A stretch of DNA of 64,000 bases from Marsupella aquatica (Eukaryota > Plantae > Marchantiophyta). Location: assembly GCA_973895155.1 (NCBI GenBank), contig OZ316892.1:6927251-6991250 (forward strand), read 5' to 3'. The notes under the pieces were generated by a model, which saw nothing but the letters and a program-made list of their open reading frames with translations, had not been told where the DNA came from and searched no databases. Within the stretch, counting starts at the first letter, position 1, and each line of letters starts with the position of its first letter. This document shows positions 1 through 64,000 of this stretch, in pieces. The position numbers were made by a program, and so were the translations under genes.

Positions 1-1453
1 TTAAGAGTTGTTCAAACAACTTTAAGGATTGCAAGTGGGGTGCCTAAGGCATTGAGTGACAAAGACAATCTAAAGTTTTGGATAGGCTGTTGTTTTGGTA
101 GAGAGTCATCTTCATAGAGTGGGTGGTAGAGCTATGCATCAATTCAATCAAGGGTATCAATTGAAGGATGGATTGAGCTTGACCTCATGGTGCACCCTCT
201 CAACTCTCCATCTTTCAACAGGGATTTAAGTAGTTGGAGCATTAAAGAGACCGCCCTTAACTTTACACACAACTCAGAAGATATTTGGAGATTTTGCTAC
301 AAGCCAACATGATCTAGTCCAGTAATCTCCTTCACTGGAGAGACAACTTATCAACCATCTGTAACAAGCTCATTCCTCGTTGTGAGTCTATCCTCAAAAT
401 GTCATCAACCCCATGTCCCAGAAGAGATGGTACTGGTTTACATTGACGAATGCAGTTCTGCAGCTGAGACTAACACCTTCAGTACAATGAAAACGTACAG
501 TTTGTGTGATAGAGGAGTAAATTGAGAGGCTTGACAAAGAGATGTGAGTTCTGCCAGGAATAAATCCAGGAAATCCGTAGTACTCCACTTGCCAATTCCG
601 TTCCTAAAGAATCATTTAGTTTGGCTACTATGCCTAAATAATATCAAGTTTTTGATGGCCATCTAAAATGTTTTTGCAAAAAGCTCTAACGCACGTTATA
701 CATTCAGACTAATGTCACAAAAACCTGTTAACTTCATAAACAGACCTACTCTCAAGTAATATCTACTCCTGAGTAGGCCTACCACATGAAAGATTGGTTA
801 CCACGACCACTAATATCAAAGACGAGGAGGAACAAATAACTCTCTACCAGAATGACCCGTGACCAGCATCCTGGGCAAGGTAAGAAGCAATAGCCGATTA
901 CAATCACTAAAGAAAGATGGCAATGTCCATTATCTCAAACCAATCCCCGCTCATACATACACATATCATTCATGTTATACCCAGAACTAAGATAGCTTGA
1001 TGAACGGAAGGCTCCAGATGCTGGAAGCACACACCAAGCTTTGTAGACTATGTTAGGAGAAAATTAAATGAACCAGCACGTTAATCTACCGAACCAGTGA
1101 CCAATGGTCATATCGTTCATGTACATATCTGCACTCCAGTAATGATCCTCTATCCAACCTCTGTTTGTACACATCAATAGTAAGCCGCCACCACGTGAAA
1201 GAATACTCGAAGTGAACCCTAAAATGTACAAGGGGTGATGCTGCAATCACCAAGAACTAAGAACTCAGATTTCAGAAGTAGGGGATGGACCTGGGAGGAA
1301 TGCGATCAAAACCTCCTCTGACTAGGAGCTAAAAATAAGGAGCTCGTAATCGCAGGCCCACCAGAATAATAATCCGTCCCCTACTTGCAAAATCAAAGAC
1401 ACTGCAGAGAATCCCTGCCGAGCACTTTACGTCATCTGAAAATCCAAATCCTT

Positions 1454-4400
1454 CTAAGCCTTTGCTGATGATGTTTCTGTTGTGGGTGACTCTAAATCAA
1501 GTTCCACATCGGCAGGATCCCCCACCCATAGTCTACCTTCTCGACGAGCAAACCGAATTCTAAGCTTACCATCGGCATCAACACCAGTGACACAACCTCG
1601 GCTAGAATATGTTTCGATTCCCCACCCCCATCTTGGAGTAACCACATCTCTCTTCACCCGTACCACATCATCAACTTTATATGCCTCCACTCGCTCCACT
1701 TCTGCTGGCTTGCAGACCCATAACCTTTCCAAGAAACAAAATGCTACCCACAGATCTCCATCGTCATCAATTCTATGAACTACACCTATACTTTTGTGGG
1801 TCACCTCTCCCCATTGATGCGCCGGGGTGGGGACAGAGGGTCTCACTCTTATCCACTCTCCTATGCAAATTGGCTGTTGTTCAACAACCTCCACTTCAGC
1901 CGGGTCCAACATCCATGATTTTTGAGAACCAATACACGAGTGCAATCTCAGACGTCCATCTGCATCGATCAGCGTTACTGTTCCTAAACTTCCATGACTG
2001 TGCCCCGACCACCCAAACCGAGGCTGCTTAATTGATGACTTCACTTGTACTTGCTGCCCAACTCGAATTGGTTGCACTCTCACAACCTCTTCCTGTAAGC
2101 ACATCCACCTTTCTTGCTCGCCGCAAAAGCCAACTAAAATCGGCTGACCATCTGTTTCTACTTCAGTGTCATAAGCTATGCCTTGGACAACTCCAATACT
2201 GCCTGGCCTAACACCTTTCCAACCAAAACGTGGCTCTACTAAGTCTTCTCTCACCTTTACCCAGTCTCCAACATCAAACATCTCTTCCTTCTCCAGATCA
2301 GCTGGATCTCCTCGCCAAGGGACAGTAAGCCCTGGAAATGCCACCCTTATTTCCCCATCTGCATGAACGCCGATGATTACACCTTTGCAACCATGAGAAG
2401 CGCCTCTCCATTCCCATCGAGGCTCAACTAATCCGGCCCGAAACTTAACATGCTGACCAACCCTTAGGATGGGCAGCTTCTCTACTTCGGAATAATGTGT
2501 CATCCATCGACCTGATCTAAAACAACCTGCTAACTCTAAGTAACCAGTATCAGATATACTGTGCACGACAACCACGCTATCTTTTCCTGCACCATGCCAG
2601 TCATAACTGGGTTTCGAACTTGAAGGACTTTTCAATCGGACCCAGTCACCAACTTCAAATCCTGAAAGCCGCTCTGCATCCCCTGGAGCAATCCTCCACA
2701 TGGTATTCCGTCCTGCAACTCTCACCTAAACAGACGACGATTACCACATAGATCTCGTCCTTGTCAGCTAGCACGTATTCGTGAAGAAAGAACTTATCTC
2801 ATGGAGTTGACTTGATGGTCTACAGACAGTTGATGGAGGACATGTACGCAGTCTCAAAATTATATAAATTCCATTATAACTTCTAGAACAAGTGTTCACT
2901 GACCATAATGGAGGTCAAACGAGAACTTGTAGCTATATAGCAGCATTAGAACCTTTACTTGACACTTACAAATATCCAAAACAATGAATTTAGGCAATAC
3001 AATGACAAAACAACCTACATTCAGTGTGCCGTCCATGTCAATTCTTGCAGTTTTTCCAGTCGTTGCAGATGTCTCACCAGACCATCCCAAACGAGGTTCA
3101 GTCACTGTTGGTAGAACATGTACTTCTTGGCCTACTTCCAAGGGTACTACCTTCTCCATGTCAGTGATGGAACAAGAAAATGGTTTATTGCGGAAGCAAA
3201 AGCCCACACCCATGTCACCGTCTTCATCAAGGTAATACACGACACCAACAGTGCCCCTTGTGACATCTTCCCATCCATACTTTGGAGAAGAGACTGATGC
3301 CTTTACTCGCACCCAATCACTGACCTGTACAGATCGTCCAGGCCATTTTAGTCCTCTAAAGCAGCCCTTTTCTCACAATTCTTCAAGGCTGAACTTGCCT
3401 AAGAATCTCACAATCAAGCGTTTTCTTCTCCATCTTATGAAGGCGGAGTAAGCTGCCCACGCGCAGCCAACACGGACAAGTTTTAACATCGTCTACCAAT
3501 TTTTCAGTGAGATAGATTCTTTCTTATAATAATGAGACAACTTAATACGCAAGGTTGCAACATATAGACTGCAGCATTTTACATTTCATGACTACAACAT
3601 CATATTCTCTTAATATCTCCGCTTAGGAGTGATCCTCTGGAATTAGCTGCTCATGTCTCTCGCGGTCTTTCATTTGAGCAGGCCCAATTTCTCAGAACCA
3701 CACGTGCTGTGTCTTATGTATCATGGAAAATGGAGCGGGTACCATATGAGCTAGAGTACCTTGAAATCTTCCACCTTCTCCATGTCAGCAGGGTCTGCTT
3801 GCCAAAGGATTGGCCTTCCAGTGATGTCAATCATGAGCAAGCCATCACTGCTAACTTCACTAATTTTTCCCACACTATGGTGTGTTTCTCCACCCCACGC
3901 ATATCTTGGCTCTGCGACTGATCTCTTCACACACACGCGGTCTCCCACCTGGATGATAGAGGCAGTCCTAAGGAGTCAAAACTAACAGACAAACAATGAA
4001 ATAATACAATTTCTACTCCCTATAATTACAAACCCTCTCAAAAAGTCAACAACTTGCTTCGTGTAGACAAGAATACCTTGAAAGGCTCTACGCGCTCCAC
4101 CTCTTCAGGCTCACAATGCCAGGGCCCTTGCAGATAACTCAAGTCCAACAGCAGACTATTATCTGGTCTGGTGCTATAAACGACTCCAATACTCCCGGGG
4201 GTCACAGGACCTAGACCATGCTTTGCGGCTGTTAATGATGGCCGGATTCGCACCCAGTCTCCAACTTTGAACTCTTCCACCCTCTCCATTTCTGCAGGAT
4301 CTGCCTTCCAGCCCCTTGATGCTCCCGGAAACCCCACTCTCAGTATACCATCATCATCAACGCACAGTACAGTGCCGATATCGTCCCTGCACTGCCCCCG

Positions 4401-7400
4401 CCACCCATACCTGCAGAAGTTGTTCCACTTTCAATACGACTTCTGCATTGAAAGGTGTTTCTCGACTAAACACATCGAGAACATGCTGTAACCGTGAGAA
4501 CAACTTCCGTCTGCATATTTTCTTAGATTACTTAAAATACTTGCTGGAAGAGTGGTACCAACTAGCCATCATTGGTTTAATTGGCGGGAAAAACCATATA
4601 AGAAAGAGAAGGATTATAAGGCGATCCTTAAGCTACAATTGTAGAGGAATGCTCTTTCCAGAGACGCCCAACTAGTTGAGAAAGAAGAAATAAGAATCCA
4701 CCCAGTCACCATTAGAGACAAATACCTTGGCTCTTTGGCATTTACTTTCAACCGGACATGTTGACCTCTGTCAAGAGGAACCACTTTTATAATTTCTTCA
4801 GTTGTGACCCGCGCCTCTCCAGTACAAAAAGCAATAATGAGTTGCTCCTTATCAACGATACTTTGCACCAAGCCAACACTTCTTGGTCTGGCCCCTTGCC
4901 AACCAAACGTCGGTGTTTTTACACTTCTCTTGAACTTGATCCAGTCTCCTGGTTCAAAACTTGAGAGGAGGCAAAACAAAATACGAAAATCATTAAACCT
5001 TCTGCAGCAAATATCTCTTGGTATGCACGCTCTGCTAAAAAAACACAAACTATTACCAGTAGACAAACTCAGCTCACCGTTTTACAAGCAGATACGGTTC
5101 AGCTACTCTGGTGACAAAATGTTCTTCGAACCAACAAAATGGACAGATTCAAGCTTACATAGTTGGAGAAATTTGAATCCCTTTTGCTGAGAGTGCGTCC
5201 ATCAAGTCTTCAGATATCCACTCCCGTGGTAATGCTTCCAAAAGATCTTTCAAAGTCTTCCCACTGTTTTCCAAGTTCGTCCATCAAAAATATGGTACCA
5301 CTTCGAGCATTCAACAGACTATCAATTATGCAAAACTAATACCTGTCCTAGGTTTTAGAGCATTACGCTCACAATACATGAACAGCCATAGTCCAGCAAT
5401 AGAAACTGGCTCCAGGTAGAATCTTCGATGATCCAGAATTCAACATGACGCTTCAGGTAACCAAAACGGAATATCAGACGTCCGACCTTGGGAAAAAATC
5501 CAGATAATTACAACACAACCGATCCCCAGAAGCGATTTTAACGCTGAACTTTGATACCGTTACAGACCATGTTCATGCTTTTCAAAGAATACAGAGCCAG
5601 GAAATTGACCTATGATTTTTTACGTCAATTGCTGCATCTCGTTGCTGAAGCATTATTACAATCCAATCCAGATTCTCTTTGACCATTTTTGCCATATCCG
5701 CAGCAATGTGGAAGGCATTGTCACCTTCGTCATCCTAGCACAGGAGACGAACATGCATTTGTCAACTACCTATACTGCTTCTGGTCAATGACATCACACT
5801 CCTCAAAAGGCAACAACTATGGCGTACCTTTCCCATTCGTCCCGAAGAGAAACTTAGTGTGCAGTAATAAGACAAGAACTAAGCAAATACCTGCAAATTG
5901 CAATTTGCGCCACGTTGCAAAAGCAGGCCAACACATGCCTTTGACCCCCTTGCCAACGCAACATGCAAGGGTGTCGTTGTGTGGATATCTCGCACGTCAA
6001 CATCAACTCCAGCGTCTAATATTATCTGTCCACATTTTACAGATGCCACAGCAAGGCACTTCTTAAAAACTAGACAAAACACCCCGCAGAAGCTGAAGAC
6101 AATCTTACTATTTACAGTGGCACAGCTATGCTCGATCCAGTGATCACCCTCACACCATTGCAGTTCCTAAAGATAGATAAAGTAGCACCATAAATTACTC
6201 GAAGAAGCATATTTACCTTCACCATCTCAACATCATTAGCAATGGCAGCCGCATGCAGCGCTGTTTGGCCACGCTGGACGTCCATAGCAGTAGGGTTTGC
6301 CCCAGCGCACAACAGAATCTTCACAAGTTCACGAGCCTCTGCACCGATCACATGTCGTGGTCACTTAAGGACTGAAAGAAATACATTTTCCTTCGTTCTA
6401 AAGAAGGTAATTTGAAAAAAACCCAGAATAGAAGCCGAAACTTTCAAATAACCCCTTCCAACTTCCTTCACCGGACTCTTGACAACACGACTATCTATTA
6501 CTAGCTTGACGTACAAAAACAGATTATTCGGATAATCTGCACACTACAACAAACTAATCAAGAATGGTCTTCAATGACTTGACTAATCGACTTGGGCCCT
6601 CACCTTCCTCATGAGCTTTTTTCAACGCTGCTGCCATACATAGAGCAGTTCCCACCGAACTGGGCACCTCAATAGCTGCTCCTAATTGCTCCTTTGAAGC
6701 TATCTCTACCCACTTTCTCACAATAGCTACATTGGCGGTAGCTGTGCATAAATGCAGTGGCCTGACACAAACAGGTCCCAGATCATGTCAGAGAATCGAA
6801 GGCCCCAGAACAAAACCTCATCAATCTTTCTCCCACCTGATAGAAGTGTATCTGGCTGGCCACGTTAACCAGAAGATCGCTCTTCCCCATTCATTTCCAT
6901 TATCAAGTGCATCTCCAATGCACCTTAAAGGTACAAACTGATCTCTTATACAGAATCAAAATTAAAGTCTACTATTCAGTACAATTCCAGTATCATGGCA
7001 CATACGTCAGATCTTTGGCATTGAGAACACCCATTGAGTCACATCCGCCGTTCTCCAAAATCGCAATCGCGCATTCAGAATGTCTTTTTGTTATTGCTCG
7101 ATGAAGGACCGTCTCTCCTTCATCATCCACACTATTAGGATTGGCCCCTGCGCTCAGAAGTTCCTGTTATAAAACATAGGTCAGCAAGGGGCATACACAA
7201 ATATTGCTTGTCTGTGAGAATGCAATCAACAATTTCGAACAATCCTCTTGGAAATTTGGGTCATCTGACAAGCTCACAGCTTGAACAGAAGAGATGGGGT
7301 TGAACTTGGCCCCAGAACAATCGAAAATCTGTACAGCTTGTTGATCCTATTGATCTCTTCTGTCTAGTATAATTCACTCGATATGAGTGGCTCAAATAGC

Positions 7401-10400
7401 ATACCCGCATGCAATCAGGTTGTCCGTGAAATGCACAAACATGCGCAACTGCAGGTCCCAACCCATCCTTGAGCCTTGCATTAACATCAGCCCCCCGTTT
7501 AATCAGAGCTTTCAGACACTCCGGCGTACCAGATGCAACAGCAAAGACAATTGGCGTATCTCCATCTTTGTCCAAAACCTCTACATCAGCCTCTGGGTAT
7601 TCGAGCATTATGTCAACTAATTCTGAATAACCTCTCATAGCTGCAACATGCAATGGTGTTTGGCCTTCTCCATTGCGACTATCCAATAGTGCCCCAACTG
7701 AGGTTCCAGCATTTCCATCTGCTGCTTTTGCAAGCAAATCCCTGACGAGAAACCACAGCTCACGTCAATCAAATATAACGCAAACAAGATTGATTTTCCA
7801 GACATCGTGCGATTTTTAAATGCGGCATACACACCCACACACAACAGACGTACCTAGCACCCTCCGTGTCCCCTTCGGCGACAAGGCGATGAAGAAACGT
7901 TTCTGAAGTTTGCCCAAACTCAAGGGTGGACGAAGGTGAGGGTTCAGTGCCACTCACTTCTGCTTCCTTTGCTGGGTAACTGAAAAGCATACAAAATTCA
8001 CTGTCATACGGGTAGTGCTTCATTTCAGTGAGCTAAAACTCTGCAATTCAAACTTTTTAAAACGGACTGCAAGAAATCATAGTCTACACCAAAGATACTA
8101 CCATTCACAAAGAAGCCAGCACTAAAGCTGACAAAACAGTAGGAACCACTCATCTAACCTCGGAGTTCTGATACAATTTTTCTATATGAGTTGGCAGTAT
8201 AAAATGCCCTACTTGTCTGGACTTGGTGGAGGACTCAATGGCATCTCGCGCAAATGTCGTAGGAACATTGCCAGCATGGCATGAAATGTAGGTCTCTTAG
8301 ATGGCTTGAACTGCAGACACTCTCCAATCATCTTCCACAGTTCCCTGGGTATTCCCCCGCCTACTATTCCCACGTACTGTGGTGGCTGTCGTCGAGTCTT
8401 CACGACAAGTCGGTAGATTTCATCTGGATTCGATCCACCCCATCTGTAACCATGGCCAACCATCATCTTTGATCTCTTGTGGCCGATTAATTGCACCATT
8501 GGACATTAAATATCAACGAACGAATTAAGTAAAAATCATTTGAATAGAAGCATCAACCAGTTGGCCATATGGTTTCACTTACGGGATTGCTCCAGTGCAC
8601 ATCTCCACAAGCGTACATCCAAAACTCCAAGCATCTGACTCAGCTGACATACCCACCGCATCCTCCCAAAACAAGTTTAAGGCTGATTTGCGAAGAGGTT
8701 CCCATGCTTCAGGAGCCATGTAGTTGGGTTTCAACATAGTACACTCCACGCAAGAGTGTGTCAAAGTTACATTCTCATCTCCAGTAGAGGATCGAGCTTT
8801 CTTACATTGAGGCTTCTTCAGGATCTCTGGGAGGCCATAGTCAGCCACAACAGCTCGCCCTTTTGTATCGACCAATAAGTTTGAGGGTTTCAGATTCATA
8901 CACACTACTCCAGCTGCATGTAACTCTGCTACACCTCGTGATATGTCAGCACCATATCTGCACATTCATACAATTTGTCACTATCGTCTTCATAATTCAC
9001 TGCAAAATCCATTTTGAAATGGACTGCTGACCCTCCATCTCCTTTGACAAAAGAGACACATTGATTCGCGAGTACAGCAAAAAACACAAAACGTTCCTCT
9101 GCGTTGAAGCTGGATCCTTAATTCAGCCCCCAAGCCCACGCCTCCTGACTCGCAGCACTTATATGGAGGACCTGGTAGCTGGTCCAATTTTGTTAAGTTA
9201 TTGTGCATTCGATGAAAATTTGATTGACTTCATACTTTGCACGGGCCAAAAACCCAGAGAATCGTGAAACAGAGCACAGGACAGATGAAAACTTTTGTAG
9301 AGAAAAATGTAGCTGCTATATGTAGGATACATAAAGAAGCCAAGCCTAGCCGGATGGTCAAATATATGTGATTTGAAACTATGTGGAAGGGGCTTCCTGC
9401 CAAGGAAACTCCCTGGGAAAACTCTAATGCAGTGCTACAACAGAGTATAGGTGTCCACAACCTGCGATTGAGGAATTAGAGCAAGACGCCACAGGAATAC
9501 GAAGGTAACCCTTATCAAAGAATTGACCACACCAGCAACAAAGAACTCGATGTCCATTATGTACTCATTGGTGTACATATTTGCTTCACAGATCATTCCC
9601 ACCTTAAAAGAAAAACTGGACGAGAGAGATAAATATCATTCCGTTACCAAAACAGCCATCCCAATACTTGCAACCTTGGTTTTTATCACAACCCTGGGAC
9701 AAACTTCACAACAACTCCACGAGCCCTAAAATTCTAATAAGTTATAGGGCTGTAAATTTTGGTACCTCAAGATCTGCTCTAAGGTTAGACGGCCATCATT
9801 CTGCTGCATCATCGCTTGCACCGAGCTGAAGTACTTATCCATTACTATGCAGAGTTTCCCTTCTTGAGGACAAGCACCGTAAATTGTGCATACATTTTGA
9901 CACCACATTGCCGCCCGCCTCAATTTTTCAATCTTGCTTTGGATCCCCTCCAAGTCCATCCCATCCGGAATGTCTAATCTCTTCACTGCCACTTTATGCT
10001 TGCAACCTCCTGTACCAGTAAGTATACCTGCCCACAAATCCTGGCCCTTCCGAGGCCCGTTGCCCATAGGCCGTAAAAGACGCAGCGAATGAGACCCAAG
10101 ATCCACCGTAATTCCAGTGCAGACAGGATTCCATCCTGGACTAGCCTGAGGTGTATTACTCCTCGACCGATCAGAATATGGATTGGAATTACAATCAGTT
10201 AGCTCTTCTTCTTCGTCAGAATCGTCCTCTGCTCCACAATCCGAGGAGGCACGCCGGATGAGTGACAGCAATCCAAAATTCTTCCTCAGAGCCTCCACGC
10301 TGTTCCCCACTTTGGATGGTTGCCGGCACCGTGGGCAAAGCAGTGTATGATCGGTGCACACAGCAAACATGTGGGCCAGACACTCTTTACAGAAACTATG

Positions 10401-10478
10401 GCCGCATTGCAACATCATCGGAGCCCTGTCATCCTCATTGTACATCATCTGACAAACCGAACAAGCTGGGAGCTTCAT
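1454..10478 (-). CDS. KEG: KEEP ON GOING-like RING E3 ubiquitin ligase (RING + kinase + ankyrin repeats + HERC2-like repeats), multi-exon
   Basis: ATG at 10478 (MKLPACSVCQ...CGHSFCKEC...CPRC RING). Kinase exons 8209-8965 (MNLKPSN, ADYG, YMAPE, SDAWSFG). Ankyrin exons ~5890-7740 (GQTPLHVAA, GQTALHAAA). Repeated HERC2-like units (FEVGDWVR...PxxGW) 1454-4960. GT-AG boundaries flank the ORF pieces. Stop at 1454-1456. Confidence 0.95.
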
Positions 10479-13400
10479 CTTTTCCAACCCACCGCACGAA
10501 CCAAAACGAATCAGCCAAAACTAGCAACAGTTACAGCACATTGAAGGGTTCAGTTCAGCTCCATGGCACGTTTCTCAGAAAGAGGAAACCCATCATTGAT
10601 TGCAAATCTCGGCTCCTCGTGTGCATCACTGGAGAAAGAACGGCATAGCTGATTCCTAAACTCCCCTCCCTCGTACAGATTTTCATGCTGTCGTTTCCAG
10701 CCTTGTACGACTGAAATGTTGATATTTTGCTCCTTGTCAACAATCATTATGACCACAAGTCGCCTCAAATCTGCTAATCACACCGAAACTGACACACCAC
10801 ATCACCTTGTTCGGCACCAATCCCTTCAGAGGTGGCATCCACTCCCGACTGCATTGCCTCCTCTCAATCTCCCTACGGCATTGCCAAGAGTGTAGTACGG
10901 TCCAATCCTCTCCGCCCCCATCAGTCAACAACAGGTTAACTAGGGAGAGATTCTGCCATTTCAAGGACCTCCAACTTCACCGTCCCATTCCTCCTTGCTT
11001 GCCCTCGGACCCACAAGAACACAATCCAAAAGGCTGGCACGCGGGCGGGCAGGGCAACCCCGATGAAGGTGATGGACTTCTCAGCCCAACGTCAGGTAGT
11101 TCCCAGAGTCCCAGGCTTCAGTGCTGTCATGGCAGGTGTACGACCTCCCTCCTAAATAAGAACAGAAAGGGAAGGAGGAGGTCCACGGATGATGGAAGAA
11201 TTGCAATTCACACTACTGCTCATCAGTTTTCGGGATTCCTGGCTTGGTGACTATTATTCCCAGGCTGCCCTGTCTCTTCTACGTCAAAAAGCGTTCTTCT
11301 CGGCAGAGGTGGACAAATGAAGGGAATGGAATCGGATGGGGCAAACGAAGGAGAGACAGCGGGAGATCAGAGAGATAGAGTCTCTGGAATTGCACAGAGC
11401 GTCCGTTGTAAGCTGTTCAAGAGAAGTACCTGTAGATACCATCAATGACGGGGGAGGGCATTCCTAAGCTAGCAAGCACAAAGTCTCTAGGCCTCGTTAA
11501 CAGAGATGGCAAATCTTGCCAAGCAGGTGGAGAACGGGAGGATGCTTGCGAACCCATATATGGACCTTGGATAGAGTCCGATGAAGCCAATGTCTACAGT
11601 CTATACTTGTAAAATATGGAAAGAAAAAACACAATTCTATACGCTTCATCCATCACACTGTTCAACCATGTCTCATAGCTTCTTCAGGCAGTCTTAGGTT
11701 GGAGATAACTACAAGACCGGCGGGTCGTTGGTCACGTTGAAGGAGAGAGCTACTCGAGTGACATAGCTCTAGTCTAAGGAGTGAAGGGAAAGTAAAACTC
11801 CCCTAAATTTTTGGGATAGTGGGATTTAGTACATTGCCACGCCTCTTAGTATATCATAAAGTCCTGTTCACAGAGCATTGCAGGTTGTAGTGCCCCTAGA
11901 AACAAGAGCTTTAGCTGGAGTTATGAGGGGCTCTTATTTCCCAGAATGCTCTGGTAAGAGGACCATAATACATTTAAAGGCCTAAGAGATTTTGGTTTTA
12001 CTAATTTTAGTGAAAGTAGAGGATTACTATCACGATGAGCTGCTCCAAATCTTGACAGATTTTTTCCAAGAATGCCCTGAAAATCACAAAGAGAAAATCA
12101 CAATGGAGATTAAGTTTGATTAGAACTTTGCCATCTCTTTTCCATTGTTATTAGCTAACTTGCAACAATCCGATGGTCTCTTACTTTGTTCCCTCCCCAA
12201 CTCGCTTTTCCCCCTCTTGAGTGGCTGCCCACTCCTCTATCCCCCTGGTGGATGGTGGGCCTGGGTGTTGAGGTTAATTCAAGGATGATATTGTCTCATG
12301 ATGGAAACTGGCAGAATGTTGATAGTTGGATGTTTCCAAACTAGCTAGAGGTGACAACTTAGTGATTAAACTAAAAAAAGTGGCAAAGTATTTAATTTGA
12401 CCAAAAACAAGTGCCCATGAAGTAAATCTCACTTTTTGGATATTAAATAAGATTAAGAGTGATACAAAGAGGATGATCATGGCCCCTATGGAAGGATGAC
12501 ACCCACAATGCTCGGGCAGAGCTTCCGTCCCAACCCTCTGAAAAAAGGATATCAAGCACCAATCAAGAAGTGGTCTGCTTTTCTAAAAGTCCCTCAAATG
12601 TATCTCCCATTGGAGATAGAGTTTGTTCCATGAATGACAACAGGCTTTATGTTATAATATAAGTATCACCAGGTTACCCATAGTTAACCTAACCTTGGTT
12701 AGGACCAGGTTACACATGTACCATAATACATACTAATAGATGAAAAGGCGGTTACAAGCCGCATTAGTTGTGTGATCTACATTTCGCATCTCATCCAAGG
12801 TCTTGGCTATGGTGTCTTTGTACTCTAACATGTTATCAGCACGTACGGACTCTCCAAAGATTGAGCAAGGCTATGGCGAATGCCCAAGGAATTGAGAAGG
12901 AATTAATGCCACAACCAGGAGCTATAGGAAGACATTTGTTGCCAAGTTTAAGGGTGAACAAATGAGATTTCTACTTGACAAAGAAGCAAAGAAAGATTGA
13001 ACGCCATAACAGAGAAATGGAATCCGAGGTTATTCATCTAAGATTACAGATTTCCCCTCATCGAAGGAAGGATTGGGACAGTAAAGATGACCGATTCCAA
13101 TGAGAGGAAAACAGGAGAGGGCCATCAATGACGACCAATGAGGGCCATAATTTTGACAAAAATAAATAAAATTGACGAGGATTCATAAGATATCCAAAGC
13201 AGCCATGGAATTCACGACTTAAGAGAAAGAGTTCCTCTAATGATATAGCAAGAAGAGAAAGAGAGCGAAAGCAACATGACCTTACATAGAAAGAAAACAC
13301 GATCTTTATACTCGGCAGAGAGATCAATGCGCAAGGAGAACAATTAAGGAGCAATTATACACTACACCACATTACAGTATTGAATGAATGAAAGAGAGAA

Positions 13401-14799
13401 GGCACCGGTATAAATTCTGACAGTAAATAACTATTTGTAGGCCTTCCCATAAGCTCCTTGTTGCCCACCCTACTCAGAGCAAGGAGTGAAGAGAGTGAAT
13501 TTTATCTAAGTACCTAAGGAGGTTTTCCGTGTAGAAGCAAACTCTCCAAATTTATGACCAACCATCTCTTCAGTAATCTTCAAACCAACAATACGGGTGC
13601 TAAAAATAAATCACCTCGATGGTGCTGTAGGTTAAAAACTCTAGACAACCTGAACCAGTTGAAGGTTGCTTCCATCGTGTTATGCCTCGCTGGCTTACGA
13701 GAGGTTGGCTTCAACCTGTTAAACCAGGTAGTTGAGTCCTCAAGGAGCTCTTAAGGATGGGCAATCCGACAGCAGGCAACTTGAGCAGGCAACATCGGGC
13801 GTGGGGTGGCCACGTCATTGTGCAGACTAAGCATGGTTGCATGATAGGAGGACATTTTTATAGTTTTTATAAATATATACAATTTTTTTATATTATACAC
13901 TATACATAAATTTCAATTTTATTTTTCATGTTTTTCAATCTGGTTTTTTAATTTGATTAATTAATTTATTATTATCTGGGCTGGGGACAAGCTGCCCACC
14001 AGGCCAGGGTTTGCTTTGGTTATTTCCTTCCTTCTTGCAGTGCGTTGCCCTGCCCGTCAGTCTTGGCAGGCCGGCCCACAAAAAGGCGCACACGGACTGG
14101 AAGGAATTAGAGGCAGGGAAGTGAGTGGGGCACCCCGGTCCACATAGCTCATCACCAGTTATGAGACAAGTTGCCCACCCTTCCAGAGTATTGTAGTCTT
14201 TGCTTCTCTTCAGTCATTTGGTTTTCTGTATTTTAAAAATTAGCCAAGGTGGCTCCTTACTACCCTATGGAGTAGGAAACTTGGGTACTGCATCTACTTC
14301 GGGCTCTACTTTGGGTTAAGAATAAATTCAGTGGCTAATCCCAAAGTTTAGTAGTGCACTCAGATAACAAATGGTAACTTGAACAACTACTCTCTTTAAC
14401 AGAAACTTAGACATAATTTCCTCTGTCGGGGAATTGAACCCCACTGTGAGTATGTCACAGCCTTCCAAGGAAAAGTTTTGCCCTACCCCCAACCCCCTCC
14501 ACCGCCCCTCTCCAAGCCCAACACTCTGCCACAATCAGAAAATACTGAGCTCCTTCAATGCTGAGCTCCTAACCTCCTCTAATGAGCAACAAACAAACAA
14601 CCCTGATCTTGGCTAGGGCTTGCTGGCGAATGATGCCAGCACTTGATCCTGATGTGACGAACAATTGCTGTTTTTCCAGAATTTAGCCCAAGTATCATTA
14701 GCTAGCCCCTTTTCTAGATAAGTTTCTGGAAAATTTTTGCCTACAAAAAAATGTGGTTGGTTGCTTCCATTCGGAGGATGCTTCAACAACGGGAGAAGA

Positions 14800-15540
14800 C
14801 TCTCTTGCATGGAATAGGTAAATGGCGTATGGAACTCAGAGCGGTTCCTGAGGATCAGATCATATTGAGAAATATCTAGAAACCTTTTCGAGAAGAAAAG
14901 CTAAATTTGTTTTTCTGGCAGCTTGCTCACAGGATTAATGCTACTCATTATTATATCGGCAGGAGATCTTCTCACCATGATGTAAACAGGTATTCTTATT
15001 CCTTTCTCTCGTTCAGATCCTCGTTGGTGGTGTAAGTGATGTGATGGAGAGGCTCATGAGGATATTATACATTGTCAATGGACATGTACTGAATCTCAAC
15101 AGATATGGGGATGGATTGCCAAGGTGATGGGCAGTGCTACGATTCTTCAACCCTCGATATGTCTTTAGGTGCTGTGCAGGCGATTCTTGGTGCTCAGATT
15201 TCTAGAACTAGTCGTGACTTTCCTTGTAAACGGTGACATTTGATCCGGGGCCTCTCCAACTGGCATCTTTGGAAAGCCAGATGTTCTCTGGAAAAAGAGG
15301 AGATTCGTGTTTCAGTCATTGGGATTCAGATTAAAATCTGGAGGGAGATATGTCTTTATCTTATGATTGCTTGGTCTCAAGGACTTCTACGACATAGGGC
15401 TGCTGGTCGGAGTCTCCAAGAACTTAAAGGATGCATGGTCAGAGATTTTGGTAGAAATGGTGGTTTATCTAGTATTATTGAGGAGTCGATCATTGTTGAG
15501 TATAAGCCATTATGGGCTTTTGACCCGCCCTGAATTGTCT
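14800..15540 (+). mobile_element. Degenerate non-LTR (LINE) ORF2 C-terminal remnant
   Basis: Broken frames read KAKFVFWQLAHRINAT and HLIRGLSNWHLWKARC...IKIWREI, resembling the zf-RVT and downstream WxxWKxR region of plant L1 ORF2. Many stops; boundaries approximate. Confidence 0.55.
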
Positions 15541-16067
15541 TCAGGTTCCACTTTTGGCTTTAGGGGTCAGTTTTGATTTCTATGGCGGTAGGATCTTAGT
15601 CTGTGGATGGCCTGTCCTGTCTTGGGATTGGCGCCTTTATGCACATATTCAGTCCCTAGTTTTATCACTAGGTCTCTTCCTGCATTTTTGGTTGAGTGAG
15701 CCCTCATTTCTGCTCTTCTCCTTGTTTTAGTTAGGTGGGCCTCGTAGTTGGTGTCTTTCACCTGTTCTTTTTTTGCCCTGTCCGCTTGGCCGAATAAGTT
15801 TGGTCTGGGTGTGACTTTTTGGCCTGTTGACCTTGTTTTGGTCTGGCCAGGTTTACTCCCGTTTTTATTGGGTTTTGCTTTTCACATAAGTAAAGTACTC
15901 CTTTCAAGAAAAAATTTAAAAAATGGTTGGTTTGCATCTTCGTCAGGCTTCCCAACCCTGCCCGTTGCCCATCGCGAGTTGGCGCAAGCAAAGGGAAGAG
16001 CCGGGCACTTACTTTGTTACCCACGAGCACAGGAAAAACAGAAACAAGCACAGGCGGGCGGGCAGGT

Positions 16068-16258
16068 ACATGAGTAACTACAGGGAACTGGGGTTGATCA
16101 ACATGAGTAACAGGGAACCGGGGTTGCTCAACCTGAGTAACATAGAGCTGGGGTTGCTGAACATGAGTGACCACAGGGAACCGGGGTTGTTCAACCTGAG
16201 TAACCACAGGGAACTGGGGTTGTTCAACATGAGTACAAGGGAACCGGAGTTGTTCCAG
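16068..16258. repeat. Minisatellite, ~6 units of 30-33 bp (ACATGAGTAACCACAGGGAACYGGGGTTGTTCA-like)
   Basis: Six consecutive imperfect units read directly from the sequence. Confidence 0.9.
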
Positions 16259-16307
16259 CTTCGTTGGGCAGATGGGCACCCACTGAAAAAACGTGCGGGC
16301 CCCCAAC

Positions 16308-20550
<4,243 letters not shown>

Positions 20551-21017
20551 TTTTTCACACTAGTTTATAAAAGTAATGCGAAACTGCTAATGTTTCCATA
20601 AAACTAGCGGTTCATTCTGTTGGCCTTGCTTGGCCATTAGAGCATCTCCAGCAGTAGGCCTGTAACCCCCAAAATCCCCACATAGCGGAAATTCGCGGAG
20701 AGCGTTCCCCGCACTGGCCCCTATCACTAAAAGATTAGTGGTCGGGACCCTCTTCATTGACCCTGGCTGCGGGATTGGCAGCTGGCAGACAGTGCTCCCA
20801 TCTTGGCCTTCCCCCATCGATGTTCTCAAACAATCCATATGTCAGGAGATATATCCTAGTTATGCATGGAACCTTAACCAGCCATGGTGCCAAGAGACTT
20901 TTCACGTCTTTGTTTGTGAATGTTTTTCACTCCAATTGTAGAGGTCAAATTTTATACTCTGATGTTGAATTGTCTCTAACTGGTTTTCCCATGCAATTCA
21001 AGGTGGTGTTCACTTGA

Positions 21018-21173
21018 AGATAACATCTGGAATATTGTGCAGTCTATTGCTTACTAATTATATCAAGTTTGTTTGAAAGCTACCGATGAGCTATTAGATA
21101 ACATCTGGAATATTGTGCAGTCTATTGCTTACTAATTATATCAAGTTTGTTTGAAAGCTACCGATGAGCTATT
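21018..21173. repeat. Perfect 78-bp tandem duplication
   Basis: AGATAACATCTGG...GATGAGCTATT at 21018-21095 is repeated at 21096-21173. Confidence 0.9.
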
Positions 21174-22611
21174 TGTTTCTATATCAATGGTCCTCAATAA
21201 TAAATTCATCCGATTGACATTCATGACCTTTAATTCCTCACTTAACACATTCTTTGTCACTGATTTCAGATTTGGTGACTAGCTTGTTCAAAAACTGAAA
21301 TTCAAAGATTGTGCACTATGTAAAAAGTTAAAAATGCATTTTCAAATTTCATAATCCCCATACCAGGCTAACCCAGGGGTTCTGTGTCCTCACCCGGGGT
21401 AATGCCTCATAATCACTTGTGAAAAAAACTAAGTAAACAATTCACTGGAGGTTTAAGGTGAGGCTTCCCTAGAAGCCTAGACCCCAACTCTGGCCTCCAC
21501 AACTCTAGCCCCAACTTTAGCTTATGTTCAACCACACCTGCCCTTATAAAAGACTTATTAACTCACTACTCATTCTTGTCCTGTGGTGAACAAAGTCTCA
21601 AAGTCAGGGGTTGACCACTTCATCAGTTATCAGTATTTCTGTCCTTAGCTTTTGTGAATCTCAGTTGAGTAGTTGAGATGGGCCTTTGCACCTATGTGCA
21701 TCTCAGATGGGCAGCTGAGATTGGCCCAATCTTGGCTGACCTTCCCAAGATAGGCGTACGGATGAAATAAATCCCCAAAAAATGAATTCAAAAATTTTGC
21801 AAATTTTTTTCTTTTTGAGGAAATTCCGGTACGGTTGTGGCCCATATCAGTTGCCCTCACTGAGATGGGGCATACAACAGTAAGGACGCCCCATAGTGAA
21901 AAACAATGGATTTTTGTACCCATTTGTTCCCATAGTAACTTGGTGACTCAATGACTTCTTTAAGATGACATGACCAATGATATCAGATTAAGTGATTGGA
22001 AGATATCAGCTGATGGAAATCTACAACTATAATAAGGGATCCCGCTTTTTTTTGTCCTTGGTCACCATACAAAAAAGCTTCTGGGAGGGAAAGATCCACA
22101 GCCGTTGGATTTGATTCGCTATTTTTGCTCACCATTGATGAGAGAAATGTACACCCCTATCATGTATTTGCTTCCCGCTGCCCCGTAATGCCCCCGGCCA
22201 ATCCCTATGGGCCTGCCCTCCTTGCACAGTGCAAAGCACTGGCATAGGGCTTGTGATTTATAAGTGATGAGGTACTTATAGTCGTCTCACTATCAAAGGT
22301 CAAGCACTTGACACTCACCACCTTTTGTGGTGCTCAAGTGCTTTAGTGTGGTTTCACGAATTAGTAGTAAGATAATAATCATCTCCTAGGACGCTTTGGC
22401 AAGTATAGGGTAATGATAGTTTTACTAGTCTGTAACCTCGTGACCAGAAAGTGAGGAAATGCTAACCGGCCGCAACTGGGAAGTTTTTCTCAGCTTTGTG
22501 GGAACAAGTTTGAGACACTAACCCCAGCCGAAAGAGTCATTCTCATAAGTAATACCTATATGGGAAAAAGAATACTGGGCAAGATTTTCTGGGCACAAGG
22601 TTATGGAAATG

Positions 22612-22943
22612 TGTTGAACTAAGACGTCATTCGCAACGACCATACAACCATGATTCATTCCATGCACACGTAGTCGACACAATCTCTACGTGGTTCACCT
22701 TTTCTCCAAGGCTATGTCCACACGAACACTCAAGCTTTACTTCAAGAGTAGACGAACACACATGCTCTCTCTCTTCCTCCTGTTGCTCTATTACAATGAG
22801 TAAGCACCACACACCAGCGGCTTACACTAGCCCTGGTATATACAAGGTCACACACGACTAACCTAACCTCAGCTAAGATCCTAACTGTGGTTAGCCTAAG
22901 TGCCGTAACCTATGAGTCACAAGACTAAGAGCAATCCTTAACA
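22612..22943 (-). repeat. 3' LTR of copia element
   Basis: TGTTGAACTAAG...CCTTAACA; 4 transitions seen relative to the other LTR. Confidence 0.95.
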
Positions 22944-22957
22944 AACTCCCCCTTGAC
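22944..22957 (-). other. Polypurine tract of copia element
   Basis: Minus strand reads GTCAAGGGGGAGTT immediately before the 3' LTR. Confidence 0.85.
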
Positions 22958-23146
22958 TCTAGTCTTGGGGACTGCAATTTCTGCTATCCATATGAGATAC
23001 TCAGCGGGAATTCTAGACAATCACCTAAAACCATAGGTGTCCCCCTAAAAACTATTTAAGGTTAACTAAGGGTTAACTAGAATTAAGCCGTAGCCATAAC
23101 AGGATTGAGTAACCCATATACAGAAATTACATATTGTTAAGTTACT

Positions 23147-26100
23147 CTACTTGTGCTGCAAATGCAAAACTTGCAAAGTAGCACGATGTCTTAAGTAACT
23201 CTCCAAAGGAATCACTTTGGTAAAAGCATCAGCCGGGGTGAGCTTTCCATCAATCTTGACTAGCTCAAACATTTTATCAGACACTACTTGCCTAATAAAA
23301 TGGTACTTGATATCAATGTGTTTCACCCTGCTATCCATAACCTGGTTAATAGCTAGGTGAAGCGCACTTTGGCTATCACAATGAAGAGTCATTTTTCCAT
23401 GCTCCAATCCCATCTCAGTGACCAGCTTATCCAACCAAATTGCTTCCTTTGCTGCTTCTGCTGCTGCAACATATTCTGTTTCTGTAGTAGACCAAGATAC
23501 ACACTTCTGCAAGGTAGATCTCCAACTTATGCATCCTCTTCCAAGAGTAAACCCATACCCAATCGTTGACCTCCTTGTTTCCAGACAGCCTCCGTAGTCA
23601 GAATCTACATAGCCAACCAAAGATTTGGTTTTGTTTGATCTACTATCAAACAATAGACCATAGTCTATTGTGCACTTAAGATACCTGAGAATCCATTTCA
23701 CAGTCTCCCAATGTACCTTCCCTGGATTTGACATGAATCTACTCACTTTGCCCATTGCTAGGGCTAGATCAGGCCTGGTACATGTCATCAAATACATTAG
23801 ACTGCCCACTGTCTTCTCATATGGAACCTTAGTCATCAAGCCTCTCTCCACTGGATCCGTGGGGCAGAAAGCCGATGATAACTTGAAATGTGGAGCCAAA
23901 GGAATACTTACTGGCTTACAATTTTCCATGTTGAATCTTGCAAGTACCTTTTCAGCATACTTGCCTTGATTCAACCACAACTGTCCAGTTTCAAAGTTCC
24001 TCGTAATCTCCATACCTAAGAACCTCTTGGCTTTCCCAAGATCCTTCATTCGGAATTCAGAACTCAATTTTGCTTTGAGTTTGTCAACCTCAGTTTGATC
24101 CTTAGCCACAATCAACATGTCATCCACATAGAGCACCAGAATGAGCAAACCAAACACACCATTCTTGACTGATTTCGTATACACACAAGGGTCATACACC
24201 ATCCTAGTGAATCCTTGTGCAAGCATGAAATCATCAAACCGCTTGTTCCACTGCCGAGGAGCTTGCTTCAATCCATACAAGGACTTAAGTAACCTGCAAA
24301 CTAAACTCTTTTGGCCCTTCTTCACAAAGCCCAGTGGTTGCCTCATGAAAATTTGTTCCTCCAAGGTGCCATAGAGAAAAGCAGTAACAACATCCATTTG
24401 ATCTAACACCAGATAAAAAAACACAACAAGTTGACACAAAATTTGTATCATGGAATATTTGGCAACTGGAGAGAAGACCTCATTGTAATCCACTCCCTTC
24501 TCTTGAGTGAATCCCTTGGCAACAAGCCTTGCCTTGTATATCTTGTCTCCTTCATCTGAAGAGTTGTCCTTCAGCTTATAAATCCACTTGCTATCCACCA
24601 CTTGTTGATCACTTGGCAGTTGCACCAGCTCCCATGTTCTATTGTCACTTAAAAGATTGCAACTCCCTCTGCATCGCTGCATTCCATTCATCTTTCTCGT
24701 CTGAAATGCACGCCTCATGATAAGAAGAAGGTTCTCCTTCTTCCAAGATCAATGCTCTATCATCATCTTCAGGTGCAATGTCAACATCATCTAACCTTGA
24801 TGAATCTGTCCATTGTCCATACCTTGTAGGAGCTCAAGTAGTACGTCTTGATTTTCTAGCTGATGATTCTGGTTGATCTTGTTCTAATGGTTGAATTTGA
24901 GGTATTCCAACAACAACTTGCTCCTCTTGTTCCAATACCGGAACCAGCTCCATTCTCGGAGCACCTCCTTCATTTATGTCATGAAAACTCTCCTGACCAA
25001 TCTCCCCCACAACATGGTCCAGGATAGGAGATTTACCTTTGTCAGTACGGGAAGCCTGAGCATTCTCCCCCTCCTTTGATGATCTGGATTCATTAAAGGA
25101 TACATCTCTACTGACAAGCAACGTACAAGCTTCTGGATCCCATAGCCTGTATTCTTTCACACCTGGTTGATAACCAAGAAAAAGACACTTCTTGGAAGTA
25201 GAATCTAGTTTAGATCGATTCTGCTTAGGTGTGAGAGCATATGCATCACTTCCAAAGACTCTCAAAACCTGATAGTCTGCGTGCCGTCCATACCTCATTT
25301 CAAACGGCGTTTTGAAATGGATTGCACTTGAAGGAGAAAGATTTACCAAATAAGCTGCCGTATTTATAGCTTCAGCCCAAAATTCATGCGGTAAACCTGA
25401 TTGGCTCAACATACTCCTCGATCGCTCCAATAGTGTTCGGTTTAGCCGCTCACAAACACCATTCTATTGAGGAGTATAAACTGTCGTGAGATGACGAGTA
25501 ATCCCTTGCTCTGCACAATATAGTTCAAATTCACTTGAACTGTACTCCCCGCCGTTATCTGATCGCAGATATCTCACCTTGGATCCAGTCTGATTCTCAA
25601 TTTGGGCTTTTCACTTCTTAAAAGTGCCAAAAACTTCAGACTTGGCGTGTAGAAATGTGATCCACACATACCGTGAGTAATCATCAATGAACGTGACATA
25701 GTACAATTTTCCAGAAAGTGAGGGAGTTGGGGCTGGACCCCACACATCACTATGTACATACTCAAGTATAGCTTTGGTATTGTGAGTTCCAACACCAAAG
25801 GTTCTCCTGTGCTGCTTCCCAAGCACACAGTGTTCACAAAAATCTAGCTTAGTAGATTCCAAATTAGAAAGAAGTCCTTTCCTGCGAAGTACCGCCAAAC
25901 CCTTTTCACTCATGTGTCTCAATCTACAGTGCCATAATTGAGTCATCTCGCCTTGAGATCTAGTTACATTGGCTTCTTCACAAATCACGTTGCCCTCCAA
26001 CAAATATAGATTCCTGTGCCGCTTACCCTTCATGACAACCTTGCCTTCGGTTGACACTTGAAGAATACCATCAGCAGAACTCCACCGACATCCATTTGCT

Positions 26101-27301
26101 TCCAGCATTCCAAGAGAAATCAAGTTCTTTTTCATGTCAGGTATGTGTCTGACATTACTCACTGTTCGCACAGCTCCATCAAACATCCGAATTTTCATGG
26201 ATCCAATTCCAACAATTTAACAAGGATGATCATTCCCCATCAACACGGAACCGGTTGATATTGAGTAAGAAGTAAAAAACTCTTTCATACAACAAATATG
26301 ATAGGTACAGGCACAATCTAAAATCCATTCATCACCGTTGTTACTGGATAAAATGCAAAGGGCAACATCTGGACTTCACAAGATTTCATCATCAAGCAAG
26401 TCAATCATATCAACATCAGTGGCTGCGTTTGCTGATGGTTGATGAGACTGCTTGACTCGACAGTCTCATTTCATATGGCCAGGCTTGTTACATTTCCAGC
26501 ATATAATTGGTTTCCTTTCTAGAGATTTCTCTCTAGACCTGGATCTAGACTTAGACCGAGCCTTCTCCTTGCCTCTATTCTGTGAGGGGTATGTTTGTGA
26601 AAAGGACCTATTTCACCAATCATCTACTGTTGAGTTCTCCCGCGGTTCACATTCAATGCACTGCCAGATGAAGATGGTGTCTGGGCATGACCCAGTTTCT
26701 TCTGTGCATCATCTGACAGCAAAGAGCTTACCACCTCATCATATGAAATGGTTTTGAGATCTCTATACAAGAGAACCTGCTTCAAACCTTGATACGATGG
26801 GGGTAAGGAACTGAGAAGAAGCAATGCCTTATCTTCATCTTCCACTCCCTTGCCAAGATTTGATAAATCTACAGCTAGGTTGTCGAATTCATCCAAGTGA
26901 TCTCGAAGCTTGCCTCCTTCTTTTAGCCTCAAGCTCATCAAGAGAGACTTCTTGTACAACCGATCTGAGGCATCCTCTCGATAGTACTTCTCTCTAAGGG
27001 CCTTGAATAAGGATACGCAATCCTCGTAGTCGTCCAGCTTCTTAATGATATGCGGCTTCAGATACAGCATAACCGCATTCACAGCAATCACTTGCTCTTG
27101 CCTCCATTTCCTCAACGGGATCTCCTCTTCACTGCTAGACTCCTCGCGAGTCGATAGCAGATGATCTAGGCCCATAGCACGAAAAATTCCCTTAACCTGC
27201 TTCTCCCATAACAAATAATCTGTGCGCCCATCATATTTTTCCACCTCAAACTTGACACCGCCAAACTTGGATGCCATCGTTGTCCTTCCAACGTTCTCCA
27301 C
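23147..27301 (-). pseudogene. Copia gag-pol polyprotein interrupted by stops/frameshifts
   Basis: Gag 26624-27301. Zinc knuckle CWKCNKPGHMK*DC at ~26460-26500. Protease WILDCACTYH at ~26300-26330. GAG-pre-integrase/integrase (WHCRLRH, VHSDVWG, FIDDYSR). RT (KARLVAKG, QMDVVTAFL, LYVDDML) and RNase H in 23147-24718. Confidence 0.93.
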
Positions 27302-27971
27302 GTGCTATTGCTGTGCTGCTCCCTATATGCTTTTATCGCTTTTTTCTTCCTTCCTTCTCGTTGACTCAAATCCAAATCACGAAAAAATGTCGTTTTTCGC
27401 AACTTTCCAAAAAACTTGAAACTTGTCACCGCCACTTAGCCCACCAACCTAGCAAGCCAACGCTGAAATCCAAAATTGAAATCGAGTTCCAACGAAAAAC
27501 TTTTTCACGTTTCGGTCGGGGTGGGTAAAACTCAAAAATTCTCCCCCGTTTTCACCACCTCAGGGAATAAGAAAAATTCCAAGTACCACCCATCGTCGGA
27601 AATGAAAATCGAGTGGTGCACCGCATTGCTAGCTTCAGTGGCTACGTTCTCGCCAAAAAAGATCCGAAAAAAGTTACTGTTTGGACCTTGGAATCTTTGA
27701 CTAAAGGCCAAAAAACAGCTCTCTATTTTTTCGGTATATTCCTTGGACTGTGCAACAGGTCTCACAGGGGGCCGTTCCCCCTGTCCAAGCGATTAATTTG
27801 GTGGGTCACCGGGCCCGGGATGCCGCTTAACCAATGAGGAGCCTGGAAAGGATTAAAAAACTGGGCCTAAGGAGGTTTAAGCCCCTTAACACAAAAATAC
27901 TGTCTTAAAAAAGGCAGTGCACAAGGGGCCGGGGAGTAAAAAACCGAGTCGAAATGGGCAGGGATGGAGCT

Positions 27972-28112
27972 GCGACGGTCGGGACCTCCGGGACGTCCGG
28001 GACGTCCGCGTCGGCTGCGATGGTCGGGACGTCTGCGACGTCCGTGCCGGCCGCGACATCCGAGACGGCTGTGACGTTCGAGACGGCCGGGGCGTCCAGG
28101 ACGTTCGCGATG
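27972..28112. repeat. GC-rich 9/18-bp degenerate tandem array in the copia 5' leader
   Basis: Repeating GCGACGGTC/GGGACGTCC-type 9-mers. Confidence 0.8.
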
Positions 28113-28931
28113 GGAGTATTAGCGAGGAGGAGGAGGGGGTCGCCGACGGGGTATTGACAGGGGTGCAAGGGTCAGGAGGGTGTGTATACACACCACAAAA
28201 AAGGCCCTATTCTAAGGCAAAATATGCACAAAAAATAAATTTGTTGGGTTACTCACACTGCCGTTATCACTTTACACCAGATAAAGACTAGTTTTCGACG
28301 GGAAATGTTACCGAATTGCACCGGCACCGTTTGCAACTCTAGCAGAGTAAAAAATTCCCGTCACGACTCCTTCACTCCGCGTCAAGTGTCAATCTTGGAC
28401 TCAAAACGACCACTGCATCGCGATATCTCCATTGAGTCGTTGCACTTCCTGTTTCTTCCTCCGAGTCGAACGCAACGAGAAGTAACCCCGCTTCAGTCAA
28501 AAGAAGACTCCATAGCCAGTCAAAAACTCAGAACGGCTCTTTTGCTTGGTACATCGCACTCACTACACCCTCGATAGCAAACCAGCTACCGAAATGATCA
28601 GCTTTGCCCGATCTACGATTTGAGCTAAAGGTTGTGACGCCTCGCGCACCACAAAGCTCACACCGTCGAGAAAATGATCTCAGTTCCCCCCCAAAAGAAC
28701 CGTCGAAGAAAAAACCGTCGAACACGAATCACAAAAAATCCAGAACGACGGAAACGTGAATTCCTCCGCACCACGAACTCCGTTCAGAGATTTCTTTGCA
28801 CCGTCGGAAAGCCCTTGCCTCGATCTATCCGTTGAGCCCAACACCTCCAAGTTCCATGCGACAGAACTCCGTGAAATCCACCAACTCTAACCACTGGAAA
28901 AACTGTCACCAACACGTCACCTCCCAGGCTT

Positions 28932-28943
28932 GCTCTGATACCA
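28932..28943 (-). other. Primer-binding site (tRNA-iMet)
   Basis: Minus strand TGGTATCAGAGC, 2 nt after the 5' LTR. Confidence 0.93.
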
Positions 28944-28945
28944 AT

Positions 28946-29277
28946 TGTTGAACTAAGACGTCATTTGCAACGACCATACAACCATGATTCATTCCATGCA
29001 CACGTAGTCGACACAATCTCTACGTGGTTTACCTTTTCTCCAAGGCTACGTCCACACGAACACTCAAGCTTTACTTCAAGAGTAGACGAACACACATGCT
29101 CTCTCTCTTCCTCCTGTTGCTCTGTTACAATGAGTAAGCACCACACACCAGCGGCTTACACTAGCCCTGGTATATACAAGGTCACACACGACTAACCTAA
29201 CCTCAGCTAAGATCCTAACTGTGGTTAGCCTAAGTGCCGTAACCTATGAGTCACAAGACTAAGAGCAATCCTTAACA
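28946..29277 (-). repeat. 5' LTR of copia element
   Basis: Direct repeat of 22612-22943, adjacent to the PBS. Confidence 0.95.
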
Positions 29278-31179
29278 AAATGGTGGCACCTAATAAAAAA
29301 GTTACACACCTGTAATCTTTCTTCCCGACAAGAATTACATATAGGGTAATGACGGCTTGGTCCTGGGGTTATTGGTCTATAACCCTGTGACCAGAAAGTG
29401 AAAAAATGCTGACAAGCTACCGGAAGTTTTTCTGAGCTTTGTGAGAACAGGTTATAGAGAGTAACCCTAGCCCCAAACAGTCATTATTGTAGGTAATACC
29501 TGTCCAGAAAAAGATTCTCTGGCAAGATTTTTTGGGAACCCAATTATGGAAATAGTGGCACTTACTAGAAAAAGTTACACACCCGTAACCTTTCTTAATA
29601 ACGTGCTTCTGTATGAATAGGATAATGTCCTGGTTAGAGGGCATTGTGGGATATAATGCCCATAACTAGGACATTAATGTACATAAAAACTTGAGTGACT
29701 TTTCGATAACAAACAAGAAAAAGTAAATCCTTGAAATAGAAAATTCAGATTAAAAGGTCATCCAATAAGTGATTGCTATGAAATTGGCCAAAAATATACG
29801 TTCTTGAGTTATTAGATTCTATTCATAGATATTTTGTTCGTATCACCATATAAGATTTGGTTATCATCTTGAGATCTTGACTAAATTTAAATCTTTTTTT
29901 GTGTATGGTAAAACTATATTTACGGGCCCCACTAGAGGTCCCTTCCAAAATTCCTGGCACCACAGCGTGCCACGTCAAACCGCAACAAACAAGACTCGTC
30001 GATTTTGTGAATCAAACTTATAGTTTTCATTCATGTTTGTGTCAATTTGGGTGTAAATGTTGGGACGCCGTGCCGTAAAAAGAAAAGTAAAAACATTGGA
30101 AATGCAAAGAGCAAGACGGTTAAAACTGTCACTATGTAACCGTTTTAGTTACATTTCCAATTTTAAAACTTAAATTCAAATATTTATAAAAAGTATTTTC
30201 CATATAATAAATAATGACTAATAACTAACTTGATAACTTCCTTGTTAAACCGCAACTCCCGGTATGTAAGGACCTCTCGTATTGTACGGCCATTAATGTT
30301 GGGAAGAGCACATAGAAACCCAGGATCGGGGAGGAGGAATGGTTGGAATTTTGAAAGTTCATCAAATTTTATACTCAAAACTATTTACTCATTCTCAAAA
30401 CAAAAAATACCCAGTCGTAGATCTCATTGAGATCTTTCTTTTGCACCCTAGATCGCCTTCTAACATGGATGAATAAGATTTCTAGAGGCATTACAAAATG
30501 GACGACAAAGATCGTAAAATCAACAAAATCGACGACTAGGAAGGCTTGGATTTGTTTAATTTTTTATTTGAAAAATATTAACCCATTTGCAAAGCGGACA
30601 CAACCCATCCATAGATCTATTTGAGATCTTTCTTTTGAGCCATAGATTGGCCATTATGATGGATGGACAAGATTTCCGGATATAAGAAATGGAGACGGCT
30701 CAGATCTATTCTTCCCCCTGATTTTATTAGCCAAAGGATACACGAACTAATTAATTTTTACTTTTATGGAATGGTGTTTTGTATAATCTCCTCCTCAAAA
30801 AAACAAGCACATTATGGAGAATTAATGCACTCAAATAAGTCATGAAAGGCTTTACGAATCCAAGGGAGTTCCGGACCATTTGTAAATTCTGAGGAGCGCA
30901 ATTTGGCTTTGGATGGGCACCTCTAACGAGCGCGTTTTTCAAGACATCGCTGTGTGCTGAAATCAGTGTTCCCCAGTTGAACGAGGGCCCTTTCTTTCAG
31001 CTTTCAGGGAACGTCCTGAAACTCATCGGTAGGAAAGCTTGCCCCCGAATCACCCGCGATCGGAGAATCGTTTCTGTAGCTGGATTGCTTCCTGCCGAAA
31101 GGCGGACGGACGGGCGGACAACACATTTGCTGGGGAGCCCTCTCTTCGCTCGGGAATGTGATACGGGACGGACTTCGGT

Positions 31180-32070
31180 ATGGCGTTGAGGGAACGGAGA
31201 CTGGTAAGTACTTTTCGCTGCCGAGATGTTTGATGCGTTATAGAGGAGCACTACTCGTTTCCAGCTGCTGCTTTTCTTCGGTTCGCATGGTCTAGCCCTC
31301 AGCTCCTATCTGACGGACCTTACGTAGAATTGTCGGTCGATTATCTGGATTATTGTTACTCCTCGAAAATTAGGGTTTTGATAGATAGGGAGTTCTTATT
31401 TACGTCACTTCTGTAACCTCACATTCTAATGGACCCCTGCCATTGAAATAGGCGGGGATTACTGGGAAATCTACGTTAAGGAGATTGTCAGAATTTGAGA
31501 TTTACGTTCTTCTCCTAGCAAGTTCATCGGTCTGGTTGTGGACTAGACATTACTAGGGTCTGGGGCCAGTGGAGGAGGCTCTTCTCACTTTAGCAACGTT
31601 TCTGATTCAGATTGTAGAGAAGACCAAGAAAAATTAATTAATGGAATCCTAGAGAAGTAGGCATATACTAGAAGAGTCATGCTCTGACTTTACTATGGTG
31701 AAGAGACTGATTCTAAGTTTCGTTTTTCCTTTTCCCACAGAGTCATTTGCAGAATGGTTACCACAATGACATGCAGAGTGGTCTGCAAAATGGGGGGCCT
31801 GTCTGGGGCCAACAGAAGAGAGGAATTTTCAAACGGACAGTGGCTTGGGTGAATTCTAAGATCTACGTGTACAATGTAACGTTTGGACTTTATATGCTGG
31901 ACTGGTGGGAACGGGTTCTTTTCAATGTTCTCGCCCTTTTACTACTGTGGTTTCTCTGCTACACGACTTCAGACTTCCTCATCCGTTCTTTTAAGGACCC
32001 AGAAAGTGCATTTCCGAGTTGGAATGAAGACACTTCGTTGAATTTGAGTCATCGTGGCAAGCTCTCATAA
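31180..32070 (+). CDS. Small subunit of serine palmitoyltransferase (ssSPT), 2 exons, ~117 aa
   Basis: Core WVNSKIYVYNVTFGLYMLDWWERVLFN matches plant ssSPT. Proposed exon 1 31180-31203 (MALRERRL|GTAAGT) splices in frame to the acceptor ending at 31740. Confidence 0.85.
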
Positions 32071-33911
32071 AATGGAAATATTCGTGACTGTCATCAAGCT
32101 CATTGAAAGGCTATTTTAACCGAGTATGTGAACTTTTTCGAGTCTGCATTATTCCGACTAGTTCACGTCGGATTATTGTTCGTGAGTGCTAGAGGAGACA
32201 GACTTTTGAAGTAATGAGTAGTTAGGGGTCAATACTTTTCCACTGAATTACAAGTAGGTACTTAGAATAATTTATCTCAGTCTTGCTAGAGGCTGCCAAA
32301 AAAATTCCGGTTGCTGTTTGGTTTGCATATGCCGCCTATGCCAGATCTCTTCATATTCCCCTCACGTCCTCAGGCAGTGGAAATAACTAGGGCAATCTAA
32401 AATCCATTAGCGATGTAACGTAAATCAATTCTGGGAAGTATACACTGGTACCTGAGGCCATCACTCGAGTGTGAAAAGGCTACAAATTGAATGGGAAAGC
32501 TACGGGGAGATCTGGGTCGGTAGCCCAAGTTGAGTGGAAAGTAATATTGAAGGCACTTGGATTGCAGCTGGTTGATGTACATTCAACAGATATTGTAAGG
32601 TATTGAAGTGCTTGGAAAATTGTTCGAGGTAGATAGCCTAGGTAATGCTCAATTGGATGTTGAAGCAGCTGGCACTTGAATCATCAAGGAAGCTACAGCA
32701 GCTTGCTATGCTATAGTCAAGAGAAATGTTCGGACTTGCATGGGCCTTAACTCAATCACAAGGTCGGGAAGGTTTCCCTTGAATTGAGTTGCTGACAAAT
32801 CCATCTCGCATGCACTAGTGATCTGCACATCCGAGACTCATCCAGTTTGTCCAGTGCACATCTTCCTTAGACGAGGAACTGTATTCACCTAAGCCTTTTT
32901 TCAAGTAATCGCAAGCTTGGCTGGTCCTAAGTGGTCAATTTCACTTTCTGATTGAATTGTTTCTCTGCTTACAGCCACTAATGGCAGATCCTCTTCAGGT
33001 AGAACTAGTTTCAGTTCGGATACCGAATGGAAGTGAAAGTTTTCGCCCGGTGGTTTAGGCACTGACCTGGCAGCCTTGAAAGAGAAGTCTGATGTCAATG
33101 TAGGCGGGTTTGGAGAGCTCCCTGTGTTCACCTTCCTGTCAGACAAGTCGAAGATTGCAAAGAGATGTCAGAAATAAGCACAAACCATAAAGTGTAACCA
33201 GTCAAACACATAAACTAAGATTCAGAATGCATTTGAACGAAAGGGTACACATATTTTGGTATCTCAGTAAATGTTGGAGTGACAACAAGTCGAAGACTAC
33301 ACTTGATTTTTCCGTCCCACCCCAGAAAGCGCGAACCAACAAAACGACGAGACTGACTTATTGAAAAGCTTGGCATCTGTATAAGGGATCCCTGTCCAAC
33401 TGCTTTCAACCAAAGCTGTTCCGTTCGTAGGTATTGCCAGCCTGTTCTCGTGTGGTAATAAGGCTCGGTATCCGCCTTCCATCAACAGATCAATCAAATA
33501 ACCTAGGAATGGGCAGCTTTGCTTGCAAATTAGCTTGAGCCCCGAGCCCAGCTACTTTGACTGTTTCAATTGTACAAAACTGATAGCTCGTCGTGCAAAA
33601 TTCGTTCCTGTGCATGCCTCCTGCCAAAGCCCATGGTACACAACTATGCTGGCGCTTTTGCATTCTGGGCTTTTGTAGCACAATGTTTGCCAATGAAGCA
33701 GGTGTGGGCCGACATATTACCGTGCCATATCTCTTTTCACGGAATTAGAGTTATGGAGTAAAACCAGGCAGTCATGAAAGACAGAAAACAGTGCCTAAAT
33801 TCACATCTGAACCACACTTTCTCATTTATGATAGGTCACTTTTACAGCTAACATTCGTTTAAAACCCTCCCCCGAGTGCTGTGTAATTAAGACCAGCAGA
33901 TGTATTCTTAC

Positions 33912-34880
33912 CTCATATAGATGAGCCAAGCGTAACAGGACATCTCCATTCTCAGCCTCCTGGAATATTACGCTCAGATTAACAGAATGAGCGAGCCATA
34001 TAGACTTCATGAATCGAAGATAATTCAACGTATGAACGATTCATAGTTATGTTCCAATCTGAAGAGATGCGTAATCATTACTGCAGTGCAAACATTGCTG
34101 CCAGGTTTTAATTACTAGAAGCTTGGTCGAGCACTGCTGGAATCATGCATGCAACGCACACCGAAGTGGCATCTTAAAGTTCAACCTCTAGAGTGACTAG
34201 CGTAACGTTGTCAGGCAAGGAGTAGCCCCGCTCGTGGGCTCCGGCCCCAAACTCAGGAGCGCCAGGTTGGTTCCACGCTGTGATTGGAACCTGCGGTTGA
34301 GGCCAAAAGCATGTGACAGTAATTTGAGTCCGTGGAGCAAATCCGCTCAATCTGATTCGATTTCCGCATCTTTAACTGTTGTCGATCGATCTGCTATACA
34401 TTTTTGGATGAAGCTTGAATTGTTTACAATGAAACATAATGAAACATTGCTAAGTAGAATTGATACAATGTTGGATGAGTCACTTGCCTTTGAGCAATAT
34501 CGAAACAGAACAGTCTGATATATACGGGGATATATACCTTCCGAGCAAAAGCTCTAGGAAATTGAATCATGTTTGCCTGTGATTAGAAGCGTATAAAAGA
34601 AATTGTGTGCCTACATGAGGATGGCTATAGATCTTGCACATGAATCATGTTTGGGAATTGAATTCGACTCGAACTTCCAGACCGTTCATCTGCGGGCAAC
34701 AGACTAAATACTCGTTTCGATAACAACCTGCTGGTTGCCGTAATGGTCGAAACCAGACTCGTCGTGATAGCCGTTGGCGTAGAATTTCTGGCCTCCCATC
34801 GATCTTCGCCGCTGCAGTGCTGCGGATGCTGCCTCGTACTTGGCTTTCGAAGATGGCAAATACCGTCCCTCCGACTTCAC
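33912..34880 (-). pseudogene. GH38 alpha-mannosidase C-terminal exons (orphan, divergent)
   Basis: Exon 34186-34290 VPITAWNQPGAPEFGAGAHERGYSLPDNVTLVTLE and exon 33912-33959 EAENGDVLLRLAHLYE match the plant GH38 YSLPDNVAxxTLQ|ELxxGxVLLRLAHLYE region. Upstream QRRRSMGGQKFYA weakly resembles WRRSFGQEIYS. No catalytic-domain exons recognised. Confidence 0.65.
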
Positions 34881-37800
34881 TCAGTCCGTGACCAATCGAA
34901 TCAGACAACATCATCATGAGAGAAAACTCTCGATATTGAAAAAGTGTGTCGGTTCCAGGGATCAAGAGCATGGACCACAACTCCGACTAGACGTAGTGAG
35001 GGACAATGCCTTGAATCAAAATTGATATGACATGAGGCTTTCCAATCTGGTGGCCAATGGATAGTCTGAGTGTGTAAGTACTCACAGTTATGCCCGGTCC
35101 TTCCGGAGGTGCATTGTCCAGCCAGCCATCTGCGCCTCGTGCCCTCGGTGCCGGCCCACGCTCGTCGTTAGAAGTCGGCTCCGTCGATGGCCTCTTGGCA
35201 AACTGCGATTCCGCCAACAAACGCCTGAACACGCAACGGTTGCTCCCAAGCCAAAATTCAACATCGATCACCCGCCACCAAGGCAAAGCAAAGCACGGAG
35301 CAGCAAGTGCGCAAAAGAATTCAATCGCACAATCTCGATTCCGTGTCACACACCTAAAATGTAACTGATCCGAGAACTGATCGAGAGATTTTCGTGACCA
35401 ATCCGCGAGCGAAGACAGGTCCTGGCCGTCGATTATTTCTGGACGAACGTAGGATGTTGAATTCTGAATCTTCGGGCATGCAAAGGGCCAGGATGGGAGC
35501 CAGACCTTCCTCCTTCCGGAGGCGTTGTGTAAGAAAAGAGGGGTTTCAGTGAAGTCTGAATAATAGCCAAACTATATATTGTGTCGCTCCGGTTTTTCCC
35601 ACGTACCGTCCGACGAACGTTCTTTGCTTTGATACTACTAGGCTCTCTCCTGTGACGGAAGATGGGAATGCTAGCAGCTTTAGTCGAAAGAGGAAAAAAG
35701 GTTTTGTGAGTCAATTGGGTCAGTGCAAGAACAAAGTTCTGATTGTACACTGCTCTCTTCTGCAGAATTGCAGATTCAATATCAGTTGATGGCAGATTCA
35801 TAAACTAGTAGCTTATACAAATCAATTATCAGTAAATCTAATCGAATGTTGATGAATCGTTGATCCACGCTTGTTTCTGTCGACCTGAAATCTGGCTAAA
35901 GAGACTGGTCTTGGCTGGTTGGCTAGGTGAAGGGACCCAGTTAGAGCTTACACACAGTAGAAGACCGATGTCTACCATTGTATTGCACTGTTAATGATCA
36001 GCTTCATCGATCAGGCTGTGCAATGAGTACCTGTAATCTGGCTGCGTTGCTCTGTGCTACAGCAAGTTTACCAAAGCTCATAAGTTTAGACTTGCGATTT
36101 CATCAATGGCTACAGCATTAAACAGGTACTTTTCGATCTAGTCTTTGATAGCTTAAATCGTGTTCAAACCCTTCGGGCGATAATTCATCTTGATCATCAA
36201 TCTACTGCGAGACTTAATATGAGGTATGAGCTGCCTCTGACATCGCCACCCTTAGAACTGCGGGCTAGAGAAACCGAAATAACGTCACTCAAGTCCTATG
36301 AAAACGTCATTTGGCCATGGCAGTCGACTTAACAGCAGTGACTTTTCAAACAACTACCTGCCTTCCGAAAAATGGAACAGTCCTTCCAAATCAGAATGCA
36401 CAACATTGAGCTCGGCTGTACAGTGGCCTTCTCATTACAAGGGATTAAGGCTCCGGCCCCAGAAGTACCAGGCAACCATTACTCGCTTTCATGGCTCGGC
36501 TAACGCTCTGTTGAAGTCTCCACTCAAATGGATTGAATATTTCCTCGTGTTCCAACGAGAGACGAGCTATGGCGGAAGGTAGAAAGAAGACTACATGCCT
36601 ACGTAATTTTAATTCGACAACTGGGTTACAACTATTGCCTACTTACCTCGACAACTGCTCGACAGAATTGGCCTATGAGGCGATTTGGACTCATAGGTCA
36701 ATTGAGAGACACCTATAGATATCAATATGGTTACAATAACACAAATCCATTGATTATAAATTTATGTCTTACTAGTCACAGTGTAGTTCTTTGCACATAC
36801 ACAGAGGTGAGTATATGCAAGCCATTTTCAGACACTCACCCTACCCCAATTTCTGTTTTACACCGGCCCCACCCCTAACTTCAGTTTTGCACTAGCCCCA
36901 CTCTCTAGAGACCTCACTCTGGACCATAGGTCTTGAAAATTAGATTCATATCATGCTTATACAATTAGATATGTTAAGAGGTAACTTAGAGTTCGTTTAC
37001 TTCATCGTAAGACTAAAATGCGTCATGGATTTTCAATGTGGGGACACGATACTATGCTTATCCGATCTAACACAAGCTAATGAAAGCTTTTCTTTTTCTC
37101 AAATAAAACTCTAATTTTTTTGTGTCCTAAACAAAATCTAAACAAAAAGAGCCTAAACTGAGGAGAGAGGATCCTGAGGTAAAACTCTCAGACTATAAAT
37201 AGACTCCAATATTTTTTAGTAATTATTTTTTAGTAATTATTATTGATAGAGGGAGTACCAAATATTTTTCAGCATGTAATTGTATGATAAGTGACCAACT
37301 TCTCCCCATTGAGCCAAAGGGAAATCTGGTATCCTCTCTTGTTTTTCAAATACTAAAGCTTTTCTTATTGAGACTGAGATTCTCCTTCCTTTCTATCAAA
37401 AATTTTCTGAATGTTGGATTTTTCCTCCCATAATTAGTTATCCGACTAGGTTATTTCCTAAGTGTTTGTAAAACACGGGAATTTATTCTAAGTTGGAACA
37501 ATCTCCTAGCAAGTATCTTTGACTAATTTTTGACAATAGTGGGGTTATTGCAAGAGCAATCTAATAAATTTAATGCTTTTATCCTTTCCTTTTATTAAAT
37601 ATTTGGGATTTTTCAACTTTTCACTGATGAATTTCAGTTACTCCAATGGGTAGTACATCAAATTTTATCATTTTTAAACAAGTGTTCATTTTGGTAACAT
37701 GTCATTAATTGAAGTCCCAGAATAAATATAGTTCCCATATTCTTGACGAGAAGTTCCTCTTCAGTTATATCACCTAAAAGGTGTTTTCCCAGTAGTTTTT

Positions 37801-38340
37801 TAGTGTACACCAGCGATCTGGTTCTGCCTCTTTATAAAAGTATTTTCTTCAAGGCGACAACCTCAAGATGAATTCCCGATTGGGATACCCCAAAAAGATG
37901 TGTAGAAATCTTAGTAGAAGAATACTATTCTGAATAGTTTACGCTGACACAGATCTTGGTTTGGAGCGAAGCTTTGAAGAAGCTTGCGTTGGTGTGAGAT
38001 ACATGAAGACAAATAGAAGGCAACAAATGATATGCTCCTTTGAGACTTCATTAATATGGATGCTATTCACTATATCACTAAAATGAATTTCGGTCTAGCG
38101 TGGATTGATTAGAATATTCAGGGTCTATATGTAGAACTTCTTGAGCCCCTACAAAAGTGTCATAGATTTTTTTGCCTCTGTGTGGAAATTTCTATTGAAG
38201 ATTTGAGTGAGCACTAGAGGCCTTTCACTTGATCCTCAAAGGGAATCACAGAGCTAAAATATTATCGGTTTCCTTCTCGTGCTAAAGTCACCCGAACTAA
38301 GTCAACCCATACCTAATAAAGCCCTTCACTCCTAGTTTAC

Positions 38341-38524
38341 TAGGGCGTGTCAAAGCAGAGCCATAACTGAGAGCCATAACTGAGTTACAGCCAATGATAT
38401 AAAAAGCTTTTATGGCCAGGACAAAACCATTACGGGCTGCCTAAATATGCACAGGGTAAGGGTAGTCCGTCCATAAACTTTCAGCCATAAGACCTAGCTC
38501 ACTGCAGTGGTGTGACACACCCTA
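38341..38524. mobile_element. Possible hAT-like MITE
   Basis: Terminal inverted 12-mers TAGGGCGTGTCA / TGACACACCCTA and internal GCCATAA repeats. No TSD found. Confidence 0.35.
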
Positions 38525-38876
38525 CTGGCCCTCCTTGAATTGGCCTATAACTTTTAAGACAGTTGTGTTTCTAATCAATTTCCAGTTCTCCAAGACAGCA
38601 TTGAAAGTACAAAAGCTCTACCAGAAATGATAGGAGAACCCAAGCATTCTATTCAAATCATGGACAGATTTGTAAAGTGGCATGATACTCAACATGTAAC
38701 TTGTATTGCTCCTCCATTTATTATCTATTTTTCGTCAACATTCTTGCCTATGAGATTGTCCATTCACACCTGACAGTGTGACACAGTACATGTGCATCTC
38801 GAGTGTGAGATCAATTAATCTCAGAGTGATCAATTAAGAATACTGGTTGTTGTGTCTGATCCAGAGAATTTGCCAC

Positions 38877-38914
38877 AGAGGAGAGGAGAGGAGAGGAGAG
38901 GAGAGGAGAGGAGA
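38877..38914. repeat. (AGAGG)n microsatellite
   Basis: About 7 perfect pentamer units. Confidence 0.9.
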
Positions 38915-41141
38915 CTGTCTGGGTTGAACTTCAGATAAATTACCGGGCTACGGAGGATTGCAGCCAGGAATGCTGTTGCCGTGAGGCTCGATTAGTGCCC
39001 TGCGGGGGCTGGGCATGCTGGTAAGTACGTGATGGACTCCTCCTACTCGCAGCGAATGCTCCCGCATACATCATAGAGCTCTCCAATCTCACAATCCACC
39101 CCCCCGTCCACACCTCACCAACCACTCACTTGATCTCCCATTTTTCATCTATGCATAATTATATCAATTGTCCACTCTCCAGGCTCCTACATTATTGATC
39201 CATGCTCCGAATCCAAGCCAGCCGGTGCACCACATTGTGAATCACTATCTTCCACTCGATCCTCAAAGTGGTTTGCAATTCTTCAAACTGAGCATTGCTG
39301 AATCTTGGGCTGTACCTAAGGAGCTATATACCACTTCGTTGGATACCCACATTTGCAACGTCCGGTGATCAGTACTTCTATCCCACGGAGTAGCGAGCTA
39401 AATGTGCAGTTGAGGAGTGCCTAGGCTGGATGAAGGCTAATCAATTGAAAAGAACTCTTATATGAGTTTGGCTTAATTTTGTTTGCTGAAAGGAATCTGT
39501 GTCATACTGCTGGGATTGAGTGGTGTATAGTTGTCTAACTGCCAGGATGTGTTCGTGCACCGTGGGAGGAACATAACCGCTAGAAGCCAGCCCAGAATTT
39601 ATAGCCTAAGTTTCAGCGGCTTCCCTCAATATCATATCATGGATGTGTCTCTTCAGGTGAAAGCCGTAAGTTGTGATCTAAGGGGATTCCTGGAGATGCG
39701 GTCAGTATGTCAGTACAAGTCTAAAGTACGGCTCTCTCTGATTAACGTTATTGAGACAAATGTTGGAGTAATTTGGGTCTTCTAAAAGCTGTGAGCAAAG
39801 AGAGTTCTAACCCCGGTTCTATCAACACAAATTCCAGGGTTCAGCCAATGATACAATGTAAGTCTTTAAGGTAAGCTGGACAAATCCTTATTGACTCAAT
39901 AAGGTCTATAAGCCCTTTCAATCCCGTCACTGGGACCATCTTGTCTTTGGTGCATTACAACCCCTTAGTGGAACCAAATTGTACGTAGCAAGTAGGTCAC
40001 TTCTTTGGAGAATTTAAGCAAGGGAAGCGAGCAGATTCATAGGTTTCAACAATTGTTGGGCTCAGTAGATGTCATTTTTAGGTACAATGTAGACTGAGAC
40101 CTCAGACACCCAATTATCCTGGACCAAAGTCTTGGAATGAATCTTCATCCGTTGCAGGCTCCATTGCTCATAATGTCCTGGACTTCAATCCCATTCAAAT
40201 TGTAAGACAGATATGGCAGCAACTTGCGCGATGGACGGTGTAGCAACAATTAGATTAATCAGACAATTCAAGGATTGGTGCTGAGCAGATATGTTACAGG
40301 ATGAGCGGATAGTGAGAGCTTCAATTCACAGTGACATTTGCTTGAGATGGAATTAAAGTTTCTGATCAACTTTAAGCACTATGCGTACCATGATTTGAGG
40401 AATATGTGGGATGTGCACAGTTACAAGTACCGATGTATGGGGGTTCATGGGGATCCAATCTAATTGTGCGCTATTCCCATCGCCACCCTGTTTTCAGTGT
40501 TTGATACAATTTTGGCTGAAACCCATGGCATCTCGAACATCAGAAGCTGAAAGTCTTCAAACAAGCACAGTTGTTTGTCATTCCAAGACATGCCTACTTG
40601 TTTGAGGTTTAGAGTTCTTTGTCCTGTGTTTCTTGAAAATTATCTGCCTTCTTTGCACAATTAGAGTCACTTGAAGGGGCACTCAGGAGACCAAAACTAC
40701 TCTCTCAATTTGGATGGTGATCGAATTAAATCCGTTGCACCCATATACAACAAGAAGAAAGTTCCCTTTAATCATGATAGAATGGTAGAAGAAACTCCAT
40801 ATGCATCCACACATTTGCTTTTATGTTTAGGAAGACAATTGCTTTTCCCCAGGCTCCAAGCTCTATTAGGAAAAATCCCGTTGGGAAGGAAATGAAGTTT
40901 GCATATCACAAACTCTGATTAGAGCAATAAGGTTTCACATCACCAAGCTGGGTTTTTTTATCTGATTCGTGTGAGAAAATTCACATCTGAAGTGGCTTTG
41001 GTGCAGAAAAGATTGAACAACCAGACCAGACCAGTTTGGGAGTTTGTTTCATCTTTTCAAACTGTAGGTGAACATATGGTATACTGAAGCTAGGATGTTA
41101 ATGATCAAAATCTAATAGTGGCAACATCATCAGAATGCCAA

Positions 41142-44099
41142 TCATTGGCGTGCCCGTTCAATGGGATTTTGGAGATACTGCAATGAAATCAAAATAGCCT
41201 CCTGAATCACCACATCAACGAATACCAAGAAAGGTTCAGTACTTGTACAGTGTCAAAATATTCTTATTCTTAGTGGACCTGCACATTGCCTTGTTTTACG
41301 ATAAAGGCAATACCATCCTGCTCAGCTGAAATTAGAGGGCATGGTAGCTGAATGGCTGGTAGGACATAAGTTTGGGCAGGAAACCTGTTCATACCTCAGT
41401 GCGAATGGTTCTGCTTCCTTGTGCTGGACAAGTATTAAGATACCGATCAAACAGGTAACCAACTTCATCAACCTGCATAAATTCCCCATCCCGATGATTT
41501 CAAAACATCTCAAAACAAAGCTTCATTTTCCAACAAGCTCTGGATTGCGATGGGACAAGAGACATTGTACACAGGCCAAGCACCTAACGGGTGGAAAACA
41601 TGAATGGAATCAGAACGCATAAAAATCATGCTCAACTAAGGGGCCGCATCAATGTCTCACCTCTATATTTGTGTCCTGTTTAAGACTCCATTCCAATCCA
41701 GTCACACCTCCGAAGACAACAAGCAGATGCCTGTTCCAAATTAAAAAGCTCAGATACCAATCCACCAGAATTACAAAGACCAGTGTCAAGAAATGTATTT
41801 CACATGCTAGTTTCAAAATTTGACTTCCTCAAGCTGAACTTCTTACTTGAAAGGTGGTATGACAAAATCAGCAGAGTTGGGCTTCTCTCCATGCTCTGAA
41901 GTCCCAATGCTGTAATCATATCCGTCCTGTTCATCAGATTTAGTTATATTGTCGCTGTCTACTGATGAGGTCATCTCGAAGACGGTTATAGACTCCATTG
42001 TCCATCGGCTAATCAGATTGAATCAAAAGACCTTCAATGAAAAGACCACCAGATCACAGAACTATTCGAAGGGCAGTGGACATGATCATAATTGTCACGG
42101 AACTTCGGAAGTTAGAAATGGTAAATTCTTGTACCTTGAAAGGGCAATCTGTGAAAATTGCACTGAAAGAAGGTGCAAGACGAACTGAGTAGCCCCAATA
42201 CAACCCATCTTTCTCTCTAGGCTCTGATGGTGCCACTGCCTTTAATTTCTCTCCTGCATATTCAAGAGGCAGCTCGTCCTGAGCACAGAGCTTACGTCAC
42301 ATGAAACAGGAGTCTGATGCAGAACAACACAGAAAAAGGTTCCACTGCAAGTATTTGCAGCTGTGCACTTCATTACGGTGCCTTCAAAGTTGTAGAAACA
42401 CGGATGCCAAATTCAATTCAAAGATTGGGTACTCTACCTGATCACACAAACAATAACTAAAATCAATACCCATCTGCTTTAATTTCCGTCTGGTGGGTAA
42501 AAGAAGCTACATATACCTGAAAATTTGGCAAATTTGCGACTAGATCCCATCTCTACTGTAACTCGCGTGCTCGGCTTCAGTTTCTCACCAATAATTACGT
42601 CCTACGGCATGCCAATGTTGCACAGAAAATGAGTACCTCGTATTATAGCATGCGATTCACTACTCCCCTCACCAAAGTCAAAATGAATCACATCCTTGTT
42701 CTGTAACCGAAAATAATTATTATGAGACTATGAACTGAGAAATTAGATATACCATACAAAGGTGGACAAGGAACTTTCAAAGACCAAAGGATATTTCTCC
42801 GAAATAACCAAGCACACAATGCTTTCCTATTATTGGTGTCTAAGGATTTAAACAGAGTGTCTACTTGGCTTCTTCTAGTAAGGTGCGTCTTTGGACCTTG
42901 GCCAGTCCAACATTGACGTAAGAGCCCTCTCCATTTTCGATGCTCTTGTCAAGGACAACTCCTTCACGGTATGAAAGCCACTCATTTTTGCGAAGGTGGT
43001 GTGGAGAATCTAATGGTGGTAATATTCCCTGCATTGTCCCCCAAATCAATCTCACATTAGCAAATCTTCGTAGTGACGCCATCATATCTCGCCTTAGAGT
43101 ACACGACCAAATAAAGCCAATGGTTTTATGACATCTTTTTTCATTCCATTTCAAGCCTTCTTCCAGTTTAAAGATAAGCTGTTTTACAGAAACGAATTCT
43201 CGTTTCAAAACAAGCAACGTTTCCTATCTAGCTTTTACATAACCTTCTGAATGTTTCCAAAATCATACAGTTTTCACTGATTAGTGCACAGAGACTGACT
43301 CAGGAGAGGAGCAACCGATCCGATACCACAAAGCGAAGGCTCGTATGCATTGGGAAGAGTGCACGACGCAAATATTGAGGAGTCTCAAGGTACTGCAGAA
43401 CCCTTGCCATGAAGACTCCCCCAGTGTCATCAGCACAGTCACTCCAACGCCTGGCCTTGGCTGAGGCCTTTGCAGCTGAGACATTGTCATCATACACAAC
43501 CAACTGTACGAAGGAAATTGAGGGGTTTAGGGTTTAGAAGTGCGAAAATTCCTTATCCAACCAAATGGTCCGAAACATTTCTAGCTAAAGCAATGAATCA
43601 CACATAGTCGGCCCAAACGTTTTACACAACAATTAGAGCACTGAACGGTTTACGGTTTACGGTGTAGGGTTTTGCTGTAATTTCAAAAACATAGCTCTTC
43701 CGACAGACCTCATCGATTCGGAAAATTACTGCTGCTCTTGCTATCTGTCCTGCCAGCTGAATTCGTTTGACGGCACCTGCATGCAACGCCGTGAGCATAA
43801 CTTGAGAGAACATCGAAATTCCAGGTCAATTGAGATGGAATCCAGTTAACCTCTTGTTGTCCAGCAATTTCAGGCAATTCTAAATCAATTCAGCCGTCAG
43901 GAAGAGCATCCATACAATAAAAATGCAATTCTATCCATGCAATTATTTGGGGTTTAGCAAGGGGGAAACGCACCAAGGTGGCAAGCTCCAGCGACATCGT
44001 GTTGTCGACGACAGAGCCGGCAACGGCCATGCTGACAGTGTAGCCCCTCCCAACCGGCTTGGATCCGTTCGAGCCATTCTTCTCTGCTGTCTTCGGCAT
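41142..44099 (-). CDS. SPOUT1: SPOUT-family RNA methyltransferase, SPOUT1/C9orf114 (CENP-32)-like, multi-exon
   Basis: Exons read YTVSMAVAGSVVDN, LAGQIARAAVIFRIDE, LQYLETPQYLRRALFP, GILPPLDSPHH...YREG, YSIGTSEHG, HLLVVFGG, YLNTCPAQGSRTIRTE|EAILISL. ATG at 44099; stop at 41142-41144. Confidence 0.9.
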
Positions 44100-45809
44100 T
44101 GCTCTAGTCTTTCTCTCGGTTTTTCACAAGGATCCTCCCACCACAATCCAAATCAGCACTCTCTTTGGATTATTTTTCTTCTAGTGTGGGGATTTCAATA
44201 ATCGAGAATCCGCTCGATCAGTAAGATGGCTTTCTTTGCTTAGCTTTGCATTCTTTGCAGAAGGTGTCACAAGCGGCAAAACATTCAAACCGTAGGGCCC
44301 TGTGCTTTAAGTTCCTTTATAAAGTAGGTACTGTAGTCATTTCACAACTCATTTCACAGATCGTGAAATAGTTTATACTAAAGAGCATTTCATATTTTTG
44401 AGAATTTTCAGTTTACATGTAGTACATACAATTATGATAGTGAAGGTTCAATCCCCCCTCCTCACAGGAGTGTGGAGGGTATATGTGTTTGGGTGGGATG
44501 GGTTTTGTGGGTAGTAGATGGGAGTTCTGGTAGTCCAATTTGCGGCCCTGATTTAATACTTGCTCCTTCCTAGTGCAGATCCCTGTTGGGTCCAGTGAGG
44601 GTTCACCCTGAAATGGGTCCCTTAGAATGAATGTATGTACTATTGGGGTGGGGAGAGACTACTAAGTGTTCTTCCTCATCTCCATGCAAGACACACAAAA
44701 AATGATTATGATAGTGTATAATTAATGCCCTTTGGTGATTTGAAGAATGCACTGTGTGGATTTGGGGAGGGAGTTATGAAACTTCTACTCTACTTTTAAT
44801 GAAATAATAAAAGTAGAAAATCTCTCAGGTCTTAAGTATATAATGCCCTGTTGAGAGGGGGCATTCTCAGGGCTTCATGGTCCACAATGCCTGTTACTGG
44901 GATGTTACTTTGTAGCAAAGAGTGTTTCATATTTTTGGAAAAGCTTAACAATGTCATCTCATTAAGTCAGCACAGGGAGCTGTCTACTTTTCTCAGAAAA
45001 GACATCTTAAATCAAGATCTTAATTATGTCAGTGGTTCATACCTATCTTGACTGTGGGCCAGGAAGTCACCTAGTGTGCCAGCCTGATCCCTGATGCCTG
45101 GTACCGGTGCGGATGCTCTTACACTTGAGTTCATCATTCCTAATGCTTTCACTATTTTCATAAACACATATTATTGTTAAGTCATGGCGTTATGTACAGG
45201 TCTAAGCACTATAACTAAGTAAGTTTAACCCTGACTACTTCTGAGGTCAGTCATTATTACTTATTCTTGGTTTTTCCTTAACCTTTTCACCGTAGGTTTT
45301 TCCATAACCTTTTAATTGCTCACTTATTGGAGTTTAATATGTAGGAATTTAAATCATTCTGAAATCCCTACTAACCACACTAAAATCTTAATTAGCCTAA
45401 CCATATGAAGTGTTACTCAAACTCGGAACTCCTATGCTATACTAGTTCAATACTTAAAAAAAAACTTTAGCCTAGTAGATAGCTTCAATCCAAGGTCTCA
45501 TAGTGTGTAGAAAAACTTATGGAAAGTGTACCTCCCAAAGTAAGCAAGGAGTCGCCACCTGACCTCCTTCCCAGATCCTATTTAAATCTGGGAAGGAGCT
45601 CCATACATCCTATGGCTTGAGCAACATAGAAGGACTTGTCCGAACATCTTGTGAGATATGTACCTCACGCCTCCATGCATCCTATATCTTAAGCAACAGG
45701 ATGGTACATAATGGCCAAGCAAGCCCAACAGATGAGCTGTGAGGAATCTTGAAAACACTAGCAGTTTGAACAGTGTTCTTATAAACTCCACTGTCTATAT
45801 TGACCCTCC

Positions 45810-51048
<5,239 letters not shown>

Positions 51049-52689
51049 GCTGAACTGAATTTCAGTTCAGTTTTGTGGTGGGCCCCGAAAATGCATCCAG
51101 TAGTTCAGTTTTGCTACAATGGATCCGTAGGCACAAGATTCCACAAAACATATGTATACTGCTTTTTGAGTCCAATATTATTAAAAGATGTTATCACACT
51201 ATATAGTCAATTCCCGCCTCTGGTTTTTCTGTGTTTTTCCGTCCGTCAGAAATACTCACTTGAATGGACAACGCTCATAAAACAAAGTTTTTCATACGCA
51301 AGCCCTCTGCAAATAAAAAAATGCACTGACGTGACACGGAGAAAAAACAATGTTACTTCATCCTTGGTGGCAAGAAGAAAAACACTATTTCAAAGTCACC
51401 AGAAAATTTGTACTCCACAGATATTGTCAATTTTCATCTCAAATGAAATAACAGGATTTAATGTGAATGCTTACATGGGAAAAAAAAATTCACTCTTGAG
51501 TATTTATATTTGTCGTAATAGTGTTTCTGCCCTGTCCATTTGGTGTGTGTGTTTTTTGTTGCGGCTGCTTGTTTTTTGTTACGCATTGAATATGCAGTGC
51601 GTGTAATTTGTTTTTTTCCAATATGTTGGTGTGTGCTTTTTACACGTCAGTGTTGCTTGTTTTTTTTCAATATGTCACTTTTTTGTCGCCAATAATGTTT
51701 GTTGCGTGTTTTTTAACATGCTTCTTGGTGCATGTTTTTTTACGCATTCTGTGATGACCCCTGTCCCTTGCGGGGTTTCATTAGGGGGTTACCCTGTCTC
51801 CAACGGGATTTCATTACTGGATTAGACCTACATGTCAGAAATCTTAGGGTCTCCCTTTCAATCCTCATCTTTCGTGAGAAACAACACTCTTCTTTTGCAC
51901 TATATCTCTTCTTTTTCATCAAGGGAACAATGTCCATAGTGGCTTCTCCTTTTTAGCATCAACGACAACAATTTGACAACATCTTTTTATTTTGCTTCTA
52001 TCAAGCATATAAGGACATGTGTGAAAACCTCTACAATACAACAGGGCAGCCACTTAATCTCCACAAAATTCAAGAATTGAAAGTATACCTACATAAGATG
52101 GGCCAAACATTGGACATATTGAGTTGCACTCCATTACTCTATTTTGTTTATATATTACAGCATCAGATTCTATTAAAAACTTGAAATGCTCTATTTTTAC
52201 ATGCTTATGGGATAAATTCATAACATCTGCAAACAAAATTTAACCAACTATAAGATTGCATATAAACAAACACAAAATTTGGACATGAGATGCAATGCAC
52301 CAAATCTTACTTATAAATCTCCCACTACAAGCTACAGTTGGGACCTAGGCTTTTAGAGTGAAGTCTCTAGACAGTAACTCCATGGCTCATCATGTGAATG
52401 AGAAAACTGGTGTCTATGATGTATGTCATGTCAAATGATAATCATGACTGTTTTTTGTTATAATTTTTATTTATATTAAAAACTGATCTCTATGGCCCTA
52501 CCCTATTATATGTGCATATATGTGCATAAGTGGATTGTGGGATAAACAAACTGAAAGTGGGTTGTGCATAGAAAACAGTATTATGGTATGTTATGTATGA
52601 TTATTAAAATGATGATATGCATGATAAATTTTTTATCATTTCATTAACCTCTATATTTTGGTGACATGTTTATTGTCCGCCCCGCTATT

Positions 52690-52719
52690 CACGTTCAAAG
52701 AACGGGTAGTCGGGGCTAG
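52690..52719 (+). mobile_element. Probable Helitron 3' terminus
   Basis: Hairpin CGTTC-AAA-GAACG(GG), then about 10 nt, then CTAG (52716-52719) followed by T. AT-rich sequence lies upstream; 5' end not identified. Confidence 0.55.
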
Positions 52720-52769
52720 TAATGGAAAAATCTCATTCCAACACATATAGATGTTGTAGTTGTAGTTGT

Positions 52770-53713
52770 TTTACTTTTATCACTTCTCAATGTGATGGTC
52801 CTCAGCTGGTTGTGTAGTACTGCAGGTCCAAGTTTCCTATTTCTTTCAATTTGCTTTCTCAAAGTTTTGAACCAATCAAGGTCACAATAATGAAGGTATC
52901 CAAACATTTTGAAGTAGCTGTATGCTTTCAAAGTAGAATTTGACACTGGAGTTCACTTATACACCATTTGTTTCTTGCCTGTAAGTTACAAACATCTAAT
53001 GCTCTGGTGCTTCTATGGTTTGAGATTGTTGACACTCGTCTAGAATCACTTTGTACCATTATATTTGCTTTAGGCAAGGAGAGAATTTTTCCTTTGGTTT
53101 CTTGAGTTTTTGCGTCACAATAATTTTGGGAGTTAACTTGCTTTTTTCTCTGTGTTAGTGTGTCCACACTAGAATGCACGACAATACTGGTAATTAGGAC
53201 ATTTTATTGCTCCAAAACCTTTGGATCCATTGACATTTGTTGATGTGCCTTTTGAGTAGTTTTAGTGATCATCTCATGTTGTCATTTGAGTCATAACACC
53301 TCTTGGACAAACAATATTGGTCTTGTTTGTAAGTGGTCAATTGGTGACAAAGAGAAAAATCAGTTGAACTATTTTCCCCATTTTTTTCCCAATAAATACG
53401 TTTCCATGCACAAATGTAGAGGAGACGAAAATTGTGAATTACATAGCACACAACACATGACTTACATAGTGTACAACACATCCTGAAGGCTAGCTTAATT
53501 GAATACAAAGGTCACTAAAAATCAACAACTAAAATGAGCATGCAGTATTACCTCGTCATCTGCCAAAATGCCTCCAAAAACTTCCAAGTTGCTAGATTTC
53601 CTTGATAGCATGTTAAATATATTTTCCCTTTGGTATTGGTAGCCTTTAAAACTTTGTATAAGCCCATCTGGTGGACTCTCTTCTCCAATAAAATGTTTAT
53701 AATCAATGTATTC
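52770..53713 (-). pseudogene. Degenerate SNF2 ATPase N-lobe, RAD5/16-like CHR27/CHR28 (FRG)-type
   Basis: Exon 53552-53713 reads EESPPDGLIQ...YQRENIFNML...GGILADDE|GT. Then MGKIVQLI (motif I), IVCPRGV (Ia), WYKVILDEC (II), ARNKWCIS..TP (III) and YSYFKM...LRTITLR, with stops and frameshifts. Confidence 0.75.
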
Positions 53714-54336
53714 CTACAATGGTCATATCATAACAGTTAGCCTTCATTTGTGGGGTATAGCGACCAAGACAGCAAACAGGCAAACAGCAAATACTTTTCC
53801 TGTTTGCCTTATGCTGTTACCAGGAAAAAACATCTTGTACCAGGGGAAAGAACACACAATCAGGAGTTTAGAATTGTTTAAGTTGGAGTTAGTCCATTGC
53901 AGTGAGGGAGGATACCTTGTCATGAATCGCTGAACCACATAATAATTGAACCTCATATCCCAACACAAACAAGGGGGAGCAGACATAAAAATGTCAAGGA
54001 ATGTGCACAAAAATGGTAGGTCCCACCACAATCGGCAACAAAATATATAAAAATAATACAAAATGAATGCAGCCCAAAACTTTATGGTATTATATGGTCC
54101 AAAATAAAAGCGAACAACGTCTTGACTAGCACCTGGCGCTATCTTATCGGTATTTAAGGAAACAAATAGTTGGCACAACACGATGATATTTAACGGTGTA
54201 GCCTAAATGACAAAATTATCAGCGCCTGGCGCTAACAAAACATGACGCGACATAAATAACACTTTTCCGTTGACATACGACAAAATCAATATAACCATTT
54301 GGACCGATAATAAAACCTACATCATCATGATTCATG

Positions 54337-57300
54337 CTATAAACTATGAGCATTTTGCCTCTCTAATATGAGCCGAACCTCTCCAACAGTGAGAATTGGT
54401 TGGCTGGTCAATGTAGATTCCTCAACGTCTAGTTTGAAAACGGTAAGGAAAATCCAATACAAATGTTTGCAAGGCATATATGGATTTGCAAGGCATATAT
54501 GGATGTTTCCGAGAATGTCACCGGTAGAAATCCTCACACGAGCAAGTGGGGAAAAAGCAAATTTGAACAAAGTAACAATTTGGCGTCCGCATATTTTCAT
54601 GCGTTTGCACCTTAAACTGCTTTCCCCATGCATTCCCAATCGCAACATCCCACTCTCCCTAAATGGACATCGTCTCTTTTTTTGCAGACGCAATTATGTT
54701 CATGTGACCCTGGGTAAGATTTGACTGAGGAACCGTATTCCTCCCATTCCGGCTTCGGAGACGAACATTGGGTTCGAGAAGATTCACATGTTCTAGAAAA
54801 ATATTGACATTGATTCGAAGATCAAAATCTAACGGGGGTGTAGTTGTATGTTCATTTCCGTGCACTAGGGAGATTCCGTTGTCAAGAAGATATTGCAGCT
54901 CATCTTCCGAAACATTTGTCCCTTTCAAAACGGGAAGAACATCCGAGAAAGGGGGCAGGTTCAATACACCTCGACGAGGGCGGCTTTAGTAACATGTATT
55001 GTTTGGGAAAAACCAAATCATTTCGGTTATGGGTTCCCCCCTGAAAATGTCCTTTGACAACAACGCCGATAACACCATGTGGTGAGGGAAATCCAACTTT
55101 TTTCATGCGATTGCGACACTCGTCTCTTTTGGAATTATGGGAAAATGATCCGTTGCACTGAGGACCAGCGCCAAATTTTGAAGTTCGACGTAATTGCCAT
55201 GCAGTTGGAGCAACCTTGGTCTCACGGACAGGACACTCTTGTAACGGTTGTTGAAGCACGGAGGGAGCAGTCTGGGGAAGCCTCGTTGAACGCGTTCGGT
55301 CTCGAGCAGGAGGGGTATTGAAATTGACATCTTCTCCACCGCCCGAAATGTCACTTCCAGACAGATTAACAACAGGATTAACTTGAGGCGTGGGGCCAGG
55401 GATAGCATCAAACGTCGTGCGATTAAGATTCTTCCTTTTCATCGATCTAGTATTGGGCGAGGTGACAAGGATTTTATCATGCCTATGGGAGTCTTGTGGC
55501 GAGATATTCCCAGATGCATGTCCTTTCCTCTTCAAAGATTTGGTGACAACGTCTCCATTGAGAGGTGCACGTCTCTCCAAGTCAAACTCGGCAGCGTTGG
55601 ACAGTAGCATATTCATTGCATCTTCATACAACTTGGGGGAGCCTGCCTGGTCCGCTGATCGGAAAGCAAGTTCCCAAATTGTGGGACCTTTTCCTCTATG
55701 CAACCCTTTCCGATACGCAGTGTAAGCAGCAACCTGAGAAATAGCTCAATTTTGGTCCATTTCACATGCCTCAAAGAGTCCAACCTTTTTCTTCATTACC
55801 CATGCTTTCATACCTGCGTGCACGGACTCTGATCCTGTACAATTAGGAATCTTAGCCCCTTCTTCGACACTCATGCGCAATTACATAGAATAAATTGTTT
55901 GTTACGCAACAAGAAAACACTAGCGTCGGGCGCTAGTGAAGTGGAGTCTGTACCTAGAAGTAAAAACTGGCACTGTCCATTAAGGGACAACTTATTGCGT
56001 CGTATTGTGTCATATGACAGTTTGAATAAATGATAGCGCCAGGCGCTAGTATTAAAGGATGCTATGGTATTGTAATATTTGAATATGGATACAAACATTT
56101 TGTAATGAGAATATAGCACAGTAATACCTAAAGAGCGGAAAGCAAACTAAGTAAACTAACTTACCAAACGAATAAAATTTCCCCATTGCCTCCACCTGAC
56201 GACCCACCATGAAATCCAACTTTGGAGCATCCGAAGCTTCCCCGGGACACAGTTACCCAACTGCCACCACAAATCAATCTCCCTTGAAATTCTGTAAGCC
56301 TCTACAAATGTGGGGGCATTTCGCATCTTATCCCAAAGCCTCCGATGCTCTCCTTGACTCTCTTCAATCACTCCTTTAATTGAATGGCGATGGAAGGCTT
56401 GGTAGAAATGGAATGCGTCAGTTCGCTCACGCTCAGGGTTTGGATGCCCTCCAAAAAAGACATTTTGGACTGCCAGCCAACCAGCTTGAGCATTGTCCGC
56501 CATGAATCCATGAATAATCGGATTTTCTAATCCATTCTCCTTGGACACCTCAATCATTAGTCTCCAAGCCTTCTCGAACGACTCTGTATCCTCTGCTTTT
56601 AGTTCGCAGGTAAATAAGGTACACAGAGCGCGATAGTTGTGATCGTAAATATGCGCACTAAAAGTAACCCAGTCTTTTGTGAGTCGTTTCATCACATCAA
56701 AACTTACCCAAGAACCTTCAAGACTTCCACCAGGTTGCATTTGTCTCAAAAGATCGACGCCTGATCCATGACCGATCAAAGTCATCTTGAATATGTGAGG
56801 ACGGTCTTTTTGAGACCCTTGACCTGGTAGGAGGTACCTGTGGAGGAAAGGCATGTTGATATTTCTTTGATACCGAACAAGAAAATCTAGTTCACCTTGA
56901 CCTTTCTGGTCCTGTCTAACACTACGAAAGAGGGACGCAAACTTCTGGGGTGTGGAAACTACCATGAGCGACTCAAATATCTCAGTTTCTTCAATATCTT
57001 GAATATCTTCCACACTTTCACACAAGGACTTTACAAAGGACCCTGTCGCCACATTTTTTACACCAGCAGGGGTAAAAATTGGATTTCCTTCCAATTTCTT
57101 TTTGATAACCTCCTCAACAATCTTCTCTGCGCTCCAAGAAAACACCTTTCTTGAAGGATGGTTGTGGATCCCCATATGAATTGCCAAGCGGGACATGTGA
57201 GTACAAGTTTCTGAGTCAACTAGAACCTGGGGGTACATGTAAAATAACCTTGCTGGACAGGATTGGACACAAAACGGAACTTGATCACAAAATTGGCAAA

Positions 57301-58237
57301 CAACTCCACCTTCGTCAATGAAGGAGCCAACACGATGTTGCCCGCCAAGTTTGGGGGTTCCACCCCAGGCCTTCTGGTTCCTCCTTTTCTTCCGTCGAAA
57401 ATAGTCGCAAGTATTATTCCTACACTCAATGGAACCAGTGCACGTTACTTTACCAAATTCCCAATATTTCTTGGGATGAACATTAGCTGATGTAGGAAAT
57501 ATTCTGGTCCAGATGTAGCAATCCTTCGACCGGTCCATGTCGCGTAGACGTGACCCCTTTGAAAGAGCTCCCGTAGGAGGCAACTCGAATACAATATTTC
57601 CATTGTATTTCTTTGGCAAACAGCCGACTTGTTCATGGCAAAAGTCCCCAGCCGCGATGAACCTTGAGATTTCACTGGAACCAGTTGACTTGAGAATAGT
57701 ATCCATTGCACTTCTCCGATACACAATGGAATTTTTGGTAAAAACTGCTCTAACCTCTTGTTTAACAGGGGTAACCTCCTGTTTAACAATTGTGTGAGGG
57801 GGTTTAGCACTAGACTCAGGCAAACCAGAAGGTCCATCATCGTCGCTATCTAAAAGAAAGACAACATCAACAAAGGGTTTGGATGAAGATGGGAGATCGG
57901 ATGCGACTGGTTTTCGAATGACAATAGAATACCGAATTCCTGCATTCAGGTGCCAAAAACGAATCCCGTCATCAACATCAAAAGAAGTAGTGAAATTAGA
58001 GGCTTCATCTCCGTTTCCCTCCTCCAAAATGTCCTCAATGTCATTCAAATCCAAACCAAAGCGCCCACAAAGATAATTCTCACTAACTTGCTTGTATACG
58101 TCATTGGTCGACAATGGAATGGATACAAGGTCACCGGTAGACGGACGCGTCAGAACGATTAACCTCGACATTGTAAGATCATCCAACCCAAAAACACTCA
58201 GTTCACAATAATGAATGATGTCTTCGAATGCACACAA
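54337..58237 (-). pseudogene. MULE-type DDE transposase with GCM/WRKY-like zinc domain and C-terminal SWIM finger, disrupted
   Basis: 693-aa ORF contains TCTGSIECRNNTC...CQFC...CPAR...HMGIHNHP (GCM/WRKY-like), SFDVMK (D1), FMADNAQA (D2) and DAFHFYQA (CxxH-like). After the intron (donor 56164) comes SESVHAG (putative E, ~55828). C-terminus PTCSCEDF...PCKHLYW (SWIM). Stops at 55746, 54986, 54659, 54518 and a 19-bp duplication at 54466-54503. Confidence 0.8.
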
Positions 58238-58311
58238 TGGTATTCATAGTGAATAATCCGTTTGTCAGAGCCGTTAGAATACGATAGAATCACTACCGGT
58301 CGAAAGCACAT

Positions 58312-59130
58312 CTGACACAATAAATATTTTTTATCGTTATGTCAACAACATTTACACTAATGAGCCTAAGATGTCCGTTTCCGAAGAGCATAATCATGTT
58401 TATTAAATCATCTTAATTGAGTAGCGTCGGGCGCTACTCAAACATCCTCACTCCAACATGGACCCAAAATGGTGCAATATATGTTTAGCGCCAGGCGCTA
58501 CTCAAACCCACACCATAAATTGTGGTATTAAACTGGAATATTTTATCCGGGGTTTCAGAATAAACCCTAATGTTTGTAGCTATTTTCCAAATATTATCTA
58601 AAATTTTACCAAAATGTGCCCATTTAATATTAGCGCCGGGCACTAATTTGAAACAGTAATCATGACATTCAATTAAGGAAAAATATTCAAAAATTGTATT
58701 CATTTTGTTTTTTATTTTATACTTCAGGGTCAATGTTGGCCTAACTTAGGGAAAATTTAGGGTTTAAATATTGATCGTTTTGGGTAGCGCCAAGCGCTAC
58801 CATTGACCAATATCAGATTTGACCTAGGAATATAGATTAAAATCACCAAACTCTTCTTTAACGGTCATATTCAACGGTAATGTTAGGTCGCGTAACGTTG
58901 AAGATATGCCAACGGTATTCTAACAACTAATCCAGAATTGACAAGTGGCGCTCAGGAGAATGTCGTAAATAGATATCAATGTAGCGAGGGGATAGTTTAG
59001 AGATGATACTCTCCCCACCTCCCTTGTCCGCTATATTTAGGTTCCGTTTTGGAGGTTCTTCGTGCAAGAATTCTCTAGAAGAAGTACAGTACGAATGAGG
59101 TACTCATCACGATCGTGAAGCACTTTGTGT
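58312..59130. promoter_or_regulatory. Putative bidirectional promoter between transposase and accessory gene
   Basis: AT-rich spacer between head-to-head genes, carrying 4 palindrome copies. Confidence 0.5.
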
Positions 59131-62100
59131 ATGCAAAACATGGACCCTCTCCCCACCACCTCGCATGGGTATAGTGCTAACGAGCAGAGAGAGCAGATCC
59201 ATTCCCAGACATCCGAGTGCTCGTTTTCTGGATCTGTTTACAGTCGTCGTGTGACACGGTCTACAGCATCCGAAGATCCTGAAACAGTTGCGGTAGTCAC
59301 ATTTTCGAAGAGCAGGAGAGCAAAGATGGACGATCTCGACACATACGTTGTGGAATTTTGAGGAAAACTGTCACTGACGATGTTCGACGTTATCTCCAAG
59401 CACGTTATGGTGTTTGGCAAGGATTTTCGAGGGCACGACAAAGACCCCCCAAGGATTCCAATGTGCCGCTTGGTTCACATGGAAGTTGTCTGCACCTTAT
59501 AGAAGGGAAGTCCTTCAATTGAAAAGTTGAAGGACTCTTTTCGTAGCACAGGATACAACTCAAAAATTGGAATGTTATTCTATGTCCAGCCGGCAGATTC
59601 GAATGGGAATGTCCAGACGTGTACTCCAGAAATTAGAGCGACATGGGACCCGGTGTGGGTGGTCGAGAACGAGAAGTTTGAAGCTGAATGTGCGGCCAAT
59701 CCAGACTTCATGGTGTTACAAGATAAGATGTTTTACGTTTTTGACGGTAACCATCGACTTTACGCATGGTCGATCGTTACGAAAGAAAATCCAGAAGATA
59801 GCAAGTATCACCCGCGTGTGCAATGTACTATCTTCAAGGGTGAAAAGGGATCTTTGATTGAAATTGAGGCGGCTATACATACTGTGAACCAGTAAGTCTA
59901 TCTTTGAATTTCACCTATCCTTATCTTTTATAGTGTAGTTTTCACTAGCGCCTGGCGCTATTGACTGACAAATTCTTCTGTAGACTTGGACAGGCCGTGG
60001 TGGACATCAAGTATTCCTGGATACTTGATGAAGACCGAATTAAGAGGATTTTGTCCAACGATCTAGAATACTACAAATCAATCATCGATGGGGCAAACTT
60101 CAAGAAGTTTGGGCAGGTGATGCAAAAGACTCGAAAAGGATCATGGTATTCCAAGAAAATGCCTCAAGAAGCACTTATGTATATCTTATGCGAGAATAAG
60201 ATTAAATCCTATTCTTGACAATTCAAGAAGGACATGGAGTCGGCCACCGCTCAGGGAAATCCTTGGTCTCGGGAAGAGACATCCAAACAACATGCGGTCA
60301 TGATGAAAGAAGCAACGAAGGGATTGGGCGATCAAGGTCTCAAAGATCACTCCCTTGTTGAGTCCTGAGTTTGAAGACTTCATGACAACCTGTGCTGAGA
60401 TGTATCCGATGACAGAGGTGAACAAACGCGAGAAGAAACCGGATGCGGTTGTTTGTACCATGGATCGTGCCAGGTTATTTACAGCAGTCTCCGCCCTTGA
60501 CCCCAAATTGAGGAGCACTTTGTTAGTAGCGCATTGCACGCCAGAGCTCAGGAAGCAGTTCTTTCATCCGCAAAGCATTAGCGATGACCCTGTGAAGCAG
60601 TGGTGCCACACTTGGCAAACTTGGAATAGCGTGGAAGGAATTGCCATTGGTATGCTGCAGACTATCCTCCAGCAAATCAGTGAAATAATTTCTTCCAATC
60701 GATTGGAGGAATGGAATTGTGAGTCTTATGATTCACTCGTTGAAATAGTGTGCAATGATTTCAAAAAATTTGGGGATGCAATGAAAGGTAAGTTTTTCAA
60801 TACGACGTGGATGTCCAAGTACCCGGACAAGGAAGACTACACACTCAAGAATCAAAAGCGAGCTAAACGATATGTCTATCGTTTCTTCATGCACATGGAG
60901 ATTGTGAAGCCTGACTATTTTTGGGCTTACACAGCTGCTTTCCAGAATTGGGTCATCTGCGCAGATTGAGACATTTTGGCCGAACTGTATCCGATGTATC
61001 CCGCTGAGGGTATACTTCCACCAAGGAAATTGTCCCAGTGGGAGAGAATTCACTGCCCTTGGTACCTTGACACCGACAGATGGGATTCTCCTTTTGACGA
61101 CACTGAGAAGGATGCTTTCCATAAATTGTCTAAATCCCAAGTTCCGAGACAATTTATCTCAGACATGAAGCAAGGAATTGAGGGGGACGTCAACTCGTCG
61201 ACGACTGAGTTGCAAAAAAAATGCGAAACCACAGTGGTTCATGTTGATCGAAGCCAAAAACCAAGAGCCAAAGCCAAGGCGGATGCCCCTGTGGCAAGTG
61301 CTAGTGCCAAGTCTGGGAAAAAACGTAAGCTACACCTCCTTCTTCCGACTTCCTTCTTTGTTAGCGCCTGGCGCTATCATGTGTCGTAAGTTTAATGTGT
61401 CATATTTCTCAAAATTGATGTGGGTGTTTGGTCAGCGCCTGGCGCTAACACTTTTTCTGTGCTTGACACCGTTTTTTGGTAGGTGGTCAAAAATCTGATG
61501 CCGCCACGGATGACACAAAAGTTGATGCAACACCAGAAGTCTCTGAGGCCAACACTGGTGCCAATCCAGACCCCATCACCCCCGTTGAGAAGGGGAAGGT
61601 TATAGTTCTTGTGGATGCTACAAGCACAAAGAAGAAGAAGAAGAAGAAAAGGACCATCGATGCCTGGGAATCGTCGCGAGATAATGCTTCTGGGGCCGGT
61701 ATCCAACGGGATGTGGGGACTTTCAAGACTAAACTCGGAAGACATTGTATGGTCGAATCAAGCTTGGCAGAATTCATTGATAGTGCATTTAGTAAGGAAG
61801 AGAAGCCAGATTGGGTCTCAGACGCTGAGAAGTGGGGTAAGGATTTGATCAAATCGGGGTGTAGAGATAAAGGAATCATTTGAGGTGGGAAGGAACGATC
61901 ATTTGGGGTGAATGCGGGTTTCATCTATCTCCCAACTGGTTTGAAACCCACAATTGTTGACCGTCGGGTCCCAAAATGGAATGTGACAGATCACACAGCA
62001 GCCGAATCATTTTTTCAGGCGATGGATCCTTTCCTTTCCGATGACGGCATGCTCGCTATCTTATACTCGGATGACCACGATCAGATTTCCCAGGTTATTT

Positions 62101-62857
62101 CTGCATGTCAGCAATCCAAGAAGTTTATGTGCATCAATACGCACAATGTTTTCATGTCTGTCCCAATGTACAGATCCAAGACAGATGTCCAGGTAAATGT
62201 TCTCTCTGAGTAGAGCTATACTAGCGCCCGGCGCTACTCTTTCTTTCTTAGTAGGTCTTCTCTCATGAATAAGAGATTTTTAAAATCCAATTGGTTTGTC
62301 AACTTTTGCAGGTCTTCACTCTTAGACTAGATATATTTTGTCGAGTTTCTTTTAAAGGAAAGGTCCCAAAGGATCCAAGATTCAAGCCGTTATCTAGCGC
62401 TGAAGATCCTTCAATCTCAAACCTTATTGGGCTACAATCTTTGAAGGAAGATCATTGTCCTGAACTCTATTTTACTGGGAATTCCCGACTACCGGTTGGT
62501 TTTATGCAAACTATCCTTGAACTCTTTATGATACCTAAGGATATTGTAATTGATTGGACCGTCGGCTCAGGTAGTACGTTCATTGCTGGGGATTACTCAG
62601 GCCGTTTTGTCATCGGGTTAGAAAATCGTCGGGAGTTTGTTGAGACCGCTTCGAGGATTTTTTTGGATCTCATTTCTCCCAAACCTTTGGAGACACAACC
62701 TCCCCCTCCTCAAATAACCGGACAAAAAAAGAAAGATAGACTTAGATCTGTCCTCAACTTTGATTCGGATGAAGATGATGGGACGTCAGAAGATGATGGG
62801 ACGTCAGAAGATGATGTTCTTGAGGATGTCAATGACGGCGGGAAAGAGGAAACCTGA
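59131..62857 (+). pseudogene. ParB/Srx-like domain + beta-class amino-DNA-methyltransferase-like protein, 4 exons, disrupted
   Basis: Introns 59892-59983, 61325-61482 and 62193-62311 (GT-AG, frame-preserving). N-terminal RIPMCRL...EKLKDSF..GY...FYVFDGNHRLYAW. C-terminal LPVGFMQTILELFMIPKDIVIDWTVGSGSTFIAGDYSGRFVIGLENRREFV. Poly-Lys tract and acidic tail. Stops at 59359, 59500, 60216, 60967, 61881 and one frameshift near 60320. Confidence 0.72.
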
Positions 62858-64000
62858 CATGATGGGTCAACGGAGGATAGCGAAGAGTCTTCCGAGTAAT
62901 TTTTGTCTCTCGTAAGCTCCTTTATCCTTTCAATTGTTGGCTAACCATCAATTCCACTGGTTCTATCTGTTAAGTACTTACTTCCTCTTTCTCTTCCGCT
63001 TCTCTTTTGAGCAGGTCAGAATGGAACCAAAAAAACGGTTTTAACTCCGGAGGAAAGTGGCTTGAAATGTAATCATCACTCCCAAGAAGCCGTTTGTGTT
63101 GCCATCATACGCTGAGAACGTCGCAAGGAAGGTAGAGAAATTTAGAACGCTCTGCTGGGAAACAAAAGGACTTAGGCTTCTTAGGGGAGTAGACAGGAAG
63201 TTCATGAGGAACCCCTATGTAGATGATGTTTCTAGAAGCAAGTATATTGATGATGAGGCAGAGTCGACCGACAGATCTCATAGCTCCAAGAATGAGAGCT
63301 CAGAATATGACACTGAAGGGTAGCAATTTTCTCCTCTATCAGGTCAAACTTCCTCCCAACTGTACGAGTATGCCCTTGGTTTTTGTTAGCATCGGGCGCT
63401 ATTGAATTTATTAAATATGAATTGAGTTTGATGGAGGTTGCCCCTTCCATTCAATGGTTAATGTGGTCTTTAGTAACGTCCTTTGTGTGGGTTCCTTTCC
63501 TTGTTTAACTAGCACCCGACGCTCCCCAAAAAACACGTTGGAAGTTTCCGTTTGATATTTGTCATTTCCGCCATAGTGTCATTTGGCTTTCAGTCGGCGA
63601 CTAGTACCGTCAAGAGGACCAATAACGGGAAATCCAAGCCCCTTATAAACATACTATTGTTTCTTTCAAAGTCCATTGCTCTCGTTCTTCTCCTTCTTGA
63701 TTCCATGGAAGGCCAGTGTATCGACGGCCCACAAGAGCATATGTCAACTTCCAATTAGATGGTTTCCGCCAAGATCCAGATCGTCAGGACGCTGGGATTG
63801 ATGATGACTGTCACTCTTCGAGCTAGGACATTGTACGAGGAAGCACCCACCGGGAGTATTAGCGCCTGGCGCTAGTTACAATTGCACTGGAAACTTTAGT
63901 GTTCCTATGTAGCAATATTTGTACATCAAGGACAATATGTTTCACTTAAATAAAAAAACTCGGGTTTCTTTTCTTTCAATTTCCCGTTAGAAGTTATGAC

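Follow-up and report, generated by a model that had tools for sequence, protein, structure and literature searches.

The 64-kb window (the whole stretch of Marsupella aquatica DNA analyzed here, 64,000 nucleotides) ends in a decayed copy of a high-copy Mutator-like DNA transposon, represented by its left and central parts, in which the remains of a transposase gene and of a spliced cargo gene stand head-to-head and 15 palindromes lie dispersed in the non-coding parts (Table 1). The cargo protein appears to combine a ParB-like domain with a beta-class amino-methylase-like domain. Our preferred reading, to which we give about even chances, is that this protein binds the element's own palindromes as a dimer and serves as a self-specific regulator or anti-silencing shield, not as a normal methylase.

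Table 1. Features of the element copy, in window coordinates (L numbers denote loci of relatives)
Feature	Position	Strand	Evidence
Decayed high-copy Mutator-like DNA transposon copy, left and central part	53752..64000	.	Contig depth step
Left terminus, starts GGGGTATAG	53752..53810	+	Depth step and sequence
15 dispersed 15-bp palindromes, TAGCGCCNGGCGCTA-like	54127..63874	.	Motif match
Palindrome starts, 1-8	54127, 54220, 55921, 56034, 58422, 58486, 58631, 58785
Palindrome starts, 9-15	59946, 61362, 61433, 62222, 63387, 63510, 63860
Transposase exon 2 (approximate)	54347..55880	-	Three-frame reading, comparison with L001, tblastn to L001, L003, L004
Transposase exon 1	56165..58171	-	Seven homologs, 50-70% identity over searched region; Foldseek
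Cargo pseudogene	59131..63320	+	Exon model and homolog KAL3677308.1
Cargo exons	59131-59891, 59984-61324, 61483-62192, 62312-62896, probably ~63017-63320	+
Cargo introns (three, GT-AG)	59892-59983, 61325-61482, 62193-62311	+
ParB/Srx-like domain (DGNHR)	59440..59891	+	Relatives, homolog fold model, motif conservation
Methylase-like domain, split by intron 3	61900..62680	+	PF01555; profile alignment to AIX44018.1

A repeated unit with two head-to-head genes

Summed contig depth in all four runs goes from tens to hundreds at 46000-50807 to hundreds to thousands in 17 of 17 bins across 53813-64000. The step is tens-fold and lies at ~53752 (bin 53748-53778; loose ends lie before 53752/53753), and the high depth persists over both genes and the spacer between them, which supports a single high-depth unit holding transposase and cargo. 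An earlier note on this DNA had started the element at 54127; the edge really lies about 375 bp farther left, and what stood of its proposed span is one repeated unit, with a sharp left edge, covering both genes. Within the left terminus, 53779-53787 and 53800-53808 form the arms of a small inverted repeat. No inverted copy of the left end matches within the 64-kb window, the right end being beyond it, and no long TIR is indicated among the 24 of 65 loose ends listed.

That the two genes are instead separate nested or adjacent repeats, or that the palindromes serve as RNA hairpins or as signals related to splicing, with no protein partner on DNA, seems to us very improbable. The first of these suggestions draws on a right end, TIR and TSD that lie beyond view and on the finding of no contig that bridges both genes in another copy; it has to contend with a single motif that recurs across the genes and their spacer alike, with continuous depth, and with a pairing that is seen elsewhere too. 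Among 10 transposase loci, only two have enough upstream DNA, and cargo is found in one of the two, the distant relative L010, where a ParB-like relic (iE 4e-21, minus strand) and a transposase relic (iE 4e-12, plus strand) stand head-to-head. At L006, no cargo was found within ~2.3 kb upstream of the transposase.

The transposase begins at an ATG at 58171, and its first exon is open for ~669 codons, with a Cys/His zinc-finger region (presumably a GCM/WRKY-like pattern) and the motifs D (SFDVM), D (FMADN) and DxxH (DAFH), which were read by eye, are conserved in the homolog alignment and are taken to include the first two catalytic Asp residues. Exon 2 supplies a putative catalytic Glu (SESVH), also read by eye, and a CxC...CxH pattern near 54560-54460, read by eye across a frameshift, that we take to be SWIM-like. 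The reading is broken by a stop at 55746-55748 and by frameshifts in exon 2, which also carries a 20-bp duplication near 54480. A Pfam scan matched neither exon 1 nor most of exon 2. Foldseek with a low-confidence model of exon 1 (pTM 0.32) returned the IS256-family ISCth4 transposase in its top five rows (E 1.3e-4 to 7.9e-3), followed by Hermes (E 0.023). The motifs and this best fold match support assignment to the Mutator/MULE (IS256-like) type, as the earlier note had proposed for a DDE transposase. A search for transposase relatives in viral contigs found none.

The cargo gene runs from ~59131 and spans about 1,130-1,230 codons; the model of 1,133 codons ends at 62899 and leaves out the likely last exon, which matches the tail of homolog P0031 weakly (E 0.006). 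It encodes, in order, a ParB-like N-domain, a helical middle, a Lys-rich linker, a beta-class amino-methylase-like domain and an acidic tail, and both the DGNHR motif and the poly-Lys run that had been pointed out in it are present. The description of a transposase head-to-head with a ~1100-codon spliced gene holds as well, though both are pseudogenes: six in-frame stops and one frameshift break cargo exons 1-4. A further frameshift proposed near 59360 was rejected, the frame there being continuous but with stops. The window copy is dead and useful solely as a map of its family.

An intact homolog exists in Riccia sorocarpa (KAL3677308.1, P0163; 26.4% identity over 1,089 columns, E 1e-75). We looked up 30 cargo matches, long ones first, of which 16 carried an organism label (Riccia 10, Adiantum 6). 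Full-length homologs come from the liverwort Riccia, at 13 of the loci that were looked up, and Adiantum ferns supply partial ones, a distribution that may be a sign of long-term retention of the cargo and that we count in favor of our preferred reading.

The two domains of the cargo protein

The ParB-like domain has 344 relatives at E<=0.001. Across 66 aligned domains, conservation is high at R (55/60), G (63/66), N (66/66), H (62/66), R (57/66) and a late N (62/65), residues that we take to correspond to the nucleotide-site boxes of ParB (GxxR-type plus an upstream Arg). The fold model is that of the Riccia protein, not of the window copy; its pLDDT is 85-98 over residues 11-170, and it aligns with the ParB N-domain 7bm8_A at Z 9.2 (rmsd 2.2, 99 aligned); ranks 1-13 of the structure comparison are all ParB-family. 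Foldseek with the same model places ParB/Noc in its top eight rows, with a best E of only 0.14, and an unbiased wide structure search gives KorB at Z 7.8 and PadC at 7.3, below the tool's caution line of 8. Four of the alignments take in the ParB/Noc central domain, out to model residue ~378, at rmsd 7.3-7.9, which does no more than hint at a ParB-type HTH.

Sequence profiles gave weak matches or none. A Pfam ParB-family match occurs in none of the 66 members (DUF1015 and DndB match weakly in two each), a PDB profile search with the domain returned no ParB chain, and PHROGs gave a single ParB-like match (E 0.001) in one of three ParB-domain proteins scanned; relatives of the domain were not found in plasmids or viral contigs. 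The ParB/Srx fold that the earlier note had proposed is thus borne out by the Riccia model and not by Pfam or PDB profiles. We regard the predicted fold as supported, its scores being middling and the identity of the hits consistent.

The proposed beta-class amino-methylase-like C-terminus is recovered by PF01555 (N6_N4_Mtase; 33.2 bits, cut-off 26.7, covering only model positions 164-219 of 221) and by a profile alignment of the Riccia C-terminus along the phage beta-class methylase AIX44018.1 (prob 95.4, E 1.8e-8). As in other enzymes of the class (AIX44018.1, CcrM, DpnA, N4CMT, MpDN4MT1), motif IV precedes motif I and the SAM-binding region is conserved, motif I of the window copy reading DWTVGSGST. 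Motif IV is another matter. The window copy has YLPT (61926-61937) and six homologs have DLPT, DLPT, DMPT, DMPS, DFPI and DVPF, so that neither it nor they fit (D/N/S)PP(Y/F/W): the cargo form is Dx-P-(T/S/I/F), not the (S/D)PPY of beta-class enzymes. The first Pro is absent from all seven sequences; the phage relative has DLPY, so loss of this Pro alone occurs also in an annotated methylase. The Tyr of SPPY/DPPY has been modeled as stacking on the target base (PMC10406627). With motif IV non-canonical and six of the seven sequences lacking the aromatic residue, methylase activity is doubtful, and with it the idea that the element marks its own copies by methylation.

We therefore think it unlikely that the cargo is an active amino-methylase whose ParB part targets the palindromes and whose 4mC or 6mA blocks or competes with host 5mC silencing, which is the version favored by the earlier note as well as the hypothesis put forward in the available part of PMC12477816. 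This reading can appeal to the whole-domain alignment with the phage enzyme, to the Riccia proteins, which keep the SAM-binding motif I with the acidic residue that follows it and, in motif IV, the first Asp and one Pro, to the aromatic residue of the one fern homolog with DVPF, and to the horizontally gained 4mC methylases that are described as functional in Marchantia, as far as the source at hand goes (10.1101/2021.02.12.428880). Against it, besides the state of motif IV, the N-terminal half alone has no Pfam or PDB match. N4CMT and MpDN4MT1, which carry SPPY, are enzymes of the host, unlike the transposon cargo. The methylase part of the Riccia model (pLDDT < 50) gave no usable fold match, and a longer relative of the methylase exon did not turn up in a word-index search. 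Phage tblastn with the Riccia methylase domain gave 48 records (best listed E 0.01), too weak to name a donor.

Palindromic sites and what might bind them

Allowing up to three mismatches, TAGCGCCNGGCGCTA has 15 matches, all between 54127 and 63874, against a null mean of 0.1 per 10 kb and none in the other ~54 kb of the window; at up to two mismatches there are 14 against 0.02 expected, a number reached in 0 of 100 shuffles. The roughly 15 palindromes reported earlier in the non-coding parts were thus found again, and 15/15 lie outside modeled exons (non-coding share 29%; p ~1e-8 under a uniform-placement null that leaves out composition): six in introns, four between the genes and five downstream of them. 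At four imperfect positions the consensus base is found in other copies. The relative L001 has three copies of the same half-site in the same transposase intron, with a spacer of 2 bp as against 3 bp in the window family; neither L010 nor the more distant loci yielded the palindrome. CCWGG inside the palindrome was rejected as a methylase target of the family, given the 2-bp spacer of L001, and joints between palindromes (e.g., 56055-63379) were set aside as evidence since they rest on 22 matching letters.

Each palindrome could form a 6-bp RNA stem, as the very improbable hairpin explanation would have it. Three folded intron pieces, however, do not exceed shuffled sequence in stability (z -0.66, -0.78 and -1.28); a fourth piece reaches z -6.9 because two palindromes within it pair with each other.

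Another candidate reader of the sites is the transposase, whose zinc finger might use them for autoregulation or for pairing the ends of an element whose TIRs are short or absent, the cargo doing something else or binding nonspecifically. The zinc-finger region is conserved, the only motif-bearing relative, L001, was found via its transposase with no cargo visible, and Arabidopsis AtMu1 transposase alone is described, in the accessible part of the source, as activating cognate copies sequence-specifically (10.64898/2026.08.24.746577). We still hold this explanation improbable, for the sites lie scattered through the interior, starting 375 bp inside the left end, with four of them in cargo introns. 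Their perfect two-fold symmetry also fits a ParB-type dimer, ParB-type proteins being known to bind two-fold symmetric sites as dimers, and the inverted-repeat arrays of red-algal Plavaka elements, as far as their account is available, adjoin a ParB-bearing gene.

Under our preferred reading of the cargo as a self-specific regulator, a dimer of the protein would recognize the two-fold palindrome, and its ParB N-domain would bind a nucleotide, by analogy CTP, and may enable loading onto the element and spreading along it. The methylase-like domain, with its SAM pocket kept and its catalytic motif weak or dead, would more likely bind DNA or flip bases than write 4mC or 6mA. Related copies would be protected or activated in trans, as VANC does for VANDAL, and the window copy would be a passive target. 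A bolder version, which we consider doubtful, is that liverwort and fern Mutators encode a CTP-dependent ParB-type clamp that loads at parS-like palindromes, slides, and uses a repurposed methylase fold to exclude 5mC silencing. If true, a eukaryotic transposon would have turned a bacterial chromosome-segregation mechanism against epigenetic silencing, and transposon anti-silencing would have a mechanism for spreading from short motifs across kilobases.

Relation to known systems

With ParB/parS, Noc/NBS and KorB (7bm8, 6sdk, 7ol9, 8qa8) the cargo shares the predicted N-terminal fold, the GxxR-type motif and, as candidates, palindromic sites, which in bacterial ParB-type systems measure 14-16 bp. 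It differs from bacterial ParB in its ~10% identity, an insertion in the N-domain, the lack of a ParA partner and the methylase-like fusion. Scanned with Pfam, the pieces of the window and the long homologs gave only N6_N4_Mtase at or near cut-off and no VANC-family domain; VANC has Pfam domains of its own. According to the available text on Arabidopsis VANDAL, VANC binds a short motif, accumulates in its own introns and intergenic and terminal regions, and causes spreading hypomethylation, a demonstrated function (PMC5735166). The window element resembles VANDAL as a Mutator-like element with an accessory gene and with sites confined to non-coding DNA, where VANC21 too localizes. The accessory proteins differ, however, the role of the cargo is predicted rather than demonstrated, and the VANC motifs in that text are 8-9 bp and non-palindromic, unlike the 15-bp palindromes here.

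Closer parallels come from algae. Red-algal Plavaka (EnSpm), Mutator and Zisupton elements are reported to carry accessory genes, PAG2 and PAG3, with PF01555 and ParB-like domains, homologs being noted on Mutator elements in Chondrus, and the inverted-repeat arrays of Plavaka are proposed as self-binding sites (10.1101/2025.02.11.637652, in the part available). Both domains are thus transposon cargo there as here, but in the algae, on that account, they sit on separate genes (methylase plus SET; ParB plus 2OG oxygenase), and the repeats form tandem arrays, whereas in the window element the domains are fused and the palindromes single and dispersed.

The earlier note had offered the element as a candidate new system, a claim that fails because Sola1-1_Ec32 of the brown alga Ectocarpus (21.5 kb, 282-bp TIR, 4-bp TSD) carries the same fused gene, a 1,104-aa ParB plus N4C/N6A-methylase accessory gene opposite the transposase, and its authors propose that the protein binds and modifies its own element (PMC12477816, as far as available). 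By description the two are alike in the fusion, the length of ~1,100 aa and the opposite strand; the transposase is Sola1 there and Mutator-type here. The 2025 proposal from algae, in the available portion of its text, comes without a named target site or experiment and does not discuss motif IV (PMC12477816). Within the literature searched, whose scope excluded Repbase and most subscription journals, no ParB-methylase transposon was described from a land plant. New here are the Mutator carrier for the fused ParB-methylase, its land-plant homologs in a liverwort and ferns, the definition of a candidate site, and an active site that is degenerate. The window family offers a precise candidate site, an intact liverwort protein and, from motif IV, a prediction about catalysis, which together allow the published hypothesis to be tested directly in a lineage of land plants.

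A decayed Mutator-like transposon and its two genes

The element is real, and its copy in the window is dead. Contig depth was surveyed over 46000–64000 in four runs; these come from two studies, and the window's own source may be among them. Summed contig depth, which according to the tool's own warning is not a copy number, ranges over 16–149, 141–287, 21–56, and 54–154 across 46000–50807 and, in the same run order, over 3,705–10,409, 4,474–18,587, 312–929, and 971–2,957 in 17 bins from 53813. The raised depth, a tens-fold step, spans both genes and the spacer between them; no single contig of the four runs spans both genes. As the step falls in the bin 53748–53778, and dissimilar loose contig ends lie before 53752/53753, the left end of the element is placed near 53752; the right end is beyond the window. 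On the left side of 53810, the sequence of some copies gives way to a similar CAAACAGG-type repeat, which suggests subfamilies differing in their subterminal repeats.

The first exon of the transposase has seven homologues (50%–70% identity), to all of which a Cys/His finger, two Asp, and DAFH are common. In exon 2, SESVH and a SWIM-like pattern are present, as are a stop and frameshifts. Pfam scans of exon 1 and most of exon 2 gave no match. With a low-confidence model (pTM 0.32), the top five Foldseek rows are ISCth4 (best E 1.3e-4), ahead of Hermes; we take ISCth4 to be an IS256/Mutator-superfamily transposase.

The second, or cargo, gene has three GT-AG introns and 1,133 codons up to 62899, broken by six internal stops and one frameshift; an extra base near 60320 is absent from other copies. 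Related transposases are encoded at ten metagenome loci, two of which carry enough upstream DNA for the cargo to be sought. At one (L010), a decayed ParB-like gene (iE 4e-21), in which no methylase part was detected, lies head-to-head with the transposase, ~5 kb off; at the other (L006), no cargo gene is seen within ~2.3 kb upstream. That the two genes are unrelated neighbours, or that the palindromes described below are RNA hairpins, we regard as highly improbable. At L010, three copies of another repeat (6673–7100, 11210–11570, and 16280–17030) break up and flank the decayed element; a long palindrome marks this repeat at 6673 and a shorter one does so at 16737.

A ParB-like and methylase-like cargo protein

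Searching with a profile of the first domain gave 344 representatives at E ≤ 0.001. Among the 150 matches listed, 30 were looked up, long ones first: ten are from Riccia sorocarpa, six from Adiantum, and the remaining 14 are listed without an organism name. The Riccia locus tags represent 13 loci, the pattern expected of a repeat. The cargo gene aligns colinearly with one Riccia protein (KAL3677308.1, 1,207 aa), at 26.4% identity over 1,089 columns. A model of this protein (1,024 residues) is confident for the first ~170 and poor in the methylase part (pLDDT under 50). Foldseek returned no match at E ≤ 0.001 with this model, and its top eight rows are ParB or Noc. By VIA, the model matches Caulobacter ParB (Z 9.2, rmsd 2.2, 99 residues), and the first 13 chains are all of the ParB family; in a Foldseek-independent search, KorB (Z 7.8) and PadC (7.3) lead, under the tool's caution line of 8. 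DGNHR is strongly conserved, and so are an upstream Arg and a late Asn. A ParB N-domain is, in our view, well supported, and to this extent the domain assigned by the earlier note holds; a ParB-type HTH is putative.

The methylase domain passes the Pfam cut-off in its C-terminal third only. In a shallow four-row alignment, it matches the methylase of a Synechococcus phage, chosen as the longest among 48 weak tblastn records (195 columns, prob 95.4, E 1.8e-8), with DLPT opposite the phage DLPY. Motif IV itself is degenerate, being YLPT in the window; six homologues, of which two are near-identical, have DLPT, DLPT, DMPT, DMPS, DFPI, and DVPF. In N4CMT, the Tyr of SPPY is modelled as stacking the target base (PMC10406627). 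One of the seven sequences retains an aromatic residue; catalysis is therefore doubtful for the liverwort-like clade, though it may occur in a fern clade. That the cargo protein is an active 4mC/6mA writer, as the phage match might suggest and the motif IV residues argue against, is rather unlikely.

The earlier note's "candidate new system" has a precedent. Ectocarpus Sola1-1 carries, opposite in strand to its transposase, a gene for a 1,104-aa protein with ParB-like and N4C/N6A methylase domains (PMC12477816); Plavaka elements carry PF01555+SET and ParB+2OG accessory genes, with inverted-repeat arrays adjoining the ParB gene, and Chondrus Mutators carry homologues of these accessory genes (Bostrychia preprint, 10.1101/2025.02.11.637652). 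In chlorophytes and chytrids, methylases of the Dam type are noted in fusion with a ParB-type HTH (PMC4738411); these belong to a methylase group other than the cargo's. ParB is unmentioned in the available portions of PMC6431247 and a Marchantia 4mC preprint (10.1101/2021.02.12.428880), and our literature search found no land-plant description of ParB-methylase transposon cargo. The element is a variant within a recently proposed class; what it contributes is a range that takes in land plants, a Mutator element as carrier, a candidate site with sharp definition, and a doubt about catalysis that can be put to the test.

Dispersed palindromes

The palindromes do mark the non-coding parts, as the earlier note had it. 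A window scan for TAGCGCCNGGCGCTA gives 15 sites at ≤3 mismatches, every one of them within 54127–63874, where 0.1 per 10 kb would be expected (14 against 0.02 at ≤2). All 15 fall outside the modelled exons, which make up 71% of the element with 63321–64000 counted as non-coding. Six are intronic (one or two in four of the five modelled introns), four lie between the two genes, and five downstream. At imperfect positions 54131, 58642, 58793, and 63514, read among the 40 of 1,316 differences listed, nearly all other-copy contig depth has the consensus G, so the family's palindromes are cleaner than those of the window copy, whose changes are G-to-A, the pattern expected from 5mC decay.

Another of the ten metagenome loci (L001) encodes a transposase with 59% identity to the window's in the best segment. 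Its matching transposase intron holds three palindromes that share the window's half-site TAGCGC (mismatched in one of them) and have a 2-bp spacer; none was found at the other nine transposase loci, several of which do not cover this intron. All three L001 palindromes have longer arms than the window's (TATTGC-extended), and one is the centre of a perfect hairpin with 29-bp arms (L001 1172–1231). A high-depth contig in two of the four runs links palindrome-adjacent 56055 and 63379 via 33 other letters; it is possibly a deletion derivative, with just 22 letters matching one side.

In the reading to which we give an even chance, each functional step of which we infer, an intact copy would encode a nuclear protein that, as a dimer of ParB type, binds the palindromes of introns, promoter region, and flanks and perhaps spreads outward from them. 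The bound protein would keep its element family transcribed or protected, while the methylase fold would be a weak partner or one without catalysis. VANC localizes to introns and intergenic regions (PMC5735166). Binding of the palindromes by the transposase, for which an AtMu1 preprint (10.64898/2026.08.24.746577) offers a comparison, we judge unlikely; the ParB-type dimer is the reading that we prefer.

Other features of the window

From translations, the window's genes are presumably a spliced E3-ligase-like gene, which we take to resemble the plant E3 ligase KEEP ON GOING, and two centrin-like genes, besides a copia element. Together with the homologues of the cargo, this gene content suggests a land plant other than a flowering plant. 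The inverted duplication presumably involves the centrin-like gene region, and the right edge of the high-depth repeat resembles, we assume, a Helitron 3′ end.

Features of the window
Feature	Position	Strand	Remarks
Spliced gene: RING, kinase-like, ankyrin, repeated HERC2-like units	~1400–10520	minus	recognized from translation
Inverted duplication	16309–19615 / 47701–51046		88.8% identity over 3,403 columns
Further matching pieces of the duplication	19640–20639 / 45709–47608		
Copia-type LTR retrotransposon	22612–29279	minus	334-bp LTRs 98.8% identical; gag/pol frames fragmented
Separate high-depth repeat	~52010–52720		right edge: GC-rich hairpin, then CTAG, then T; many dissimilar loose ends behind 52720
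Transposase exon 1	58171–56165	minus	open frame
Cargo gene	~59131–63320	plus	pseudogene
Possible remnant of another open frame	63590–63870	plus	between last palindromes

Follow-up and report, generated by a model that had tools for sequence, protein, structure and literature searches.

The palindrome TAGCGCCNGGCGCTA occurs in 15 dispersed copies on a decayed, multi-copy and probably Mutator-like transposon of ~10 kb at one end of the analyzed window, a 64-kb stretch of DNA from the liverwort Marsupella aquatica. On balance we consider these palindromes to be family-specific candidate landing sites at which a dimer of the accessory protein encoded by the element itself would bind; for this protein a ParB fold is predicted. 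A scan of the whole window with the core TAGCGCC-N-GGCGCTA, tolerating up to three mismatches, yielded exactly 15 matches, all between positions 54127 and 63874, and none in positions 1–54126, a flank which includes several host genes. In 100 dinucleotide shuffles the mean number of matches was 0.49 and the maximum 3. Six copies were perfect, seven contained one mismatch, one contained two and one three. Scored with a matrix, the 15 copies reached 24–33 bits and the next-best site 5.9 bits; the matrix was built from the same copies, and only this gap between the scores is informative. An earlier note on this DNA had counted about 15 copies, distributed over the element in groups of 2, 2, 4, 1+2+1 and 3, and had seen none in the first 54 kb or in the reconstructed exons. 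All of this was recovered by the scan.

The element extends approximately from position 53800 to 64000. A depth step, contig ends and an end search placed the left end at ~53800–53980 and the right end probably at 63890–64000. Mutator-like elements are characterized by target-site duplications of 8–11 bp and by long terminal inverted repeats or non-TIR ends (PMC6446971). Among the candidate ends examined here no convincing terminal inverted repeat or target-site duplication was found, and the ends are known only approximately. Thousands of contigs with a similarity of 80–99% were found along the element in two runs, and contigs from the flank were of low depth. These contigs came from four organisms and five studies; their summed depth does not equal a copy number. 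The element belongs to a multi-copy, dispersed family, as expected of a Mutator-like transposon, and the particular copy in the window is dead.

No more than two genes were detected in the element, a transposase gene on the minus strand and a divergent accessory gene on the plus strand. Exon 1 of the transposase gene (56165..58171) is an open frame encoding a Cys/His-rich N-terminal region, the sequences FDVM and MADNA, which we take to be the first two catalytic Asp motifs, and a presumed DAFH motif. The intron (55881..56164) possesses a GT donor at 56164, and its inferred acceptor reads TAA in this copy. Exon 2 (54337..55880) is broken by stops and frameshifts and contains GSESVH, the putative catalytic Glu, and what appears to be a SWIM-like C-x-C...C-x-H stretch. 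The putative motifs D, D, D-x-x-H, E and SWIM-like stand in the order expected of a MULE transposase. Searches of the transposase against Pfam, NCBIfam and PDB sequences gave no match. The best match in the ESM Atlas, to be taken as a lead, was a PF10551 MULE cluster (cosine 0.87), and the ten best family-bearing matches agreed with this assignment.

In the product of the accessory gene a DGNHR-type domain is followed by a helical region and by a methyltransferase-like domain. Exon 1 (59095..59891, with an approximate start and with stops at 59359 and 59500) encodes the ParB/Srx-type domain with DGNHR at 59743–59757. Exon 2 (59984..61324) encodes the helical region and is interrupted by stops at 60216 and 60967 and by a frameshift near 60320. 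Exon 3 (61483..62192, stop at 61881) contributes a linker and the first half of a beta-class methyltransferase-like domain, of which the motif IV position (61926–61940) reads YLPTG. Exon 4 (62312..62895, stop at 62855, end inferred) encodes the C-terminal N6_N4_Mtase half, including the SAM-binding motif I-like sequence DWTVGSG at 62552–62572. A probable exon 5 (63015..63323) contains two internal stops and showed a weak tblastn match to the Riccia sorocarpa protein P0028 (E 0.14). In an alignment the R. sorocarpa homologue (P0160/P0028) covers all four accessory exons and leaves out the palindrome-bearing stretches between them. In addition, homologous exon-sized proteins end at the donor of accessory intron 1 and, likewise, at that of the transposase intron. 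Thus, the intron calls are supported independently. Relatives of the accessory gene were found in Riccia and Adiantum; the family comprised 344 matches, in which the motifs P[IV]PLCR..VR, GY, DGNHR and a terminal N are strongly conserved.

With respect to these genes, two palindromes lie downstream of the transposase (54127..54141 and 54220..54234, one mismatch each) and two in its intron (55921..55935, one mismatch; 56034..56048, perfect). The divergent spacer contains four (58422..58436, one mismatch, with arms that pair five bases further; 58486..58500, perfect; 58631..58645 and 58785..58799, one mismatch each). One copy is located in accessory intron 1 (59892–59983; copy at 59946..59960, perfect), two in intron 2 (61325–61482; copies at 61362..61376, perfect, and 61433..61447, one mismatch) and one in intron 3 (62193–62311; copy at 62222..62236, perfect). 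The remaining three are found in the right end region (63387..63401, two mismatches; 63510..63524, three mismatches; 63860..63874, perfect). From any point of the element the nearest copy lies within ~1.2 kb. None of the 15 copies overlaps coding sequence, and ~29% of the start positions are non-coding (P ~1e-8). The occurrence of a copy in all four of these introns was only borderline when compared with random non-coding placement (P 0.065). The probable fifth intron (~62896–63014), located before the probable exon 5, contains no palindrome even at four mismatches. Consequently, the proposal that the palindrome is placed in every intron and spacer applies to four of the five introns.

This placement has to be weighed against two other candidate binders. 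The palindrome might recruit a factor of the host that acts on transcription or chromatin, perhaps in germ cells, with the accessory gene as unrelated cargo. The promoter-like spacer and the introns would suit an enhancer, and a symmetric site would suit a dimeric host factor. Nevertheless, this explanation is improbable in view of the complete lack of copies in the 54-kb flank with its host genes and of the information content of the palindrome site of ~30 bits, which is large for the site of a plant transcription factor. To our knowledge, no plant factor with such a palindromic site has been described. The main rival, which we regard as unlikely, is the transposase itself. It might bind the palindromes as a dimer, with its Cys/His-rich N-terminal region as the putative DNA-binding part, for self-activation or for compaction of the element during transposition. 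The AtMu1 transposase is described to bind its own element sequence-specifically and to bring about hypomethylation without an accessory protein (10.64898/2026.08.24.746577). Moreover, copies are present near both ends (54127/54220 and 63387–63860), and subterminal sites could substitute for the long terminal inverted repeats that were not found. However, the peaks of the AtMu1 transposase lie at the terminal repeats in the same report (10.64898/2026.08.24.746577), whereas 10 of the 15 copies here are internal, within introns or the spacer, and those near the ends stand singly at intervals instead of forming arrays at the tips.

The conserved site turned out to be wider than the 15-bp palindrome described before, which forms its core. 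The extended consensus of ~27 bp, WWWNRN-TAGCGCC-N-GGCGCTA-NYNWWW, is symmetric with one skipped position. Two bases outside the core (−2) a purine was found in 29 of 30 half-sites (p 3e-8), and A/T occupied position −4 in 28 and position −5 in 26 of them. Among chance viral matches to the palindrome the purine at −2 was present in only 45 of 104 half-sites; these matches were isolated, with one site at each of 52 loci (one whole record was checked). Beyond this R/W signature the flanks of the copies are unrelated (identity 0.32 versus 0.30 for random pairs). The central base is free (six T, four G, three A and two C). Thus, the CCWGG found in the core beside GCGC is not what is conserved.

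A role of the palindromes as DNA or RNA hairpins (cruciforms, splicing aids) is hardly probable, and so is their origin as footprints of an independent tiny repeat, the latter an alternative raised in the earlier note. Most copies fold as short single-stranded DNA stems with up to −10.9 kcal/mol, and the arms extend in 6 of the 15 copies. The value of −10.9 kcal/mol belongs to the copy at 58422 with its five additional paired bases, the extended-arm copy previously noticed near 58418. Yet, compared with the make-up of the columns, no excess pairing was found at any of eight flank positions (lowest P 0.076). It is the sequence that is conserved and not merely the pairing, compensatory changes were not observed, and the palindrome gave no Rfam match. 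The unrelated flanks, the absence of copies elsewhere in the window and the isolation of the chance viral matches argue against a tiny repeat. This analysis therefore largely refutes both explanations. Since the site is wider, carries the R/W signature and shows unrelated flanks and no excess pairing, the palindrome looks, as judged from its sequence, like a protein-recognition site rather than a hairpin or tiny repeat.

Nine of the 12 core deviations are C>T or G>A changes, in agreement with the predominance noted earlier, and all nine affect cytosines in CG, CCG or CTG. The palindromes of the present copy thus appear to be decaying by deamination of methylated cytosine, and the host seems to have methylated these sites. 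The CpG observed/expected ratio in 1-kb bins showed a median of 0.76 in the element and 0.57 in the flank (p 4e-4), a difference which bears only indirectly on a loss of 5mC over the element. A nearby copia element exhibited a ratio of 0.43. The contrast is modest; several flank bins are equally high, and constraint on coding or promoter sequence can account for the difference.

In order to predict the fold of the accessory protein a Riccia relative with 34% identity to the protein of the window was used. The model was mostly confident over residues 133–713, with dips at 305–307 and 645–659. In a VIA search of 48,161 chains the best six matches all belonged to the ParB/Srx superfamily (Z 5.0–7.4): KorB (Z 7.4, rmsd 7.6, 196 residues aligned), PadC (Z 7.0, rmsd 3.2, 98 residues aligned), Pnob8 ParB, Srx, SerK and Atu1540. 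A Z of 7.4 lies within the range that the tool calls common. The matches of this superfamily span model residues ~140–305; the alignment with KorB continues to residue 517, at the rmsd of 7.6. ParB, Noc and Srx also recurred in a Foldseek search with the same model, in which no match reached E ≤0.001. Together with the conserved R, DGNHR and N of boxes I and II, these matches of modest Z to the model of the relative point to a ParB-type nucleotide-binding fold, which is accordingly predicted for the front end of the accessory protein. Box II reads DGNHR in place of GERR, the canonical ParB sequence. Pfam ParB models matched none of 114 accessory-family members, and a ParB-type HTH was not clearly identified (VIA match to the SopB DNA-binding domain at Z 3.8, rank 49). 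A DNA-binding domain is absent from some proteins with the ParB fold, and some are ATP enzymes (PMC13229309; 10.1101/2025.10.10.680097).

The C-terminal domain of the accessory protein matched PF01555 (E 6.6e-08) over its motif I half and also phage methyltransferase PHROGs. Alignment to the Riccia proteins placed motif IV before motif I, the order of beta-class enzymes. A catalytic (D/N/S)PP(Y/F/W) motif IV was not found: the YLPTG of the window corresponds to DLPTG, DMPSG or DMPTG in four Riccia proteins and to DFPIG and DVPFG in two Adiantum proteins. The aromatic residue of SPPY/DPPY, which stacks the target base (PMC10406627), is missing in six of these seven proteins and kept in one fern relative (DVPFG). 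Because the catalytic motif is non-canonical, the domain is more likely a DNA/SAM-binding or base-flipping module than a 4mC or 6mA writer. Methylation of the palindromes by this domain, with a foreign 4mC or 6mA mark shielding or flagging the element, is accordingly quite improbable. The domain matches and the motif I-like stretch, CCWGG and GCGC in the core and the aromatic residue of the fern relative would fit, and bacterial-type enzymes are reported to write 4mC in Marchantia sperm (10.1101/2021.02.12.428880) and in rotifers (PMC8885841). These points are opposed by the loss of the aromatic residue in six of seven proteins and by the free central base. Furthermore, the targets of methyltransferases are usually far shorter than 27 bp.

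The earlier interpretation, a selected site bound by a dimeric protein of the element, is in agreement with the confinement, the exon exclusion, the unrelated flanks, the symmetric consensus and the predicted ParB fold. Among its three proposed binders a parS-like pairing with the ParB protein is best supported, the methyltransferase target is weakened by the non-canonical motif and the transposase persists as the main rival. Known ParB-family sites, such as OB of KorB, are palindromic (PMC11790492). By analogy to ParB and KorB on parS and OB, the accessory protein would load at the palindromes and might spread along the element. In this way the element could be labelled as self and remain open to transcription despite cytosine methylation by the host, an effect that VANC has on VANDAL elements. 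Anti-silencing as the purpose of this pairing is conceivable, though we would not call it probable. VANC21 of Arabidopsis binds a short family-specific motif located in the introns, between the genes and at the termini of VANDAL21, like the present element a Mutator-like transposon with an accessory gene (PMC5735166). The non-coding confinement typical of that system is found here as well (none of 15 copies in exons and none in the 54-kb flank). However, the VANC motif comprises 9 bp, is not palindromic and is repeated in tandem in the same orientation, in contrast to the 15–27-bp palindrome without tandem repetition, and demethylation was shown for VANC (PMC5735166), whereas it is only proposed for the accessory protein. 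The accessory protein gave no match to a VANC-like Pfam domain. Membership in the VANC family was rejected; the protein is ParB/methyltransferase-like, the copies are single, and the system is VANC-like in its working at most. As a counterpoint to anti-silencing by accessory proteins, hypomethylation can also result from a Mutator transposase that binds its element sequence-specifically and unaided (10.64898/2026.08.24.746577).

The idea of a ParB-like accessory gene is already in print for algal transposons, and the same role has been proposed for such genes with inverted repeats. In Plavaka elements of red algae PAG3/PAG2 possess a ParB-like N-terminal domain, inverted-repeat units were proposed as binding sites, and PAG-homologous accessory genes were reported on Chondrus Mutator elements (10.1101/2025.02.11.637652). 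PAG3 is fused to a 2OG-oxygenase with the methylase as a separate gene, and its repeats form tandem arrays adjoining PAG3 (10.1101/2025.02.11.637652), unlike the single copies with unrelated flanks across introns, spacer and ends found here. Sola1-1_Ec32 from the brown alga Ectocarpus, a member of the Sola1 superfamily rather than a Mutator-like element of a land plant, encodes a ParB-like protein with an N4C/N6A DNA-methyltransferase, and its main text mentions no palindrome (PMC12477816). The likeness is one of domain description, and the methyltransferase motif of the Marsupella element is non-canonical. The land-plant Mutator setting and the dispersed intronic sites look new. The element offers a candidate site whose 27 bp are sharply defined, a complete protein model from the Riccia relative and named liverwort and fern relatives, which makes the idea directly testable in land plants.

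The helical region and the ParB part of the accessory protein also resemble fungal DUF3723 proteins by language-model features. Residues 135–715 of the Riccia relative scored 0.96–0.97 against DUF3723-bearing fungal clusters of the ESM Atlas with 199 of 256 features shared, a lead rather than an alignment, as the Atlas calibration does not extend to parts of proteins. In these clusters 51%, 22% and 17% of the members carry DUF3723; the PF12520 HMM matched none of the 114 accessory-family members at E 0.05. DUF3723 (PF12520) genes of fungal Starship elements are, as here, carried as transposon cargo (PMC9156397). In the most far-reaching reading, a land-plant Mutator transposon would run a bacterial-style ParB/parS machine. 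The accessory protein would load as an NTP-dependent clamp at the intron, spacer and end palindromes, slide over the 10-kb element and block or reverse host silencing, and it would belong to one pan-eukaryotic transposon-clamp family with algal PAG3 and Starship DUF3723. We regard this reading as doubtful. Anti-silencing by such an accessory protein, if true, would represent a second, prokaryote-derived route to sequence-specific anti-silencing and might serve as a tool with which kilobase domains are marked starting from a short tag. It would also hint at what the fungal DUF3723 genes do.

With bacterial ParB/parS and KorB/OB the element shares the predicted ParB-type nucleotide-binding fold and dispersed palindromes on a mobile element, and fusions of ParB with N6_N4 methylases are described as common in phages. 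Unlike the bacterial systems, the gene is eukaryotic and intron-containing and encodes a large helical region in place of a clear HTH. No ParA partner was present among the two genes found in the element, and therefore a ParABS segregation system was not assigned. The KorB OB oligonucleotide TTTTAGCGGCTAAAA exhibits TAGC/GCTA arms around an odd centre, as do the palindromes of the element (PMC11790492; 10.1101/2025.10.10.680097); this likeness of four bases at another spacing may be due to chance.

The palindrome set was analyzed by searching the window with the consensus TAGCGCCNGGCGCTA. At up to 3 mismatches this search revealed 15 matches, all of them located within 54127-63874; the first 54 kb contained no match. 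Shuffled versions of the window (100 shuffles) contained a mean of 0.49 matches and a maximum of 3. When 4 mismatches were allowed, eight further sites appeared, seven in the flank and one in a transposase exon. In a matrix scan the true copies scored at least 24 bits and the next-best site 5.9 bits, with a matrix built from the same copies. The palindrome set is a real and sharply defined feature, and the positions and counts of the earlier note were correct. The note had also placed the palindromes outside the exons. This was borne out, since all 15 copies lie outside coding sequence, which makes up approximately 70% of the element (P about 1e-8). The farthest base of the element lies 1,194 bp from a copy. 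The further claim that every intron carries a palindrome held for four introns, but not for a probable fifth intron at 62896-63014, which contains no copy and is followed by a weakly conserved exon (E 0.14). Compared with random placement in non-coding DNA, the occupation of four out of four introns is of borderline significance (P 0.065).

A wider consensus was derived by pooling the 30 half-sites of the 15 copies. Counted outward from the core, position -2 was a purine in 29 of 30 half-sites (p 3e-8), and A or T was found in 28 at position -4 and in 26 at position -5. Positions -1 and -3 as well as the central base were unconstrained. Thus, the 15-bp core described before is real, but the consensus extends beyond it, to about 27 bp. 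Outside this signature the flanks of the copies are unrelated to each other (identity 0.32 versus 0.30). A symmetric consensus of approximately 30 bits with skipped positions in unrelated flanks has the look of a candidate site for a dimeric protein. Recruitment of a host factor by the palindrome is a less likely reading of the same sites. The flanks of the 15 copies showed no pairing above expectation. Therefore, a function as a hairpin, likewise a less likely explanation, was rejected. Neither a small mobile repeat nor expansion in tandem would give a symmetric consensus with skipped positions in unrelated flanks. CCWGG or GCGC can be dismissed as the functional unit, because any base may occupy the centre and neither word shows enrichment in non-coding sequence beyond the motif copies.

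Exact matches to the palindrome were found at 52 loci in viral contigs, with one site apiece and without the flank signature: position -2 was a purine in 45 of 104 half-sites, compared with 29 of 30 in the element. As single sites lacking this signature, these loci were attributed to chance. An Rfam search gave no match, and collections of metagenomes, viruses and prokaryote genomes yielded no related DNA loci.

The transposase gene extends on the minus strand from 58171 to about 54337 and consists of two exons. Two Logan homologues share 45% and 63% identity with its product, and three homologous proteins stop at the intron donor of the transposase exon. Searches against Pfam, NCBIfam and PDB sequences gave no match. 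In the ESM Atlas the protein was nearest to PF10551 MULE clusters (0.87), which serves as a lead only. The motifs FDVM, MADNA, DAFH and GSESVH and a SWIM-like end follow each other in an order which we take to be the Mutator pattern. A short tandem duplication in the SWIM-like end (54460-54510) disrupts the reading frame of this copy. The main rival to a role of the accessory protein at the palindromes is binding by the transposase itself, because the AtMu1 transposase needs no other protein to bind and hypomethylate its own element; it acts, however, at the terminal repeats (10.64898/2026.08.24.746577).

The accessory gene is encoded on the plus strand from about 59095 to 62895, probably to 63323, with four sure exons. 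Riccia proteins of 1207 aa and 1191 aa align across these exons and bypass the motif-bearing introns, and three exon-sized homologous proteins terminate at the donor of intron 1. In this copy the gene contains six premature stops (exons 1-4) and a frameshift. Named relatives of the protein, for example KAL3677308.1, KAL3686416.1 and MCO5582296.1, belong to Riccia sorocarpa, a liverwort, and to Adiantum ferns, so that the host is probably a land plant without seeds. A profile search with exon 1 yielded 344 proteins at E <=0.001. The exon 1 alignment comprised 114 sequences, which were chosen from 150 listed sequences, cluster members and three pieces of the window; P[IV]PLCR..VR, GY, DGNHR and a terminal Asn are conserved in this family.

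The accessory protein combines a predicted ParB/Srx-type part, a helical part and a methyltransferase-like part in this order. The fold was predicted for the Riccia relative P0033, mostly with confidence over residues 133-713; a single-sequence prediction of the ParB exon of the window reached a pLDDT of 35.6. Comparison of the P0033 model with 48,161 chains gave six best matches which all belong to the ParB/sulfiredoxin superfamily. These were KorB (Z 7.4, rmsd 7.6, 196 aligned), PadC (Z 7.0, rmsd 3.2, 98 aligned) and, on ranks 3-6, Pnob8 ParB, Srx, SerK and Atu1540. ParB, Noc and Srx also recurred in Foldseek searches. The predicted ParB/Srx fold is consistent among these comparisons but modest in score, since no Foldseek match reached E 0.001 and the Pfam ParB models did not match the family. 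PDB sequence searches with the ParB/helical alignment gave no match, and a helix-turn-helix was not clearly seen in the P0033 model. When the ParB and helical part (P0033 residues 135-715) was compared with fungal DUF3723 clusters in the ESM Atlas, the language-model similarity was 0.96-0.97. This similarity suggests that the DUF3723 genes of Starships and the plant family are related, although the PF12520 HMM did not match the accessory family. In Starships, DUF3723 genes are cargo whose function is unknown (PMC9156397); PMC12289983 mentions neither DUF3723 nor ParB.

Exon 4 of the accessory gene matched N6_N4_Mtase (E 6.6e-08) and also DpnA-type structures. A search for longer proteins containing the methyltransferase exon found nothing. 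In SPPY/DPPY enzymes an aromatic residue of motif IV stacks the target base (PMC10406627). At the corresponding position the window has YLPTG, four Riccia proteins have DLPTG, DMPSG or DMPTG, and two Adiantum proteins have DFPIG or DVPFG. This aromatic residue is missing in six of the seven sequences. Methylation of the palindrome by the accessory protein is considered a less likely explanation.

Most likely, a dimer of the accessory protein recognizes the palindrome. The palindrome may serve as a loading site, comparable to parS for ParB or OB for KorB, from which the protein might then spread along the element; such a system would serve self-recognition of the element and anti-silencing. KorB is reported to slide from palindromic operators and to act at a distance (PMC11790492). 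VANC21 binds a short motif that occurs in introns, between genes and in the terminal regions of its Mutator-like element, and removes methylation (PMC5735166); the palindromes are placed in the same way. For algae, a system of this kind has already been proposed in two cases. Plavaka PAG3 combines a ParB-like domain with adjoining tandem inverted repeats (10.1101/2025.02.11.637652), and in Ectocarpus Sola1-1_Ec32 a protein with ParB-like and N4C/N6A methyltransferase parts is encoded opposite the transposase (PMC12477816). Phages frequently carry fusions of ParB and N6_N4 methylase (10.1101/2025.10.10.680097). Some of their ParB-like proteins have no DNA-binding domain and activate DNA-modifying enzymes (PMC13229309). 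Further related literature is available (PMC4738411, PMC8885841, 10.1101/2021.02.12.428880, 10.64898/2026.05.21.726589, PMC6446971). In the literature covered, mainly the main texts of open papers, we found no Mutator element of a land plant that combines palindromes with a ParB-methyltransferase gene. Compared with the proposed transposon systems, the land plant host, the Mutator-like type, the dispersed intronic palindromes, the non-canonical methylase motif and the possible DUF3723 link would be new.

The deviations of the palindromes had been described as mostly C>T/G>A, and indeed 9 of 12 were of this type. Four of these nine are located in CG, four in CCG and one in CTG context. The change at position 6 occurred in four of the six copies whose centre makes CCG and in none of the nine others (Fisher p 0.011). 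This pattern fits deamination of methyl-cytosine in a dead copy, although it may instead represent a fixed variant. The median CpG o/e was 0.76 in the element (10 bins), 0.57 in the flank (53 bins; p 4e-4) and 0.43 in the copia element. The higher value might reflect past protection from methylation, but it supports this weakly because some flank bins are as high as the element.

Public sequencing runs from 4 organisms in 5 studies contain the stretch wholly or partly; no RNA run was listed among them, which says nothing about expression. From two of the runs, 3,111 and 5,511 contigs aligned to 52001-64000, most of them less than 99% alike. The summed contig depth, which does not equal copy number, was approximately 1,500-28,000 over the element and 67-101 for flank contigs, with a step near 53,800-53,980 and a drop in the last bin. 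Clearly, the element forms a family with many diverged members. At 60967, where this copy has a stop, other copies carry a G, and at the frameshift near 60320 they have one base fewer.

Neither terminal inverted repeats nor target-site duplications could be fixed among the candidate ends of the element. Between 53846-53884 and 63944-63977 there is a weak inverted match with gaps (score 23); it fits no target-site duplication and might represent degenerate terminal repeats. A high-depth contig of one run (X2) joins 56055, just after copy 4, to 63379, shortly ahead of copy 13, through 33 letters of other sequence. The short side of this join is supported by 22 letters only; it may be a deletion derivative in which the motif clusters of both ends are retained, or a false join caused by the motif. 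A contig of the same run lacks 95 bases from the interval between copy 1 and copy 2 (54141-54237), as if one motif-to-motif unit had been lost in another copy.

Apart from the element, a short repeat of very high depth at 52400-52720, with many unrelated loose ends at 52720, is possibly a small non-autonomous element. The flank contains plant genes, namely a gene with Mind-bomb SH3 repeats, presumably KEG-like, an EF-hand gene and a gene for the small subunit of serine palmitoyltransferase, as well as a reverse transcriptase of the copia type. An inverted duplication (16309-20639 and 45709-51046; 79-89% identity, longest piece 3.4 kb) includes the EF-hand gene, which we take to be centrin-like, in both arms. 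The copia-type retroelement (22612-29279) has a low CpG o/e and carries its reverse-transcriptase frames between direct repeats of 334 bp (22612-22945 and 28946-29279), which are 98.8% alike.
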